IMG/VR virus record: IMGVR_UViG_3300006201_000011 | Coordinates: 1-64,000 of that record | Strand: one strand, 5' to 3' | From: an uncultured virus (IMG/VR IMGVR_UViG_3300006201_000011) | Taxonomy: Duplodnaviria > Heunggongvirae > Uroviricota > Caudoviricetes | DNA: 64,000 bases | In this document: positions 1 through 64,000 of the stretch, in pieces | Layout of the letters: every line of letters begins with the position of its first letter | Position numbering within the stretch: the first letter of the stretch is position 1 | Notes under the pieces: model-generated | What the model saw: only the letters and a program-made list of their open reading frames with translations | The model's database searches: none | What the model was told of the DNA's origin: nothing | Made by a program: the position numbers and the translations under genes

Positions 1-13
1 TTGCTAACCCTTG

Positions 14-253
14 CTACTTTGCGGTTTGTACATCTGGCATTTCCATCAGACCAATTACAACACTGTGCAAAAAGTTTCTAATTTTCGGTTCTTCCGATAA
101 AGGAAGCAAGAAACTCTTTTCACGTGCCGGTGGCCTGGAAAGTGACGCGCCGGGATGGTAATACTCAATGTGGAGATAGATGTTCTTCCCGTCAATCCAG
201 TCAAATACACGGACTTTGTATCCTCCCGCCACCCAAGTGTTGATTTCTGTCAT
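14..253 (-). CDS. hypothetical protein (79 aa)
   Basis: ORF starting MTEINTW with AAGGAG RBS, behind the motif at 274-306. Confidence 0.75.
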   Translation of the reverse strand: MTEINTWVAGGYKVRVFDWIDGKNIYLHIEYYHPGASLSRPPAREKSFLLPLSEEPKIRNFLHSVVIGLMEMPDVQTAK

Positions 254-288
254 ACGACCACTCCTTCCATTACTATTACAGAAAAAAA

Positions 289-499
289 GGGAGAGGTTTG
301 CTAACCTCTCCTCAGGCTGTCGAAAAAGGATTTTCGCCAGCCTGAGCAAGTTTTCAAAACGTTAAAAAACGTTTTGAAAACTTATGATTGAAAACGAAAG
401 GAACCCTTCCTGGGTTCCTCTCGTAACTCTCCTCCTTCCCGTCGAGGATGGTTTTTACGGTTTTTCGACACTCTGGGGAGAGGTTTGCTAACCTCTCCC
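289..499. repeat. 211 bp element bounded by 39 bp imperfect inverted repeats, with an internal perfect 16 bp hairpin
   Basis: 289-327 versus the reverse complement of 461-499 match 34/39; AAGTTTTCAAAACGTT (348-363) pairs with AACGTTTTGAAAACTT (368-383). Confidence 0.8.
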
Positions 500-511
500 C
501 AAAACTTTTTG

Positions 512-751
512 TTAGTCGTACTCGAAGCTCTCACGTCCGATATACTCACCATTCGCATAATCTTCATCGACATAGCCGGAGTACCAGACCAGCTCACCGT
601 GCTACTTTGTCAAATCGTCCAATTTGCCGATGCAGCCACTCTCGTCGTTGCCGCCGACTGTTACCTCGAAGTTATCTGCAAACCGCCCACACATTCTGAA
701 CGGCTCCAGGACTGCGCTTTTGATGTCGGAAATGGTATCGTTGTAAATCAT
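512..751 (-). pseudogene. 79-codon gene interrupted by an in-frame TAG at codon 50
   Basis: GGAGG RBS, then MIYNDT...LDDLTK*HGELVWYSGY...FEYD-TAA; TAG at 602-604. Confidence 0.65.
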
Positions 752-763
752 AATATCTTCCTC

Positions 764-979
764 CTAAATCTCGCTCTTGTATACGGTAAACTCGTATCCG
801 TCCGCAGGAATTTCCTCCACCCAGGGCAGACAGGTGTTATCGTTGCCGTGCTTGTCCCAAGCGATACGCTCGGCCTCGTCAGGATTTGAAGCAAAAACTA
901 CACCGCAGCGTTTCCCGATGTGGGCACCAGTTCGATGATGACAAACGGTCATGCAAAAGAAATATGCCTTTTTCTCCAT
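764..979 (-). CDS. hypothetical protein
   Basis: ORF with GAGGAGG RBS, follows 991-1773. Confidence 0.7.
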   Translation of the reverse strand: MEKKAYFFCMTVCHHRTGAHIGKRCGVVFASNPDEAERIAWDKHGNDNTCLPWVEEIPADGYEFTVYKSEI

Positions 980-990
980 AATAATCCTCC

Positions 991-1773
991 TCACTTTCTT
1001 AGTTCATGTTCAGTAGCGACCATACACAACAAGCCAGCGGTCAGGGTGTCAGGTGCGGCGGCGGTGATACCGTCAAAAGCATTTATCAGCGGATTGCCGT
1101 TTCCGTGCTGCCTCTGGGGTTTCACCTTGACCAGCTCAGGCATGAATACGATGATCTCTGGCTTAAACCGTCCTACATCCTTAGTATCACCCCGCCCTTG
1201 TGCGATACGATTGGCTCCCTCAACAGCTTCCGTGCCTTGCAAAGCGGAGAAATATCGGCTCTTGGAAATGTTGGGATTGTAGTGGTAATCAACAGACAGT
1301 GAGGTTCCACCGTGGTTGTGTCCCAGACCAAAGGTATAGATGCAATATCTCGGCTCACTAACACGATTATAAAGAACACCCTCCACCAGAAGATAGTCAC
1401 GAAGATCAGCCCGTGCCTTTTTGATAACGGCATCCCTGGTCGTCTCTTTTCCCTCCTCTCTGTCCCAATGGAATCGAAAATAGGTGCTGCAGTGTTCGTG
1501 GTTGTAAACCAACTCATCCAGCGGATTTTGAAATCCGTGTTCCTCTGCCCAGCTTGTGTTGCGTAGCTTGGCCTGTGCCCAGAGCTTGCCATGATAGAGA
1601 TAAATCTTACCGGCACCAAAGAAAGACGTGTCCTCAAATGCAAGCTGCAAGCTGTCCATCTTGGCTTCCGGCAGATTGATCTGCACATACTCCTCACACT
1701 CCTTATAGCGGAGCTTGCGGCAACGGGGCGGAAGATAGCTTTCCTCGTATTTAATCCAGGTTCTAACTTTCAT
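991..1773 (-). CDS. hypothetical protein (260 aa)
   Basis: ORF with GGAGGTG RBS directly behind the motif at 1793-1825. Confidence 0.85.
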   Translation of the reverse strand: MKVRTWIKYEESYLPPRCRKLRYKECEEYVQINLPEAKMDSLQLAFEDTSFFGAGKIYLYHGKLWAQAKLRNTSWAEEHGFQNPLDELVYNHEHCSTYFRFHWDREEGKETTRDAVIKKARADLRDYLLVEGVLYNRVSEPRYCIYTFGLGHNHGGTSLSVDYHYNPNISKSRYFSALQGTEAVEGANRIAQGRGDTKDVGRFKPEIIVFMPELVKVKPQRQHGNGNPLINAFDGITAAAPDTLTAGLLCMVATEHELRK

Positions 1774-1870
1774 GGTGTTGCACCTCCTATTTCTATTAAC
1801 AGACCGTTATATAAATTTGCTAACCGATATGTAGAGGCGGGGAAGATTTCTCCTCCCCGCCCGTTCCATA

Positions 1871-2803
1871 TTACGCGCTGGCACCCACCAGCAGAGACGC
1901 CATCTTGTCCATCATAGCGTGACCGTCCATAATACGGCCCCAGTTGTTCTCGCGATAATTAGCCGTCTGGCGGCGGGGCGCGTTGTGACTGACCATATCG
2001 CTCATGGCATTCAGTGCTCCCCATGCAGTCCCCATGAACTTGGCGATGTCAGGAGCGAAGTAGCAGACCATGTACTCGTCCTTGACCTTTTTGGCGTTCC
2101 GCTTCTCGCGGTCGCTCATATCTTCCGTCACGGGGAACATCTCGTCCAGAATGGCCTTGATCCGCTCGTCGGTGACGGTGGTGTTCGCCATCTGATCGGC
2201 ATACTCACCCAGCCCGTCCATGTACTTATTCGCCATGTCCAAACAGACTCGCGCCTCATGGAGCTTGGCCTGAATGTCACCAGTGTGACGGACAGCCCAA
2301 GCGCGTTTCGCACTGTTCAGCGCGAAGTTGAGTGTGTTGTTGCAGACCACCCGAATAGGTGTCATACAGACCCTAATAGCGCCGCTCCCGTCATGGGTGT
2401 TGGTGAAGCACAGGTAAGGCTCCGTCTTGTCTCCCACAATCTCCGTCTCCGGCAGCTTCGCCAGCAGCCAGATCTTCTTGCCACCCTGCAAACTGCCCGC
2501 CGTCTCGTAGTGAACCTCACCGTCAATCAGGGAGTCCGTAAAGGCGAATGCCTCCGCATTCTGAACAATACGATAGCGGTCGGTCACGACACCCAGCACA
2601 GCGCCGTCACTGCTCCGCACATTGGCCTTGTAGTTGACGATCTTCGCCCCACCACAGACCTGGATGTTCTTCTTGTCCACAGTCCAGTCCAGACCAGCCA
2701 GCCGCAGAGCGTCGGCGCTGGTGGGCGCTTCCTCAACCATCGTGCCCAGACCGTGCCAGGGCTTCTCACGAACGTACATCATAGTTTCAACATTAGCTGC
2801 CAT
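1871..2803 (-). CDS. DUF932/DUF945-family phage protein (310 aa)
   Basis: Motifs PWHGLG, AGLDW, ETAGSL.GG..IW, N.HDGS, RVVCNNTL and GTAWGALNA are typical of DUF932. Confidence 0.85.
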   Translation of the reverse strand: MAANVETMMYVREKPWHGLGTMVEEAPTSADALRLAGLDWTVDKKNIQVCGGAKIVNYKANVRSSDGAVLGVVTDRYRIVQNAEAFAFTDSLIDGEVHYETAGSLQGGKKIWLLAKLPETEIVGDKTEPYLCFTNTHDGSGAIRVCMTPIRVVCNNTLNFALNSAKRAWAVRHTGDIQAKLHEARVCLDMANKYMDGLGEYADQMANTTVTDERIKAILDEMFPVTEDMSDREKRNAKKVKDEYMVCYFAPDIAKFMGTAWGALNAMSDMVSHNAPRRQTANYRENNWGRIMDGHAMMDKMASLLVGASA

Positions 2804-2905
2804 TTTGCAAACCTCCTAAATTTTGTAGTGTGGTGAACAGGTACATTCTTATAGCAGTCAGAAAATCAGTTTTGCTAACCACAAAGAAAAATTTACTCCT
2901 CCAAT

Positions 2906-3322
2906 TTATTTGTTGCTCTCGTATACTGCCAGCACTTTCGGAAACAACTCCTGACGCCACTTGTAGAAATCTTCCACCAGGGCAAGCGCATCCTCCCTGC
3001 ACAGCTCCAAAAACTCGTTGTTAATTCCGGCCTCACTGTCATCATTGCGTACTGCTTGGATGTACAGCTCCAGATTGTCCACATCCTCACAGAAGCGGCG
3101 CTCATTGCACAGCTTGCATACCTCATCCAGTGTCCAGCCGTTTTCCTTGCAGGCCAGCCAGTCATCCTCGGTGAAATCCATCACAGATCCCACGCTCCCG
3201 TGGTAGTCCTGAATTGCCCAGGGTAGCCCCTCATCGGTGTACCGCCAATCCAGCCTGCCATAGCGCTTGGTATACTCGGCCTTGGTATCTTCAATCTTCT
3301 TGCGCAGCGTGTTCTTCTCCAT
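2906..3322 (-). CDS. hypothetical protein (138 aa)
   Basis: ORF with AGGAGG RBS. Confidence 0.8.
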   Translation of the reverse strand: MEKNTLRKKIEDTKAEYTKRYGRLDWRYTDEGLPWAIQDYHGSVGSVMDFTEDDWLACKENGWTLDEVCKLCNERRFCEDVDNLELYIQAVRNDDSEAGINNEFLELCREDALALVEDFYKWRQELFPKVLAVYESNK

Positions 3323-3406
3323 GGTTGAACCTCCTTTTGCAGTAGGCTTGCCGCCTCCTATTCTTTTGACAGCAAAAATGTGTCGTTTGCTAACCGTTCA
3401 GAAAAA

Positions 3407-3913
3407 TTATTCTGTCCAGCAATTTTCTACACAGAAAGAAAACCGTGTACAGCTACCGCCAACTGTACTAACCACCATCCGATCTGCCTTGTTCATAATG
3501 GCGGTCAGCATAGCCGTCTCATCCTTGTTAAACGCAGCTACACTACTCACATCCAAAAAGAGAATAGCGTTCTTTTCGTACTGGTTGGGCTTAATCTCTT
3601 CCAGCTTTCGCACATCACCACAGCGTTGAAGAAACTTGGTCAGCCCCGCCTTGATCTCCTGGAACAGCCGCAGCTTGTCAAAATCAGCCCGCTTTCCATT
3701 GAAATTTTCGTTTCGCTGATACATCGCCTCAATCTCCTCTGGGGAGTAGGCCAGCGTTCTCCGCAGTTCCGTTACACCAATACGATCTAACGCCTCATCC
3801 TCGGCACAGTTGAGTTGATGCGCCACATCAGCGGTAGAAATCTCTCCGGCCAGATAGCCCAGCCGGAGAGAGTCAATGTCAACACGTTTCTGCAAATCCC
3901 ATTTCTTTTTCAC
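3407..3913 (-). CDS. hypothetical protein, possible N-terminal HTH (168 aa)
   Basis: ORF overlapping the upstream stop (GTGA); STADVAHQLNC is HTH-like. Confidence 0.7.
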   Translation of the reverse strand: MKKKWDLQKRVDIDSLRLGYLAGEISTADVAHQLNCAEDEALDRIGVTELRRTLAYSPEEIEAMYQRNENFNGKRADFDKLRLFQEIKAGLTKFLQRCGDVRKLEEIKPNQYEKNAILFLDVSSVAAFNKDETAMLTAIMNKADRMVVSTVGGSCTRFSFCVENCWTE

Positions 3914-4092
3914 TGCGTCTTCCTCCTCATATCCATGTACTCTTTATAGCTCACTCCCATGAGGTCAGCGGCAGCGTGGAGCGCCGTTTTCTTGTCGGCC
4001 AGCGGGCCGGCGGCTACCTTGGGAGACTCGACTTTATGGGGATACCAGCGAGAGCTACCCTTCTGTTTGGACACATCATAGGTAATCTGCAT
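3910..4092 (-). CDS. hypothetical protein (60 aa)
   Basis: ORF with AAGGAG RBS. Confidence 0.7.
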   Translation of the reverse strand: MQITYDVSKQKGSSRWYPHKVESPKVAAGPLADKKTALHAAADLMGVSYKEYMDMRRKTQ

Positions 4093-4102
4093 TTTACACT
4101 CC

Positions 4103-4402
4103 TTAATTCCGATGAAGCTCCGTCAGAGCCTCGTTATATTTTCCGGCCCGAAGCAAAGCACATTCTTTGTGAAAATTGCAGTCGGTCAGCCGATACTCCA
4201 CCTGTTCCATTTTCCTAATGTCTCCACACTTATAGGCTTGCCGGTGCTCAGAGAACAGCCGCTCCGCAGTTGCATATGAGATACCCCAGTTGTTACGGGC
4301 GTTCAGTCGGTCAATGCGTAACACATCGCCCACCGTCAGCGCCTTATAAGCGCCACTCCAGATCTCATTCTTATCCCGTTCCATGTTGTTCCTCCTCACC
4401 AA
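4103..4402 (-). CDS. hypothetical protein
   Basis: ORF; true start probably ATG 4384 after GAGGAGG. Confidence 0.7.
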   Translation of the reverse strand: MVRRNNMERDKNEIWSGAYKALTVGDVLRIDRLNARNNWGISYATAERLFSEHRQAYKCGDIRKMEQVEYRLTDCNFHKECALLRAGKYNEALTELHRN

Positions 4403-4833
4403 ACATTCCGCCAGCCGGGAGACTTGACCAGCTCCTCCAGCTCCACCTCTTTCTTGTCGGCCTCGTCCTGCTCACCATCGTCAGGAAAGTCGGACACGTC
4501 CAGATCGTACACCTCGACGCTCACATCGGCGTTGGCGTGAACCTCCTCCACCAAGCCGCCCTTAACCCGCACAGCTATCTGCACATCCAGCTCCTGTTCC
4601 TCAATTCGCCAACTCTCCACGTCGCTGTCATCACGGATAACCGCCGTGCTCTCACAGCACTCGCACTCATCCTCATCCTTGTGCTCTTTTGCGTCGTATT
4701 CCCACGCCTTGACTGTGCTCTCCCAGCTCTCCCGCATTGCGTTCTGCGCAGACAGCTTATCAGTGAACGACCGTACATCGCAGCCCCAAGCGGCGTCGGT
4801 ATCCTGCTCGTGAATCAGATTGTAGATTTTCAT
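4396..4833 (-). CDS. acidic hypothetical protein (145 aa)
   Basis: ORF with GAGGAGG RBS; D/E-rich. Confidence 0.8.
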   Translation of the reverse strand: MKIYNLIHEQDTDAAWGCDVRSFTDKLSAQNAMRESWESTVKAWEYDAKEHKDEDECECCESTAVIRDDSDVESWRIEEQELDVQIAVRVKGGLVEEVHANADVSVEVYDLDVSDFPDDGEQDEADKKEVELEELVKSPGWRNVW

Positions 4834-4913
4834 TGTGTAGCCTCCTCATAATTTTTAGTGCCTCTATTCTATTTACAGGGGATAAACAGGAATTGCTAAC
4901 CATTGAAATAAAA

Positions 4914-4941
4914 AAAGCCCACCGATTTTTCGGTGGGCTTT
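4914..4941 (-). terminator. Intrinsic terminator, representative of those closing most left-arm modules
   Basis: AAAGCCCACCG-loop-CGGTGGGCTTT with an A-run on + (U-run on -). Similar hairpins at about 1837, 5582, 6669, 7865, 10420, 11413, 12339, 12721, 13394, 14103, 14878 and 15347. Confidence 0.8.
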
Positions 4942-4947
4942 GCAGTG

Positions 4948-5487
4948 TCAGGATACGGCGGCGTACAGGCGGGCACGGGGATTGGAGATGGGCTGAAAAA
5001 TTGCCTCACCATTGGAAAACCGTGCGATACAGACCACTTCCTGAAATCCCCAGCGTTTTCCCAGCTCAGTCAGCTTCCGGTTAATCTTCCGCTTTTCAGC
5101 CTCATACTTCCGATACGCTACACTTCGGCAGCAATCAAAGTAGTAGTGGCACTCGTCGTTGTCGTAGTCATACTCGTCCAGGTCGTGCTCGGTTTCCACA
5201 TAGAACTGAACCCCAGAGTAGTACCCGCTCCGCAGGCTGATTTTATGGAACATCAAATCATAGTTGAGATCGTCCAGCTCACGCTCAATCTCACGCCGGT
5301 CACACTCCCATGCCACCTCGTCGGAGAAGTAGTAATCTTCCAGTTCCTCACAGCCGCAGAGGTCGCAAGCAGTAGCATCTGCATCCATGATAGCGCCGCA
5401 CTCAGGGCAGCGCTTGGCCTCATCTTGATCTTCCCTCACAAACAGGGAGAAGTTATCCATTGTACGGTAGTTAGCAGTGCTCATCAC
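4948..5487 (-). CDS. hypothetical protein with zinc ribbon (179 aa)
   Basis: CPECG...CDLCG; RBS AGGAGG. Confidence 0.8.
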   Translation of the reverse strand: MMSTANYRTMDNFSLFVREDQDEAKRCPECGAIMDADATACDLCGCEELEDYYFSDEVAWECDRREIERELDDLNYDLMFHKISLRSGYYSGVQFYVETEHDLDEYDYDNDECHYYFDCCRSVAYRKYEAEKRKINRKLTELGKRWGFQEVVCIARFSNGEAIFQPISNPRARLYAAVS

Positions 5488-5614
5488 TCATACCTCCTAA
5501 TTATTTTTCGTGGTACTCTCCACATTCTTATTACAGAGGGAAAATACGATTTGCTAACCATTTAGAAAAAACTATAAAAAACGGGAAAGCTACATCAGCA
5601 GCTTTCCCGTCCAT

Positions 5615-5821
5615 TCAGAAATTCAAGTCCACATTGCCTGTCCGCTTCTGATGACGATACCAGTTGAGCATCATCACAAAATCCCCAGGCGTGATGGTGT
5701 ACTCGTCCTCACAGTCAGTATAATCGTCATGGGGTGCTCCCCAGGCGGTGACTTTCACCGGGCCGTCTGGCTCGGCCTGCTCCAACTCGATCTTCCGTCC
5801 ATTGTTCACAAAAAATTCCAT
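5615..5821 (-). CDS. hypothetical protein (68 aa)
   Basis: ORF with GGGAGG RBS. Confidence 0.75.
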   Translation of the reverse strand: MEFFVNNGRKIELEQAEPDGPVKVTAWGAPHDDYTDCEDEYTITPGDFVMMLNWYRHQKRTGNVDLNF

Positions 5822-5833
5822 GTTGCCCTCCCG

Positions 5834-6610
5834 TTAAGAAATAATATCCTCGTCCAGCAGAATCTCGCTGATATGCACGGCGGTCACTCCGTTCATACCG
5901 GATTCTCCCAGGTGCTTCAGCAGCTTTTCCATAGCCTCATTGGTGCCATGGGCGGCAATCTGATAGCCCCTTGTCATGTTTCCGAATGTCACTACGACGG
6001 CGTACTTGGGAATGAAATGCTCGTCCTCGAACTCCTCCTTTGTAAGACCCTCCACGATGTCTTTGCCGCAGTTAGGACACTCGCAGAAAGAATCACCACA
6101 AACTTCTTCATCGTGGAGAACGTCAGTGGAGAAATACTCGCCACAGGCTTCACACTGAAGCACCTTGCCGTTGTCCATGTCGCTGGTATGGCACGGCCAG
6201 CACTGAACAAACTCCTCCGGCATCCCGGAATTGACCAGCGTATAGTCTTCATCGTCCTTAATGATTTTGCCACAGGTCTTGCAGATTTTTTTCATAGGAT
6301 TTTCCTCCCATTTTTCCATCGCCTCACTCAAAGAGGCGTAGCGATTTTTGATAGCAACATTCTCGTTAAACTCGTTGAAAATATGGAGAAACGCCTGCTC
6401 CATACTGGTGTAGCGGCGATTTTTCGTATCCTTTGTGCCTAAGCGTTTTCCAGTCACATGGAACAGATAGGGAGCATAAGAATCATCTTCACGCTCCAAT
6501 TTCAGCTCCCAGCCATTGAAAGTGAAAGCGCTACTCTCACCAGGCTTCCACAACCTTTCCTCCGCCAGTGTCCGGCTGATGTATTCTTTGTCAAATGCCA
6601 TAACTCGCAC
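5834..6610 (-). CDS. hypothetical protein with two CxxC pairs (zinc-binding)
   Basis: CKTC/CWPC/CEAC/CPNC; directly behind the motif at 6621-6651. Confidence 0.8.
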   Translation of the reverse strand: MRVMAFDKEYISRTLAEERLWKPGESSAFTFNGWELKLEREDDSYAPYLFHVTGKRLGTKDTKNRRYTSMEQAFLHIFNEFNENVAIKNRYASLSEAMEKWEENPMKKICKTCGKIIKDDEDYTLVNSGMPEEFVQCWPCHTSDMDNGKVLQCEACGEYFSTDVLHDEEVCGDSFCECPNCGKDIVEGLTKEEFEDEHFIPKYAVVVTFGNMTRGYQIAAHGTNEAMEKLLKHLGESGMNGVTAVHISEILLDEDIIS

Positions 6611-6705
6611 CTTCTATTATATTTACAGTTAGAAAACCGTGCTTGCTAACCACGTTTGAAATAAAATAGGGGAGAGGTATCGTCCTCTCCCCTCGTAGGC
6701 CAACT

Positions 6706-6933
6706 TTATTCAAGGCCAGTGATTGCCAGCAGCACATTGTACAAAACCCGCCAGTAGTCGGAGTTGTAGGGATTCTGCGCCGTGGCTTTGACCTGATACA
6801 GCGCGTTCAGCAGTTCTTCTCCTAACTTCCCATCGTCCTCCATGTTTGCCAGCTCGATCAGTTTTTCAGCGATGTCGTTGCAGTCGTAGTACGATGCTTC
6901 ATTGTACTTTTTCAGATTTTCCAGCAGTTCCAT
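6706..6933 (-). CDS. hypothetical protein (75 aa)
   Basis: ORF with GGAGGTG RBS, single-gene module. Confidence 0.8.
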   Translation of the reverse strand: MELLENLKKYNEASYYDCNDIAEKLIELANMEDDGKLGEELLNALYQVKATAQNPYNSDYWRVLYNVLLAITGLE

Positions 6934-6999
6934 GTATCTGCACCTCCTATTATAATTACAGGCAATAGAAAATGTTTTGCTAACCTATTCCGAAAATAT

Positions 7000-7563
7000 T
7001 CAGCTTGCCGCCTCCACTACCGTATAATCGGACGGGATACGTTTTGCGGGAATGTAGGTGCCGTCAGCCGAATTGAACCAGAACGGACGCTTGAATTGAT
7101 AGGCGGGCGCGTGCTTGACAACTGTTTTTACACCGTCACCCCATCTGAATTGAATCTGCGCTCCGATAGGGAGATTGGATAGGGCGGTAGGGGACTTTTT
7201 CTTTTCCGTTGCTTTCTTGCAGTTCTCCCGCCATTCCAGCGCTCCCTTATAATCCGTAGGGGACAGCAGTTTAAGGATAGACTGCGGGCAGTCGTAGTAG
7301 AACGGGTGCATATCCTCGGACATATCCTTGTAATAGAAATTGTAGTAGTCTTTCATGTCCGTCTGCGTCAAAACCACCAGTCCGTAAACATGACCTTTCG
7401 GATGATGCACCGCCGCATAGTAGACAGCACCCACCATCGAAGATTTCACCAGTTTGTGTCCGTCCTCTCCCTCATGGCAGAACAGCTCATAGTCAAGCTC
7501 CGCTTTCCGATCAATCGAACCGTTGCGCTTGTAATGCGTTGCGTGATAACTTGTCCAGCCCAT
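7000..7563 (-). CDS. hypothetical protein, MGW...YKDMSEDMHP.YYDCP family (187 aa)
   Basis: AAGGAGG RBS before ATG 7563; conserved-looking K.M.E..GP-like/YDCP motif. Confidence 0.8.
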   Translation of the reverse strand: MGWTSYHATHYKRNGSIDRKAELDYELFCHEGEDGHKLVKSSMVGAVYYAAVHHPKGHVYGLVVLTQTDMKDYYNFYYKDMSEDMHPFYYDCPQSILKLLSPTDYKGALEWRENCKKATEKKKSPTALSNLPIGAQIQFRWGDGVKTVVKHAPAYQFKRPFWFNSADGTYIPAKRIPSDYTVVEAAS

Positions 7564-7574
7564 TTTACGCCTCC

Positions 7575-7793
7575 TTAATAAATCACGATCTCTTTGGTGA
7601 ACAGCATATATAGCGACAGGGGAAACAGTAGCACCAGCGCCGTGGCGTCCTGATCTTCCGGCGTTGTACCAGTGGAACACAGCCACAACACAAAGGCACA
7701 TACGACCAATAGCCCCAGCCCCATCAGCTTTTGCTCAACCATCTTCCTCCGGTACAGCCGACACTGATTTCTTGTCGTTTGATAGCTTTTCAT
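7575..7793 (-). CDS. small membrane protein (72 aa)
   Basis: Two hydrophobic segments; GGAGG RBS. Confidence 0.75.
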   Translation of the reverse strand: MKSYQTTRNQCRLYRRKMVEQKLMGLGLLVVCAFVLWLCSTGTTPEDQDATALVLLFPLSLYMLFTKEIVIY

Positions 7794-7896
7794 GTAGTAG
7801 AACCACCTCCTATTCTTATAACAGCTTGATTTTGTTGTTTGCTAACCACTAAAGCGAAAAAAAAGGTGGAGAGGGAAAATCCTCTCCACCTTGCAT

Positions 7897-8082
7897 TTAC
7901 ACCGTGTCATCCACCTTAAAAGTGACCATGTTACGTTTGTTGTCGCCAGCTTCAAACTCGCCAGATTTTTCATCTTCCAGCGTGATACGGTTTACCACTG
8001 TCAACAGCGCATCCCGAATAACCGCATCATCCTGGATGCCGTCTGCCTCTTTGCCCGTAGGCATACAAATCACAATACGCAT
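7897..8082 (-). CDS. hypothetical protein (61 aa)
   Basis: GAGGAG RBS before ATG 8082. Confidence 0.7.
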   Translation of the reverse strand: MRIVICMPTGKEADGIQDDAVIRDALLTVVNRITLEDEKSGEFEAGDNKRNMVTFKVDDTV

Positions 8083-8093
8083 TTCGCTCCTCC

Positions 8094-8303
8094 TCAATAT
8101 TTGATCTCTATACGCTTGTTTTTGTTTTCGATTGCCTCGGCCAGCCGTGACTTGACGCTCTGATAATTTTCCCACATATGTGCAGCCAGCGCCTGTTCCA
8201 TAGATGTAGCCCCGTCAGCCGTCATAGTGGCATCCAATCTGCGGGATTCTTCTTCCAGCAAATTGATTAGCCACGACACCTCCGTTTTTGTAAATGTTTT
8301 CAC
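8094..8303 (-). CDS. hypothetical protein (69 aa)
   Basis: GGAGG RBS, GTG start overlapping the upstream stop. Confidence 0.7.
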   Translation of the reverse strand: MKTFTKTEVSWLINLLEEESRRLDATMTADGATSMEQALAAHMWENYQSVKSRLAEAIENKNKRIEIKY

Positions 8304-8668
8304 GATCTCGCCTCCAACTCTTTCCGGTCATTGCTTCCATGCTCAATCTCCCATCCGTCCGCTATCCGATCTCCACCAGGGAAACGATAGACAGGGAACT
8401 CCCCGAAGTCCAGGTACTGGAATGTCCCGATATATCCGTCCGTCGTCTTGATGTACTTGGGATATAGCTGTTTGACCAGCTCATAATTCTTGGCCTGCTG
8501 CTCTGTCAGCGGCTTCTCATAGTCGATATAACCCCATGCGTCCCGCTGAATATCGTAACAGGGCTTCCGCTCGTCGAAGTTTTCCCATCCCAGCACTTTG
8601 TTGTCTTTTGACATAGGAAAAGTCATGGGAGAAATAGGACGCTGTGTTGAATAGTATCTGTAGCTCAT
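8300..8668 (-). CDS. protein with DarA C-terminal-like domain (possible anti-restriction)
   Basis: YRYYSTQRP..P.TFP...WGYIDYEKPLT...YEL resembles the DarA_C pattern, recalled from memory. Confidence 0.55.
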   Translation of the reverse strand: MSYRYYSTQRPISPMTFPMSKDNKVLGWENFDERKPCYDIQRDAWGYIDYEKPLTEQQAKNYELVKQLYPKYIKTTDGYIGTFQYLDFGEFPVYRFPGGDRIADGWEIEHGSNDRKELEARS

Positions 8669-8765
8669 GGAATGCACCTCCTATTTATATAACAGCTTTA
8701 ATTTTCCTTGTGCTAACCACTAAAGCAAAAAAAGCGGGCAGGGACAAACCCCACCCGCAAAAAAA

Positions 8766-8900
8766 TCACTCCTCATCGTCACTGGCCGGCTCATATGTGT
8801 CGCACCCGTCAGCAGAAATATTGATTGCCTCTCCACCATAGCCACATTTTCCACACCAGAAAAACTCGCAATCAGTACGGCTACACATAACTTCTTGCAT
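8766..8900 (-). CDS. Cys-rich micro-protein (44 aa)
   Basis: MQEVMCSRTDCEFFWCGKCG...; GGAGG RBS; below the ORF-track cut-off. Confidence 0.55.
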   Translation of the reverse strand: MQEVMCSRTDCEFFWCGKCGYGGEAINISADGCDTYEPASDDEE

Positions 8901-8902
8901 TT

Positions 8903-9214
8903 TTACACCTCCATTCCACGATTAAACTTTTCCTGGTCAATTACACAGCAGATCGCGCTCATAGCGTCCATAAGTTCCATGACACAACTGTCTCCCACCT
9001 CTTTCTCTCGCATTCTTTCAGACCAGCGGCTATACAGCATCACCGTCATATCCCGCACATTCTGAAGCTCAATGTCATTGCGGGACTTGATTTCCAGCGT
9101 GGACATGATCTTCTCTGCCTCCGCTCCGCTCACGATGCCTCTCTGTGTCGGCCTATACGCCTCTTTCAATTCCATGATGGCGTGAAAATCGGTCTTTGTT
9201 GTCATGTTCGACAC
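8903..9214 (-). CDS. hypothetical protein (~100 aa)
   Basis: ORF; ATG 9205 follows GGAGGTG. Confidence 0.8.
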   Translation of the reverse strand: MSNMTTKTDFHAIMELKEAYRPTQRGIVSGAEAEKIMSTLEIKSRNDIELQNVRDMTVMLYSRWSERMREKEVGDSCVMELMDAMSAICCVIDQEKFNRGMEV

Positions 9215-9302
9215 CTCCTATTACTATTACAGGCATAGATCACGATTTGCTAACCACTAAAGCGAAAAAAGGCAGGAGAAAAACCCTCCCGCCTTAATCG
9301 TC

Positions 9303-9584
9303 TTAATATCCCTTTACCGTCTTAATGCCCAGCTCGTTATTGGTAAGGGCTTCGCAGAAATTGACGGCCTCCGTCAAGTCGTTGAACCCATACACAAACG
9401 TGATGCAGCGCCCCTCGTAGTCCGGCTTAAGAACCCAGATGCGATTGCCGTTCTCATCAACCCAGTTCCGCTCCAGCGCCTCCGCAAAGTCGTAGATCAT
9501 AACCCTGTCGTAAATCTCGCCCAGGCTGTTGATAGCAGAATGGGAGAAAAGGCGCTCCAAAACCACATAATACAGATACTTCAT
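9303..9584 (-). CDS. hypothetical protein (93 aa)
   Basis: ATGA coupling with the upstream gene. Confidence 0.75.
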   Translation of the reverse strand: MKYLYYVVLERLFSHSAINSLGEIYDRVMIYDFAEALERNWVDENGNRIWVLKPDYEGRCITFVYGFNDLTEAVNFCEALTNNELGIKTVKGY

Positions 9585-9799
9585 TTTGCTTTCACCTTTC
9601 TATAATTTACACGAAACATCCCCAGCTCCCAGGAAGTCAAAACTCGCCCGACAATTTGTTCACCTTGCCCGATTGCTACGTCAGGATAATCCCTACAAAA
9701 CGAAAATGTACCGTCAGGACAGGCGATTACAATTTGATCGTATCCATCCCGCCTTGCCGCTCGTTTCGCGTTTTGAATGATTTTCTCTTTGCTCAACAT
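9581..9799 (-). CDS. hypothetical protein (72 aa)
   Basis: GGAGGTG RBS behind a motif copy. Confidence 0.75.
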   Translation of the reverse strand: MLSKEKIIQNAKRAARRDGYDQIVIACPDGTFSFCRDYPDVAIGQGEQIVGRVLTSWELGMFRVNYRKVKAK

Positions 9800-9835
9800 G
9801 GTAGCACCTCCTATTGCTATTACAGGCGCAGATTA

Positions 9836-10357
9836 TTATTTGCTAACCGTTTCTAAAACAAAATTGTGGCAGTTGCATCTTCCGCAAAAGAATCTTGTGG
9901 AGTCAGGATTGATCTCCAATTCTTTGACGATGTTTGACTTGCGGCGATACCTGGAAACTCCACCACAACCTTGGCAAGTCACCTTGTACTTGATGCCGTT
10001 GTCCACATCGTCGATCTCCTCAAAGTTTTCACATCGTTTGGCGTTACATCCCAGCCACAGCGCGGCCTGCTTCCAGATTGCGTCATGTCCGTGGTTTTTG
10101 TTATGCACCTTTGTGACATAAAGATGAGCGTATTCGTGCCGAATAACATTGATTATATGTTCCACCGCTCCATGCTCCATCAGCCGCTCCGCAAACACAA
10201 GCTCCTTGATGTAATACTTCTGACCTTTTCGTTGCCAGCAGCACTTGCCCCATGTTCTCGTCATTCTGGACGATATGCGAATTGGTACTTCACTGGTATC
10301 CAGGCCAGAAATTTTATCCAGCCGGTTCATTTCTTCACGAATGATACTTGTGTCCAT
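9836..10357 (-). CDS. SprT-like zinc metalloprotease
   Basis: RMTRTWG, IRHEYAH (HExxH), HGHDAIWK and C-terminal CxxC...CxxC. Confidence 0.85.
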   Translation of the reverse strand: MDTSIIREEMNRLDKISGLDTSEVPIRISSRMTRTWGKCCWQRKGQKYYIKELVFAERLMEHGAVEHIINVIRHEYAHLYVTKVHNKNHGHDAIWKQAALWLGCNAKRCENFEEIDDVDNGIKYKVTCQGCGGVSRYRRKSNIVKELEINPDSTRFFCGRCNCHNFVLETVSK

Positions 10358-10457
10358 GCCGACACCTCCCATTGATATAACATCCAGATTTATGTATCTG
10401 CTAACCGAACACAAAAAAAACGGGGAGAAAGTTTTATCTCTCTCCCCGTTGTCCGTT

Positions 10458-10757
10458 CTACACCGCAGCCTGCTCCTGCCGCAGCTTCCAGTTGTTCATA
10501 CGCTCCCGCTCCATCTTCATCGCCTCCACGTGGCCCGCCGCAGCCCTCGCAGCCCACCTCGCAGCCCGCTTGGGGTTGCGGGACTGCGCCTTGGCGTTGA
10601 CCGTCTGTGCCTCTCCCCAAGACGGGATGCCAGCCGCACGATGACGGCGATACTCCGCCTTGGTGATCTCCACCGCACCGTCCAGGATGTCCAGCCGCGT
10701 CGCATGGGCAACAAACTTCTGCCCGTTCTTCTCGCCGATCATGTACTGCTTCTTCAT
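10458..10757 (-). CDS. basic hypothetical protein (99 aa)
   Basis: GGAGG RBS; single-gene module. Confidence 0.75.
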   Translation of the reverse strand: MKKQYMIGEKNGQKFVAHATRLDILDGAVEITKAEYRRHRAAGIPSWGEAQTVNAKAQSRNPKRAARWAARAAAGHVEAMKMERERMNNWKLRQEQAAV

Positions 10758-10881
10758 GTTGTGTTCCTCCGTTTTATTTTTTTTGTTGGGATGTCTCCCA
10801 TTCTTTTTTACAGGTGAATAAATCCGCTTGCTAACCTATCACATAAAAAAAGCGGGCCAGCTTTTCGCCAGCCCGCTCACA

Positions 10882-11313
10882 TCATTCACACCACGCCTTT
10901 TTCCGTCCGGTACTTGAATACCAGGGATGATAGTCAAACTCGCCCCGCTTATTGGAGAGAAACCGGCGCAGCCGCTCTTTATCTTCCCGCCCCATCCAGC
11001 AAGTCAAGTTCGGATTGTCCCATCTCCCATTGTGCCGCTCCTTGCGTAGCATGGACTTTACAGCGGCAATCAACCAATCTTGGTTAATATCCAGCATATC
11101 ACAGACAGTAGCCAGACTCCAGCCGATCTGCCTGGAGCGCTCGGCCAATTCGCCCAGCCGATACGCCTCAGAGCCTCCCAGCGTTGAAACCCAGAGGTAA
11201 GCATCAGGGGAATACCCCTTGTTTTTCCGAACTTCCAAATTATACTTCTTACCCTCTGCCTCAGCATCGAAAAGCTCACATACGAGAGACACCAATTTTT
11301 CAACATCGTACAT
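10882..11313 (-). CDS. hypothetical protein (143 aa)
   Basis: GGAGG RBS. Confidence 0.75.
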   Translation of the reverse strand: MYDVEKLVSLVCELFDAEAEGKKYNLEVRKNKGYSPDAYLWVSTLGGSEAYRLGELAERSRQIGWSLATVCDMLDINQDWLIAAVKSMLRKERHNGRWDNPNLTCWMGREDKERLRRFLSNKRGEFDYHPWYSSTGRKKAWCE

Positions 11314-11440
11314 ACCAATACCTCCATTATTATATAGCAGTTTTGTGTTGGCTTCTATTACTATTACAGAGAATTTTCAGGTTTTGCTAACCGTCAAAAT
11401 AAAAAAGTTTTGGCCGGGAGAAATCCCGGCCTCCACCTTA

Positions 11441-12258
11441 TCAGCTATTCGCTTCCCGCATATATTCCCGTCTCGCGGCCCAATATGCTTTCCTTTGCGT
11501 CTCCGTGAAATGCAGCTCGTCAAAATACTGCTCAACCTCGTTTTCATCGTGGCCGTGGTACTGAATATTGCCGAACGCGCTCAGGGTATCCCAGTCCGCC
11601 TGCCAGTTGATTGCATACTCGTGATTTGCCATCTCGTACTTAAAAGCGGACTTCCAATACTCAAAATTGTCTCCCATAGCGTCCCGCGCCGCTTCCAGCC
11701 GCTGGAAAAGTGCAATGTGTTCCCGTACAAAATCAGCGTTGGTATAGTAGGCTCCAGCCGCTGGAAAAGTGCAATGTGTTCCCGTACAAAATCGGCGTTG
11801 GTGTAGTAGGCAAAACCGACAGGATTGAAAATCATCGTGGCGATTTTCTTCTTGCGCTCCTCTACCTCCTGCTTTGTGCCTCCGGCGTCAAATAGGGAGA
11901 TGTTGTCCTCCTGCATCCCGTAGTAGTTATGGAGATATCTGCTTCGGCGCTCGTATTCAGCATAATCCGACAGGGGAGAGGCGATTTCCTCCAGCGTAAA
12001 GAGAATGTTGCCCAGCTTCTCCACATAAACCTCCCGCAGCTGCTTCTGCGTTGCTTTCCTCCACTTGTGATGTAGCTCGTAGTCGTTCGCGTAGTAAATA
12101 TGGTGGCCGTTCTTGAATACCAGACAGCTATACCCGAAGTAGCCGCCGAAGTCCACCAGATAAACCGTGTGCCCCTTTACGTCCAGCTTTTCCAGCGCGA
12201 TAGCGGCGGCATCCGTTTCCGTCATGGCCTGAATCATGTCGATTGTGTAGTTTTTCAT
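11441..12258 (-). pseudogene. ~252 aa hypothetical gene frameshifted by a 59 bp tandem duplication
   Basis: Copies at 11694-11752 and 11753-11811; deleting one joins ...ALFQRLE to AARDAMGDNF... in frame. Confidence 0.8.
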
Positions 12259-12368
12259 TTTTAGCCCTCCTTGCGGCAAAACTCTATTGTTATTACAGAG
12301 CGTTTCCGGCGTTTGCTAACCATTCAGAAATAAAAATAGGGCGCTCCGTCTCCAGAGCGCCCACAAAT

Positions 12369-12515
12369 TTAATCGTCATCTTCATCATGTAAAGAACAGC
12401 TGCACCAGCATTGCGTTTCTTCCTCATAATATTCACTTAAAGGATTTTCACATACTCCAGCCGTTACATCCCACTCCCGTTCTCTGTTCCAGCATGGACA
12501 GTCTCTACATAGCAT
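12369..12515 (-). CDS. Cys-rich micro-protein with acidic tail (48 aa)
   Basis: MLCRDCPCW...CWCSCSLHDEDDD; AGGAGG RBS. Confidence 0.55.
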   Translation of the reverse strand: MLCRDCPCWNREREWDVTAGVCENPLSEYYEEETQCWCSCSLHDEDDD

Positions 12516-12657
12516 AAAAATCCTCCTTTACTATGACAAACTGAATTTTCAAAAGCTCCTCAATCGTTCCGTTCCTCAGAACCTTCCGATTTTTCGCCTC
12601 GATCTCCTTGGCCTCCGCCTCAGTAATCTCTTTATCGCCGATGAAGTATTGCTTCAA
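12505..12657 (-). CDS. hypothetical micro-protein (50 aa)
   Basis: TTG start after GGAGG, behind the motif at 12675-12705; MKQYFIGDK resembles the start of 10458-10757. Confidence 0.6.
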   Translation of the reverse strand: MKQYFIGDKEITEAEAKEIEAKNRKVLRNGTIEELLKIQFVIVKEDFYAM

Positions 12658-12747
12658 TCTTTCGCCTCCATTACTATTACAGGATGAAATGGGTATTTGC
12701 TAACCGTTTCTAAAAAATAGCCGGGGAATTTTCTCCCCGGCCAGCGC

Positions 12748-13308
12748 TCACAGATAGATTGCCAGCATAGTTTCAGCCTCTGCAATCTCCTTTCTCGTGC
12801 GCTCCAATGCGTTCCGTTCACACTCTATACCGTGAATCCATCCCTCAGACTCCGACTCGGCCAGGTCTGCTAAAATATCCTCTAACGCCTCTTGCAAATC
12901 GGCAATCTTTGCGCGGTAACGGCGGATACGCTGCTCCAGCTTCTCCGGCGCATTCTCCCGCGCCCACGCCGCCCATTTGCGCTTGCGCTCCATGCGCTCC
13001 TCAGCTTCCTGACGCTTCTCCTCAGCGTGGCGACGACCTGCATCCTCAGCCTCAGCCGGTGTAAATCCAAAAGTAATCTGCCCGCAGCCATTCAGTTTGG
13101 AGTAATTCAAGAAAACTTTCCTCCCGCTCCACTCCAATGTATAGTAATTGTGGCGGTAATAGTCTCCCTGAAACTGAGCAACCATCGTGGTATGTTTTTC
13201 CATCTTTTCGATGCAGATGGCCGTCTGCTTCCGTGACAGCCACATACCCTTATTTGTGCCGGCTCGCTCCAAGAGTGAAGGAAGAAATGTGTCATAAAAC
13301 CAATTCAT
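12748..13308 (-). CDS. hypothetical protein with C-terminal coiled coil (186 aa)
   Basis: AGGAGG RBS. Confidence 0.8.
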   Translation of the reverse strand: MNWFYDTFLPSLLERAGTNKGMWLSRKQTAICIEKMEKHTTMVAQFQGDYYRHNYYTLEWSGRKVFLNYSKLNGCGQITFGFTPAEAEDAGRRHAEEKRQEAEERMERKRKWAAWARENAPEKLEQRIRRYRAKIADLQEALEDILADLAESESEGWIHGIECERNALERTRKEIAEAETMLAIYL

Positions 13309-13422
13309 TATGTATGCCTCCTGATTTGAAATTTTGTGTCCTCTATTCTTATTACAGCGCTAAAATATGTTTTGCTAACCATGAAAAAGAAAAAGCGGCG
13401 GGAATATTCCCGCCGCTACCGT

Positions 13423-13752
13423 TCACACTGCCAGACTAACCCGAATTGCCTGATTGACCTGCTCCTGCGTGTCCGTATCAATCCGTCCCAGATGTCTACC
13501 CAGACGGCGCTTGTCAATCGTTCTGATCTGTTCCAGTTCCACAAAAGACGGGCGCTGGAGACAGTGCAAATTTACGTGCGTGGGGAACCTGGACTTGCGC
13601 ATCCGGCTACTAATCGGCGCAATAATCACCGTGGGCGAATAGGTGTTCCCTGTGTTGTTTTGGATAACCAGCACTGGCCTAACTCCGCCTTGCTCACTGC
13701 CCCCCGATACCGTCAAATCCGCCATGTAGATTTCTCCGCGTTTGACTTCCAT
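13423..13752 (-). CDS. mazF: MazF/PemK-family endoribonuclease
   Basis: KRGEIYMADL...GSEQGGVRPVLVIQN..GN.YSPTVIIAPISS...EQIRTIDKRRL. Confidence 0.9.
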   Translation of the reverse strand: MEVKRGEIYMADLTVSGGSEQGGVRPVLVIQNNTGNTYSPTVIIAPISSRMRKSRFPTHVNLHCLQRPSFVELEQIRTIDKRRLGRHLGRIDTDTQEQVNQAIRVSLAV

Positions 13753-14009
13753 TATTGTAGCCTCCTTCCGTCCCAAATGACATTAAATTGAACCCGTGGC
13801 CGCTCGATCATGTAGCACCAGCTATCCGCGTGCGCCTCATCCGCCGCCTGCATTTTGGGGATATACATTCCATCATCCACCTCGAAAATAGCGATCCAGC
13901 CGTCGTTCATTGTGGCGAACGCATAGTCAATCCCGTTGAAATGCTTGCGGACTACATGACCCGTTCCGTTTTCGGCTACCCACTTTTCAAAGCCGTTCCT
14001 ATCCAGCAT
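13752..14009 (-). CDS. hypothetical protein (85 aa)
   Basis: GGAGGTG RBS, coupled to mazF. Confidence 0.75.
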   Translation of the reverse strand: MLDRNGFEKWVAENGTGHVVRKHFNGIDYAFATMNDGWIAIFEVDDGMYIPKMQAADEAHADSWCYMIERPRVQFNVIWDGRRLQ

Positions 14010-14138
14010 GATTGCACCTCCGATTGTTTCAGACTTATTGCCCGTTCTATTCTTATTACAGGCGATTTCCCGCCTTTGCTAACCATTCCGACAAAAAAAT
14101 AACGGCGGGAAAATTCCCGCCGTTCAGCTGTTCCGCTA

Positions 14139-14492
14139 TCATACCTCCCGATATACGCAGCCCGTCCAGACCTGTTCCGTAGTACCAGGGCATCCGTCCA
14201 CCGCACGACCAAGCCGCTTGCACCTCCAGCAAATGCTGTTGAGCTTTTCCAGGCCACCCAGCCAATCCACAGAGCGGATATAATCGCAGATGTCCGGGTT
14301 ATAGTCCTACTCCAAAATGTACTTGCACAGCGCGGCCTGTACTTGAGCGTTGTTTCTGGCATTCATCGCCCGTGTAATCTCTCCGCCTATGTAATATCCA
14401 AAAATTCTCTGCTCCTCCATGCAGTAGTTATAGAAGTCTTTCGCGTCATACGGTTCGCCGTCCTTACGGTCAAGAATCCTGTCAACGATCAT
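14139..14492 (-). pseudogene. 117-codon gene interrupted by an in-frame TAG
   Basis: AAGGAGG RBS, MIVDRILDRK...LCKYILE*DYNPDICDYIRSVDWL...YREV-TGA; TAG at 14307-14309. Confidence 0.65.
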
Positions 14493-14905
14493 TTTGTGTT
14501 CCTCCTTGAATTTTGTTTTGGCCTCTGTTATAATTACAGAAAGATTTTCCGCTTTGCTAACCAATCCATCAAATTTTCCAGGGGACAAAAAAATGAGATT
14601 ATACGATAATCCATGGATGGCCGTTACCTATCTATTAGGTGCAAGCGCTAAAGGCTTAAAGAATTGCCTCCAAAATGCCATTGATAAAAGAGATGATAGA
14701 AAAGAATCCGAATCCAGAGCGAACCTTCCCACAAATGACCAGGAGCGCAAACGATATAACGCAACACACAAACGACGGGAAAGGGGAGCCACAATTTCCC
14801 TTGTGGCATCCGTTTAATACCATCCATTCTTTATGGCCTCTGGTATTCCTTTTTTGGCAAATACTGAAATGAAAAAAGGCGGGGAATTTCCCCGCCTCCG
14901 TTCCT

Positions 14906-15241
14906 TTATGCGCAAAATGTCAACAGCTTTTTCATGTTATACCGGCCTGCGACCTCCAGTTTTTCCTCCGTCCGTCCTCCTACAACCTGCCACGCTTCAC
15001 CGTTCTTTTTCCGTGTGAACGTCTCCGCGATATACTCGCCCGTTCCATCATAGTGCTTGAAGTAGTAAACGCGGCGGATTGTCTGCTCCGTCTCCGTCTC
15101 CGCTATAACCTTTTGAAAGGCCGGGTACTCGTTCCCGTAGGCGGGATTGTAGAGGTAGTTTGCGATGTCGAACTTGTAGCCGTTCGGCGCTTCCAGCTTC
15201 CGGATTTTGTTTATGTATTCCGGTTTGAGATTTCTTGCCAT
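14906..15241 (-). CDS. hypothetical protein (111 aa)
   Basis: GGAGG RBS. Confidence 0.8.
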   Translation of the reverse strand: MARNLKPEYINKIRKLEAPNGYKFDIANYLYNPAYGNEYPAFQKVIAETETEQTIRRVYYFKHYDGTGEYIAETFTRKKNGEAWQVVGGRTEEKLEVAGRYNMKKLLTFCA

Positions 15242-15376
15242 GTTCGTAACCTCCAAAAATTTGTTGTGGGCGTTGCCTCTATTCTTATTACAGCCCCTTT
15301 TCCCGTTCTGCTAACCGTTTCAAAAAATCTTTTTGAGATGACAAAAGGCCGGGGATAATTCCCCGGCCCGCCGTCT

Positions 15377-15553
15377 TTATGCCTCCAGAATCGCCTTGAT
15401 TGTCTCATCCGTCGTGATGATCTCCCGATTGTAGAGACTGAGCGCCCGCGCCACGTTGCGGAATTTTTCGGCCTTGTGTTCCTCTTTCATCAGAGTATTT
15501 CCCGCTATCCGCTCCATAACATCGGCGGCATAGTCCAGCACAAACTTTTTCAT
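15377..15553 (-). CDS. hypothetical protein (58 aa)
   Basis: AAGGAG RBS. Confidence 0.65.
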   Translation of the reverse strand: MKKFVLDYAADVMERIAGNTLMKEEHKAEKFRNVARALSLYNREIITTDETIKAILEA

Positions 15554-15619
15554 GTGTTCAACTCCTTCCATGTTCAGCGGGCGGACACCTCGCAGCATCC
15601 GCCCGCCGTTTCTGTTCTG

Positions 15620-15979
15620 TTAGATGAAGTACATCTCGCCGTTGATTTCCAGCGCGACGGCCTCTTGTCCCATCTCCTGCTTCAGCGCCTCGCAGTGATC
15701 GACCACGGCGGCGATCCCGTTCTGCAAATCCGCATCGCTGGCGTAGGCGAAAACAACGGTGGTATTCTCAGCGACCAGGCCGGCCACGGGAGAGAGCCAA
15801 TAGCCCAGCGCGGCGGTAGAGGTGGAGCCGCCGAAAAGATCGGCCAGCAGCGCGGCGGTTTTCTTCACCTGTTCCGTATTGTCGGCGGCGTCGGCCACTC
15901 CGTTTGTGGCGGGCACGTAAACGGTAACTTTGCTGGAGAGCTTGATGCAGGCTTTCAGTTTGGCGTTGTTGATAGTCAT
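15620..15979 (-). CDS. hypothetical protein (119 aa)
   Basis: First gene behind the motif at 16049-16079; FGG.T.T..LGYW...LV.E pattern. Confidence 0.8.
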   Translation of the reverse strand: MTINNAKLKACIKLSSKVTVYVPATNGVADAADNTEQVKKTAALLADLFGGSTSTAALGYWLSPVAGLVAENTTVVFAYASDADLQNGIAAVVDHCEALKQEMGQEAVALEINGEMYFI

Positions 15980-16095
15980 GATATGTAACCCCTTTCAATT
16001 TTTGGGGGAGCCGGTGGTGGTGATTTCCACCGGCCCGCCCTTTATTCTAATTACAGCTTGATTTTGTTCGTTGCTAACCTAAATTTGAAATTTTT

Positions 16096-16887
16096 TCAGG
16101 CAATCCCGACGTTCTGGAGAGCCGCCCGGATTTTCACAATCCGCTTGTGTACGGCCACATTGGAGATTTTGACAACATCGGCGATCTGGCGTTCCGTATA
16201 ATTCTCTTGCACAAGCTCGATGATCTTCCGGTCGATCTCATCCCGTCCAGCCGTGAACCGTTCCAGATCGGCCCGGATGATGGCGCTTGTCTCCGTGTTC
16301 ACAGAGCCGCCCGCGCTTACTCTCGTTTCAATGTAGCTTTCGATCTCGCCGTTATCGTTCATGATCTCAGGGTCTTGCACTGCGCGGCCATGTTTCCGGT
16401 CATCTTCCCAGATTTTCATAATGGCAGCTTTTGCGGCGTTGTAGACAAGGGACTTCAGGGAGCGCGGGCGCAACCCTTTAGCGGCGCGGCGCTCGTTGGT
16501 GATGGGCAGACGGTCAAAGGCATCGAACAGCCTGCAGTATGCCTCATCGGTGAACTCGTCGAACTGGTGCCCACGCAGCCCCCAGGCGGCGCACTCGTTG
16601 AACTGGTGATAGTGATCTTCAGTGCTGTAGCCGATAACGTCTTTCGCGGCCCGCACGACACAGCGCTGGAGCCATTCAACTTGCTTTTCGGGAGTGGTAG
16701 CGGCCCACTCAGCGACCACGGCGGCGGCGTTGATCTCAGCGTTGACGCCTTCAGCCTCGGCCCACGCCTGCTTCAGACACAGAGAAAAAACGACCTCGGA
16801 AACCTTGCAACCCATTTCAGCGGCGGCGCTTTTGCGGATAGCCCAGGCACGGCCCATAATGGCGGAGAGATTGAAAGACTTTTTCAT
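16096..16887 (-). CDS. Phage sigma-70/ECF-like factor with an extra N-terminal domain (263 aa)
   Basis: Region-2-like FDEFTDEAYCRLF...SLKSLVYNAAKAAIMKIWED; region-4 HTH DEIDRKIIEL...YTERQIADVVKISNVAVHKRIVKIRAAL. Confidence 0.7.
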   Translation of the reverse strand: MKKSFNLSAIMGRAWAIRKSAAAEMGCKVSEVVFSLCLKQAWAEAEGVNAEINAAAVVAEWAATTPEKQVEWLQRCVVRAAKDVIGYSTEDHYHQFNECAAWGLRGHQFDEFTDEAYCRLFDAFDRLPITNERRAAKGLRPRSLKSLVYNAAKAAIMKIWEDDRKHGRAVQDPEIMNDNGEIESYIETRVSAGGSVNTETSAIIRADLERFTAGRDEIDRKIIELVQENYTERQIADVVKISNVAVHKRIVKIRAALQNVGIA

Positions 16888-16988
16888 AATATGTATACCC
16901 CTTTGCAATGATTTTATTCGCCCTTAAAGGGAAGGAGCACGACGGCAAAAGCCGCCCGGACTGCCCACCCCCCTTTTGGGTATACCCT

Positions 16989-17018
16989 ATTATACCATAT
17001 CCTTTTCCAGTTTGTCAA
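16989..17018 (-). promoter_or_regulatory. SigA-type promoter of the sigma-like gene
   Basis: TTGACA-18 nt-TATAAT with extended -10 TG on the minus strand. Confidence 0.85.
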
Positions 17019-17039
17019 CGATTTTGTTCGTCATTAAGA

Positions 17040-17760
17040 TATTTTAAGGGGTGAAAAATAGCCAAAGATACAGCCTTGTATTTGTGTATTTTGCCATGTG
17101 CCCGCCTGCCTGATCTGCCGCCCAGCATCACCCCAGAGAGCCGCGCCCAGCTTGCCACAGTGCCCCAGCAGAGGCACAGCCACAGAGGACAGCCCAGCAC
17201 CCGCAGCCCCTGCCCAGCATGGGCACAGACAGCAATACGCCCAGAGGGACAGAGACAAGGCCAGCAGCAGAGGACGCACGGAGAGAGAGGGAGAGAAGCG
17301 GAAGCGAAGAACACCCCAGCACCTACCCCAGCGGCCTGGAGCCTACCAGCCCCGCCCCAGCCGGAGAGCCGCCGACGATCTCCCAGAAGCCGCCCAGCCT
17401 GAACCCGTCCCAGCATTCCACCCAGCCGCCGCGAGACAGCCCAGCAGAGCAGAGTGGGAGAGGGGAGAAGGGGAAAGAGTGAGGAGCAAGCCGGAAGCAC
17501 AGAGCCGCCCGCCTTCAAAGTCATAATATACCGAACCCCAGCAACACCCCGACCCACCTGCCGCCCGTCTGCCGTACAGCCTGCCCGCCGTCACCATCTC
17601 AGGCCAGCCGCCGCCGTTGTGCTGCCGTCGTTTCAATTCTGCTTTTGGAGAGAAAACAGAACCCGCCCCCAATAACCCCGAATTTACACGGGAAAAGCCC
17701 GCCCCACCTGCCAGCACCGCCCACCATGACCGAGGGGAGCCTCTACATTTTGAACTTCAC
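17040..17760. repeat. GC-rich, strand-skewed non-coding region with polar CCAGC repeats
   Basis: About 17 CCAGC on + by hand count and no GCTGG seen; T-poor; no credible ORF. Confidence 0.6.
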
Positions 17761-17986
17761 GCCATATCTACGATATGTCTCCAGTACCCTCCTCTCCACA
17801 CGAAACCCCTCTCACCCGTTCGATTCATCGCTCGGCCTTACAGCCGTACAAACTCGAACCTTAGAAGAGTTAAACCTTACATAAAAATTATCATATTAGC
17901 ATTTGTTTCGACTTAAATTGTCCACCTAACCTACCCGCAAACTCGCCATTTCTTCCGAATAATGAAGAACTAAATCAAAGTTATTG

Positions 17987-18015
17987 TTGACATTTTGATC
18001 AAAATAGAGTATAAT
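17987..18015 (+). promoter_or_regulatory. SigA-type promoter of the recombinase, with a palindrome in the spacer
   Basis: TTGACA-17 nt-TATAAT; perfect palindrome ATTTTGATCAAAAT at 17992-18005. Confidence 0.85.
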
Positions 18016-18076
18016 AGAACTGTGGGAAACCACGAATTTCCCCGTCCGTAGTGACGAATAAAATGGAGGGTTTTCG

Positions 18077-18916
18077 ATGAATACTCAGTTGTCGCTCTTC
18101 GAGCATGAAGCTACCATCCCTGTGGCCTCCCACACCAGCACTAAGGTTATCCAGCTATTTCCCAATATTCCTCCTCGGAAGCCTAACTATCGTGCTGGTG
18201 GAGAGCAGACCGTATTTCCCATCAAGCGTCAGGAGGATCTGAATGCTATGGCTTCTTGGCTCTACCATAACGCAGATCGCAAATATCTCCTTGGCTTTAT
18301 CCTTGGGATCAACCTTGGCCTAAGAGCCAACGAGCTTCTGGAACTGAAGCACTCTGACATCTTTTTCCCTAATGGAGAATTGAAATATGTCTCTGACGAT
18401 TTCTCTGACACTACGGATAAGATGAGTGTCTATCAGAATAAGGTGCATAAGCGACGGGGAATGTACCTTAACTCCTCTTGTGTTAAGGCTCTTGACTGGT
18501 ACTTTCCTGTGAAAAGCCCCAGCCTATGCAGAGACACCTACCTATTTCCGTCCAGGGAGTGCCAAGCTCGTAAAGACAGAGATGGCAAGGTTCGCACAGA
18601 TAACATCAAGGACATAGATGGAAATTACCATGTAGAGGTTGATACTCTTCGTAAGATTCTGAAAGACGCTGCTAAGGCTTGCGGACTGAAGCAGAACATC
18701 GGGACTCACACCCTACGCAAGACCTTTGGCTACTTCCACTACCAGAGCAATCACGATATTGTATTTCTTCAAAGACTATTTGGACATTCCTCCGCCTTAA
18801 TTACCATGCGCTACATCGGTATCGCTGATGAGGAAGAGAAGAAATCCTACCATAAGGTTTCCATCGACCTGATGGGAATGCTGGAACCGGAACTGGCGTC
18901 CGCTGATGTACGGTAG
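18077..18916 (+). CDS. Tyrosine recombinase (279 aa, no arm-binding domain apparent)
   Basis: GLRANEL (R), THTLRKTFG (HxxR), LFGHSS (H), MRYIG (Y). Confidence 0.95.
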   Translation: MNTQLSLFEHEATIPVASHTSTKVIQLFPNIPPRKPNYRAGGEQTVFPIKRQEDLNAMASWLYHNADRKYLLGFILGINLGLRANELLELKHSDIFFPNGELKYVSDDFSDTTDKMSVYQNKVHKRRGMYLNSSCVKALDWYFPVKSPSLCRDTYLFPSRECQARKDRDGKVRTDNIKDIDGNYHVEVDTLRKILKDAAKACGLKQNIGTHTLRKTFGYFHYQSNHDIVFLQRLFGHSSALITMRYIGIADEEEKKSYHKVSIDLMGMLEPELASADVR

Positions 18917-19238
18917 CTTTACCCCAGTCAGCTCCTACTATCGGAGTGCAGAGGGGGGGGGCTTATCCTGCGATAAGTTTCCAGCAACTGCCGAGCGAAG
19001 CGAGGCAGGATAAGCCGCATTTTTTCAAATTCAGAGAATACGATTTTCACAACTTTTTCGTGATTTTTGAGCGTAGCGAAAATACCCCTTCCCCTTCTAA
19101 GGGACGATTTTGAAAAAACCAGTAATATCAAGGCTTTGAGGGGCGTCAAAAACCGAATTTATAACCTTGGAAGTCATAAACCGATTTTGACCGCCTCTAA
19201 AATCCGAACATTTTTAACCGAAAATGGAGGTGCTATAA

Positions 19239-19820
19239 GTGGCAAAGAATTTTTACATCGCAGACACCCATTTTGGGCACAAGAACATTCTCAAATACGA
19301 CAACCGACCGTTCTTCACCACCGAGGAAATGGACAATGAGCTGGTGGAGCGGTGGAACGCGGCGGTTGATCCGTCTGATACGGTATACATCTTGGGGGAC
19401 TTCTGCTGGAAAGGCGAAGAGATGTGGTTCAACATTCTGAGCCGTCTGCATGGTCATAAGGTGTTGATCCGAGGCAACCACGATCCGGAGAAGCTGAGTG
19501 ATCGCGTAGCAAAGTGCTTTGATGAGGTGGCCGACTACAAGGAGGTAGACGACGCTGGCAGAAAGATTGTCCTATGCCACTACCCGATTCCGTGTTTCAA
19601 GAACCACTTCTGCGGTTGGTATCACCTGTACGGTCATGTCCATATTTCGTTTGAAGCGAATATGATGGAGCATAACAAGTTCCTTATGCGGGATCTGTAC
19701 GAAAAGCAGTGCAATATGTACAATGTTGGCTGTATGATGCCTTGGATGGATTACACACCCAGGACATTGGACGAGATCATTGAACGATACACCGCTGCTG
19801 GAGGACAATTCAATGGCTAA
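19239..19820 (+). CDS. Calcineurin-like metallophosphoesterase
   Basis: ADTHFGH, LGDF, RGNHD, LCHYP, YGHVH. Confidence 0.9.
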   Translation: MAKNFYIADTHFGHKNILKYDNRPFFTTEEMDNELVERWNAAVDPSDTVYILGDFCWKGEEMWFNILSRLHGHKVLIRGNHDPEKLSDRVAKCFDEVADYKEVDDAGRKIVLCHYPIPCFKNHFCGWYHLYGHVHISFEANMMEHNKFLMRDLYEKQCNMYNVGCMMPWMDYTPRTLDEIIERYTAAGGQFNG

Positions 19821-20583
19821 GTATAAGATTGGAGCAACAGACGGCGGTGACGCTGGACTGGATCTCTCATGGAAAGACAAGCTAAATACTGTAGATGGCG
19901 CGGTGCTTATTACAAAGCGTGTCACACCGGCGTTCATTGAAGCGGTAAAGGGCTTGCCAAATGTAGTTATTCATGTAACCTGTACGGGGTATGGTGGTAC
20001 AGTTGTTGAACCGAATGTACCTCACCCAGAAGAGCAGATGGAAGCAGCCTTGCAGTTGATAGGCTCCGGGTTTCCGAAAGAAAGAGTCGTGGTGAGAATT
20101 GACCCGATGATCCCCACTGTAAAGGGTATGATGCGGGCCACAAGGGTCTTTGGGATGTTTACAGAACACGGGTTTTCGCGCTATCGGGTGAGTCTTATTG
20201 ATATGTACCCTCATGTAAGAAAACGGTTTGCAGACTGCGGACTTCCGAGTTTGTATGGTGGAGGGTTCTCGCCTGATAAGGAAACTATCGAATATGCAAA
20301 TCATGTTTTGCGTGGATGGAAGCTCCTGTGGGAAAGCGCATTACCCGATGTACCGTTGAGAGTTGAGGCTTGTGCAGAACCCACACTGACGGAGGCTATT
20401 CGGTGCGGTTGCGTCTCCGAATATGATATCCAGCTGATGGGATTGACAGTGGGCGACGACATGGATGCCGCTGGATACCAAAGACGGGATTGTCTTTGCT
20501 ACTCAGGAAAGAAAGAACTGCTGAATAGCCGAAAGCCATGTCCACACCAATGTCTCTATTGCTTTTGGAAGGATGTGAAGTAA
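19813..20583 (+). CDS. DUF1848-like / spore-photoproduct-lyase-related protein
   Basis: ITK, VEPNVP, RIDP and C-terminal PCPHQCLYCFW. Confidence 0.65.
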   Translation: MAKYKIGATDGGDAGLDLSWKDKLNTVDGAVLITKRVTPAFIEAVKGLPNVVIHVTCTGYGGTVVEPNVPHPEEQMEAALQLIGSGFPKERVVVRIDPMIPTVKGMMRATRVFGMFTEHGFSRYRVSLIDMYPHVRKRFADCGLPSLYGGGFSPDKETIEYANHVLRGWKLLWESALPDVPLRVEACAEPTLTEAIRCGCVSEYDIQLMGLTVGDDMDAAGYQRRDCLCYSGKKELLNSRKPCPHQCLYCFWKDVK

Positions 20584-20930
20584 TGGCAAATCGTCGGAAG
20601 TTGACTCAAACCGAGCGCCGTACCATTTATGACAAGATGGGTGGTCACTGTGCATACTGTGGGGAAGAACTGGCGTTTGAGGATATGCAGGTAGACCATG
20701 TACTTGCGCTTCGGAGCGATGGTGAGGACGATTTGGCGAATATGTTACCGGCCTGTCGTAGCTGCAACCACTATAAACGTGGCAACTCTTTGGAGGGTTG
20801 GCGAAAGATATTAGAATCGACGCCTGATACCTTGGCGCGGGATTACTACACATATAGGCAGGCAGTCCGATTCGGCACGGTGACACCAACGCCAAAGAAG
20901 ATAGTGTTCTATTTTGAGCGACAACGCTGA
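20583..20930 (+). CDS. HNH endonuclease
   Basis: CAYCG...QVDHV...NMLPACRSCNHYK. Confidence 0.9.
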   Translation: MANRRKLTQTERRTIYDKMGGHCAYCGEELAFEDMQVDHVLALRSDGEDDLANMLPACRSCNHYKRGNSLEGWRKILESTPDTLARDYYTYRQAVRFGTVTPTPKKIVFYFERQR

Positions 20931-20971
20931 TTTGAATTTATATTAACGACAAACAAAATCGAGGTGATGTT

Positions 20972-21337
20972 GTGAGTATGGTAGCTTTTATCAGTCCCTT
21001 TGTCAACGATCCTTTCGCTCTGGTGTGTCAGGCTTATAAAAACCTATATGATAAGCCTTTCACGGCGTTCTTTGACCAGCATGAAGATGACGACCACAAG
21101 GAAGAGTATGGATTTACGCACTTTGTCGAGGGAGAGATCCCGCAAATCGTCATCTTTGCGGAGCACTCCATCAATGTCTGTGTAGAGACATTTGCCCATG
21201 AGCTTGCTCATGTTGCGGTCGGTGTGGAGCACGAGCACGATGAGATATGGAATGCGGCATTCGACGCAATCTTTACAGAGTATAACCGCTTGGGTGAGGA
21301 GCTTTATGGCAAAGAGGAGGGGGCGGGTGATGAGTAA
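20972..21337 (+). CDS. HExxH zinc metallopeptidase-like protein
   Basis: TFAHELAH. Confidence 0.7.
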   Translation: MSMVAFISPFVNDPFALVCQAYKNLYDKPFTAFFDQHEDDDHKEEYGFTHFVEGEIPQIVIFAEHSINVCVETFAHELAHVAVGVEHEHDEIWNAAFDAIFTEYNRLGEELYGKEEGAGDE

Positions 21338-21506
21338 AGGTAATGAGTACAGAAAGCTCTTCAGCATTGACGGGTTTGCCCGGTATATGTACTGCCAACA
21401 CGCACGGCTGAACCAGTTGAGGAGCGACAAGCGGGATGCAAAGCGAAAATTGCGTCGGCAGGTGAAAGACGAAATCAGAAAGGAAAGGGGTGGTGAATAT
21501 GATTGA
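21330..21506 (+). CDS. basic hypothetical protein (58 aa)
   Basis: GAGGAGG RBS, overlaps both neighbours. Confidence 0.6.
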   Translation: MSKGNEYRKLFSIDGFARYMYCQHARLNQLRSDKRDAKRKLRRQVKDEIRKERGGEYD

Positions 21507-21882
21507 GCATGACGAAGCTGTGAAAGAGCTGAAAGAGAAATGTGAACGACTGGTAGCGGAGGTTCAGATCTACCACGACGCCGCAGCTCTATATGGTATT
21601 GACCCGATGACCATGTTGACACTGGCGAAGAGCCAAATCAAGACCTGTGCGGACAACATTCGTCTCATGGAAAAGATGGAGAGCGTGCTGGATATGTTCA
21701 AGTGGGTGCCAAAAGATCTGACGGTGGACGAGGTTTGTAAGGCAATCACACATTATGACGGCGACGGTTCCAAACCGTATTGTGATTTGGTCTACTGTGG
21801 GCTTGATGTTATCCGCAAATATCTTGAAGAAAGGAGTGAGCTAAATGAATGGAGAAAAAGCAATCTGCCACTTAGTCAGTAA
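21499..21882 (+). CDS. hypothetical protein
   Basis: ORF within the operon. Confidence 0.75.
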   Translation: MIEHDEAVKELKEKCERLVAEVQIYHDAAALYGIDPMTMLTLAKSQIKTCADNIRLMEKMESVLDMFKWVPKDLTVDEVCKAITHYDGDGSKPYCDLVYCGLDVIRKYLEERSELNEWRKSNLPLSQ

Positions 21883-22690
21883 CGGTGTTTTGCTGAGTGC
21901 CCCACAGTTCGATATAGGGCAAATCGCCGAGTCCGGCCAATGTTTTCGGATTCAGTCACTTCCCGATGGTAGCTTTCTGGCGATAACAGGGCAGCATTTT
22001 GTAAAGATTGACTGTCAAAGCAACGGCGGGTATGTGTTCCGCTGTACTTGGGAAGATTTTCGGGATGTGTGGTTGGCATACTTCGACCTGAGCGAAGATT
22101 ATGGAGTATATCAGCGACAGATGGCCGACGATCTGTTTTTGATTGAAGCAATTCAGAGGGGCGGCGGAATCAGAATCTTGCGGCAGGACTTGTGGGAAAT
22201 GGTCGTTACTTTTGTGATTTCCCAGCGTAACAACATTCCCAGGATCAGGAGTGCGGTGGAGTGCCTATGCCAAAACTTTGGTACACAGCTGGGAGAGGTG
22301 GCCGGTCACGAGATTTACAGTTTCCCTACTGCGGAACAGTTGAGAGGAAAGGATCTGGCCTGTGCATCCCTGGGATACAGGGAGAAGTATGTCAAAGAGC
22401 TTTGTAATTATCAGCCTGATTTTTGGATTGGTCTTGCGGCGCAGGATGATAATGAGGCTAAGAAGACACTGCTGGATCTGAACGGGGTAGGTGAGAAAGT
22501 AGCAAATTGCGTTATGCTCTTCGGCCTACACCGTATGGACAGCTACCCCAGAGATGTATGGATCAATCGGTTGATTGACGACATTTATCATGGTGACTTT
22601 GACCCCAGTAAGTACGCTGGATATGCTGGATATGTTCAGCAGATTCAATTCTTCCATTACCGGCAGATTGCAAAGGGGGTGGAGGCGTGA
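21845..22690 (+). CDS. ogg: 8-oxoguanine DNA glycosylase (Ogg, HhH-GPD family)
   Basis: SGQCFR, GIRILRQDLWE, SQRNNIPRI, LGYR, GVGEKVANC..LFG, PRDVWI. Confidence 0.9.
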   Translation: MNGEKAICHLVSNGVLLSAPQFDIGQIAESGQCFRIQSLPDGSFLAITGQHFVKIDCQSNGGYVFRCTWEDFRDVWLAYFDLSEDYGVYQRQMADDLFLIEAIQRGGGIRILRQDLWEMVVTFVISQRNNIPRIRSAVECLCQNFGTQLGEVAGHEIYSFPTAEQLRGKDLACASLGYREKYVKELCNYQPDFWIGLAAQDDNEAKKTLLDLNGVGEKVANCVMLFGLHRMDSYPRDVWINRLIDDIYHGDFDPSKYAGYAGYVQQIQFFHYRQIAKGVEA

Positions 22691-23907
22691 CGGTTAAAGT
22701 GTGCGATATGATTATGGGAGCTGGCAAGACCGAGAGCGCGATTACCCTAATGAACAGTGACGAGGAGAGCCGATATATCTTCATTACTCCATATCTGGAT
22801 GAGGTGGAGCGTATCAAACGGAGCTGTGCCGTGCGGGATTTCAAAGATCCGCAGAACAAAGGGAACCGGAAGCTGGGGGATTTACACCGGCTGTTGGCGG
22901 AGAGGTGCAATATTGCCAGCACTCACTCTCTGTTTGAGATGTATACCACTGAGACAATTTCACTCATTCGGGACGGAGGGTATAAACTCATTCTGGATGA
23001 GGTGTTCCAGGTGGCGCAAAACCTTGAAATATCCCAAAAAGACTTGAAAATGCTTCGCACTGAGATGATTGAGGTGGACGATGACTGCCGAGTGCGGTGG
23101 GTCAAAGAAGATTACGAGGGCCGTTTTGAAGACTTGCGGGATATGTGTATGACTGGCAATGTCATTCTCTACAAAGAGTGCCTGATGCTTTGGCTGTATC
23201 CTATCGAAGTTTTTCACGCTTTTCAGGATGTTATTATTTTGACCTATATGTTCGACGCTCAAATGCAAAAATACTACTTCGACATGGCGGGAATCGAGGT
23301 TCAGAAAATCGGGACGGTGTATGAGCGTGGTGAGTACCATTTTACGGACTATGTGCATATGCCAGAGTATGTGAAGACTTTGCATGAAAAAATCCACATC
23401 TTAGAGGACACAAAGCTGAATAAGATTGGAGATCAGTATGCAAGTCTGTCTTCCTCGTGGTATGATCGGGCGCGAAAAGCAAAAGGTCAACCTCAGCTTC
23501 GCCAGATGAGAAACAATCTTGTAAACGTGTTCACGAATCGGTTTGGCTCTTCGACCGGACAAAATCTATGGACTACTTTCAAAAACTATCAGGACATCTT
23601 GAAAGGTAAGGGTTATACCAAAGGATTTCTCTCGTACAACATCCGAGCGACAAACATATATCGTGGTAGGGATCATCTGGCCTACTGCGTCAATGTGTTC
23701 TATAACCCCCTGATGAAGAATTACTTTATGGATCATGGCGTAGAAGTGAAAGAGAATGAGTATGCTTTGGGCGAAATGATTCAGTGGATTTGGCGGTCTG
23801 CAATTCGTGACGGGAAAGAAATCTGGATTTATGTTCCTAGCCGGCGTATGCGAGAACTACTGAAGCAGTGGTTGATTGATCTTTCTTCCTCCGATAACGA
23901 CGAATAA
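22687..23907 (+). CDS. Superfamily-2 helicase-like P-loop ATPase (406 aa)
   Basis: Walker A MGAGKT, ITP, Walker B LILDEV, QWIWRSAIR. Confidence 0.75.
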   Translation: MTVKVCDMIMGAGKTESAITLMNSDEESRYIFITPYLDEVERIKRSCAVRDFKDPQNKGNRKLGDLHRLLAERCNIASTHSLFEMYTTETISLIRDGGYKLILDEVFQVAQNLEISQKDLKMLRTEMIEVDDDCRVRWVKEDYEGRFEDLRDMCMTGNVILYKECLMLWLYPIEVFHAFQDVIILTYMFDAQMQKYYFDMAGIEVQKIGTVYERGEYHFTDYVHMPEYVKTLHEKIHILEDTKLNKIGDQYASLSSSWYDRARKAKGQPQLRQMRNNLVNVFTNRFGSSTGQNLWTTFKNYQDILKGKGYTKGFLSYNIRATNIYRGRDHLAYCVNVFYNPLMKNYFMDHGVEVKENEYALGEMIQWIWRSAIRDGKEIWIYVPSRRMRELLKQWLIDLSSSDNDE

Positions 23908-23925
23908 AATCAAGGCGGTGAAGTT

Positions 23926-24258
23926 ATGGAAGACATCAAAGAAACTGCATGGGATCATATTTACGGAGAAAAGACAGCTACCTTTTCTACATCTGAAAAG
24001 AAGTGGATTAGGGAGATTCAACGATTACATGAAGAATATCCGGGCGAAGTGGATATTCGGCACGTAAACAATGACGGGAGTATTTTGGTTCAACTCCCGG
24101 CTGACTGGTTTAGAATCAGGCCGAAGAAGAAAAGCAATCTATCGGCGGAGCAAATTGCGGCGTCAAAGGCAAGACTTGAATTAGCGAGACAGAAGCGTTT
24201 GGAGGATTTAAGGAAAGCTGACGCAGCGGTGGAGACAACGGAAGGAGGTAGCAAATGA
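23926..24258 (+). CDS. hypothetical protein (110 aa)
   Basis: ORF. Confidence 0.75.
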   Translation: MEDIKETAWDHIYGEKTATFSTSEKKWIREIQRLHEEYPGEVDIRHVNNDGSILVQLPADWFRIRPKKKSNLSAEQIAASKARLELARQKRLEDLRKADAAVETTEGGSK

Positions 24259-24455
24259 ACACCGCTAATCAAGAATGTATCTGGAAAGATCAGTGTGGCG
24301 GTGAGTGTCCTGGGTACTGCTCGGACTATACACCGGCTGACGAATCAGAGGAGAACGAGAATTATTATTCCCGCATCTTGAAAGAGAATGCGGAGGAGTA
24401 TCAAAAGATGATCAACGATTATTCTGACGGGGAGGTTGATGTCAGTGAATCGTGA
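24255..24455 (+). CDS. hypothetical protein (66 aa)
   Basis: AGGAGG RBS, ATGA overlap. Confidence 0.7.
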   Translation: MNTANQECIWKDQCGGECPGYCSDYTPADESEENENYYSRILKENAEEYQKMINDYSDGEVDVSES

Positions 24456-24783
24456 ACAACGTAGAGCGTTTCAAAAGAAACACAAAAAGAGCGTGCGGGA
24501 GCACGCGGCGGATAAACTCAACAAGCTCTCTCAGGAGATTGAGAACCCATTGCATGAAGGTGATTTGGTTAAATTGGATGTTGACCGTATCACCAAGCGT
24601 GAGGACTATGCCCAAACGACAGAGGAGTATCAGGCTTTTGTTGAGTCCAGTAGGGATAAGGTATTCACTGTTCGCTTATATCGGAAGCGGGAGGATGGAT
24701 TTTCCGCAATCATTGAACTGGTGGAGGAACCCAAGTGGCTATTCTGGTACGGTGATTTGGTTCGGATAAAGAATGGAGGGTAG
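24439..24783 (+). CDS. hypothetical protein
   Basis: GGAGG RBS. Confidence 0.75.
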   Translation: MSVNREQRRAFQKKHKKSVREHAADKLNKLSQEIENPLHEGDLVKLDVDRITKREDYAQTTEEYQAFVESSRDKVFTVRLYRKREDGFSAIIELVEEPKWLFWYGDLVRIKNGG

Positions 24784-27607
24784 ACCTATCAATAATTCAG
24801 TGTACATCGTGTCTGCGGACGCAAAGGATTTGTTTTTGTCCAACTATTCCAATGATTGTTGTACGGAATATACCGTGAGGTATAGTAGCGGAGACAATCG
24901 TGGTGAATTTAATACGAAACGGTTTGTGAATACGCTGGATTACAGTCTGGATCTTATTAAAATGCGTGAGGTCTTTGAGAAAATCTACCGTAGAATGGAC
25001 TTTACTTTCTTCAAACGAGGCAAAGAATATTGCCGTCGAGTCATCAATGTAACGTTTAAGTACAGTGTCAAGGAGTTTAACCGTTTTTTCGATAAAACCT
25101 ATATCAAATACGGTTATCTCCCGTCTGATGTAGAGTTGGTAGACAATATCTGCATAAAGGACGGAGAATTGATCGCTGTTCGAGTAGATAACCCAGTGGA
25201 TCAGCCTGTGGAGTCTTCAGTCTTGGGGAATCTGTTTGTGTTTGAGGACGGTGTTTACAAGCTGGGAAAAAGTATGAAAGTTGTCTTTACCGCTGCCCAG
25301 TTACGGAGTCGGTTGTACCATGATGGCTTTGTGTGTGACGGTATTCGTTTTCGGAGGTTTAAGCGTTCTGCTGGCAGCGGTCGGGTTGGCAAGTGCCTCT
25401 TTATTGATGAACGGCTTTATCCTCGTATGCACAAATGGGAGCAGTGCGGTTTACACATCCGAGATGGGCAAGACCTTGACCTGGCCGGATTTGAGGCTTA
25501 CATTGCTCTGACGTTGAGCAGTATCATTGGTACAATTCCACTTCGTCCCGAAAACTTCCTGGTGATTGACGATTATACCAGTAAGTTCAAAGATCGAGTA
25601 ATCGCCACCAGAGTTGGGGATGATGGGTGGCTATCATCTCAGCCAGAAGATGTTGAAGTTGAGAATAGCATCTGGGATGGACAGTCTTTGATAGACAAGA
25701 GTGCAATGGCAGAGTATGGTGAACACGGAATGATCCTGCTCCGCAACCGCTTCTTCAAGTCGGCTTGCTTCAACTGCAATATTCAGGAGTTTTTTGCTGC
25801 TCAAGGAATCACAGAGGTGTCCCAGCTAAACGGGTTTACTCTCGCAAATTCGATTAGTGACATCAAAATCATCACGACGCCAAGCAGCATCAAGTATGTA
25901 AAGTTTGGCCCGTTGGAAACGTGGCTGAGGCTCTTAGAAGATGACGGTGATTTTGGTGTGGTGAAATATGAGAAGCCTACGGACTTCTTTGATGGACGTA
26001 TGGTTCAGATTCATTACCAGCTGCTGAATACTTTGCAGATGACGCAACAGGAAGTAGATTTGTTGGTGAAACCGTCGTTGGACTATCTGAGAATGATTCA
26101 GAATGACCCGGCAGTATTGCGGTATCATATCCGTTATTCTGGTGTTGATAAGCCGATTAACGCAGCACCAACCACAAATGATATCGTCTATCAGATGTTA
26201 GGGGTTACAGATAAATTTGCAAATACCCGTCTGTATGAAGACTTCAAGCACGACATAAGCAAAGCGTTCAAAAAGGACATTCGCAGAGGTCATATTTTGG
26301 TTGACGGCAATTACTCTACTTTGCTGGGTAATCCGATGGAAATGCTGTATGCGGCTATTGGGTCGTTTGATGGCACAAGCCAAATTGGAGCTGGCAATAT
26401 TTATAGCAAGCGCTTTCGCTTCAATCAGACCATTCTTGGCTCCCGCAGTCCTCATGTAACAATGGGGAATATTCTGTTGACAAAAAACCGTGAAAATTCA
26501 GAAATTGAGCGTTTTTTCAATCTCACTAAAGAAGTCGTGTGTGTCAACAGTATTGAGGAGAATATCTTATTCCGTTTATCCGGTGCTGATTTTGACTCGG
26601 ATACTATGCTTTTAACTGACAATCCCATCCTAATTGGTGCCGCAGAGAGGAATTATAATCGCTTCTTGGTTCCTACAAGTCTGGTTGACGCCAAGAAGAT
26701 TGTGCGGCATTACACTCGTGCGGATCAGTCCGATTTGGACATCAAAACATCGGTCAACAAGATTGGTGAGATTGTAAATCTCTCGCAAGAGCTGAATACT
26801 AAACTATGGGATGCACTGAACAGCGGCGCAGACTTCTCCGAGGTGGAGGAGCTTTACTGTGAAATTGCCCAGTTGGATGTGCTTTCTAACATCGAAATCG
26901 ACAAAGCCAAACGGGAATACGCCGTAGATAGTGTAGCGGAGATTAAAAGGCTGAGAAAGAAGCACGAGGCACGAGATGATGATGGTAGGCAAATCAAACC
27001 CAACTTTTTCGGAAAGATTGCCCGTATGAAAGGGTATTATGACAGTGATCGGAAGAATTACAAATTCCACGATACTACGATGGACTACCTACAGCACAGT
27101 CTGAATACTTTCCGTGTCAATCATGTTCATCGTGATTATGTGCCGTTTTCTGCATTGCTGATGCCCAAAGATGAATATTCCGCTCGTTCTGTCAAATATC
27201 CGCAGGTAGACCGTATCCTGGAGTTTGTGCGTGATATGAGATCCAAGATTCAAATGATTTGGAACGGTACAGACGACGATCTGGATAACTACGGTAAGGC
27301 GATTCTGGTAAACGAGGTTAGACAGGAATACCTGAGCTACATTGAAAAGCTCAAACTAAATCGTCATACGGCATACCGCTTACTATTGGCAATCGAAGAT
27401 CCAGCCAACAAGGAAATTTCAAGGACTCTTTTCTATGCGCTATTTTCTTTGCCCAATCAGGACTTCTTGAATTTGATCGAGCAAAGCCGGACACCAATCC
27501 CGTTGCTGGTAGAAGATGAAAATATCGCAGGAAGTATCGAAATCTATGACTTCCGATTCCGCAGAGAGATGGTGATTCCGGCGAATTTGGCCGACTGTAT
27601 TCGTTGA
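24773..27607 (+). CDS. YonO-like single-subunit (RdRP-fold, double-psi barrel) DNA-dependent RNA polymerase (944 aa)
   Basis: Catalytic-type LSGADFDSD (DxDxD), RSPH, RS.G.GR.GKCLF, WDGQ, IGEIVN.SQ, EID.AK; SPbeta-like context. Confidence 0.85.
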   Translation: MEGRPINNSVYIVSADAKDLFLSNYSNDCCTEYTVRYSSGDNRGEFNTKRFVNTLDYSLDLIKMREVFEKIYRRMDFTFFKRGKEYCRRVINVTFKYSVKEFNRFFDKTYIKYGYLPSDVELVDNICIKDGELIAVRVDNPVDQPVESSVLGNLFVFEDGVYKLGKSMKVVFTAAQLRSRLYHDGFVCDGIRFRRFKRSAGSGRVGKCLFIDERLYPRMHKWEQCGLHIRDGQDLDLAGFEAYIALTLSSIIGTIPLRPENFLVIDDYTSKFKDRVIATRVGDDGWLSSQPEDVEVENSIWDGQSLIDKSAMAEYGEHGMILLRNRFFKSACFNCNIQEFFAAQGITEVSQLNGFTLANSISDIKIITTPSSIKYVKFGPLETWLRLLEDDGDFGVVKYEKPTDFFDGRMVQIHYQLLNTLQMTQQEVDLLVKPSLDYLRMIQNDPAVLRYHIRYSGVDKPINAAPTTNDIVYQMLGVTDKFANTRLYEDFKHDISKAFKKDIRRGHILVDGNYSTLLGNPMEMLYAAIGSFDGTSQIGAGNIYSKRFRFNQTILGSRSPHVTMGNILLTKNRENSEIERFFNLTKEVVCVNSIEENILFRLSGADFDSDTMLLTDNPILIGAAERNYNRFLVPTSLVDAKKIVRHYTRADQSDLDIKTSVNKIGEIVNLSQELNTKLWDALNSGADFSEVEELYCEIAQLDVLSNIEIDKAKREYAVDSVAEIKRLRKKHEARDDDGRQIKPNFFGKIARMKGYYDSDRKNYKFHDTTMDYLQHSLNTFRVNHVHRDYVPFSALLMPKDEYSARSVKYPQVDRILEFVRDMRSKIQMIWNGTDDDLDNYGKAILVNEVRQEYLSYIEKLKLNRHTAYRLLLAIEDPANKEISRTLFYALFSLPNQDFLNLIEQSRTPIPLLVEDENIAGSIEIYDFRFRREMVIPANLADCIR

Positions 27608-27784
27608 AAAAGCACAAATCCGGGTGTGAATTATTGCTTTTTGGTAGAAAAATTCTAATTTGACCACACCTAACCGCCGAGGTTGCTCGGCGGTTAGGAA
27701 TAGCATTTTTGTGGTCAAATTATGAAGGGGAAGTAACGAACAAAATCAAGCCCCTCGAATCTATATGAAAAGGATGAGTTTTTC

Positions 27785-28021
27785 GTGATTTCGATTACCA
27801 AGCAAGAGAAAGACCTACTGGTCAAACTGTTCCCGCATTATAAATTTCCCCGTACCATGAAGCAAGATTCCAAACGGCATCACTATTTCTGTACGGAGAG
27901 CGAGGAGCTGATGCGTCCGATTGCCGACAGTAATTCTGCGGCTGCAGAAAGGGTGAAGGAGTTTGACCGCCAACGTGCGCTACGGGATGCGCGAAGAAAA
28001 AGCCAGAGTGGTGAGTGTTGA
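27785..28021 (+). CDS. hypothetical protein (78 aa)
   Basis: AAAGGA RBS, GTG start. Confidence 0.65.
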   Translation: MISITKQEKDLLVKLFPHYKFPRTMKQDSKRHHYFCTESEELMRPIADSNSAAAERVKEFDRQRALRDARRKSQSGEC

Positions 28022-28215
28022 TGGCCTTTCAGGAGCAAAGAGAACAATATACAAATGTCACAATCGACTGTTCTGACGGAACCTTGACGGAATTTCACAG
28101 GGATAAAGTAAACACCTACAGCATAGAGGAAATTCTAAAACGGTGGAGTGGAGTACCCAATATTACACTAATAATTGAGCGACAGATAGAATTGCCGCCG
28201 ACAGAAGAGAGGTGA
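28021..28215 (+). CDS. hypothetical protein (64 aa)
   Basis: TGATG coupling. Confidence 0.65.
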   Translation: MAFQEQREQYTNVTIDCSDGTLTEFHRDKVNTYSIEEILKRWSGVPNITLIIERQIELPPTEER

Positions 28216-29450
28216 AACAATTCGTGAACCCTAAGTACGAGCAAAAAGATGGTGAAGATCTTTACGAGTATGGGCTTCGTCTGATTGAAATTAAGATGGA
28301 GCAGAAACCGGACGACCTGGACTGGGAAGATATCGTAGAGGCGACTCAGCTGGACTGTCATCGGGATAGTCTGAGGAAAGCGGCGTCTGTTACGCCATAC
28401 TCTGGCTATGCCGTCGCCCAACACTTTAAGCGAAAGTATGCAGCGGTAGACCGACCGGATAAAGAGCAATATCTGGGAGAGCTTGATATCAAAATTGCTG
28501 AAGCCAGAAAAGAATCTAAACGGCTCTTTGATCAGCGGCGTGAGTTTAACAAGCTGGTTGACCGCATTGGACGGACTGAAAATCTGGAAGACCGTCTTGT
28601 GGAGGCGGCTGCGGCATTGAACGAGTCTACGCCTCTGAATATAGACAAATCTTCCGTTTACGCCTATGGTGATAACGAAGCGGTTATTGTGTTTGCGGAT
28701 TGGCACTATGGTATGGTGACAGATAACATCTGGGAGCGTTATAATACCGAAGTGTGCCGCTGTCGTGTGGAACGGTTGGTGGAAACGGCAATCGAACGGA
28801 TCAGACTGCATCGCTGTCGGAGGCTTCATATCCTTCTGCTGGGGGATATGGCCCACGGTGCGATTCACACCAGTGCCCGTGTTGCCTCTGAAGAGTTGGT
28901 GTGCGATCAGGTGATGCAGGTGTCGGAAATTATTGCCCAAGCAGTGGCTGCTCTGGCAGATGTAGTTGACGAAACGGTGGTACACGCAACCTACGGAAAT
29001 CATTTGCGCACCGTCCAGAATAAACAAGACAGCATTCACGCGGATAACATGGAGCGTCTGATTCCTTGGTGGCTGGAACAACGACTGGGTGATAGGGGCG
29101 ACATTCAATTTCCCCAAGCTGAGTATTACGAATTTCTATACTTTAATGTGTGTGGTTATCAGATTTGCGCCACTCACGGCGACCTTGACAGTGTGAAGAA
29201 CGCCGGCAGGACGTTGAACACTCTGTTTGTGAAGAAATATGGCTCTGGAATTGATTATGTTATCCTTGCTGATAAGCACCACAAAGAGGAATTTGAGGAA
29301 TTGGGCATTGAGAGCATGATCGTAAGGTGCCTTTGCGGAACTGACGAGTATGCGAACGGGAAGCGGTTATATTCCACTCCGGGTCAACTGATGATGGTGT
29401 TTACGCCTGGGATTGGCGCTGACGCATATTATCAGATCAAACTGAACTGA
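28212..29450 (+). CDS. Metallophosphoesterase/exonuclease-like protein (412 aa)
   Basis: FADWHYG, LLGDMAHG, YGNH, THGD, ADKHH. Confidence 0.8.
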   Translation: MKQFVNPKYEQKDGEDLYEYGLRLIEIKMEQKPDDLDWEDIVEATQLDCHRDSLRKAASVTPYSGYAVAQHFKRKYAAVDRPDKEQYLGELDIKIAEARKESKRLFDQRREFNKLVDRIGRTENLEDRLVEAAAALNESTPLNIDKSSVYAYGDNEAVIVFADWHYGMVTDNIWERYNTEVCRCRVERLVETAIERIRLHRCRRLHILLLGDMAHGAIHTSARVASEELVCDQVMQVSEIIAQAVAALADVVDETVVHATYGNHLRTVQNKQDSIHADNMERLIPWWLEQRLGDRGDIQFPQAEYYEFLYFNVCGYQICATHGDLDSVKNAGRTLNTLFVKKYGSGIDYVILADKHHKEEFEELGIESMIVRCLCGTDEYANGKRLYSTPGQLMMVFTPGIGADAYYQIKLN

Positions 29451-29461
29451 GGAGTGATCAT

Positions 29462-29779
29462 GTGCTCAAAAACGATCTTGTAGTTGCCTTGTCCGAGATG
29501 GACTATTACAAAAATCAGGCTGGTGCTGTAATCAACGATGTGTTCCATGTCATTGCAGAGGCGTTGGCTCATGGCGAGAAAGTAACAATTCGGGGATTTG
29601 GGACATTTGAGGTGAAGACAAGGAAAGGATGTCTTGTGCGAGACATCCATACCAAAAAGCAAAGACAAATGGACGATTATCGGGTGGTTGTGTTCCGTCC
29701 TGGTGATAATTTGAAAGAGGCTGTAAAGGCTAACGACCCTGGGAAACTCCGCTTGTTGAGCAGAGCAGAAAAAAATTGA
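29462..29779 (+). CDS. hup: HU/IHF-family DNA-binding protein
   Basis: LAHGEKVTIRGFGTFEVKTRKG...VVFRPG..LK. Confidence 0.9.
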   Translation: MLKNDLVVALSEMDYYKNQAGAVINDVFHVIAEALAHGEKVTIRGFGTFEVKTRKGCLVRDIHTKKQRQMDDYRVVVFRPGDNLKEAVKANDPGKLRLLSRAEKN

Positions 29780-29799
29780 AAAAATTTTGTTCGCCGCTA

Positions 29800-29828
29800 T
29801 TGACATCTGGTTCAGAGCGTGCTATACT
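29800..29828 (+). promoter_or_regulatory. SigA-type promoter of the RNA island, enclosed by 17 bp perfect inverted repeats
   Basis: TTGACA-17 nt-TATACT with extended TG; inverted repeats at 29784-29800 and 29835-29851. Confidence 0.85.
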
Positions 29829-29862
29829 ATAACCATAGCGGCGAACAAAATCAATGTTCCTT

Positions 29863-30495
29863 GAAAATTTAATCTTTGCATCATGCTTATTACTAACTCG
29901 GTGAACAAAGTGTGTCAGCACTCCGAGGCGTATGGTATTTTCGGTTTGACTTGGCGATTGTCTATGGACATCGTAGCATAGGGATACCTTTCAAGTGAGG
30001 CCGCTACTGTACAGTGATGTACGGTGGGGAGGCGGAAACCGCCAACAGAAACATATGTCGCCAAGAGTTATCGCTTCATAACGCACAGAACTTTCGGGCG
30101 CAACAATAGACGCTCCTGTGGAGAATAAGCCTTGCAGTAGCTCGGTGTGGTAGCCGAGAGATACGGAGGTAAAACCAACAATGCGCTCCTGTCTTGATGT
30201 CGGAGAAATCCGGCTATAACGAAAGTCACTGGTTAGAGTAGCCGTAGGACAGATTGCAAAATCTTTTGAAGAAATTACTATAAAAGTAAGTATTTAATTC
30301 AAAACTTTTCTGAACGAACGGTGAAATTTGTGAGTAAACAGGCTCACGTAGGAGGTGGCGCTATGGCGCTGGGGCAAGAAGTTAGGGGTCGCTCCCCGAA
30401 GCTCAGACTTGTCTCCCTGGTGGCGGAACAATGAAGAAGATTATGGAGGTAGGGCGAAGGCCCAGTGGTGAGTATGATGGAAAGATTAAATTTTC
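29863..30495 (+). ncRNA. Large structured ncRNA (~630 nt), ROOL-like
   Basis: No ORF; 5' GAAAATTTAATCTTTGCATCATGCTTATTACT pairs with 3' AGTGGTGAGTATGATGGAAAGATTAAATTTTC (~30 bp with G-U pairs); many internal hairpins; size and tRNA/phage context fit ROOL. Confidence 0.7.
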
Positions 30496-30521
30496 CTTAG
30501 AAACAAACAAAATCAATGTAT

Positions 30522-30597
30522 GGGGTTGTAGCTCAGTTGGGAGAGCGCCTGTTTTGCAAGCAGGAGGTCGGGAGTTCGATCCTCCCTAATTCCACCA
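30522..30597 (+). tRNA. tRNA-Ala(TGC)
   Basis: Cloverleaf, CCTGT-TT TGC AA-GCAGG, CCA end. Confidence 0.95.
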
Positions 30598-30711
30598 GCA
30601 AGATATGTTGGTTATGCTGACGCTTGTGTGGTTCAGTTCATTACTTAACTACTATTCCTGTCAGAAACCTATCGGTCATGAACGAGGTTCTTCGGACGCA
30701 TATCGCTAAAT

Positions 30712-30787
30712 CGGGATATAGCTCAGTTGGTAGAGCACACGACTGATAATCGTGCGGTCAGAAGTTCAATTCTTCTCGTCCCGACCA
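30712..30787 (+). tRNA. tRNA-Ile(GAT)
   Basis: Cloverleaf, CACGA-CT GAT AA-TCGTG, CCA. Confidence 0.95.
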
Positions 30788-30810
30788 TAGGTACTTTGAC
30801 AATTCTATAT

Positions 30811-31235
30811 GGGGCCGTTTTTAGATTCGACGGGGTTTTGAGAGTGCAAGACTCACAGGTAGATGACCGCCTAAAGGCATACCTAAAAATGAAATGACAA
30901 CACTGAATCTGTTGTAATGATCCACCCCGCTTTTGCTGCTTTTGTGGCTGAGAGGGCTGCTGCCTGATTGGTGGCTGGATTCCAAAACGACGCACCAGCT
31001 GGATATGGGTAAGCGTCTGCGGTTAAAGAATCATCCAGCACGTGCAGTTTCTCCTTGTGCTTCTGTAAAATAAAGACAAGGTGGTGGAGGTGTACAAACC
31101 AGTACGCCCTAGGAAAGATTTGACGGTATCGCAAGTGCCCGCCGCAAGGCATCGCTGGAAAATCGTCTATTGTGTAAGAAGGTCTTGCTCATGTAGGAAT
31201 TTCGGACAGGGGTGCGAATCCCCTCGGCTCCACCA
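30811..31235 (+). ncRNA. ssrA: tmRNA; predicted tag (A)DNTESVVMIHPAFAAFVAERAAA*
   Basis: GGGGCCG..GATTCGAC 5' end, CGGCTCCACCA 3' end with G3-U70, T-arm, tag frame 30896-30967 ending in AAA. Confidence 0.92.
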
Positions 31236-31241
31236 TACATA

Positions 31242-31296
31242 GGGACACTAACAGCAATTTATAATTTTTTAAGGTAAAAAAGAAAAAAAGTGTCCT
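31242..31296 (+). ncRNA. skipping-rope-like RNA, copy 1
   Basis: GGACACT-AACAGCAA-AT-rich loop-AGTGTCC. Confidence 0.6.
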
Positions 31297-31298
31297 GT

Positions 31299-31385
31299 GA
31301 GACGCGCACAGCAAATTTTCAAAATATTCTATCAAATGTTTTTTAAGTCCGACAAGGATAACCACCTCCATTTTTTTCGCGTCTC
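31299..31385 (+). ncRNA. skipping-rope-like RNA, copy 2
   Basis: GAGACGCG-CACAGCAA-loop-CGCGTCTC. Confidence 0.6.
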
Positions 31386-31398
31386 GTAGCCTAAGTAT

Positions 31399-31475
31399 TG
31401 GCGGGTAGCTCAGATGGCAGTAGCATCTGACTGTTAATCAGAGGGTCGTGGGTTCGAGTCCCACCCTGCCAGCCA
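31399..31475 (+). tRNA. tRNA-Asn(GTT)
   Basis: TCTGA-CT GTT AA-TCAGA, CCA. Confidence 0.95.
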
Positions 31476-31551
31476 GTAGCTCAAAACATGGCAGAGAGTT
31501 TACAGGCAACTGATGTCTACATCGGTGCTGTTTTTAGAACTGCCAACATAT

Positions 31552-31627
31552 AGCGGGATAGAGAAGCGGTCATCTCGTCATCCTCATAAGTTGGAGATCG
31601 TGGGTTCGAGTCCCACTCCCGCCACCA
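31552..31627 (+). tRNA. tRNA-Met(CAT), initiator-like
   Basis: CT CAT AA loop, A1:C72 mismatch, A11-U24, CCA; weak anticodon stem. Confidence 0.85.
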
Positions 31628-31784
31628 TGCCCACCCCACAAACAGAGCGGAGACTGTAAACTGAATGGGGAATAGAAATGTTCACAATCTGGCAGTGAAA
31701 ACTTTTAGCAGGTTTCAAGCGAAACCGCTGCGTCCCAACAGCAGAGAGTTGGCACCATGGCCTACGGTGTGAGTAGGTCAATAT

Positions 31785-31860
31785 GTGGGAATAGCTCAAC
31801 TGGTAGAGCGCCGTCCTTCCAAGTCGGATGTTGCGGGTTCAAGTCCCGTTTCTCACTCCA
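31785..31860 (+). tRNA. tRNA-Gly(TCC)
   Basis: CCGTC-CT TCC AA-GTCGG, U73, CCA. Confidence 0.92.
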
Positions 31861-32084
31861 ATCTATTATATCTGTGACTTCTCTACTTTGGCAGATATGA
31901 TGATAGGTGCCGGCTCCCCTGGCATCTTTAGCAAATAGTGGAGGGATGGGAGCAGGGAAAAATACCTGTTGGTTGCCCACAAACCGTTAGTGAACGTAGA
32001 GCCAAGTGGGATATTACCAGCCATGTGGAGCTGGCCGCAGCTCCTTGCAACTGGTGACGATCAGATTGCCTTGGATGGTTTTAT

Positions 32085-32168
32085 GGGGATATGGCGGAAT
32101 TGGCAGACGCACCGGATTTAGGTTCCGACGCAGTTCGCGTGTGGGTTCGACTCCCACTATCCCTACCA
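32085..32168 (+). tRNA. tRNA-Leu(TAG)
   Basis: TT TAG GT loop, long variable arm, CCA. Confidence 0.92.
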
Positions 32169-32170
32169 TT

Positions 32171-32232
32171 GGAGCACTAACAGCAACTTTTTTTTGGAAT
32201 CAACTTTTAATTGACAACCCAAAATGTGCTCC
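32171..32232 (+). ncRNA. skipping-rope-like RNA, copy 3
   Basis: GGAGCAC-TAACAGCAA-loop-GTGCTCC. Confidence 0.6.
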
Positions 32233-32243
32233 GTAGGAAACAC

Positions 32244-32329
32244 GCTGGTGTGTTGGAATGGCAGACGAGGCAGACTCAAAATCTGTTGCCAGAAATGGCG
32301 TGTGGGTTCAAGTCCCACCACCAGCACCA
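32244..32329 (+). tRNA. tRNA-Leu(CAA)
   Basis: GCAGA-CT CAA AA-TCTGT, long variable arm, CCA. Confidence 0.95.
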
Positions 32330-32443
32330 AGCCGAACAAGGGTTTATAGTAGGCGGAGGGAAAACCAGAAACCCTGACACGCTCTATTCAGAGTGGAAAC
32401 AGTGATTGCATAAGGCAACGATACACGCTGTTAGGCCCGTTAT

Positions 32444-32519
32444 GATACCGTAGCCAAGATTGGTAAGGCTCTGGGCCGCAACCCCAGGATCGTAGGTTCA
32501 AATCCTATCGGTATCTCCA
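32444..32519 (+). tRNA. tRNA-Cys(GCA)
   Basis: CTGGG-CC GCA AC-CCCAG, U73, CCA. Confidence 0.9.
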
Positions 32520-32552
32520 TAAAGAAACCCCGCCTTTCGGCGGGGAGAGAAA

Positions 32553-32750
32553 TCACAGCTCAATACCGAGCTTTTCAGCGATTTCTTCGGGAGACATATC
32601 GGATGCTTTTGCCAGGATCTGTTGGATTTTGATTGGCTTTTCAAGCTCTGCTTTTTCTGCTTGTAGCTTTGCGATCTGGGCGTCGATGTCCTTGATACGT
32701 TGTTCCGGTGTGCGTTTCCTACGAGTAACGGTTTTCTTTTCCTCAGCCAT
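32553..32750 (-). CDS. small coiled-coil protein (65 aa), antisense within the tRNA array
   Basis: AAGGAGG RBS, SigA-like promoter at about 32788-32816, terminator at 32527-32545. Confidence 0.8.
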   Translation of the reverse strand: MAEEKKTVTRRKRTPEQRIKDIDAQIAKLQAEKAELEKPIKIQQILAKASDMSPEEIAEKLGIEL

Positions 32751-32822
32751 GGTTACGCCTCCTTATAAAGTTTGCTACAAGAAGTTTATACCATATTTCT
32801 GAGAAAAATACAATAGCGATTT

Positions 32823-32896
32823 AGGGGTGTCGCCAAATGGTAAGGCACGGGACTTTGACTCCCGCATCGTTGGTTCGATTCCAGCCACCCCTGCCA
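32823..32896 (+). tRNA. tRNA-Gln(TTG)
   Basis: CGGGA-CT TTG AC-TCCCG, CCA. Confidence 0.95.
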
Positions 32897-32898
32897 AA

Positions 32899-33037
32899 GA
32901 TGTGGTGGCGGAATAGGTAGACGCTATGGAGTCGTAAGACAGTGGTGGAGAGCTGTGCGGCGTTTGACAAAGACGATACAACCGGAGGACTCCAGCTCTG
33001 GCTGGGTTATGTGAGGTGCAAATCCTCGCCCACATCT
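32899..33037 (+). ncRNA. tRNA-like RNA with the anticodon arm replaced by a large insert
   Basis: Acceptor GATGTGG/CCACATC, Leu-type D arm GCGGAATAGGTAGACGC, T arm GAGG-TGCAAAT-CCTC; no canonical anticodon loop and no encoded CCA. Confidence 0.75.
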
Positions 33038-33045
33038 TAATATAT

Positions 33046-33122
33046 GCTCCCATCCTCTAACTGGAATAGGAGGCTGGCCTTTCAAGCCGGTAATGCGAGT
33101 TCGAGCCTCGCTGGGAGTACCA
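33046..33122 (+). tRNA. tRNA-Glu(TTC)
   Basis: CTGGC-CT TTC AA-GCCGG, CCA. Confidence 0.93.
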
Positions 33123-33127
33123 TACTT

Positions 33128-33204
33128 GGTGCCGTGGACGAATTGGTAGAGTCGCCGCCCTCTCAAGGCGGAGTTTGAGAGTTCAAATCTCTCCGGCATC
33201 ACCA
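33128..33204 (+). tRNA. tRNA-Glu(CTC)
   Basis: CCGCC-CT CTC AA-GGCGG, CCA. Confidence 0.93.
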
Positions 33205-33219
33205 AAAAGAGGAGTAGCT

Positions 33220-33450
33220 ATGGCAAGAGGATCTGCTGATAATAAACCGAAAATCGTGAGAAAATTTCCTTCTTCTGAGAATGGGACTGGTGTTCATTGT
33301 ATTACGACAACCGGACAGGAATATTTCATAACTCAATGTCTGGAAAGGATGCGGTTTACTTTATGGCGCAAGGTTGAAGACGGATATGAACAAATTAGTA
33401 CAGCGAAGTCTCCCCTGGATTTAGATGATAAAATACCTTGGGATAAGTAA
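33220..33450 (+). CDS. hypothetical protein (76 aa) within the tRNA array
   Basis: GAGGAG RBS before ATG 33220. Confidence 0.7.
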   Translation: MARGSADNKPKIVRKFPSSENGTGVHCITTTGQEYFITQCLERMRFTLWRKVEDGYEQISTAKSPLDLDDKIPWDK

Positions 33451-33453
33451 AAT

Positions 33454-33529
33454 GGCCTCGTAGCTCAATCGGAAGAGCGCCAGCCTGTCACGCTGGAGGT
33501 AGCGGGATCGAAACCCGCCGAGGTCGCCA
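33454..33529 (+). tRNA. tRNA-Asp(GTC)
   Basis: CCAGC-CT GTC AC-GCTGG, G73, CCA. Confidence 0.95.
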
Positions 33530-33532
33530 TAT

Positions 33533-33606
33533 AGGGGTCTGGTGTAACGGTAGCATGAAAGTCTCCAAAACTTTTGGTGAGAGTTCAAATCTTTCGGCCC
33601 CTGCCA
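33533..33606 (+). tRNA. tRNA-Trp(CCA)
   Basis: AAAGT-CT CCA AA-ACTTT, CCA. Confidence 0.93.
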
Positions 33607-33607
33607 T

Positions 33608-33683
33608 GCTGACGTAGCTCCAATGGTAGAGCAGTTGTTTCGTAAGCAGCGGGTTCAGAGTTCGAGTCTCTGCGTCAGCTCCA
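33608..33683 (+). tRNA. tRNA-Thr(CGT)
   Basis: GTTGT-TT CGT AA-GCAGC, CCA. Confidence 0.92.
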
Positions 33684-33686
33684 TTT

Positions 33687-33762
33687 GCTGGTGTAGCTCT
33701 AATGGTAGAGCAACCGTTTTGTAAGCGGTGGGTTCTGGGTTCGAGTCCCTGCACCAGCTCCA
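33687..33762 (+). tRNA. tRNA-Thr(TGT)
   Basis: ACCGT-TT TGT AA-GCGGT, CCA. Confidence 0.93.
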
Positions 33763-34109
33763 TATTTGCCCGATTGAGATAACATATCACGGCTGTGAGT
33801 GGCGGTCGTAATCCAAGGTGGCCTCCTGTGAGGGAGTGACTGGGCATAAAAGAAAGAGCGGTTAGGTAGCGTTGTACTATCGAGGGCGTTGCGGAAGCTG
33901 CGCACAGGCCATAGCCGCACACAGATGGCAACAGCCACGTAACTGCGGAAGCGTGGATATGTGCAACGGATGTCATGTACATCGAAATACCTTGGTAGAC
34001 TCAGATGGGAAACACTAATCCCCCTGCTCCCCGATAGAAAGGCTGAAATATGGCACAGCGTAAAGGTGTGTGGTGAGGCTGGGAGTGGAGTCACTTATGC
34101 AATTTATAT

Positions 34110-34196
34110 AGGGGAGCGCCAGAGTTGGAGAGCTGGGGCGGACTGTAAATCCGTTGCTTTCGGGCTGAGTGGGTTCGATTCCCACCTCCCCTACCA
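34110..34196 (+). tRNA. tRNA-Tyr(GTA)
   Basis: GCGGA-CT GTA AA-TCCGT, long variable arm, CCA. Confidence 0.93.
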
Positions 34197-34247
34197 CAAG
34201 TGTTTGTTGCTACCCGATATGCAACTAAAACAAGGTCGGGTTCAAAT

Positions 34248-34338
34248 GGCGGAGTGGCCGAGTGGTTGATGGCACCAGTCCTGAAAACTGGAGGCGGTGA
34301 TGAGCCGTCCGTGGGTTCAAATCCCACCTCCGTCGCCA
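34248..34338 (+). tRNA. tRNA-Ser(TGA)
   Basis: CCAGT-CC TGA AA-ACTGG, long variable arm, G73, CCA. Confidence 0.92.
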
Positions 34339-34471
34339 ACGGGATGTGTTGATATTTACCATTTTCTAACGACCCTATGATAAACGGTACGAAAAGGCGT
34401 TACCCCTACGAAACGGGCGGTGGTCTTATGCGCTGACCTGTGATTACCGTTAAACAAAAATGCGCATATAT

Positions 34472-34548
34472 GGGTTGATGGCTTATGAGGTCTGAGCGAC
34501 GGTCTGAAAAACCGTAGGATGAAGGATCGTTACCTTCTCAACCCACCA
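34472..34548 (+). tRNA. tRNA-Phe(GAA)
   Basis: ACGGT-CT GAA AA-ACCGT, atypical T loop ATCGTTA, CCA. Confidence 0.85.
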
Positions 34549-34847
34549 GCCTGAAAAGGCACACCTCTACCCTGGATGACGTGTGACGGTTCTGACACGT
34601 CGGTAAAATAAAAATTGACCGAGTGTGGGTAGCATAGGGGTCGCTCCCTCCGGTGAAATTCCGGCGCAGGCAAAACGCGATAGATAACCTAAACGCTGTA
34701 AGCAAAGCGGCATAGCCGATCAGGAGCGCGGCGGGCTAACATACCCCAACGGGACTTCGAGAGCCTGAAAAAGTATGTTTTGCACCCGTATCAGTGAGGG
34801 TAGGCCAGTGGGATACGGCCACACAGACCCTACCCACCCTTATATAT

Positions 34848-34923
34848 GCGCCTGTAGCTCAGTTGGTAGAGCAGCTGGCTTTTAACCAGTTGGCCGGGGG
34901 TTCGAGTCCCTTTAGGCGCACCA
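34848..34923 (+). tRNA. tRNA-Lys(TTT)
   Basis: GCTGG-CT TTT AA-CCAGT, CCA. Confidence 0.95.
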
Positions 34924-34945
34924 GCAAAATACTATAACGACTAAA

Positions 34946-34978
34946 AAAACCTCGGGATCTTCGGATTTCCGAGGTTTT
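34946..34978 (+). terminator. Intrinsic terminator ending the RNA island
   Basis: AAAACCTCGGGATC-TTCG-GATTTCCGAGGTTTT. Confidence 0.75.
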
Positions 34979-35004
34979 GTCATATTAAGAAGGGAGGTCG
35001 CAGT

Positions 35005-35985
35005 ATGGCGGCAAAGAAACAGCTAAAGAAACCTGCTCCTTTGAAAGTGAATAAGGATGCAAAACCGAGCGAGGCCGAGCCGCGTGTTGTTGAGGATAGG
35101 GTATATCGCTGTCCACGCTGCGGCCATGAGTACACAAAGCAAGAGGGGAATTTTTCTCCTTCTAAGTCCCCACTGTTTAAGGGGAACAACGGTTATGTAG
35201 TTTACTGTCGTAAATGCGTGGCAGAAATGTTTGAAGAGAATATCCCGTTCTTTGATAAGGATGAGGATTCTGCAATGGAGCGTGTGTGTCAGATTATTGA
35301 TCTATGTGTGGACGAAACAGCATGGGCCGCTTCACGAAAAATCAGTGCCAATCGCAATCGCATGAGTGGATATATCTCTAAGCTGAATATTAAGCAGAGC
35401 AGCAAAGAGTCCACATATTCCGATACGCTAATCAGGCGCTTTGAGGCTGAGGTTGAAAATGCTGCGACTGTACAAGAGGCGGAGGACAATGACGATATTA
35501 CAACTAATATCGAGGTGATCCGCAGATTTGGATTGGGATTCTCTGATGGTGATTATGATACCCTGCAAGGAGAATATGACAGCTGGGTAGATCGCTGTGG
35601 TGCGCCTGTGGATAAACGACAGGATGAGCTTTATGTTTCCATCTGCTATTTGAAGCTGAATTTACAAAACAGTGTGAAAAATAGTGCGGCAGGTGTTGGT
35701 GCTCTTGCAAATTCCTACAAGGCGTTTATCGAAGCGGCCACAACGGAGATTGAAGATCGTAAGAAGAAAGCAGAAGCAGAAATGCAGCTCAGTCCTTTGG
35801 GTGTGATGATTCGGGATATTGAGGAACATTGTCCGGCTGACTTCTATAAGGATAAGGCGATTTATGCTGATTATGACCATCTAAAAGAGTACATTCAAAG
35901 GTTCATGTTACGGCCACTCAACAACCTTTTAACTGGCTCCAAAGAAATGGATAAGGAGTTTAACCTGTCTGGATCGGAGGAGTGA
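35005..35985 (+). CDS. Zinc-finger protein preceding the terminase (putative small subunit)
   Basis: CPRC...YCRKC; position immediately upstream of the large terminase. Confidence 0.65.
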   Translation: MAAKKQLKKPAPLKVNKDAKPSEAEPRVVEDRVYRCPRCGHEYTKQEGNFSPSKSPLFKGNNGYVVYCRKCVAEMFEENIPFFDKDEDSAMERVCQIIDLCVDETAWAASRKISANRNRMSGYISKLNIKQSSKESTYSDTLIRRFEAEVENAATVQEAEDNDDITTNIEVIRRFGLGFSDGDYDTLQGEYDSWVDRCGAPVDKRQDELYVSICYLKLNLQNSVKNSAAGVGALANSYKAFIEAATTEIEDRKKKAEAEMQLSPLGVMIRDIEEHCPADFYKDKAIYADYDHLKEYIQRFMLRPLNNLLTGSKEMDKEFNLSGSEE

Positions 35986-35987
35986 GC

Positions 35988-37790
35988 ATGAATTACGAAA
36001 AAGTTATGGATGAACGGCAGCGTCATGTACATGAGCATTTTTCATCCTCAAACTATCTGGGAGATCCCCATAGAGTACAGAAACTAATGGATTGGATTAC
36101 CTTTTGGAGAAGAAACCCAAGCCGTTTCGTACAGTATTATTTTGGGATTACTCTTCACCTTTATCAACACATTATCTTGTTTCTAATGGATATCTTTCCA
36201 AGTATTTGTCTGGTTGCAGCGCGGAGTGCCGCAAAATCCTTTATCATTGCGATTTATGCTTGTAAGGAAGCAATTTTGCGACCAGGTGCGAAAATCGTCG
36301 TAGCTTCAGCCACGAAGGGACAGGCAAAGCTGATTGTGTCTGAGAAAATCCAGAAGGAAATTCTACCTCGATCTCCGTTGTTGCAGGCGGAGATTGAGCG
36401 CATCCGTGATAATCAGAATGAAATTGAGGTTTTCTTCCATAATGGAAGCTCTATTATTGTGGTGCCGGCCAATGACAATGCTCGTGGACACCGTGCGACT
36501 GTAATGATTTATGAAGAGTTCCGTATGATTCTGAAAAACATAATTGATACCGTTCTCTCTCCTTTTCTATATGTGCGGCAGGTTCCATGTATTTTGAAGT
36601 ATGAGGAATACAGTTCTTTGATCGAGGAGCCGAAAGAGGTCTATATCAGTTCTGCATGGTATAAAAACCATTGGATGTGGGATCAGATGAAGATCATCGT
36701 GAAAGATATGTTGAAAAAAGATTCTGCTATTCTGATTGGCATGGATTATAGCATTTCGTTGAAACACGCAATCAAACCAAGGGCGTTCCTTATCAAAGAA
36801 CGGAACAAACTGGATAGTGTAGCATGGGCAATCGAGTACGAAAACCAAATGATTGCCGAAAACGCCCACGCTTACTTTACTTACGAGATGTTGAATAAGA
36901 ACCGTTGCCTAAAACGTCCATTCTATCCACGGAAAAACGAGGATGTTTTGATGCGGGCAAGAAATCTCTATGCTATTCCTCGGCAGCAAGGAGAAATCCG
37001 TATTATATCTTGTGATATTGCCACTGAGGGGGGAGACAGCAACGATAACTCTATTTTCTCTTGTATTCGTGCTTTGCCAGAAAGTATGGAATACAAGACT
37101 TCTGATGTGAACGGAGAACACATTGAAGTTAAGCAAGGGTATCGCCGGCAAGTGGTGTATATGGAACCTCAAACGGAATTTGAAACAACCAAGCAGGCCA
37201 TTCGGATCAAACAACTATTTACAGACTTTGATGCGGACTACTGTGTATTGGATACCAGAAATGCAGGTATTGCTATTTACGATGCCTTAGCGAAGGTTCT
37301 ATATGATGTAGAACGCAATGTAGAATATGAGCCTTGGTCGTGCATGAACGACGATAACCTAAGATCTCGTATCGTAATTGCCGGTCAGAAAGAAGTAGTT
37401 TACTCTATTAAAGCCCAGTTGGAAACGAACAGTAAAATCGCTGTATGTATGAAAAATACACTCAACAGTAAAATGATTGAGCTAATGGTGCCCAATCAAG
37501 AGGGTGTGGAGGAACTACAGCGAATTGTTCCGGACTATGAGACAGCAGATGTCGAAACTCAGCTTTTTTATGAGCGTCCTTTCTTGGAAACTGTAGCACT
37601 AATCAATGAAATGATTGGGCTGGAGTATACGGTGCAAAATCAAACTGGGCTTATTAAAATTGAAGAACGGTCTGGAGCACGGAAAGACCGGTATACTTCG
37701 GTATCTTATGGCAACTATTTCATTGAGCTTTTGGAGCAGGATCTATTTTCGGATAGTTCAGAATACGAATATGTAACATTTTACAATTAA
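35988..37790 (+). CDS. terL: Terminase large subunit
   Basis: Walker-A-like AARSAAKS, ARGHRA, MIYEE, YISSAW; C-terminal nuclease SCDIA...KDRYTS. Confidence 0.9.
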   Translation: MNYEKVMDERQRHVHEHFSSSNYLGDPHRVQKLMDWITFWRRNPSRFVQYYFGITLHLYQHIILFLMDIFPSICLVAARSAAKSFIIAIYACKEAILRPGAKIVVASATKGQAKLIVSEKIQKEILPRSPLLQAEIERIRDNQNEIEVFFHNGSSIIVVPANDNARGHRATVMIYEEFRMILKNIIDTVLSPFLYVRQVPCILKYEEYSSLIEEPKEVYISSAWYKNHWMWDQMKIIVKDMLKKDSAILIGMDYSISLKHAIKPRAFLIKERNKLDSVAWAIEYENQMIAENAHAYFTYEMLNKNRCLKRPFYPRKNEDVLMRARNLYAIPRQQGEIRIISCDIATEGGDSNDNSIFSCIRALPESMEYKTSDVNGEHIEVKQGYRRQVVYMEPQTEFETTKQAIRIKQLFTDFDADYCVLDTRNAGIAIYDALAKVLYDVERNVEYEPWSCMNDDNLRSRIVIAGQKEVVYSIKAQLETNSKIAVCMKNTLNSKMIELMVPNQEGVEELQRIVPDYETADVETQLFYERPFLETVALINEMIGLEYTVQNQTGLIKIEERSGARKDRYTSVSYGNYFIELLEQDLFSDSSEYEYVTFYN

Positions 37791-37804
37791 GGAGGTGAAG
37801 ATTT

Positions 37805-39487
37805 ATGGCAGGTGAATCAAGATTTCGGTCATGGCTGACCAGACTGACAGGCGGGGAAAATCATCCAAGAGATACTACTGAGCAGAATGCGATTTCCTCT
37901 ACAGTGGAAGCAGTTTTACATGAGTTCAACACTCAACTCGGAGCGGCCTATTTGAATGCGGTCGGTTGTGGAAGCTCTAAGACAGCACCATATTCTACGG
38001 AGCAGATTATCAGAATGGCGCAAGAACCTATGAGATACATTACTGAGCTGCGTCAGTGGGCACGTTGGGCGTATTACTCCAATGGGACGGTTGGCACTGC
38101 GATTGACGCCCTGACAAGTCTTCACTCTCTGGATTACATTGTGACGGCAAGACCCAAAAAGTCCGGTGGTCAACGTAAAGGCTATCGCACTAATGCTGAT
38201 CGGATGAATAGTGTTCTTCGTTCTATGCGCTACAAAGAGGTGATTCGTGACGCTGTTTTTCATAATGCCAACGAAGGAATGTATGTAGGGTACATGGAAA
38301 CCCGCACTATTCCTGTAGAGCGGAGGTTGGCGCTGACGGATGCGGATATCAATGGCATTACTGATATCAACTCTGCTGGCGTCAACACGGTAGTTATCTC
38401 TCTTCCTATTGAATATGTAAGAATTATTGGCCGTAGGAATAACTGCTACGAGGTAGCGTTTGATCTGCGGTATTTTGATGGTATGTTGGATGACGAGCGC
38501 AAGCGGAAATTACGTGGATTTCCTCGGCAAATTCAAGACGGCTGGGAAAAGTATCACAATGGTGGGTTTGAAAACGGCGCTACATGGCTGAGGTTGGATT
38601 GGCGCAAAACGATTGTAACCAAAATTAAAAGCAGTCAGAACGATCCGTATGGCGTTCCGTTTGCTGTTGCGGCTTTGGATGATATTGATTATGCCAAGTA
38701 TTTTATCAATACCAAGCGTCATGTGTTGGATAAGGTAAACAATCAGATTTACTACGAGACATTTCCAGAGGGGAAAGATAAGGGTACTTCCGCTCTATCT
38801 CAGAAGCAACAGGAAAATCAGCATAACACGGTAAGACAAGCTCTGACACAGCGCACAAATTCCAGCGGCATTGCATTTTTCTCTTTGGCGGCAGGCACAA
38901 AAATGGATAGCCTGCCAGTCAATATTGACTTGCTGGACGAGGATAACGAGAATGCGATCAAAGAAGATGTGAACGAGGCTATCGGTGTGGGCGCGGCGGC
39001 TCTAAGCGGAAGCAGTTCCACAAGCAACTATGCTACGGCCATGCTGAATCTGGAGATTGTGGCAAACAATGTTTTTACATGGATTGAGGCTATTGTTGAG
39101 GAGTTGAACAAGTGCTTAAACTATAATGTAATTCGTGATAGCAGTTATCGCGTAGAGTTTAGGGTCCTGCCTATTACATTTGCTAATCGGGAGAAGCAGG
39201 TAAAATATTTCTCTGATCTGTATGCGCGTGGCAAAGGGAGCTTGCTTGCATGGATTGCAGCAACGGGTATCAATGCTGACGACTATCTCTCTCTCATGGA
39301 CTTGGAGTTGGAGGAAGATTTTGAAAATCGCTACCCAGTCCATAAAACTTCGTTTACTGTGACGGGTAAAGACGCTCCAGATGGCGATGTAGATAAAAGT
39401 ACCAGCGGTGATGCGCCACAAAATGCAAGCACCGCATCTACAACGGCTAATAATGGAAATGCAAGTCCATCTCCTTCTGATACGTAA
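37805..39487 (+). CDS. Portal protein (560 aa)
   Basis: Size and position after terL; YGVPF motif. Confidence 0.8.
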   Translation: MAGESRFRSWLTRLTGGENHPRDTTEQNAISSTVEAVLHEFNTQLGAAYLNAVGCGSSKTAPYSTEQIIRMAQEPMRYITELRQWARWAYYSNGTVGTAIDALTSLHSLDYIVTARPKKSGGQRKGYRTNADRMNSVLRSMRYKEVIRDAVFHNANEGMYVGYMETRTIPVERRLALTDADINGITDINSAGVNTVVISLPIEYVRIIGRRNNCYEVAFDLRYFDGMLDDERKRKLRGFPRQIQDGWEKYHNGGFENGATWLRLDWRKTIVTKIKSSQNDPYGVPFAVAALDDIDYAKYFINTKRHVLDKVNNQIYYETFPEGKDKGTSALSQKQQENQHNTVRQALTQRTNSSGIAFFSLAAGTKMDSLPVNIDLLDEDNENAIKEDVNEAIGVGAAALSGSSSTSNYATAMLNLEIVANNVFTWIEAIVEELNKCLNYNVIRDSSYRVEFRVLPITFANREKQVKYFSDLYARGKGSLLAWIAATGINADDYLSLMDLELEEDFENRYPVHKTSFTVTGKDAPDGDVDKSTSGDAPQNASTASTTANNGNASPSPSDT

Positions 39488-39503
39488 AGGGAGGTGAAGA
39501 AGT

Positions 39504-40700
39504 ATGGCTGAGAAGTTTTTTTATCCAATTTGTTATGAGATTTCCAGCGAAAGCAAGATTGCAGGCAGACGGCCTATCAAGGTCATCCTGCATGAAATCT
39601 TTCCAGACGATTCTACGTGGCAGGAGAATGGAATCTCGTGGATTGAGAAATATGTACAAGCTAACCTGCATTCTGTAGTAGGTATGTCAATTACCGTTGA
39701 GTTTCTGACAGATGATAGAGACATTCCTTATGGGCACGGAATGACTGAGATTCGTGTACAAGATAACTTGCCTTTGTTTGAGGATGCTACTATGGTGGGG
39801 CATTTTGACAGGGCGTATATTGATGACGTTGAAATTGATGGTGTAACGAAGCGAGTGTTGATTGCTGAGGGAACACTGGACGAGATGCGTTATCCAAAGT
39901 TTGTAGCTTGGCTGCGTGAGCATATGGCAGAATCCACTATTAAGGGATCTGTCGAAATTGTTGGTAAAGCCGAGCATGATGGATACATTATTTACTCCGG
40001 CGGTTGGAAAGAGCAGGGTCGTATTCCGCAAATCTATGATTACAGTGGCTATGCAATCCTTAGCGTCAAACCGGCTGATGAGGCCGCTATCGTGATGGAG
40101 TTAAATAATAAAAAGCAACAAAAGGAGGAAAGTACCATGGATGAGAAGCTGAAAAATGAATTGATGGCGGTCATCTCCGGAGCTGTTTCCGAGTCCAATT
40201 CCAAGTGGGATGAATACTGGGCAAAGGTTGAGGCAAAGGATGCTGAGATTGCCCAGCTCCAGGCGGACATCAAACTCAAGGAGGCCGAAATCGCACAGCT
40301 GCGGGCCGACTTTGAGGCGGCAAATGCCGCACAAGCCGCTGCTGAGGCTGGACTGACTGAGGCAAATGCCGCCAAGGAGACGGCAGAAGCCAGTTTGAGT
40401 GAGGCTAACGCCAAGATCGCCCAGCTTGAAAGCGAAGCTGCCAAAGCCGAGCTAAATGCAGCATTGGCACCTTACACCGAGGAGCAGCAGGCGATCGCAA
40501 AAGAGGAGATCGACGCTTTCAATGAGAACCCCGGAAGTGTGGAAATCAATGCTATCGTGGGCAAGATTTGTACTGAGATGGTGCGCTTGTCACGCGAGAA
40601 GTCGGTTGCAGAAACCAACGCTGCCAGTGAAATTGATGTTTTCGCTATGACAGACAGCACTAAGCTGGAAGCTGACGACGGTGAAGTCGATGTATTCTAA
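39504..40700 (+). CDS. Prohead protease/scaffold
   Basis: N-terminal globular domain (GHG, GSVEI) plus Ala/Glu coiled coil; position. Confidence 0.65.
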   Translation: MAEKFFYPICYEISSESKIAGRRPIKVILHEIFPDDSTWQENGISWIEKYVQANLHSVVGMSITVEFLTDDRDIPYGHGMTEIRVQDNLPLFEDATMVGHFDRAYIDDVEIDGVTKRVLIAEGTLDEMRYPKFVAWLREHMAESTIKGSVEIVGKAEHDGYIIYSGGWKEQGRIPQIYDYSGYAILSVKPADEAAIVMELNNKKQQKEESTMDEKLKNELMAVISGAVSESNSKWDEYWAKVEAKDAEIAQLQADIKLKEAEIAQLRADFEAANAAQAAAEAGLTEANAAKETAEASLSEANAKIAQLESEAAKAELNAALAPYTEEQQAIAKEEIDAFNENPGSVEINAIVGKICTEMVRLSREKSVAETNAASEIDVFAMTDSTKLEADDGEVDVF

Positions 40701-40719
40701 GAAAGGAAAGTGAGAGGAA

Positions 40720-41178
40720 ATGAAAGCAAAGACTATCGGTTATTTCAAGAATGTTCAGAACGTCGGCTACTGCAAAGCTGCTGTCGATCTGAAGGTGGGT
40801 ATGGGCGTGATTCTGGATCGCGCTGCTAAGACGGCTAATTTGCCTGCCAGTGCGGATGAGGCTAAGGCGTGCCACCGCATCGTTACCAATATTAACGATA
40901 AGCCTGAGATGCACAATTACAGTGAGACTGTGGAGGTCAAGGAGGGCGAATATGTTCGTGCTGACGATTTGACTTCCGTGGCAAACATGGAGATGGAGTT
41001 TGCCGACTATGAGATCAACGGCGGTGTTGACAGTGTTGACGCTGGCGATACCCTGGTGTTTGGCACTGATGGCCTGATTGTAAAGGGCACAAGTGACGGC
41101 TACAAGGTGTACTTTGAGGTCATCGAGAAGACCGCGTATATGGGTAAGGGTATTCTGGCCGTTATCCGCGTGCAATAA
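40720..41178 (+). CDS. Head decoration/cement protein
   Basis: 152 aa, between scaffold and capsid genes. Confidence 0.55.
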   Translation: MKAKTIGYFKNVQNVGYCKAAVDLKVGMGVILDRAAKTANLPASADEAKACHRIVTNINDKPEMHNYSETVEVKEGEYVRADDLTSVANMEMEFADYEINGGVDSVDAGDTLVFGTDGLIVKGTSDGYKVYFEVIEKTAYMGKGILAVIRVQ

Positions 41179-41195
41179 TGAAGGAGGGAGAAAAC

Positions 41196-42302
41196 ATGAA
41201 CCCGATTTATGAAATCAATATGAACAATGCTCAGGTTGTTGTTGACACTGGGCGTGTTAAGCAGAACTCCCCTGTTGTCGAGGTGTTTTCTGCTCTCGCA
41301 GCGGGCATGAAGCCCAATGTGGATGCCAAGGTTTTGGACAAATCTGTGGCAACGCTGAAGGAGCTGTCTTCTAAGGCTTTGGCTGGCGATCTTGCCGCAC
41401 AGAGCGAAATCAATACCATTGTCCGTTTCGCTATTGAGCCGAAACTGCTGGAGGCTGTGCGCCTATTCGACTTTATGGGTACTTATCGTCGGATCGGATA
41501 CCACGAAGCTCCTATGATGAAGACCTATAAGTATGAGAGCGTGGATTCTCGTTTCCAGGCTTCCAGTGCTGATGTGCCGTTTGCGGCTTGGAATTGGCGT
41601 GAGTACCCCATCGGCACCCAGACTATTTCTGGTGGCTTTGCTGTTGATTACCGTGAGCTTCAGAGCGGCAATTTCGACGGCAATATTGCCGAGGGTATGA
41701 ACCAGGTGCAGACTGATATGCAGAATAAGGCTGTCTATTATGTGATGACTGTTCTGTACAATGCGCTGAAGAACGCTAAGGGCGTGAAGCACTTTGCTGA
41801 GTCCACCGGTATTACCAAGACCGGCGTTGACAATATGCTGAAGTCCATGCGTCGGTACGGCAAGGTCAACATCGCTGGTGACTACTCTGTGGTTAGCCAG
41901 TTTAACGATTTTGCTGGGTTCAAGTCTCTGGCAGCTGACGAGACGCGGTACGCAAACACTATTGTCGCTGAGGAGATTCGTAAGACTGGACTTGTCAATT
42001 TGTACAACGGCGCAATCGTGACCGAGCTGCCCAACGCAATTAACTGGACGAAGCTGAATGCTGCGGGCACCGACTACGATCTGTATATGCCCCAAGGTCT
42101 GCTGTTCTTCCTGCCCCGTGGCGCTGTGTCCCCGCTGCAGGTCTTCCTGCGTGGTGGTCTGACCACTATGACTGGTGACGACATCGTGACTCGGCAGCAT
42201 CTGACCCGCTTCGACATGGAACTGGGCGCTGGTGTTGCGGAGGGTATGGAGGATCAGATCGGTCTGATTTCCGACACCAACTTTGAGGCACCCACCGCCT
42301 AA
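41196..42302 (+). CDS. Major capsid protein (368 aa)
   Basis: Size, position, strong RBS, followed by a hairpin at 42331-42352. Confidence 0.8.
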   Translation: MNPIYEINMNNAQVVVDTGRVKQNSPVVEVFSALAAGMKPNVDAKVLDKSVATLKELSSKALAGDLAAQSEINTIVRFAIEPKLLEAVRLFDFMGTYRRIGYHEAPMMKTYKYESVDSRFQASSADVPFAAWNWREYPIGTQTISGGFAVDYRELQSGNFDGNIAEGMNQVQTDMQNKAVYYVMTVLYNALKNAKGVKHFAESTGITKTGVDNMLKSMRRYGKVNIAGDYSVVSQFNDFAGFKSLAADETRYANTIVAEEIRKTGLVNLYNGAIVTELPNAINWTKLNAAGTDYDLYMPQGLLFFLPRGAVSPLQVFLRGGLTTMTGDDIVTRQHLTRFDMELGAGVAEGMEDQIGLISDTNFEAPTA

Positions 42303-42378
42303 GCGACGAACTAAATCAAAGAAAACTAAAAGGGAGGGGTAAAACCCTCCCTAATTTTCAATAACAAGGAGAATCGTT

Positions 42379-42849
42379 ATGGCAACAAATAACAATGTCC
42401 TGGTAAATAATCTGTGCGCTTGGCCTCTCTCTTTCTGGCGTAAAGCTGGGCAGGGTGATGTTGAGATCCCCGCGAACGCGAAGAACTGGCCTCTGCTGTC
42501 ATTCGAGGAGGTTCAGGCACAGATTCAAACTGGGAATAGGATGTTCACTGGCACAGACGGTATGGGCAACCATGCTCGTATTCAGATTGTCAATGATGAG
42601 CAACGTAAGCAGCTTTTCGGCCTGGAAAGTGTGGAGACAGACGCTCCTGCTCTGCTGAACCTGGATGCTGTCAAGGCATTGCTGAATATCCGTACTAAGG
42701 CCAAGTTCAACGAGCAGCTTAAAGCAATGGTAACAACCGATGCTGAGAAGAAGATGCTGGTAGAGTTGGCACAGCAGGCCGGGTCAGATGATGTTGAGGC
42801 GTGGAAGGTGGATGCCCTACGTGCTCTGGCTGAAACTGCCGCCGTTTAG
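42379..42849 (+). CDS. hypothetical virion-module protein
   Basis: AAGGAG RBS. Confidence 0.75.
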   Translation: MATNNNVLVNNLCAWPLSFWRKAGQGDVEIPANAKNWPLLSFEEVQAQIQTGNRMFTGTDGMGNHARIQIVNDEQRKQLFGLESVETDAPALLNLDAVKALLNIRTKAKFNEQLKAMVTTDAEKKMLVELAQQAGSDDVEAWKVDALRALAETAAV

Positions 42850-42875
42850 GTCTGAGAGAGGAGAGGGTATGGAAT

Positions 42876-43280
42876 ATGCCTAACGCTAAGAGAACAACCT
42901 TTGCGGATATTGAGAAAACCTTCCATTCCATGCCTTTGACGAAATTTGAAATCCCAGAAGGATTAGAGGCAGAATGGCTTGCCACAGCGGTTGCAGATTA
43001 TGAGTTGAATTTAAGCTGCGACTTGCGGTATAACGAGAAAACACAAAAGTTTGCCGGCAAACTGGATAGAACCGTTTGCCGGACGCTGGCGCAGATGATG
43101 TATGTGTCTTATCTGCAAAGGGAATTGAGCCGTGTCATGGCCTTGAATGGTATTTACGGTAAAGATGTACAGCTGACAGGGCAGGATGCTACAAAGCGTG
43201 TGACCAAGCAGGAGCTTGACGATCAGATTGCTTTGGTTGAAAGACTGCTCCATCGGCAGAAAGATCATACGTATGGATAA
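42876..43280 (+). CDS. putative head-tail adaptor
   Basis: Helical 134 aa protein; position. Confidence 0.55.
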   Translation: MPNAKRTTFADIEKTFHSMPLTKFEIPEGLEAEWLATAVADYELNLSCDLRYNEKTQKFAGKLDRTVCRTLAQMMYVSYLQRELSRVMALNGIYGKDVQLTGQDATKRVTKQELDDQIALVERLLHRQKDHTYG

Positions 43281-43291
43281 GGGGTGGTAAT

Positions 43292-44344
43292 ATGTCAGAG
43301 GAATCCAAGAGCTGGTATCGGATGACACGCCCCCTTTTCAACAGCGGTTTTGAGGATGATGAGTTTTGGGCATATGGTCAGGATGGCTTTCAGGAGGTGC
43401 TTGACTCTTTTATCGGGGCCGATGTGTTGATCTATGATAAGGCTGTATATGCCCAGCCACAACAGGTAAGAGCAATCGTTCAAAATAAGACCAGCGATGT
43501 TTACAACAGCACGACAGTACGACAAATTCTCTGTAATATTGGAATTTTGAAGTGCGGGCAGTATGTGAAATACGATGGAGCATTCTGGCTGGTCAGTGCG
43601 TTGCCAGACAACAACCGTATTTACGAAAAAGCGGTATTGTGGAAATGCAAACATTCCATTCGATTTGTTTCCCCGCTGACTGGTGAGATTGTAGACTATC
43701 CAGTATTTAGCACCAATAGTACACAGTACGGTACAGGTGAGTTGGAAAAGACCCACATGAATGTTGGAGAAGATCAGCATTTAATTTATCTCCCATTTAA
43801 CCAAGAGACGATTTTGCTGGATGACAATTTCCGCTTTATCATGGATAAAAGACGTGACAAGCCAAGTGTCTATCGTATTACAAGGGTAGATCCTGTTTCT
43901 TATGCGGTAGGCAGTGAGCGTGAGGAGGATGGGTTAATTCAATGGTCAGTGCTGCAAGACCAGCTGAATACCGCAACAGACAGTGTTGAACTGATGATTG
44001 CAGATTATCATGCTGCTACCTCTGGTGGTGTAGAGGAAGTACCAGGGTCAACGGCTTCTCTCATATTGACTGATTTGGACGGAGACTTCAGATTGGCAAG
44101 TGGCGAAACAAAGCAAGTACAGGTTCGTTGTTTGACGGCTGATGGAGATCCTATTGATCCACCTCAATACCACTTGGAATGCGACTTTGGCGGTGCAGTC
44201 AGTATTATCGCAGAGGAAGATGGTGTAATTACATTACAGGCAAAGAGCGATCCATCTTATGTTGGAAAGCAAATTGAAATCAAAGCGATCAATGACGAAC
44301 TCGCGTGTGAGGCTGTCATTACTATTCAAATCGTGAATTGGTAG
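43292..44344 (+). CDS. putative head-closure protein with C-terminal Ig-like domain
   Basis: Position; G.YV.Y....WLV pattern. Confidence 0.55.
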   Translation: MSEESKSWYRMTRPLFNSGFEDDEFWAYGQDGFQEVLDSFIGADVLIYDKAVYAQPQQVRAIVQNKTSDVYNSTTVRQILCNIGILKCGQYVKYDGAFWLVSALPDNNRIYEKAVLWKCKHSIRFVSPLTGEIVDYPVFSTNSTQYGTGELEKTHMNVGEDQHLIYLPFNQETILLDDNFRFIMDKRRDKPSVYRITRVDPVSYAVGSEREEDGLIQWSVLQDQLNTATDSVELMIADYHAATSGGVEEVPGSTASLILTDLDGDFRLASGETKQVQVRCLTADGDPIDPPQYHLECDFGGAVSIIAEEDGVITLQAKSDPSYVGKQIEIKAINDELACEAVITIQIVNW

Positions 44345-44348
44345 GGAG

Positions 44349-44855
44349 GTGAAGAGAGTGCCGCATTTTGACGCGATGATTCAGCAAAAAATCCTTTTGA
44401 AGCGTAAGCTGCTACAAAATCAGGCAGTGGTAAACCTGCTTTGTAATGTGGGCAATAATGTAGTGGAGTTTGAGAATATCAGAACGGGAAGCAAAAGTCC
44501 TGCGGCGTCTCTTATCAAAACTCACTTTTATGTCCCAGATACACAAACAGTAGATAAAAACTTCATTACGATGCGTAGCCGTGTGGTATATACCGACTCG
44601 AATGTGGTGAAGGAGACGGGGATCACCGTCTATATCATCTGTAACGAACACCAAATTGACTTGCTGCAGGGTTCCAGAGCGGATCTGCTGGCAGATGAGG
44701 TTGATTGTATTCTGAATAACGGAGAGGAACCTTTGTTTGGGCTGGGAGGAATTGTTCTGAGCACAGCAGATGAGGTTCAGTTTAACGAAGGATATTCTGG
44801 GTGGCAAATCCCATATATCACTCACGAGAGGAATAGGAGCGCAGAACTGTTATGA
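44349..44855 (+). CDS. putative tail terminator
   Basis: Position; R.DLLADEVD..LN. Confidence 0.5.
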   Translation: MKRVPHFDAMIQQKILLKRKLLQNQAVVNLLCNVGNNVVEFENIRTGSKSPAASLIKTHFYVPDTQTVDKNFITMRSRVVYTDSNVVKETGITVYIICNEHQIDLLQGSRADLLADEVDCILNNGEEPLFGLGGIVLSTADEVQFNEGYSGWQIPYITHERNRSAELL

Positions 44856-45571
44856 TTGATAGTCTAACTGCGCTGACAGGCGAAGCGTACAAAATTACAC
44901 CAAAAATTGGAGTGAGGAACCCAACATTGAGGGAGATCTACCATTATGGGGAGCAGCAGTATTTTGGACTTGCACAGACAATTTGTGCAACACCCGCTGA
45001 CCGTAAGGTAGAGATATGGGACGCTATGAATACTTATTGGGATAGGATAGACGAGTATGAGTTGTTTGTGTCTACGTTTAGAGCTATCCAGTTGCGTGAC
45101 ACGAAGATACTGTTTGGGGATTTAGATGTGGCTTCGTTTCAACCTATGCCCTCAAAGAACCTCAAAGATTTTGTTCTTGTGAATCGGGATGGGGCGGTAA
45201 TCGACCGTGCGGTTTACAAGTTGCTAACTGATTATCTACGGCATATCCATCAGTTCAAAAAGAATGAAGTGAAGCCGTATGACGATTATACCAGAGATAT
45301 TATGATCGAGGCGGATCGGGATGATCGCGAGGACGCAGCAAACAAGCCGTTCAAGTCCATGCTGAAACCACTTGTTTCTTCGGCAATAAACCTGCCTGGA
45401 TCTCAATTTCGATGGGATACTGTTTGGGATGCACCTATCGGAGTGTTTATGGACAGTATTATGCGTATGCAAAAGCGTGACCATTACTATTTCACAATGC
45501 TTGGAATTTATAGTGGTTGCGTTGATATGAAAAAAATCAACAAAAAAGAGCTTGAATGGATGTCTGACTGA
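44852..45571 (+). CDS. hypothetical tail-module protein (239 aa)
   Basis: ATGA coupling. Confidence 0.75.
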   Translation: MIDSLTALTGEAYKITPKIGVRNPTLREIYHYGEQQYFGLAQTICATPADRKVEIWDAMNTYWDRIDEYELFVSTFRAIQLRDTKILFGDLDVASFQPMPSKNLKDFVLVNRDGAVIDRAVYKLLTDYLRHIHQFKKNEVKPYDDYTRDIMIEADRDDREDAANKPFKSMLKPLVSSAINLPGSQFRWDTVWDAPIGVFMDSIMRMQKRDHYYFTMLGIYSGCVDMKKINKKELEWMSD

Positions 45572-45603
45572 CACCTGCGGCTAACAAGAAAGGATGGTTA
45601 ATT

Positions 45604-46398
45604 ATGCCTAATTTTGACATTAAGAGTGCTGTTATCAACAGATTTCTCCGTCTAACCGAGGTAGATCTGGAGTCTGGTATGGTGAATTGGGTGCTCAGAA
45701 ACATCGAAAGCCCCCAGGCTGAGTTCACTGGCGAATCTGTGGATAAGACCGACGAGCGTGGTATTCTAATCTCACGTTTTGATACCGCCAAGGGTTTCAC
45801 TCTGTCCGGCGAAAGTTCTAAGCTGGAGCTTGGCCTGATGGCTTCTCAGCTGGGTACTGAGGTTCAGGTGGCGACCGCCGACAAGAAGATCAAGGGTGAG
45901 GATTTCGAGATCATCACGATTGTGGAGGACAGTGGTGAAAAGAAAGCTACCATGGCTTATACCCCGACGACTACCCCCAGTGTGGTGTACGCGATCAACA
46001 AGGACAAGTCTCTGGGCGATCCCATTGAAGTCGGTACTGCTGATGAAAACGCCAAGATTACCGGAAATGTTATCACGCTGCCTGATACCTATACCGGAAG
46101 TCGTATTGGCGTGCTGTATCAGTACGAGACGGACGAGGCCGTTCGTGTGACCGACAGCTCTGAAACCTTCAACAAGAATGCCAAGTATATTGCCAAGATC
46201 CTGGCTGAAGATGTGTGTGGTGTGACCGCTGCTATCACTATTGTGATTTCCAAGGGTAAGCTGGACAACAACTTCAGTCTGAATCTGACCACCGAGGGCA
46301 CCCACCCCTTCAGCATTTCCGCCATGAAGGATTACTGCTCCGAGGAGGAAGAGCTGTGCTACATCCTCATCGGTAAGGCAGTTGGCGTGGGCGTGTAA
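45604..46398 (+). CDS. Major tail tube protein (264 aa)
   Basis: Size, beta-rich composition, codon usage like the capsid gene, position. Confidence 0.65.
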   Translation: MPNFDIKSAVINRFLRLTEVDLESGMVNWVLRNIESPQAEFTGESVDKTDERGILISRFDTAKGFTLSGESSKLELGLMASQLGTEVQVATADKKIKGEDFEIITIVEDSGEKKATMAYTPTTTPSVVYAINKDKSLGDPIEVGTADENAKITGNVITLPDTYTGSRIGVLYQYETDEAVRVTDSSETFNKNAKYIAKILAEDVCGVTAAITIVISKGKLDNNFSLNLTTEGTHPFSISAMKDYCSEEEELCYILIGKAVGVGV

Positions 46399-46401
46399 GC
46401 G

Positions 46402-46764
46402 ATGAAGCGTCATTGCCGGGTGTGCGGTGCAGAGTACGAGTATTGCTATTCCTGTGAAAAGGTTCATAGCTGGCGTGCTCTGACCGACACCGCCGACCAT
46501 TACTATATTCTCAATGTCTTGATGGAATATCAGGGCGATCACGATGCTGTGAAAGCCTATCATGCTCTTAGCAAACGTGGTGTGAATATTCGAGAGACAG
46601 ACGGCCTTTTGCCGAGTGTGAAAATGCTCATGGTGGAAATCGCCTCAAAAGTGAAAGGTATGAATGGGACGAGAAAGAAAGCTGTTCCCGCTGGTCAGGC
46701 GGTCGTTGAGAAGAAGGATGAAAAGCAGTTGCATTCAACAGATGATGCTGAGGTAAGTGAATAA
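46402..46764 (+). CDS. Zinc-finger hypothetical protein
   Basis: CRVCG..YEYCYSC. Confidence 0.7.
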   Translation: MKRHCRVCGAEYEYCYSCEKVHSWRALTDTADHYYILNVLMEYQGDHDAVKAYHALSKRGVNIRETDGLLPSVKMLMVEIASKVKGMNGTRKKAVPAGQAVVEKKDEKQLHSTDDAEVSE

Positions 46765-46832
46765 GAATAAAGAAGAGGCGTTGCAGAAAATAGGCTGCAG
46801 CGCCTCCTTTTTCGATTTGGAGGTGAGTAGAG

Positions 46833-47366
46833 GTGAATATCCTGGCCGTTGATCAGGCCAGACATGGTGCGTGGGCTGTTTTCGATTATGAAGAAAAGTC
46901 TCTGGTTGACTATGGGACGTGGGCTTTTGAGAGCAAAAATCATACATTTGAACAGGCAATTTTGCACATCGAGGCGTTGATAAATGAAGTGATACACACG
47001 CGCTGCATTGATGCGGTTTTCTTTGAGGACATTCAGTTGAGAAAGAATGTGCAATCTTTCAAGAAACTGGCACAGTTGCAGGGTGTACTCGTAAATCTGT
47101 GTGAGAAAAACGAATACCTTTATGGTCTTGTAGCACCAACGCAATGGCAAAATTTTTGTAAAGCACGAGGCAGAACTACCAAGGAAATCAAATCCAAGGT
47201 AAAAGAGGTGGAGCTTGAACCAAAGAAAAGTTCCAAAATTCTTTCTCTGCAATTTGTGCGGGAAAAGTTCGGAATCGAGACTGATAATGACAACCTTTCG
47301 GATGCAATCTGTATTGGTCACTATGTCGTAAACAATTTGGAAATATCAAAAGGAGAGAAAACATGA
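46833..47366 (+). CDS. RuvC-like Holliday junction resolvase
   Basis: ILAVDQ, VFFEDI, P.QWQ, DNLSDAICIG. Confidence 0.85.
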   Translation: MNILAVDQARHGAWAVFDYEEKSLVDYGTWAFESKNHTFEQAILHIEALINEVIHTRCIDAVFFEDIQLRKNVQSFKKLAQLQGVLVNLCEKNEYLYGLVAPTQWQNFCKARGRTTKEIKSKVKEVELEPKKSSKILSLQFVREKFGIETDNDNLSDAICIGHYVVNNLEISKGEKT

Positions 47367-48010
47367 GTGCAAACATGAAGAATCGTATTTGTGGTGAATT
47401 TGCCGAGGACTTTGAGGACATTCAGGATTTGATGGAGGATGTGCTTCCTGAACCTTCCTTGCTTGAATACTATCGTCGGCTGAAAAAGAGGGAAATTCTC
47501 TGGAACGACGAAATTGATGATGCCACAGTCGACATTGCGCTTTACATCCGAAAGTGGAATGCAGAGGATAGAGGCATTGAACCGAAGGATCGTCGGCCTA
47601 TCAAAATCCTTATCAATTCAGACGGCGGCAGTGTGGATACAGTGCTACACATCATTGATATGATCCACTTATCTAAAACCCCCGTTTATACCATTGGCAT
47701 GGGACGAGTTTATAGTGCTGGTGGCCTTTTGCTGATGGCCGGTCACAAACGGTATATCTTCCCTCATACCAGTTGTCTTATTCACGATGGATCTTCTGGT
47801 GCAATCGGCAGTATTGGCAAAATGTTGGATAACTTGGAATTTACCAAGGAGCTGGAGGTGCGGATGAAAGCGTATATCATTTCCAGCACTCACATTACGG
47901 AGGATGTTTATGACAAGAACTACCGGCGAGACTGGTTTATGTTCAGTGAAGAAATGATTAAGTTGGGAATCGCTGATGAGATTGTGACAGACATTGATAC
48001 CATTCTTTAA
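47363..48010 (+). CDS. clpP: ClpP-family protease
   Basis: PIKILINSDGGSV, YSAG (Ser), LIHDG (His), RDWFM, GIADEIV. Confidence 0.9.
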   Translation: MSANMKNRICGEFAEDFEDIQDLMEDVLPEPSLLEYYRRLKKREILWNDEIDDATVDIALYIRKWNAEDRGIEPKDRRPIKILINSDGGSVDTVLHIIDMIHLSKTPVYTIGMGRVYSAGGLLLMAGHKRYIFPHTSCLIHDGSSGAIGSIGKMLDNLEFTKELEVRMKAYIISSTHITEDVYDKNYRRDWFMFSEEMIKLGIADEIVTDIDTIL

Positions 48011-48022
48011 GGAGTGAAAAAT

Positions 48023-48748
48023 ATGGCGCGGAAAAATATTGGCGTGAGCATTCATGATGTTCCTATTACCCTTTCTGAACACCCGTTTTATGGGCTGAGG
48101 CTGGATGAACAGCAAAAGATTTTTCGGGATGCGATTTGGAGCAAGGAGAAACTGGTTGTTTTCTGTAACGCCAAGGCAGGTACAGGAAAAACACTTATTG
48201 CTACTGCCACGGCCAATCTTCTATATGAGTATGGCAGAAGCCAAGGCATTGTGTATATCGCTTCACCGACACAGGAACAAAAACAAGGTTTCCTAAAGGG
48301 AACTATCGAAGAAAAATCCGAACCGTATTTCGAGCCGTTTTATGAAGCGTTAGATAAGATAGGTGTGAATCGGAACACCGCATTTTATGACAGTTCTATC
48401 AACGAGAAGTACCAGAGCGCCTACATCGAATGTTTGACACACACTTTTCTGCGAGGCACGAACTTTGAGAACAAGGTAGTTATTGTAGATGAAGCCCAGA
48501 ATTTCTACTTTGATGAGTTAAAAAAAGTGCTAACACGTGTCCATGATAGCTGCAAAGTAATTGTTATCGGACATGACGGACAGAACGACCTTATTTCCAA
48601 TCCGGAGCGTTCTGGATTTGTGCCTTACATGGAGTGGTTTAACAATGATGAGCGGACGGCAGTTTGCCGTCTGGAAAAGAACTATCGTGGCTGGATCAGT
48701 CAACACGCGGATGATTTGACTTACAATCTGGCTATGAAAATGAACTGA
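48023..48748 (+). CDS. phoH: PhoH-family ATPase
   Basis: AKAGTGKT, GFLKG..EEK, FLRGTNF, IVDEAQN, KVLTR, IGHDGQND. Confidence 0.9.
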   Translation: MARKNIGVSIHDVPITLSEHPFYGLRLDEQQKIFRDAIWSKEKLVVFCNAKAGTGKTLIATATANLLYEYGRSQGIVYIASPTQEQKQGFLKGTIEEKSEPYFEPFYEALDKIGVNRNTAFYDSSINEKYQSAYIECLTHTFLRGTNFENKVVIVDEAQNFYFDELKKVLTRVHDSCKVIVIGHDGQNDLISNPERSGFVPYMEWFNNDERTAVCRLEKNYRGWISQHADDLTYNLAMKMN

Positions 48749-48760
48749 TTCTGGAGGATT

Positions 48761-49387
48761 ATGATAATGAAGAAAATCGCAGTGAATACTGTAAAAGCCT
48801 TTCTAAAAGAGCACAAGCGTGAAGACGCATATACCCAGACATTCACCATGGGAGACAGTTCTTTTGAAGTGGCCTTTCACACAGCGTTGACAGTAAGTGA
48901 GAAAACCACCTTTATCAATCGGGTGATTTCCGGTTGTTTTGATTCTACGGGCAAATTCCGGCCTGAGTATGTTTCCCCTATGCTGCGGGCCACAATTATG
49001 CAGATGTGTACGAACCTTCCGCCCCTGACTCTCAAAAACGAAACAGACGATGAGGGCGCTGCGGCATTGGATTTGAACGGCATGAACGAGCTGTATTTGG
49101 CTCTCAATCTGGATGCCGTGCAGAATGAGGGGTATCAGGCTATGTTGGGTGAAATGGTTGCCCTCTGTACTCAAGCTATCGACTGGAAGAAGGGCTGTAC
49201 TTTGAGTGGTAACACAACGGAGAACGCTCTGCGTGATTTGATTGTGGCTCTGACTACAAAGGTGGATAGTCTGAATGTGAGCGACCTGATGCAGTTTGCA
49301 GGTGATCTGTCTGTTGCGACAAAGGGGTTAGACGAGGGCGGCATTTTGCAAGGATTACTTAAACTCCACGAGGGGAAGAAAGAGTAA
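48761..49387 (+). CDS. hypothetical protein (possible tail chaperone)
   Basis: GGAGG RBS; upstream of the tape measure gene. Confidence 0.7.
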   Translation: MIMKKIAVNTVKAFLKEHKREDAYTQTFTMGDSSFEVAFHTALTVSEKTTFINRVISGCFDSTGKFRPEYVSPMLRATIMQMCTNLPPLTLKNETDDEGAAALDLNGMNELYLALNLDAVQNEGYQAMLGEMVALCTQAIDWKKGCTLSGNTTENALRDLIVALTTKVDSLNVSDLMQFAGDLSVATKGLDEGGILQGLLKLHEGKKE

Positions 49388-49404
49388 AAGAAGGAGGTGG
49401 CGGC

Positions 49405-49902
49405 ATGGGTACGACTATTCGTGAAGCTCTTGCGGCAGCGAACAAAAAATTGATGGGAAAGATTGACGATGCCATGAATAATGAAGTATTCAAAGAGATT
49501 CAAGACGAAGAAGCCGCCACCATTTACGAGGTTATCTATAAAGTCTATACGCCTCGAATGTATCGCAGACGCGGAGAATATGGCGGTATGGCTGACCCTT
49601 ATAACATTGAAATTGAGGGAGGAACATCCCGTGGTGGAGTTATGGCGGTAGTCAACTTAACCGATCCGAATCCGGGCGGCTGTATGAGCGAGGGACAGGT
49701 GACGACCGGGAAAAATCTTCCCGAACTAATCGAGTACGGGCATGGGTACAAGTTTTATCAATACGACTTTCCGAAACAAGGCGCGGCCTATATGGGGCCG
49801 CGTCCTTTTACTGCAAAAACGATTGAACACCTAAAAGCAAGTAAAGCACACATCACTGCTTTGAAAGCAGGATTACAAAGGCAGGGTGTCAAAGTGAAAT
49901 GA
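49405..49902 (+). CDS. HK97-gp10-like neck/tail completion protein
   Basis: Y.P..YRR, LIEYG, PRPF. Confidence 0.6.
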   Translation: MGTTIREALAAANKKLMGKIDDAMNNEVFKEIQDEEAATIYEVIYKVYTPRMYRRRGEYGGMADPYNIEIEGGTSRGGVMAVVNLTDPNPGGCMSEGQVTTGKNLPELIEYGHGYKFYQYDFPKQGAAYMGPRPFTAKTIEHLKASKAHITALKAGLQRQGVKVK

Positions 49903-49930
49903 TTTTTGAAATAAAGGGTGGTGAGAAAAG

Positions 49931-52900
49931 ATGGACGAAGATCTGAAGATTGTATTGACGAGCGAACTGGAGGCCGACGAACAGGCTTCCGCACAACGAA
50001 TTTCAGCGCAGCTTCCTAATATTGCGAAGATGATCAACTCGAAAAGCACTATCAAGGTTGGCGTTTCTCTGGATAGCTCTAACATTCAGTCTGAAGCCCA
50101 AAAAGTAAGTCGGCAGATCGCTCAGGCAACGAAAACACAAGGTATCGGCGTTACGTTGAATTTGGATCAAAGCTCTGTTGCAAAAATCCGGCAAGAGCTA
50201 AACAACTTGAAGGTCAGTCCTGATATTTCTCGCGCCATGACCGACCAGCTGGATAAGATGGGCATTCAGATTGATCGGATTACTGGGCGGTGGCAAGCAG
50301 TCAACGGTGAAGAGGAGCGAATGCTGAACCTGACTATTCAGGGCACAGATCAGATGCAGCGCACGGTCACTTATTTGCAGACCTACAACACTGAGACGGG
50401 CGAAATCAACACCCACTTGACCAATGTGACAGCCAATCTTGAACGCCAGCGGAATGTCCAGGAGCAAATTGCAAAGCAGGCGCAAAAGGATAATGAATCA
50501 CGAGTTTCATACTTAAATCGGCAGTTGTCTATTTTGGCCGATGTCCAGGCTGCTTATGCTGGTTCCACCTCTGTAAAGCCGATCAAGGATAGTTCACATT
50601 TGGAAACGCTGAATAATACCTATACTGCTCTTAATGCTCAAATTCAGAATATGATTTCTGCTGAGGGGCGTTTGGACAATGTGCAGCGTTCCAGCCTGGA
50701 GGCGCAGATTGCTAATCTGCAACGACTTGTAAAAGAGTATCAGAATGCGGAGTATGTAGCGACCAAGCTGAGGACAAAAGACATCGGTTCAATCAAGGGC
50801 GACCAGCTTTCCGGTTTGGAGGCTTTGGAAAAACGGCTGGAGGCTGCGGGAACGCTCACCGAGACATTTAAGACGAAAATCGACGGACTGAAGACCTCTT
50901 TGCAAAATGTTGGCACTAAAGATGAGCTTGTGACATTTCTTAACAGCTTTGACCAGCTGAATAACGATGTGTCTGTGTTTCAAGAGCGGCTACGTGGTGT
51001 CAATGCTATATACACTCAGTTGATTGGTTTGGATAAACAGATTACCTCTGTGCAAGCTCAAATGGTGAAGTTAGACCCCAAAGCCGATCAGAATAAGTTG
51101 GTTGCTTTGCAGGGGCAGCTTGCAGTCCTACAGAACCAGAGAACTACCTTGGAGGGACAACTGGTTCCTTATGTGGATATCGTTCAATACGCACAACAGG
51201 CGGCGGCTCTTGAACAGAGCCGCCTTTTGAATGGTTCTCAGCTGGTATATACCCAGATGGAAATTGCGGATAAGGCGAGAGAATACGATGCCGCTATGCA
51301 GCGCATTCCGAGCACTATCGCTGATTTGCAAACTAAATATAATCAGCTGGTGCAACCCACGGAGTCTGTTACTCGGAATATGAGACAGCTTCGGGAACTG
51401 GCGTCGCAATATAGCTCGAATATGGGCGATCGGGAAAAGGTTCAGACATATGAACGGCTGCAACAACTAATTGGAGCGTGCAGCAAAGAGATGTCTGAGC
51501 TGATGCGTGTCCAACGTGGCGAGGTCAACGATTTTAGATTCACTCAAAGTCTGGAAAAGGCAAAAGCGGATTTGGCAACCGTTGGAAGAACGTGGAGTGC
51601 CTTAAAAAAAGATCCTGGATTGAACGCACAGTTCCAGCAGTTGGAAGCAAATCTCAGACGAGTAAACAGCCAGGCAGATTTGACTAAGTGGACAGCACAA
51701 TTCAGTGCGTTTAAGTCTGAGGTTAAGGCGGCAGGGAAGAATATGCAATCCCTTGGCGATGTTCTGAAGAACAATGTCGGTAAGGTATTGCAGTGGGTTT
51801 CAGCTACAACGCTACTGTTCAGAGCCTTTCGTTTGCTGAGGTCTGCGATTTCAACGATTATCGACCTGGATACGGCTATGGTGGATTTGCGTAAGGTTAC
51901 AGTGGCAACAGAGGCGGAGTATCGCAATTTCTACGCTACTGCAAACGATACAGCAAAGGCACTTGGAGTAACGACAGAGGCGGTCATCTCTCAAACCGCT
52001 GAGTGGGCACGTTTGGGTTATACTATGGCCGAGGCCGCAGAGTTGTCTAAAAACTCTGCAATTTTTGCGGCAATTTCTCCTGGTATGGACATTACTCAGG
52101 CAACAGATGGTCTGGTCAGCGCCTTGAAAGCGTTTGATGAAATCGACGTAAACGATTCCTTGGACGGTATCATCTCTAAGGTTAATGATATTGGCAATAA
52201 ATTTGCTGTTTCCAATAAGGATATCGTAGAGGTTATGACCAGAAGCTCTTCAGCAATGAAAGCGGCGAATAATACTTTTGAGGAAACTGTGGCTCTGGCT
52301 ACTGCCGCTGTGGAGATTACAAGAGATGCCTCCAGTGTCGGTAATGCTCTGAAAACTGTGTCTATGCGTATTCGTGGGTATGACGAAGAACTTGAAGAGT
52401 ATTCAAACGATGTCGCTGAATTGACAGGGGATATTGCGGATCTTACCAAAGTTGCCAGCAATAATAACCAAGGTGTTAGACTGTTTGAAGTTGGCGATCC
52501 CGATACTTACCGTTCCACATATGACATTCTTCAAGATATCGCAACAATTTGGGATGAGCTGACAGATAAGAACAGGGCACAACTGCTGGAAGTTTTGTTC
52601 GGCAAACGGCAAGGCCAGATTGGTTCGGCTATTCTTTCCAATTTTGAGCAGGCTCAAAAAGCTATCGAAACAATGGAGAATAGTGCTGGTAGTGCAGAAC
52701 GCGAAATGGATAAGATTACCCAGTCTTTGGAATACAAGCTCAATACTCTACAACAGACCTGGGTTGGCGTTGCCCAAAATCTATTTCAGACCGATGATTT
52801 GAAATTGGTTGTTGACGGCCTGATTGCTGTTTCTAACGTGATTGACCGTTTAACACAGTCTCTTGGTTTGTTTGGATCTGGTGCTCTTATCACAACCATT

Positions 52901-55900
52901 GCACTGATTGCAAAGTTCAGATCGACGATGGGGTCTTTACAAACTACAGTATTGCCTGCTGTAAATGCAATTAAGGCATCTGGGGTAGCTATGGATGGTA
53001 GTGCGGCAAGCGTACAATTCTATGCTACGAAACTGATAGGGCTGGACAAGTCTCAACAGGCAGCTGCTATGAGCGCACTTGGACTAACTGCGGAGCAGAA
53101 GAAACAGATCACAACGATGTCTGCTCTAATTGTTTCTGCCCAAAGATATACAATCCAGGAGCTTGCCGAAAAAGCGTCTACGGATAAAGCGACCGCTTCA
53201 GCCCTTGCTAAAAATATGGCAAAGGCCACTGAAAAGAGAACAACGGAACAGCTTTCTGCCGCAATGATGGTGGAAATTCTAAATTCCAACAAATTGACCG
53301 CTACCCAAAAGCAGGCGATTATTGCATCTTTGGAACAAGCTGCGGCAAACGAAACCCAAGCATTTTCATGGAAAGTTGTCGGCGCAAATGCCAAGGCAGC
53401 GCTTGCAGCTATGGCGACTAATCCCATGACGTGGATTATGCTGGCGGTAACTGCGGTTATGGCATTGGTGCAGGCGTGGCAGAGCTATAAGCAGGCGCAA
53501 GAGGAAGCTCGTCAAGCGGCGATTGATGCTGCGAACTCGGCGGCTACACTCAGCGATGAAATTGTGGATTTGACAGGTCGCTACTTGGAGTTGAGCGAAG
53601 CTGTTAAAACAGATGATTCTGTCAAGGAAGATTTGCTTTCTACCCAAGACGAGCTTATTGACAAGCTCGGAATAGAAAAAGATCGAATCCAGGAGTTGAC
53701 CGAAGAGTACGGGAACCTTACGGACGCAATTAAAGCAGCCGCGATAGAATCTCTCCAAGCGTCTGAGCGCGATTTGCGTGGTGGTCTTAACGCTCAAAAA
53801 GATGAGCTTTTATCAACTGGGAAAGGCTCTGGCCCCGCCAACAAATCAATGAACCACATAATTACAACATGGGGAGCAGATGAAGCGGATATTAACCGGA
53901 AAGGGTTGCAAGCTCTGGTTGACGCTGGATACATTTCGGATGGCTCATTTGCTCCACGTGGTATGGAATTGTGGTTGCCCAGTGAGGATGATTTTGATCT
54001 TTCAACTGTTGAGGGAGTCATTAACGCCTATGAGCGGTTGGGTAAAATGCTGGATATTGTGTCTGAAACTGCTGGTTCGGATAACGAAGTCTACAATGCC
54101 CTATTTGATGCCTACAACAAATGCTCATCCGCAGTAAAGAGTTATCAGGACAGTATTTCGTCGTTGAACAACAATTTGGCTGAACAGTATATGTTGCAAG
54201 GCTTGATTGAAAATGAGATCCCGTCTACGGAAGATGAGTTCAACGACTATCGGCAGAGCGTGATAGCTGCGGCTGAGGAGAGCGGAGAATTTATTGGCTC
54301 AAGTCAAGATATTGCGAACGCTGTTGACTCTGTTCTGAAAAGCCAGTCGCATTTCGCGGCTTTCTATGCTGAGGATTTGGCTGGAGCCTCTGAGGAGACG
54401 GGTCGCTATATTGCACAGCTTCAAAAGTTGCCAGAGGTGCTTTCAAAACTGAAATCAGCTTATGATGTTTTGGAGGCGGCTCAAAAAGAGATGGCAGACG
54501 GCGGAGGGTTGTCTGCTGATACTATTGAAAAGCTGGCTTCTGCTGAGGACAATTATCTTGATTATCTCTATGAAGAAAATGGGGTTGTCAAGCTCAATAC
54601 TGAGGCATGGAAAGAAAACGCCAATGTTAAAATGCAGAATGAGATGGCCGAAATCCAAAAGGAAATCGACTCGTTGGAAGAGCAAAATGAGGCTTTACGT
54701 GAGAATATTGCTTATTATGAGGAGCAACGTCAGCTTGGTAGTGATGGCGGTCTATGGAGTAATTTGATTGCTAAGGCAACAAATGAAATCAATGAGAATA
54801 CCGACGCTATTGCTGCTAACCAAAATAAGCTGGCAATTTATGAGTCGTTGTATGGAAATATCACGGGAAGTCTGGATGCTTATAGTGCGGCACTAAACAA
54901 CTTTTCCAACGTAGCAAGCACCATTGATTCTGTCTCCGATTCGTTCCAAACCCTTGCAGAACTGCAGGCTGAGGTTGCAAATGGGTTCTCGCTGTCATTG
55001 GACAAGGCTTTGGAGTTCGCTAAGGTTTATCCTGAAATTCTCAACAATGCTCAAGTATCTGCTGATGGACAGGTTATTCTGAACGAGGGTGTTGTCAACT
55101 CGTTTATTCAAGGAAAAAAGGCCGAGTTGGACGCACAGATTGATGCAGAGGTTGCCAAGCTGGAAGCGGATAAGGCCGTGTTGGAAGCGAAGGTTCAAGC
55201 AGCGCAGGCACAACTTGATCTCGCCCAAAATGTAGGTGAGGGAGAGGGTCAGATTGCTAAAGAGCTGGCGGAGTATCGTATCAACGCTGGCAATATTGTA
55301 GCACAAGCTCTGATTGACGCAGGGATTGATGAAGCTACTGCATTTAAGCTGGCGGCGGCAGCTATGGCCCAGAACGCAGAAGAGTTTGATCGTGTTGCTA
55401 TGGAGGTCTGCACTGATGTAAACGGTAACTTTAATCAGGCCGCATATGCGGCAGCACAGGCTGTTTACAACAACATGACACAGGCGAAGCTGGATGTTGC
55501 TTCTTTTGCGAGACAATGCCAAGAAGCTGCTAAGGCTATGGCTGGAGTCGCTGGTGGTCAGGTTGCTGGATCAAGCGGTGTTCAGGGTGGCTCTGGTGGT
55601 GGTGTTGGCGGTAGTGGGATTTCTCTAAATCTAACAAGTGGGAGTTTCCAAGGTACTGATTATAACTATACTGCCAAGCAAACAAATCTGGACGATTTTA
55701 TTTCGCAGATTCAGCTTGATATCTCCAGCTACCAGAATGCGATTGCTCAGATTGATGGACAAATTGCCGCGCTTCGTGCGTTGAAAAATATCCCCTTGAA
55801 AGATTTTAAGGGTGGATTAGGCTCTGGTGGCGGTGGAGGCTCAGGTGGTGGATCTTCTAAGGAAGTTGAAGAGTATATTGCTGACATTGACGCATACCGT

Positions 55901-58150
55901 GAAGCAATCGAGCGTCTGCGCAAGGCTCAAGAAGTCAGATCTAATATTGAGACGAGAATCGACGAGTCTGATAATCTGAAAGAGAAGATCCTATTGGAAC
56001 GACAGTTGATTGGCGCTTACGAGCGTGAACAAGATGCTCTACACAATCTAAACAACCAGAGGGATAGCACAATCACAGCTGGCGTTGCAGCGCTCCGTGA
56101 GTTGGGCTTTGTTGTGAAGTACAATGCAGATACCAATGAACTCTGGATTGAGAATATGGAGCGTCTCAATGATCTGACAGCCGACAGCAAGGGAGAATAC
56201 GATACCTTGCAAGAGGCGACAAACGCTCTTCGCAAGGAAACGGAAGATTTAATCGGTTCGCTGACCGATCTAAACGAAGAAAATCGGGATGCTTCTGCTA
56301 ACTGGTGGGAGTTGCAGCACAGTATGAAAGATTCCCGTGAAGAGATTCTTTCTTTGCTTGACGCTATTGTGGAAGAGGCATCTAAGGCGGTTGATTCTAT
56401 CCAAGACGTTTACGACACCCTACATGATGCCGCCGATGAGTATGCGGAAAGTGGATACATTACAGTTGATACTTTGCAGAACATTATCGGATTAGGTGTG
56501 AAGTATGTGGCGTATCTTATGGATGAAAACGGCCAGCTGGTCATCAATGAGGAGCGCATTCGTGATGTGATTGCGGCAAAGACACAGCAACTTGCAATCG
56601 AGAGTTCTTTGTCTTACATTGAGGCTTTGCGTATCGCGAAAATGGAGGGGAATATCGAAACCCTTAACAATTTGCTGTATGCTACCGAGGAAGCGACTGA
56701 CGCTACATGGGGCTTCGTGTATGCAAGTTTGGCTATGGCAGGGCTGGATCAAGATCAGTATAAAGCAGCGCTGGACAACATCAATGCTATTCGTGCATTG
56801 GCTGACAGCGCTGTACAAAGCATTGGGCAAACTGCTGGCGGCGTGACTGACGAGCTGAAAAAGATGCAGTCTGGGCTTGACGATATCTTAAAGTACGTTA
56901 TGGATATGTTGAAACAACGAATCAACGATCAGATTGACGCACTGGAAGATATGAAAGACGCTTACTCTGAAATCATCGACCAGAAAAAAGAGTCGCTGGA
57001 TGCTACGAAGGATGAGGCCGACTACGAAAAAAAGCGTGCTAACAAGCTGAAAGAAATTGCTAAATTACAAGCTCGTATTGATGCGCTTAGTTTGGATGAC
57101 AGTCGAGAGGCGCAGGCGGAACGGGCCAAGCTATTGGAGGAGATGGCTGAGTTACAGGAAGACTTGGCAGACGAACAGGCAGATAAGGCTTTAGATGCTA
57201 CCAAAAACGCTTTGGATGATATGGAAGACGCCTATCATCAAGAAAAGGATAAAGAAATTGCAATTCTGGAAGATAGCATTTCCTCTTATCAAAAACTTTA
57301 TGACATGGCGATCGACTATATTCAGAACCACTGGGATACACTGTATTCCGAACTGATTGATTGGAACACGCAATATGGAAGTGTGCTGAACAGTGAGATA
57401 ACTACTGCGTGGGATAACGCTCTGGCAGCGGCACAACGGTATGGGAGCTATGTGTCTGCCCTCAAAAATATTGGTGCTGATATGGATGCTGCGGGTGCTA
57501 CAGGTAAAGAGCCGAACACCGTTGTTGGAAATACGAATTATGGCAACCAGTCTTCAAATGATGAAATGATTCATGCCATTATTAAGCAAATGTACGCAAA
57601 TAGCCAGGAGCATCATACGGCCAGTGACGCTCGCAAGAAAGAACTAAGCGATTATAGCTTGCGGCTTGGTGAACAACTGGCGCAGTACGGTGTCTACACT
57701 CATCGGGACAATGGAACCTGGTATATGGATGGGTCGAAAGAGCTTCTGTTCGATAAATATAAGAAGTACATTTACCATACGGGTGGTTTTGCTGGCGTGG
57801 ATGGATCAGTCAAAGACAATGAGATTATGGCAAAATTGGAAAAAGGCGAACCGGTATTGACAGAAGCGATGTGGAATACAGTAACTGAGATGGTGAATCG
57901 AATGAGTAAGCTGTCCGCCGCATTTAGCGATATGCCTGGGTATGTTAATGCTCCTATTTTGCCCGAGTTGTCAAAGGTCAGCGCTGGTGCTGTGAGCAAT
58001 GTGTATAACAATAGTTCTCAGCCTGTGGAAATTCATATTGGCGATACCATTATTCAAGGCAACGCAAGTCCTGAAACGGTGAACGGTCATGTCAAAGTTA
58101 CTCGTGATATGGTCAACCAAATTGCACGGATTCTGAAAATCAGGATCTAA
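49931..58150 (+). CDS. Tail tape measure protein (2739 aa)
   Basis: Very long helical ORF with TMP core (LDTAMVDLRKV...WARLG...VGNALKTVSMRIRG) and C-terminal YHTGG. Confidence 0.95.
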   Translation: MDEDLKIVLTSELEADEQASAQRISAQLPNIAKMINSKSTIKVGVSLDSSNIQSEAQKVSRQIAQATKTQGIGVTLNLDQSSVAKIRQELNNLKVSPDISRAMTDQLDKMGIQIDRITGRWQAVNGEEERMLNLTIQGTDQMQRTVTYLQTYNTETGEINTHLTNVTANLERQRNVQEQIAKQAQKDNESRVSYLNRQLSILADVQAAYAGSTSVKPIKDSSHLETLNNTYTALNAQIQNMISAEGRLDNVQRSSLEAQIANLQRLVKEYQNAEYVATKLRTKDIGSIKGDQLSGLEALEKRLEAAGTLTETFKTKIDGLKTSLQNVGTKDELVTFLNSFDQLNNDVSVFQERLRGVNAIYTQLIGLDKQITSVQAQMVKLDPKADQNKLVALQGQLAVLQNQRTTLEGQLVPYVDIVQYAQQAAALEQSRLLNGSQLVYTQMEIADKAREYDAAMQRIPSTIADLQTKYNQLVQPTESVTRNMRQLRELASQYSSNMGDREKVQTYERLQQLIGACSKEMSELMRVQRGEVNDFRFTQSLEKAKADLATVGRTWSALKKDPGLNAQFQQLEANLRRVNSQADLTKWTAQFSAFKSEVKAAGKNMQSLGDVLKNNVGKVLQWVSATTLLFRAFRLLRSAISTIIDLDTAMVDLRKVTVATEAEYRNFYATANDTAKALGVTTEAVISQTAEWARLGYTMAEAAELSKNSAIFAAISPGMDITQATDGLVSALKAFDEIDVNDSLDGIISKVNDIGNKFAVSNKDIVEVMTRSSSAMKAANNTFEETVALATAAVEITRDASSVGNALKTVSMRIRGYDEELEEYSNDVAELTGDIADLTKVASNNNQGVRLFEVGDPDTYRSTYDILQDIATIWDELTDKNRAQLLEVLFGKRQGQIGSAILSNFEQAQKAIETMENSAGSAEREMDKITQSLEYKLNTLQQTWVGVAQNLFQTDDLKLVVDGLIAVSNVIDRLTQSLGLFGSGALITTIALIAKFRSTMGSLQTTVLPAVNAIKASGVAMDGSAASVQFYATKLIGLDKSQQAAAMSALGLTAEQKKQITTMSALIVSAQRYTIQELAEKASTDKATASALAKNMAKATEKRTTEQLSAAMMVEILNSNKLTATQKQAIIASLEQAAANETQAFSWKVVGANAKAALAAMATNPMTWIMLAVTAVMALVQAWQSYKQAQEEARQAAIDAANSAATLSDEIVDLTGRYLELSEAVKTDDSVKEDLLSTQDELIDKLGIEKDRIQELTEEYGNLTDAIKAAAIESLQASERDLRGGLNAQKDELLSTGKGSGPANKSMNHIITTWGADEADINRKGLQALVDAGYISDGSFAPRGMELWLPSEDDFDLSTVEGVINAYERLGKMLDIVSETAGSDNEVYNALFDAYNKCSSAVKSYQDSISSLNNNLAEQYMLQGLIENEIPSTEDEFNDYRQSVIAAAEESGEFIGSSQDIANAVDSVLKSQSHFAAFYAEDLAGASEETGRYIAQLQKLPEVLSKLKSAYDVLEAAQKEMADGGGLSADTIEKLASAEDNYLDYLYEENGVVKLNTEAWKENANVKMQNEMAEIQKEIDSLEEQNEALRENIAYYEEQRQLGSDGGLWSNLIAKATNEINENTDAIAANQNKLAIYESLYGNITGSLDAYSAALNNFSNVASTIDSVSDSFQTLAELQAEVANGFSLSLDKALEFAKVYPEILNNAQVSADGQVILNEGVVNSFIQGKKAELDAQIDAEVAKLEADKAVLEAKVQAAQAQLDLAQNVGEGEGQIAKELAEYRINAGNIVAQALIDAGIDEATAFKLAAAAMAQNAEEFDRVAMEVCTDVNGNFNQAAYAAAQAVYNNMTQAKLDVASFARQCQEAAKAMAGVAGGQVAGSSGVQGGSGGGVGGSGISLNLTSGSFQGTDYNYTAKQTNLDDFISQIQLDISSYQNAIAQIDGQIAALRALKNIPLKDFKGGLGSGGGGGSGGGSSKEVEEYIADIDAYREAIERLRKAQEVRSNIETRIDESDNLKEKILLERQLIGAYEREQDALHNLNNQRDSTITAGVAALRELGFVVKYNADTNELWIENMERLNDLTADSKGEYDTLQEATNALRKETEDLIGSLTDLNEENRDASANWWELQHSMKDSREEILSLLDAIVEEASKAVDSIQDVYDTLHDAADEYAESGYITVDTLQNIIGLGVKYVAYLMDENGQLVINEERIRDVIAAKTQQLAIESSLSYIEALRIAKMEGNIETLNNLLYATEEATDATWGFVYASLAMAGLDQDQYKAALDNINAIRALADSAVQSIGQTAGGVTDELKKMQSGLDDILKYVMDMLKQRINDQIDALEDMKDAYSEIIDQKKESLDATKDEADYEKKRANKLKEIAKLQARIDALSLDDSREAQAERAKLLEEMAELQEDLADEQADKALDATKNALDDMEDAYHQEKDKEIAILEDSISSYQKLYDMAIDYIQNHWDTLYSELIDWNTQYGSVLNSEITTAWDNALAAAQRYGSYVSALKNIGADMDAAGATGKEPNTVVGNTNYGNQSSNDEMIHAIIKQMYANSQEHHTASDARKKELSDYSLRLGEQLAQYGVYTHRDNGTWYMDGSKELLFDKYKKYIYHTGGFAGVDGSVKDNEIMAKLEKGEPVLTEAMWNTVTEMVNRMSKLSAAFSDMPGYVNAPILPELSKVSAGAVSNVYNNSSQPVEIHIGDTIIQGNASPETVNGHVKVTRDMVNQIARILKIRI

Positions 58151-58159
58151 ATTAGTCAG

Positions 58160-58188
58160 GGTGGGGAGATTTTCTTCCCACCCATTTT
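58160..58188 (+). terminator. Intrinsic terminator after the tape measure gene
   Basis: GGGTGGGGAGA-TTT-TCTTCCCACCC-ATTTT. Confidence 0.65.
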
Positions 58189-58268
58189 AGGCTGACGAAG
58201 CCGCCCAGACGGTGACATGTCTGGTATGCCCGCCTGTCAAGTGGGTTTGATGAGAGGAGGTGTGGCGG

Positions 58269-59054
58269 GTGTATAGAACCTATGAGTTTACTTTTGCAGA
58301 TACTCCGGCTTCATTGTATGGAATGTTTGTTGCTGATATCGGTAGCAACAAACATAATAACAACGATTTTGGGAATCAGGCTAACATCGTAGAGACAAGA
58401 ATTGCGAATCGGATTACTCCGCTGCATTTTGGTGTACGGTATCACGACCAGCCTTTGAGCTTTACACTTATTTTTGGAAGTGAGCAGTACATGGATCGCT
58501 ACCAGTTGCAAGAGGTTTCAAATTGGCTGACTGGATATCAGGAGTATCAATGGCTTTCTATTGATCAGCCAGATATGGAGCATATTCAGTTTCGGTGTCT
58601 GATTCAAAAGCTAACACCAATCAGCGTGGGGTGGCTACCAATCGCTTTTGAGGCACAGGTACTGTGTGATTGCCCGTATGGATACAGTTATCCGTTTGAG
58701 GAACGTATTCAAATTAACGGTACAACAGAATATCGTTTCTATAATGACAGCACAATCAAAGAGAATTTGAAGCCAGATTTGAAAATTGAATTGGCGGCTG
58801 GTTGTACAAATTTTGCAATCACAAACAAGACTACAAAGCAGACACTCCGTTTGTCAGGTCTTCCAGCTGGCGGGTTGCAAATTCTTATCGACAATGAAAA
58901 TGAAGTCATGGTGGAAAAAACTGATGGCTATGACTTGTACAGCTTTTTCAATTTTCAATTCTTTGAGGCAGCATCGGGAGATAATGAATTGATTTTCGAT
59001 GGAAGCGGGACTGTTACAATCAGCGGACGCTATTTGTATAATGTTGGAGCATAA
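58269..59054 (+). CDS. Distal tail protein (Dit-like)
   Basis: Position after TMP; V..WLTG...YQWL, CDCPYGYS, GDNELIF. Confidence 0.75.
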   Translation: MYRTYEFTFADTPASLYGMFVADIGSNKHNNNDFGNQANIVETRIANRITPLHFGVRYHDQPLSFTLIFGSEQYMDRYQLQEVSNWLTGYQEYQWLSIDQPDMEHIQFRCLIQKLTPISVGWLPIAFEAQVLCDCPYGYSYPFEERIQINGTTEYRFYNDSTIKENLKPDLKIELAAGCTNFAITNKTTKQTLRLSGLPAGGLQILIDNENEVMVEKTDGYDLYSFFNFQFFEAASGDNELIFDGSGTVTISGRYLYNVGA

Positions 59055-59072
59055 CAAGAGAGGAGGTCAGAG

Positions 59073-62000
59073 ATGTATCTAAACTATGCCAAAATTAAAA
59101 GTGGACAGAGAAAACAGCCTATGCTTCGGCTTCGCACTCTGGCCGGAAAAGAGCTTGGCCCAATTCCATATGTACATGATTTGAATTTTGCAATCAACTA
59201 TGCAGAGTTGAGCACGATTTCATTTACAATCCCGTATCAAGTAAATGGAATGCTCAACCCCCTTTATGCCGCTGTTTCAAGTTTCAAGGTGGTTTATACA
59301 GAGGAGTTTGGCATCTATGTGTTGACTTCTCCCAGTAAAGAGGGCAATGGCGTGTCAGAAATAAAGACCGTTACAGGATATTCTTTGGAATATCTTTTCC
59401 AGAAGAAAAACCTATTTTTAGAAGAAGGTACTTATAATTTCTGGAATCCAGTCAATTCAGCAGATACGATTTTGGGTCGTATTTTAGAATTGGATCGGAC
59501 ATGGCACGTGGGCTATGTGGCCCCAAGGCTGATTGGGTGCTACCGCACATTTGACCAGTATGATAGTGATGCTCTGGGTTTTTGTTACGAAGACGCCATG
59601 GAAAAGTATCGCTGTGTCATTGTGTTTGATGTGTACGATAAGAGTATCAATGTATATGATGCCAACGAAAATCCGGAAACCCTACCCATCTATTTGAATT
59701 ATAACAATCTGGTCGATGCAGTTAGTGTTGAGGAAATCCCAGAGGAGATGGTAACAAAGCTACATCTCTATGGTTCGGATGGTCTGTCGGTGCGGGATGT
59801 AAACCCCACAGGGACAGACTACCTTGTGGACTTGAGCTATTTTCTCTATAATGGGGATCTGGACATCAAAGTAGGGAACAGCAATACCACATTGGCAGAC
59901 CGCGTGCGGGGATGGCAGCTGGAAATTGCGGAGAACCAGCAGTATTATACTGGGCTGGCTGCGTCACGGGCTTCTTTGACAGCACAGAAATTGATGGCCG
60001 AGTCCGATCTTGTAGAATTGAACGGTGAGATGGAGAGTCTGGTAGCACAGCAAAGTGTAACTATTCAGGCGTTTTCCCTAGAAACCACTGCAAGAGGACA
60101 GCAAACACAACAGGCAAACTTGGATCGTATCAATTCTCAGATTGCCGCAAAACAGAATGAGATCGACACACAACAGGCCAAAATCAACTCTCTACAAGTT
60201 GAAATTGACAGCTACATGAATGATATCAAACGGCTTACTGGACGATTGGAATTTTCATCATACTTCACACAGGAGGAACAGAAAATCCTCAACCAGTATT
60301 TTATTGAAAGCACCGTAGAGGAGGAAACATTTGTTGCTACGGATGTGGACACTTCTGCGGCAGGTGCAATTTCTAAGGTAAGCGGCACTGTGTCCATAAA
60401 TGCTTCAAATATCGCACGAGTGGAACTGAGCCAGTTTGCAAAAACAATGTACACTTTGGCCGGCGGTACTGTTACGGTTGGAAACGCTGGTGTCTCCGCT
60501 GAAATCGTGCGGGGCACTTTGGATGTAAAGGGTGACAGCAGCTATGTATTGACGGCCTATCTGGGAAATACGAACTACAACAATCGGAAATTTAGCAGTG
60601 GACTTTTGACCATCGCTGGCAGGTTATCACGGTTTTCCAGTGATATTTCTGTGAGGACGGAGCAAGGAATTACAGAATATAAAGGAACAAGACTGAGCTT
60701 CAGTACAAGCAATGCTGATTCATATTTTACAGTAAATGTGAGTGAGTTTCAACAATATTCTGTTGCAATGGAGCTATACGACTTTGGTACGGATGTTCTT
60801 TCCGATTACGCATGGCCTGTGTATGAGTTTAGCGTAGATAGCGCCAATTTCCTTTACCACGAGAAATTTGAACCGTTCAAAAATAGGCTGGAACTTGGCA
60901 AGGCGGTCTATTTAGAATTGGGCAGTGAGGGATTGGTTAAGCCAAAGATTATCGGTTTTGAGCTGAACTTTGAGAAAATCAATGAGTTCAAGCTGGTGTT
61001 TTCTAACCGCTACCGTTTGCGGAATGGGGCGGAGAGTTGGACAGAGGATATCAGAAACTCCACTCGTTCAAGCCGAAGTTTTGACGCCAGCAAGTATATC
61101 TATAACCGTACTGCTGACAAAGCAACCGAGATCGACATTTTTATGAACGATTTGCAAAAAGGTGCTGTTGACGCAGTGCTTTCAGCGAAAAACCAAACGG
61201 TTGTCTTTAACGGTTCAGGCATTCATGTTGGTGGTGATTCCAAATATCAGATGCGGATCATCGACAATATGATTGCCATGACAGATGACGGCTGGAAAAC
61301 AGCAAAATTGGCGATTGGACGCTTTGCGTCTCCCGAAACCGGAGTGCAGTGGGGTGTTAACGCGGAACTAATTGCTGGTAAGCTGATTATCGGCAATAAC
61401 CTTGTACTTCAAAATCCGTTGATTGACGAAAATGGAAACGTGACTGGCACCATGATGTTTCAAGTGGATAGCACCGGAGCATGGCTGTATAATTCACGGA
61501 TTGTTTTGCAGAGCAACAACGGACTTATCATCGTAGATCCCGATTATGGTATTGTGGCTGGTACAAAGCTCCTGTTCAATACAAATGGTACTACTGTGAC
61601 ACCTGAATTTCTGGACAAGGCCGGCAGTATTACCTATGACTCTGAGGGAATGCCGGCAAATGCGAACTTCTATTTGGATGTAAATACTGGCAATGCCTAC
61701 TTCCGTGGAAAACTGATCGCCAAGAGCGGTACGATTGGCGGATTTACGATTGCTGACAGCTACCTTTATTCTGGGTCAGGCAATACACGTGTAGCTATCA
61801 ACGGAGGAACAAGCTATTACTCAGAATACGCTTTGTGGGCGGGCGCAAGTAATCCTTCTATCGCTCCGTTTTGGGTTAAGAAAAACGGTGATTTTCACGC
61901 TAAGAACGGTGATTTCAGCGGAACATTGAGCGCTGCAAAGCTCAGTGGGTCGTTGACAGCTCTTGCTGGTGCAGAAATTATCGGCCCAGCTATTTATGTT

Positions 62001-62552
62001 CCGAATAAATCTAACCCGAAATTTAAGGTGGATTCTGCTGGCAATGTTAGTATGACTGGAAATCTGACATTGAGTAATGGTGCAATTAAGTGGAGCAATC
62101 TAAATTATAGCTTGCAAAACACAATTAACGGCGCATATGATGCCGCTGCTGATGCCGCTGAGGATGCTGCAGCCGCCGCAAGAGATGCTTCTGACGCTGA
62201 AAAACTGGCAAGAAAAATTGCTAATGGTGAGTTCAACAACGGAACATTTATCAATGGAACTGAGATCTACAGCCCAACGATTTACGCAGATGAGTTTATT
62301 GTTAAACCTAAAAATGCCGCTGGGTATAGTAAATGGACTGGCGGATACAGTATGTATGGTTATTTTGGGAACTATCTCTACAAGATGCTTTCAATTTCTT
62401 ACATTGACACTGGCTTCGGGCCGGAAGTTGAGTTCTGGAGTCCAGATGGTGCATATGCTTACTGGGCTTTTCCACGAACTACTTTTTCTGGGTATTTGAA
62501 TTTCCAAAACGCCCATATTGAAGGACTCTCATTAGAGGCAACATTCGGATAA
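59073..62552 (+). CDS. Tail tip/Tal-like minor structural protein (1159 aa)
   Basis: Position after Dit; coiled coil; beta-helix-like C-terminus (GTIGGFTI). Confidence 0.75.
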   Translation: MYLNYAKIKSGQRKQPMLRLRTLAGKELGPIPYVHDLNFAINYAELSTISFTIPYQVNGMLNPLYAAVSSFKVVYTEEFGIYVLTSPSKEGNGVSEIKTVTGYSLEYLFQKKNLFLEEGTYNFWNPVNSADTILGRILELDRTWHVGYVAPRLIGCYRTFDQYDSDALGFCYEDAMEKYRCVIVFDVYDKSINVYDANENPETLPIYLNYNNLVDAVSVEEIPEEMVTKLHLYGSDGLSVRDVNPTGTDYLVDLSYFLYNGDLDIKVGNSNTTLADRVRGWQLEIAENQQYYTGLAASRASLTAQKLMAESDLVELNGEMESLVAQQSVTIQAFSLETTARGQQTQQANLDRINSQIAAKQNEIDTQQAKINSLQVEIDSYMNDIKRLTGRLEFSSYFTQEEQKILNQYFIESTVEEETFVATDVDTSAAGAISKVSGTVSINASNIARVELSQFAKTMYTLAGGTVTVGNAGVSAEIVRGTLDVKGDSSYVLTAYLGNTNYNNRKFSSGLLTIAGRLSRFSSDISVRTEQGITEYKGTRLSFSTSNADSYFTVNVSEFQQYSVAMELYDFGTDVLSDYAWPVYEFSVDSANFLYHEKFEPFKNRLELGKAVYLELGSEGLVKPKIIGFELNFEKINEFKLVFSNRYRLRNGAESWTEDIRNSTRSSRSFDASKYIYNRTADKATEIDIFMNDLQKGAVDAVLSAKNQTVVFNGSGIHVGGDSKYQMRIIDNMIAMTDDGWKTAKLAIGRFASPETGVQWGVNAELIAGKLIIGNNLVLQNPLIDENGNVTGTMMFQVDSTGAWLYNSRIVLQSNNGLIIVDPDYGIVAGTKLLFNTNGTTVTPEFLDKAGSITYDSEGMPANANFYLDVNTGNAYFRGKLIAKSGTIGGFTIADSYLYSGSGNTRVAINGGTSYYSEYALWAGASNPSIAPFWVKKNGDFHAKNGDFSGTLSAAKLSGSLTALAGAEIIGPAIYVPNKSNPKFKVDSAGNVSMTGNLTLSNGAIKWSNLNYSLQNTINGAYDAAADAAEDAAAAARDASDAEKLARKIANGEFNNGTFINGTEIYSPTIYADEFIVKPKNAAGYSKWTGGYSMYGYFGNYLYKMLSISYIDTGFGPEVEFWSPDGAYAYWAFPRTTFSGYLNFQNAHIEGLSLEATFG

Positions 62553-62566
62553 GGCAGGTGAGTTAA

Positions 62567-63205
62567 TTGGCTTCATTTACTGTATCTTGCACCGACACCA
62601 CTGTTACGATGCGAGTGTCTGGGTTGAAAAGTGGGCAAAAAGTTCGGTTTTATGTAAGAATAGATCCTGGAAGTACAGTCTATGTAGACCGAACATATAC
62701 TGCTACTTCGTCTTCGCTTTCCAGGTCGTTTAGTGGTTTGAAGCCAAGCACCGACTATGCTTGCAATGTCAAATTGGACGATACAACATGGATTGGCACA
62801 AGATACTTTACCACGGATAGTCCAGAGATAAAGGTTGAGCCATGGTCTTGGTCAAGATCGAATGGAGACGCCTCAGCTTCGCAAACAAGCGCCGCTTACT
62901 CTGCCGTTAGAAATAAGGGCAAAGTAAGCGGTTTTTCATATCTTGTATGGAACGATATGGTGAATAAGGTTAAAGAAATCCTTGATGCCAAAGGTCTTTC
63001 TTGGAACAACAGATTCGCTTCATATGCAGGTACATTGATGAGTTCTGGAAGTAGGACTTTAACCGCAACAAAATTCAATTCGCTTCGATACAATATAGGA
63101 CTACATTATTCAACAGGAATTGACACTGTTTTTCGTGGTGATACCGTGTACGGCTGGTATTTTACTACTTTGACAAGCTGCATGAATTACTGGCTTAACG
63201 ACTAA
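62567..63205 (+). CDS. FN3-like structural protein
   Basis: SGLKPSTDY fibronectin-III motif. Confidence 0.65.
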   Translation: MASFTVSCTDTTVTMRVSGLKSGQKVRFYVRIDPGSTVYVDRTYTATSSSLSRSFSGLKPSTDYACNVKLDDTTWIGTRYFTTDSPEIKVEPWSWSRSNGDASASQTSAAYSAVRNKGKVSGFSYLVWNDMVNKVKEILDAKGLSWNNRFASYAGTLMSSGSRTLTATKFNSLRYNIGLHYSTGIDTVFRGDTVYGWYFTTLTSCMNYWLND

Positions 63206-63213
63206 GGAGGGTA

Positions 63214-63411
63214 ATGAAAATGACAAAAATTGAAATCGTACAGCATATCGCAAATATTCATAACTGTTTGGCACAGATTCAAGTCTGTGGTGATGGTGCT
63301 ATTATGATGGGCGATACTTTGAAGGAACTGCGTTTTTTAGTGCAAGAGCTTCAAAAGGATATTGAGGCAGAGAACGCATCGGAGGAGGAGCAAAGCAAAA
63401 CGGAAGAATAA
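63214..63411 (+). CDS. hypothetical protein (65 aa)
   Basis: AAGGAGG RBS. Confidence 0.7.
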   Translation: MKMTKIEIVQHIANIHNCLAQIQVCGDGAIMMGDTLKELRFLVQELQKDIEAENASEEEQSKTEE

Positions 63412-63423
63412 GGAGGGGATGAT

Positions 63424-63810
63424 ATGCACATTCCAAACCCATATACACTACCAGCATTTGATTTTGTTGGTGGATCGACTCAGGATCTGATCTTTCATTG
63501 CTATTTTTTCAAAACGAAGAAACCACAGGATTTGTCCGCTTGTGTAGCGGACTTTTCTATTATCAATTTTGTAAATAAAAATGGTAAGCCGCTCCTATCA
63601 AAGCAAATGGAGATTAGACCAGATCCAAATAGAGACGGTGATGTAAACAATGTGGTTTGTGTTACGTTAGAGGCGGATGAGACGGTGAATCTGCCTGCGG
63701 GTAAGTATATCTACCAAATTACCATCCGTGATATTTCTGGTGAAGTTGAAATTCCCAATCATGGGCTGATTCATATTATCAAAAATATTAACCAAGCATT
63801 TATTCGATAG
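63424..63810 (+). CDS. BppU-N-like baseplate protein
   Basis: V.L...ET..L.AGKYIYQI pattern. Confidence 0.55.
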   Translation: MHIPNPYTLPAFDFVGGSTQDLIFHCYFFKTKKPQDLSACVADFSIINFVNKNGKPLLSKQMEIRPDPNRDGDVNNVVCVTLEADETVNLPAGKYIYQITIRDISGEVEIPNHGLIHIIKNINQAFIR

Positions 63811-63859
63811 TAGATGATCTGATAGCGTTACACAAATTAAAGAACAAGGAGGATGCAAA

Positions 63860-64000
63860 ATGACTACGACATATTTTCTGAATCTTGCTGCCGGTAATAT
63901 TTATCGGACGAAGGAAACTCCGGCCATTCCTACAGAATACTGGATTGGCCTAAGCACTACTGCACCCAATCTCAACGGTACGAATGTTTCCGAGCCGGTT
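63860..64000 (+). CDS. tail fibre-associated protein, truncated by the window end
   Basis: AAGGAGG RBS; MTTTYFLN...YWIGLSTTAP. Confidence 0.65.
   Translation, partial: MTTTYFLNLAAGNIYRTKETPAIPTEYWIGLSTTAPNLNGTNVSEPV

Follow-up and report, generated by a model that had tools for sequence, protein, structure and literature searches.

ROOL is a known RNA family described by Weinberg 2017 (PMC5737381), and its members form cages. The env-120 ROOL is an octamer by cryo-EM (Kretsch 2025, PMC12286853) and assembles in vitro without proteins, according to the same paper. As reviewed in PMC12990946, the E. faecalis ROOL is an octamer and the L. salivarius ROOL is a hexamer. ROOL RNA can exceed 16S rRNA in abundance, as reported in PMC5643018, which also reports that deletion of ROOL in L. 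salivarius has no growth phenotype. Atomic structures of the ROOL cages exist, without a known function, partner or maturation route. GOLLD is, like ROOL, a large ornate cage-forming RNA found near phage tRNAs (PMC12286853).

The other described system of interest here is the leader-trailer unit of ribosomal RNA. In B. subtilis, RNase III is reported to cut the 16S stalk (PMC4838370), and NusB to bind the sequence AUGAUCUUUGAAA (PMC13753749). The E. coli rrn complex bridges the 5' and 3' arms and boosts RNase III cutting, as a recent preprint describes (bioRxiv 10.64898/2026.03.17.712431). Loss of boxA in rrn is reported to cost only 2-3-fold (PMC10250234), and PMC13753749 presents the rrn antitermination complex as not yet reconstituted in Bacillota.

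Here we analyse one ROOL gene in the window, by which we mean the whole 64,000-nt stretch of viral DNA under study. The window is an SPbeta-like Oscillospiraceae prophage, whose gene order resembles that of SPbeta. We propose that its ROOL gene is built as a miniature rRNA transcription unit, a reading to which we give a probability of about 0.6. Among the top-ranked matches of our literature search, no paper joins ROOL or GOLLD with boxA, NusB or RNase III; the E. faecalis and L. salivarius cryo-EM papers, the GOLLD papers and the Weinberg 2017 supplements are places where such a link could be mentioned. A term search in the supplements of PMC12286853, as far as these were covered, gives 0 occurrences of boxA and 0 of Nus.

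ROOL identity, fold and cage contacts

The ORF-free stretch at 29863-30495 is a genuine ROOL gene, ordinary by family. The gene and its neighbours are as follows.

29462..29779, + strand: HU-like gene, upstream neighbour of ROOL (PF00216, E 4e-22)
29873..30482, + strand: ROOL RNA, full-length match to Rfam RF03087 (348.5 bits, gathering 99.1; model positions 1-574; E 8.9e-80)
30522..34923, + strand: island of 19 tRNA genes, with tRNA-Ala(TGC) first and then tRNA-Ile(GAT)
30811..31235, + strand: phage tmRNA (RF00023, 72 bits), with a candidate tag frame at 30896-30967 chosen by eye

An earlier note on this DNA had called the stretch ORF-free, had inferred the ROOL label, and had placed the RNA at the head of a tRNA island. 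Only overlapping ORFs of at most 63 aa touch the region, the full-length Rfam match confirms the family, and the 19 tRNAs and the tmRNA do lie downstream. GOLLD, also proposed there for comparison by covariance model, is absent from the 44 Rfam matches up to E = 10 in the region, and this absence together with the full-length RF03087 match rules out both GOLLD and a new RNA class. The location is that of other ROOLs, near tRNAs within a prophage, with terminase and portal matches present. The 691-nt region folds with z = -5.7, and 0/20 shuffles are as stable.

The window ROOL shares with known ROOLs the full-length model match, the size, the multi-junction fold, the pseudoknots and the A/U-rich linker, as well as counterparts of bridges B1, B4 and B6 and the position beside tRNAs in a prophage. 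Relative to the Rfam model, it has an extra 35-nt insert in a 5' arm, and its closing helix runs 10-13 nt further at each end, starting in a boxA-like word that lies outside the model. Covariation, another check named in the earlier note, is present: 82/156 predicted pairs show compensatory changes across 16 related ROOLs (alignment A1). Four non-nested helices (pseudoknot or kissing) are paired in 95.9% of cells with 6/17 pairs compensatory, against 17-38% paired in slid controls. An unbiased scan for further covarying stems returns only the known helices and weak candidates of 3-4 bp. The tertiary features are these.

29915..29916, + strand: hairpin-loop bases that pair with 30316-30317 and correspond to cage bridge B1 (by-eye match to the env-120 table)
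30148..30151, + strand: loop that pairs with 30174-30177 and corresponds to cage bridge B4 (paired in 100% of cells, with one compensatory pair)
30189..30193, + strand: pseudoknot strand pairing with 30248-30252 (3/5 pairs compensatory)
30253..30308, + strand: A/U-rich variable linker, of poor conservation and variable length in alignment A1
30309..30313, + strand: pseudoknot strand pairing with 30403-30407, invariant in 16/16 rows and so without covariation support
30389..30393, + strand: loop UCGCU with the GC dinucleotide of symmetric bridge B6, matched by eye

The counterparts of B1, B4 and B6 were assigned by eye against env-120 (PMC12286853, Supplementary Table 2). For B1, both pairs are kept in 16/16 rows and both are compensatory; the window has two clear pairs there, where env-120 has four. 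B6 in env-120 is a G-C' pair, and the segment corresponding to the linker is disordered and cage-internal in the solved ROOLs (PMC12286853). The bridge counterparts and the conserved non-nested helices make cage formation likely. By homology, the window ROOL very probably assembles into a hollow hexamer or octamer.

The earlier note had also listed two tetraloop hairpins. GGGC-GAAG-GCCC is present at 30452-30463. The sequence of GGCG-GAAA-CCGCC is real but its tetraloop form does not stand, as in GGCGGAAACCGCC at 30031-30043 a 5-bp stem closes a loop of 3 nt, where the Rfam tetraloop has one base more.

Phage setting, promoter and repeated box

Upstream of ROOL are genes for a 944-aa probable single-chain RNA polymerase, a YonK-like protein (sub-threshold), an exonuclease-like protein and HU; the tRNAs and tmRNA downstream are followed by terminase and portal. 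The polymerase has no PDB or Pfam match. It is probably YonO-like, judging from a DFDSD motif, matches annotated as RNA-dependent RNA polymerase, the neighbouring YonK match (E 0.009) and the gene order of SPbeta, and it has 15 distant matches among cultured phage records. ROOL itself is covered by none of the best 20 of 325 matches in 50,697 cultured phage records; these 20 are all to tRNA. A nearly identical phage lies inside a 259-kb contig of an Oscillospiraceae isolate, the far part of which is host-like (G+C 0.62 against 0.46), and this identifies it as a prophage.

ROOL comes and goes among the relatives of this phage. In a tree with 41 phage rows, from which three loci that are partial or short and the loci without HU or polymerase matches were excluded, ROOL presence needs two changes, and a ROOL-less clade is nested among carriers; the more divergent relatives L348 and L349, outside the tree, carry ROOL. 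Absence was judged within about 6 kb on each side of the site, and the relatives without ROOL there indicate that it is dispensable at that site. ROOL is present in the isolate Oscillospiraceae C18_42_OV_BP, and within the stretches examined there is none at the site in Dysosmobacter segnis BX15 and Hominicoprocola fusiformis CLA-AA-H269.

The signals upstream and around the gene are the following.

27692..27723, + strand: variant phage-type start signal (GGTTAG ... AATTAT), the only + strand copy listed
29784..29800, - strand: operator-like box (16.2 bits), which makes the left arm of a perfect 17-nt palindrome surrounding the promoter
29800..29828, + strand: sigma-A-type promoter TTGACA-17-TATACT with extended TG (11/12 consensus, best of 9 sites in 29400-35200)
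29835..29857, + strand: operator-like box, right palindrome arm, holding the first direct-repeat copy 29844-29857 (26.1 bits)
30497..30519, + strand: third operator-like box, holding the second direct-repeat copy 30506-30519 (22.7 bits)

The sigma-A promoter is conserved in ROOL-bearing and ROOL-less relatives, and its -10 element ends 26 nt before the boxA-like word described below. The flanking direct repeat pointed out in the earlier note, AACAAAATCAATGT, is exact at 29844 and 30506 and occurs nowhere else as an exact 14-mer. It is part of a regulatory, dispersed operator-like box, not a ROOL-specific boundary. With a matrix trained on nine other copies, the ROOL-flanking ones excluded, 13 sites in the record exceed 15 bits, compared with 0-1 for each of 8 simulated genomes. 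All 13 are intergenic or at gene junctions; two abut other sigma-A promoters, and two lie in the spacer of phage-type promoters. Three related phages carry 21 and 27 copies of the window variant and 19 of an own variant (reversed controls 0-2), and two further genomes, G094 and G095, have only 0-3 copies of either box pattern. The two direct-repeat copies change together between phage lineages, and a lineage-matched box copy follows ROOL in the five ROOL lineages printed.

We consider the three boxes around ROOL likely binding sites of a phage regulator, which would tie the promoter to the lysis-lysogeny switch. In layout they resemble SPBRE, the element bound by MrpR (PMC10516654): both are short boxes repeated at intergenic or promoter positions across an SPbeta-like genome, and both have copies ahead of the RNA polymerase gene cluster as well as around an integrase-fold gene. 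In contrast to the SPBRE/MrpR system, 12/13 box copies of the window phage are on the sense strand, and no catalytically dead recombinase was identified in this phage. No MrpR-like repressor was found, with no MrpR among 3 PDB matches, and the integrase-family proteins of the window and of the complete relative G093 seemingly keep their catalytic motifs, as read by eye.

The integrase-fold gene at 18077-18916 (PF00589) has a sigma-A promoter of its own at 17987, a perfect one, and two operator-like boxes, at 17959 and 18048. Unlike MrpR, it seems by eye to keep its catalytic residues, and it is a candidate regulator or resolvase. The phage-type start signal GGTTAGCA-N16-CTGTAATA occurs in 17 copies on the left arm (306-16079, minus strand). 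In the distant ROOL-less relatives L025-L047 and L035-L042, a conserved 90-nt element (containing GTGAAAGCTC(A/G)ACG and, further on, ATGAGAAAGG) stands just after the HU-like gene, where the promoter region of ROOL lies; it has no Rfam match at gathering level in L025, L035 and L040.

The start signal at 27692 is a candidate upstream promoter that would read through the yonK-, yonJ- and HU-like genes into ROOL. Contigs from RNA libraries cover the ROOL locus, and those of three studies begin at 27687-27772, near this signal. In 3/4 RNA-library assemblies, contig depth over 27.7-32.3 kb far exceeds that over terminase and portal; in run X13 the ROOL contig has a depth of 4879, against 165-170 beside it and 14 on terminase, and run X8 has a flat, DNA-like depth. 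These are assembled contigs only, whose depth cannot rank genes, from runs found by means of the same stretch, and they give no more than a hint that ROOL is strongly expressed. The X13 contig breaks at 29987, 30019, 30474 and 30491 are not readable as RNA ends; the loose end at 30474 resembles what we take to be an rRNA chimera.

A boxA-like word at the base of the closing helix

In the earlier note's reading of the locus the family stands, and what it missed are a boxA-like word at the helix base, another before the tmRNA, and the sigma-A promoter with its palindrome.

29855..29868, + strand: rRNA-type boxA-like word TGTTCCTTGAAAAT (15.0 bits), overlapping the helix base and upstream of the Rfam model
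29863..29894, + strand: 5' arm of the 32-bp closing, leader-trailer-like helix, pairing with 30464-30495
30464..30495, + strand: 3' arm of the closing helix, pairing with 29863-29894
30790..30803, + strand: second boxA-like word (10.2 bits), 21 nt before the tmRNA

The terminal helix, described before as about 30 bp with several G-U pairs, has 32 positions, made of 27 Watson-Crick pairs, 4 G-U pairs and one G-G mismatch. As a duplex it is worth -39.2 kcal/mol, and only 1/1835 control duplexes at similar spacing along the record is stronger. Compensatory changes occur in 16/31 of its pairs; 0/500 shuffles are as high, a test that relatedness of the sequences can inflate, and slid controls are 38-45% paired.

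The helix starts within the boxA-like word, which is the best boxA site on both strands of the 74-kb record. The word matches 11/13 letters of the B. subtilis NusB-binding consensus and is identical at 11/14 positions to the host's own rrn spacer word, so that the base of this leader-trailer-like helix carries a word matching host rRNA boxA. The rrn operons of Clostridia have a near-identical word at the start of their 16S leader-trailer helix and once more ahead of 23S; it forms the base of the 16S helix in 5/6 Clostridia rrn loci with both flanks, the trailer of the sixth being masked. The boxA matrix was built from 15 rrn sites of 10 genomes, chosen by a regular expression guided by a consensus assumed beforehand, and on held-out Coriobacteriales rrn flanks it scores 28/29 above 5 bits.

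The word recurs in the family. We scanned 60 loci with Rfam, 53 of them hand-picked from 163 profile-match loci and 7 of them ROOL-less relatives. Of the 54 ROOL matches we set aside L101, which is cut off, and L203, which is short; with the window included, this gives 53 ROOLs. A boxA word of at least 10 bits lies within 45 nt of the model start in 29 of these 53, which were picked by hand after their flanks had been inspected, against 3/1089 flank windows. Counted by clusters at 80% identity, 15/30 ROOL clusters are boxA-positive, and the word persists among ROOLs that are only about 50% identical in their core. The Rfam ROOL model ends short of this conserved 5' element. The boxA-positive ROOLs also have longer closing helices (median 28.5 bp against 16 bp; 16 against 14 clusters, p = 0.012).

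On the ROOL tree the boxA label changes 7 times, and 22/53 ROOLs score below 8 bits, which means that boxA is not needed for ROOL in general; the ROOLs without it retain the whole fold. Eleven of the 22 belong to a single clade in which the helices are 12-17 bp long. Most of these eleven abut tRNAs, a sign that tRNA processing may release them instead; others directly follow a promoter. The mild cost of boxA loss in rrn would fit such repeated loss. A G at the AAA position of the word occurs in 5/6 Coriobacteriia ROOLs and 17/28 Coriobacteriales rrn sites, and elsewhere in 1/25 other ROOLs and 1/15 Clostridia rrn sites. This is only a hint that the word is matched to the host group, as it concerns one clade and G+C content may explain it. 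The rRNA comparison used order-level relatives, 16S being found in 0/5 of the Coriobacteriia and Phascolarctobacterium genomes that carry ROOL.

Duplicated ROOLs occur as well. A Coriobacteriia genome has two tandem ROOL genes, each with its own boxA-like word (L183:1413-2610), and L205 and L248 are two ROOL copies 8 kb apart on one contig.

A boxA-like word also stands 21-22 nt before the phage tmRNA in 25/25 tmRNA-bearing loci (of 67), with or without ROOL. Among distinct leaders, 9/10 tmRNA leaders reach at least 9.9 bits, and only 5/337 tRNA leaders reach at least 8. In L010 and L014, which have 23-24 tRNAs and no ROOL or tmRNA match, there is no boxA site above 8.5 bits, and at the heads of ROOL-less islands 0/11 loci exceed 6.6 bits. 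The word therefore follows the large RNAs, not the tRNA islands. By our reading of the window, the tmRNA word is not at the base of a long helix, which favours recognition by a protein over an RNase III word. NusB is present in 5/5 host genomes and a Rho RNA-binding domain was found in 0/5 of these incomplete genomes, and together these favour a role of boxA in folding or processing over protection from Rho.

The candidate tag of the phage tmRNA, DNTESVVMIHPAFAAFVAERAAA, is unusually long and ends in AAA. We take a permuted tmRNA match at 30726-30943 (50.5 bits) to be an artefact, as it overlaps both tRNA-Ile and the adjoining standard tmRNA.

Maturation, rival readings and function

Compared with the Bacillota 16S/23S leader-trailer unit as described in PMC13753749, PMC10250234 and PMC4838370, the ROOL gene has a similar layout: a strong sigma-A promoter, a boxA that follows after about 20-26 nt and forms the base of a long helix around a structured RNA, and then tRNA-Ala(TGC) and tRNA-Ile(GAT), both of which are found in the rrn spacer of the genome G001. 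The differences are that the cargo is ROOL, that the helix abuts its cargo without long spacers, and that no 5' boxB-like hairpin is evident. The tRNA order is Ala-Ile in the phage and Ile-Ala in G001; with ROOL-less phages sharing the same tRNA pair, and the order differing, the tRNA part of the likeness is weak.

By analogy, ROOL is probably folded and released like pre-16S rRNA. Host RNA polymerase would start at the sigma-A promoter, and NusB/S10 would bind the boxA word about 20 nt into the transcript. An rRNA-type complex would then retain the 5' arm until transcription has moved on by 570 nt and the 3' arm appears; the helix would close and be cut by RNase III (or Mini-III), and RNase P would free tRNA-Ala, leaving a stable RNA of about 600 nt. 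The analogy makes this route, from promoter start through NusB/S10 and arm tethering to the two cuts, a likely one. For the family at large, the balance tips slightly towards ROOL having been ancestrally, and in about half of its lineages, a client of the host Nus complex and RNase III, with boxA retuned in each host group and used by the same phages for tmRNA.

The same word could instead serve antitermination through the 5-kb untranslated tRNA island, with ROOL merely following. The word is placed for this, at the island head, with the -10 element 26 nt before it; the region contains terminator-like hairpins, tmRNA-bearing ROOL-less relatives keep a boxA-like word early in the island, and in L048 the best boxA word precedes tRNA-Asn. 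Against it, the head boxA is lost whenever ROOL is absent and is missing from islands with neither large RNA, as counted above, it also stands before ROOLs for which no tRNA was found in the nearest 200 nt, and the five hosts yielded no Rho, all of which makes antitermination an unlikely main role. A little less probable still is that the word owes its conservation to recognition of the processing stalk by RNase III or Mini-III, and not to NusB binding. In Clostridia the word is part of the 16S stalk itself, which RNase III is reported to cut in B. subtilis (PMC4838370), and the longer helices of boxA-positive ROOLs also agree with it; but conservation holds for the 5' letters and not for their partners (of 80 cells in columns 20-24, 2 are compensatory and 23 unpaired, in a count where 3/16 rows lack the word), and the tmRNA, which the word also precedes, has no long stalk by our reading.

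Insertion of ROOL as a mobile or selfish cassette, with a target-site duplication of 14 nt, is what the exact flanking repeats, co-varying between lineages, might suggest, together with the single sense copy that ROOL-less relatives keep before tRNA-Ala and the patchy distribution on the phage tree. We think it very improbable. The repeat is a genome-wide box, with 13 related copies and a variant particular to each phage; in L004 and L007 the first copy is separated from ROOL by one or two tRNAs, so the repeat is neither unique to ROOL ends nor abutting, and the target-site duplication is rejected. In the flanks printed for ROOLs of other phages there is no such repeat, the deeper relatives L348 and L349 carry ROOL, which fits loss, and no mobility gene adjoins it; deletion from box to box may explain the losses. 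It is also improbable, if less so, that the transcript's own effect is to compete with host rrn, a mass-made, boxA-bearing and RNase III-cut RNA drawing off Nus and processing factors and damping ribosome synthesis, with the cage secondary. Reported ROOL abundance (PMC5643018) and the X13 contig depth would suit such a role, and the rrnTAC preprint discusses sequestration of Nus and processing factors as harmful (bioRxiv 10.64898/2026.03.17.712431); but the fold is complete in ROOLs without boxA, a hairpin with boxA would be enough by itself, and the word is partly buried once the helix closes.

The reading of ROOL as a miniature rRNA unit probably bears on how the RNA is made, not on what it does. 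For function we offer a speculative and doubtful idea: an abundant rRNA-like cage, acting together with the phage tRNAs and tmRNA, might shield translation by serving as a decoy or scaffold, on which host RNases or anti-phage factors directed against stable RNAs would be taken up. Co-transcription with tRNAs and tmRNA, dispensability like that of an accessory counter-defence gene, and the rRNA-like dress favour it.

If the rRNA-unit reading is true, the Nus complex would extend from a device for rRNA and CRISPR arrays to an assembly line for large phage RNAs in Rho-less Bacillota, and the cage RNAs would be made, and perhaps act, as rRNA mimics. The boxA word and the processing helix name the first candidate host partners of ROOL (NusB, S10 and RNase III), and point mutations in boxA could separate ROOL production from ROOL use. 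Natural controls are offered by closely related prophages that differ in whether this site holds ROOL, some of them from named isolates.

Several other elements were seen in the tRNA islands. At 31243-31297, 31299-31387 and 32172-32233, between tRNAs, a 6-8 bp stem surrounds a long A/U-rich loop starting ACAGCAA. One to four copies occur in 7/7 related islands printed, and the stems change in pairs; they have no Rfam family at gathering level and a weak match to Dictyostelium class I RNA (E 0.01). A 65-aa coiled-coil/HTH-like ORF at 32553-32750 (minus strand) ends at a terminator-like hairpin (32528-32545). The stretches 32899-33035 and 33770-34100 are tRNA-like and uncalled by ARAGORN or Rfam, possibly degenerate or intron-bearing tRNAs, and one of the two has tRNA-like ends around a long insert. 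The ROOL-less islands of L008, L010 and L056 have tRNA-Sec-like Rfam matches (about 49 bits). L048 carries a 6A RNA, L165 has a skipping-rope RNA directly upstream of ROOL, and in L007 (8510-9416) a protein gene is inserted between ROOL and tRNA-Ala.
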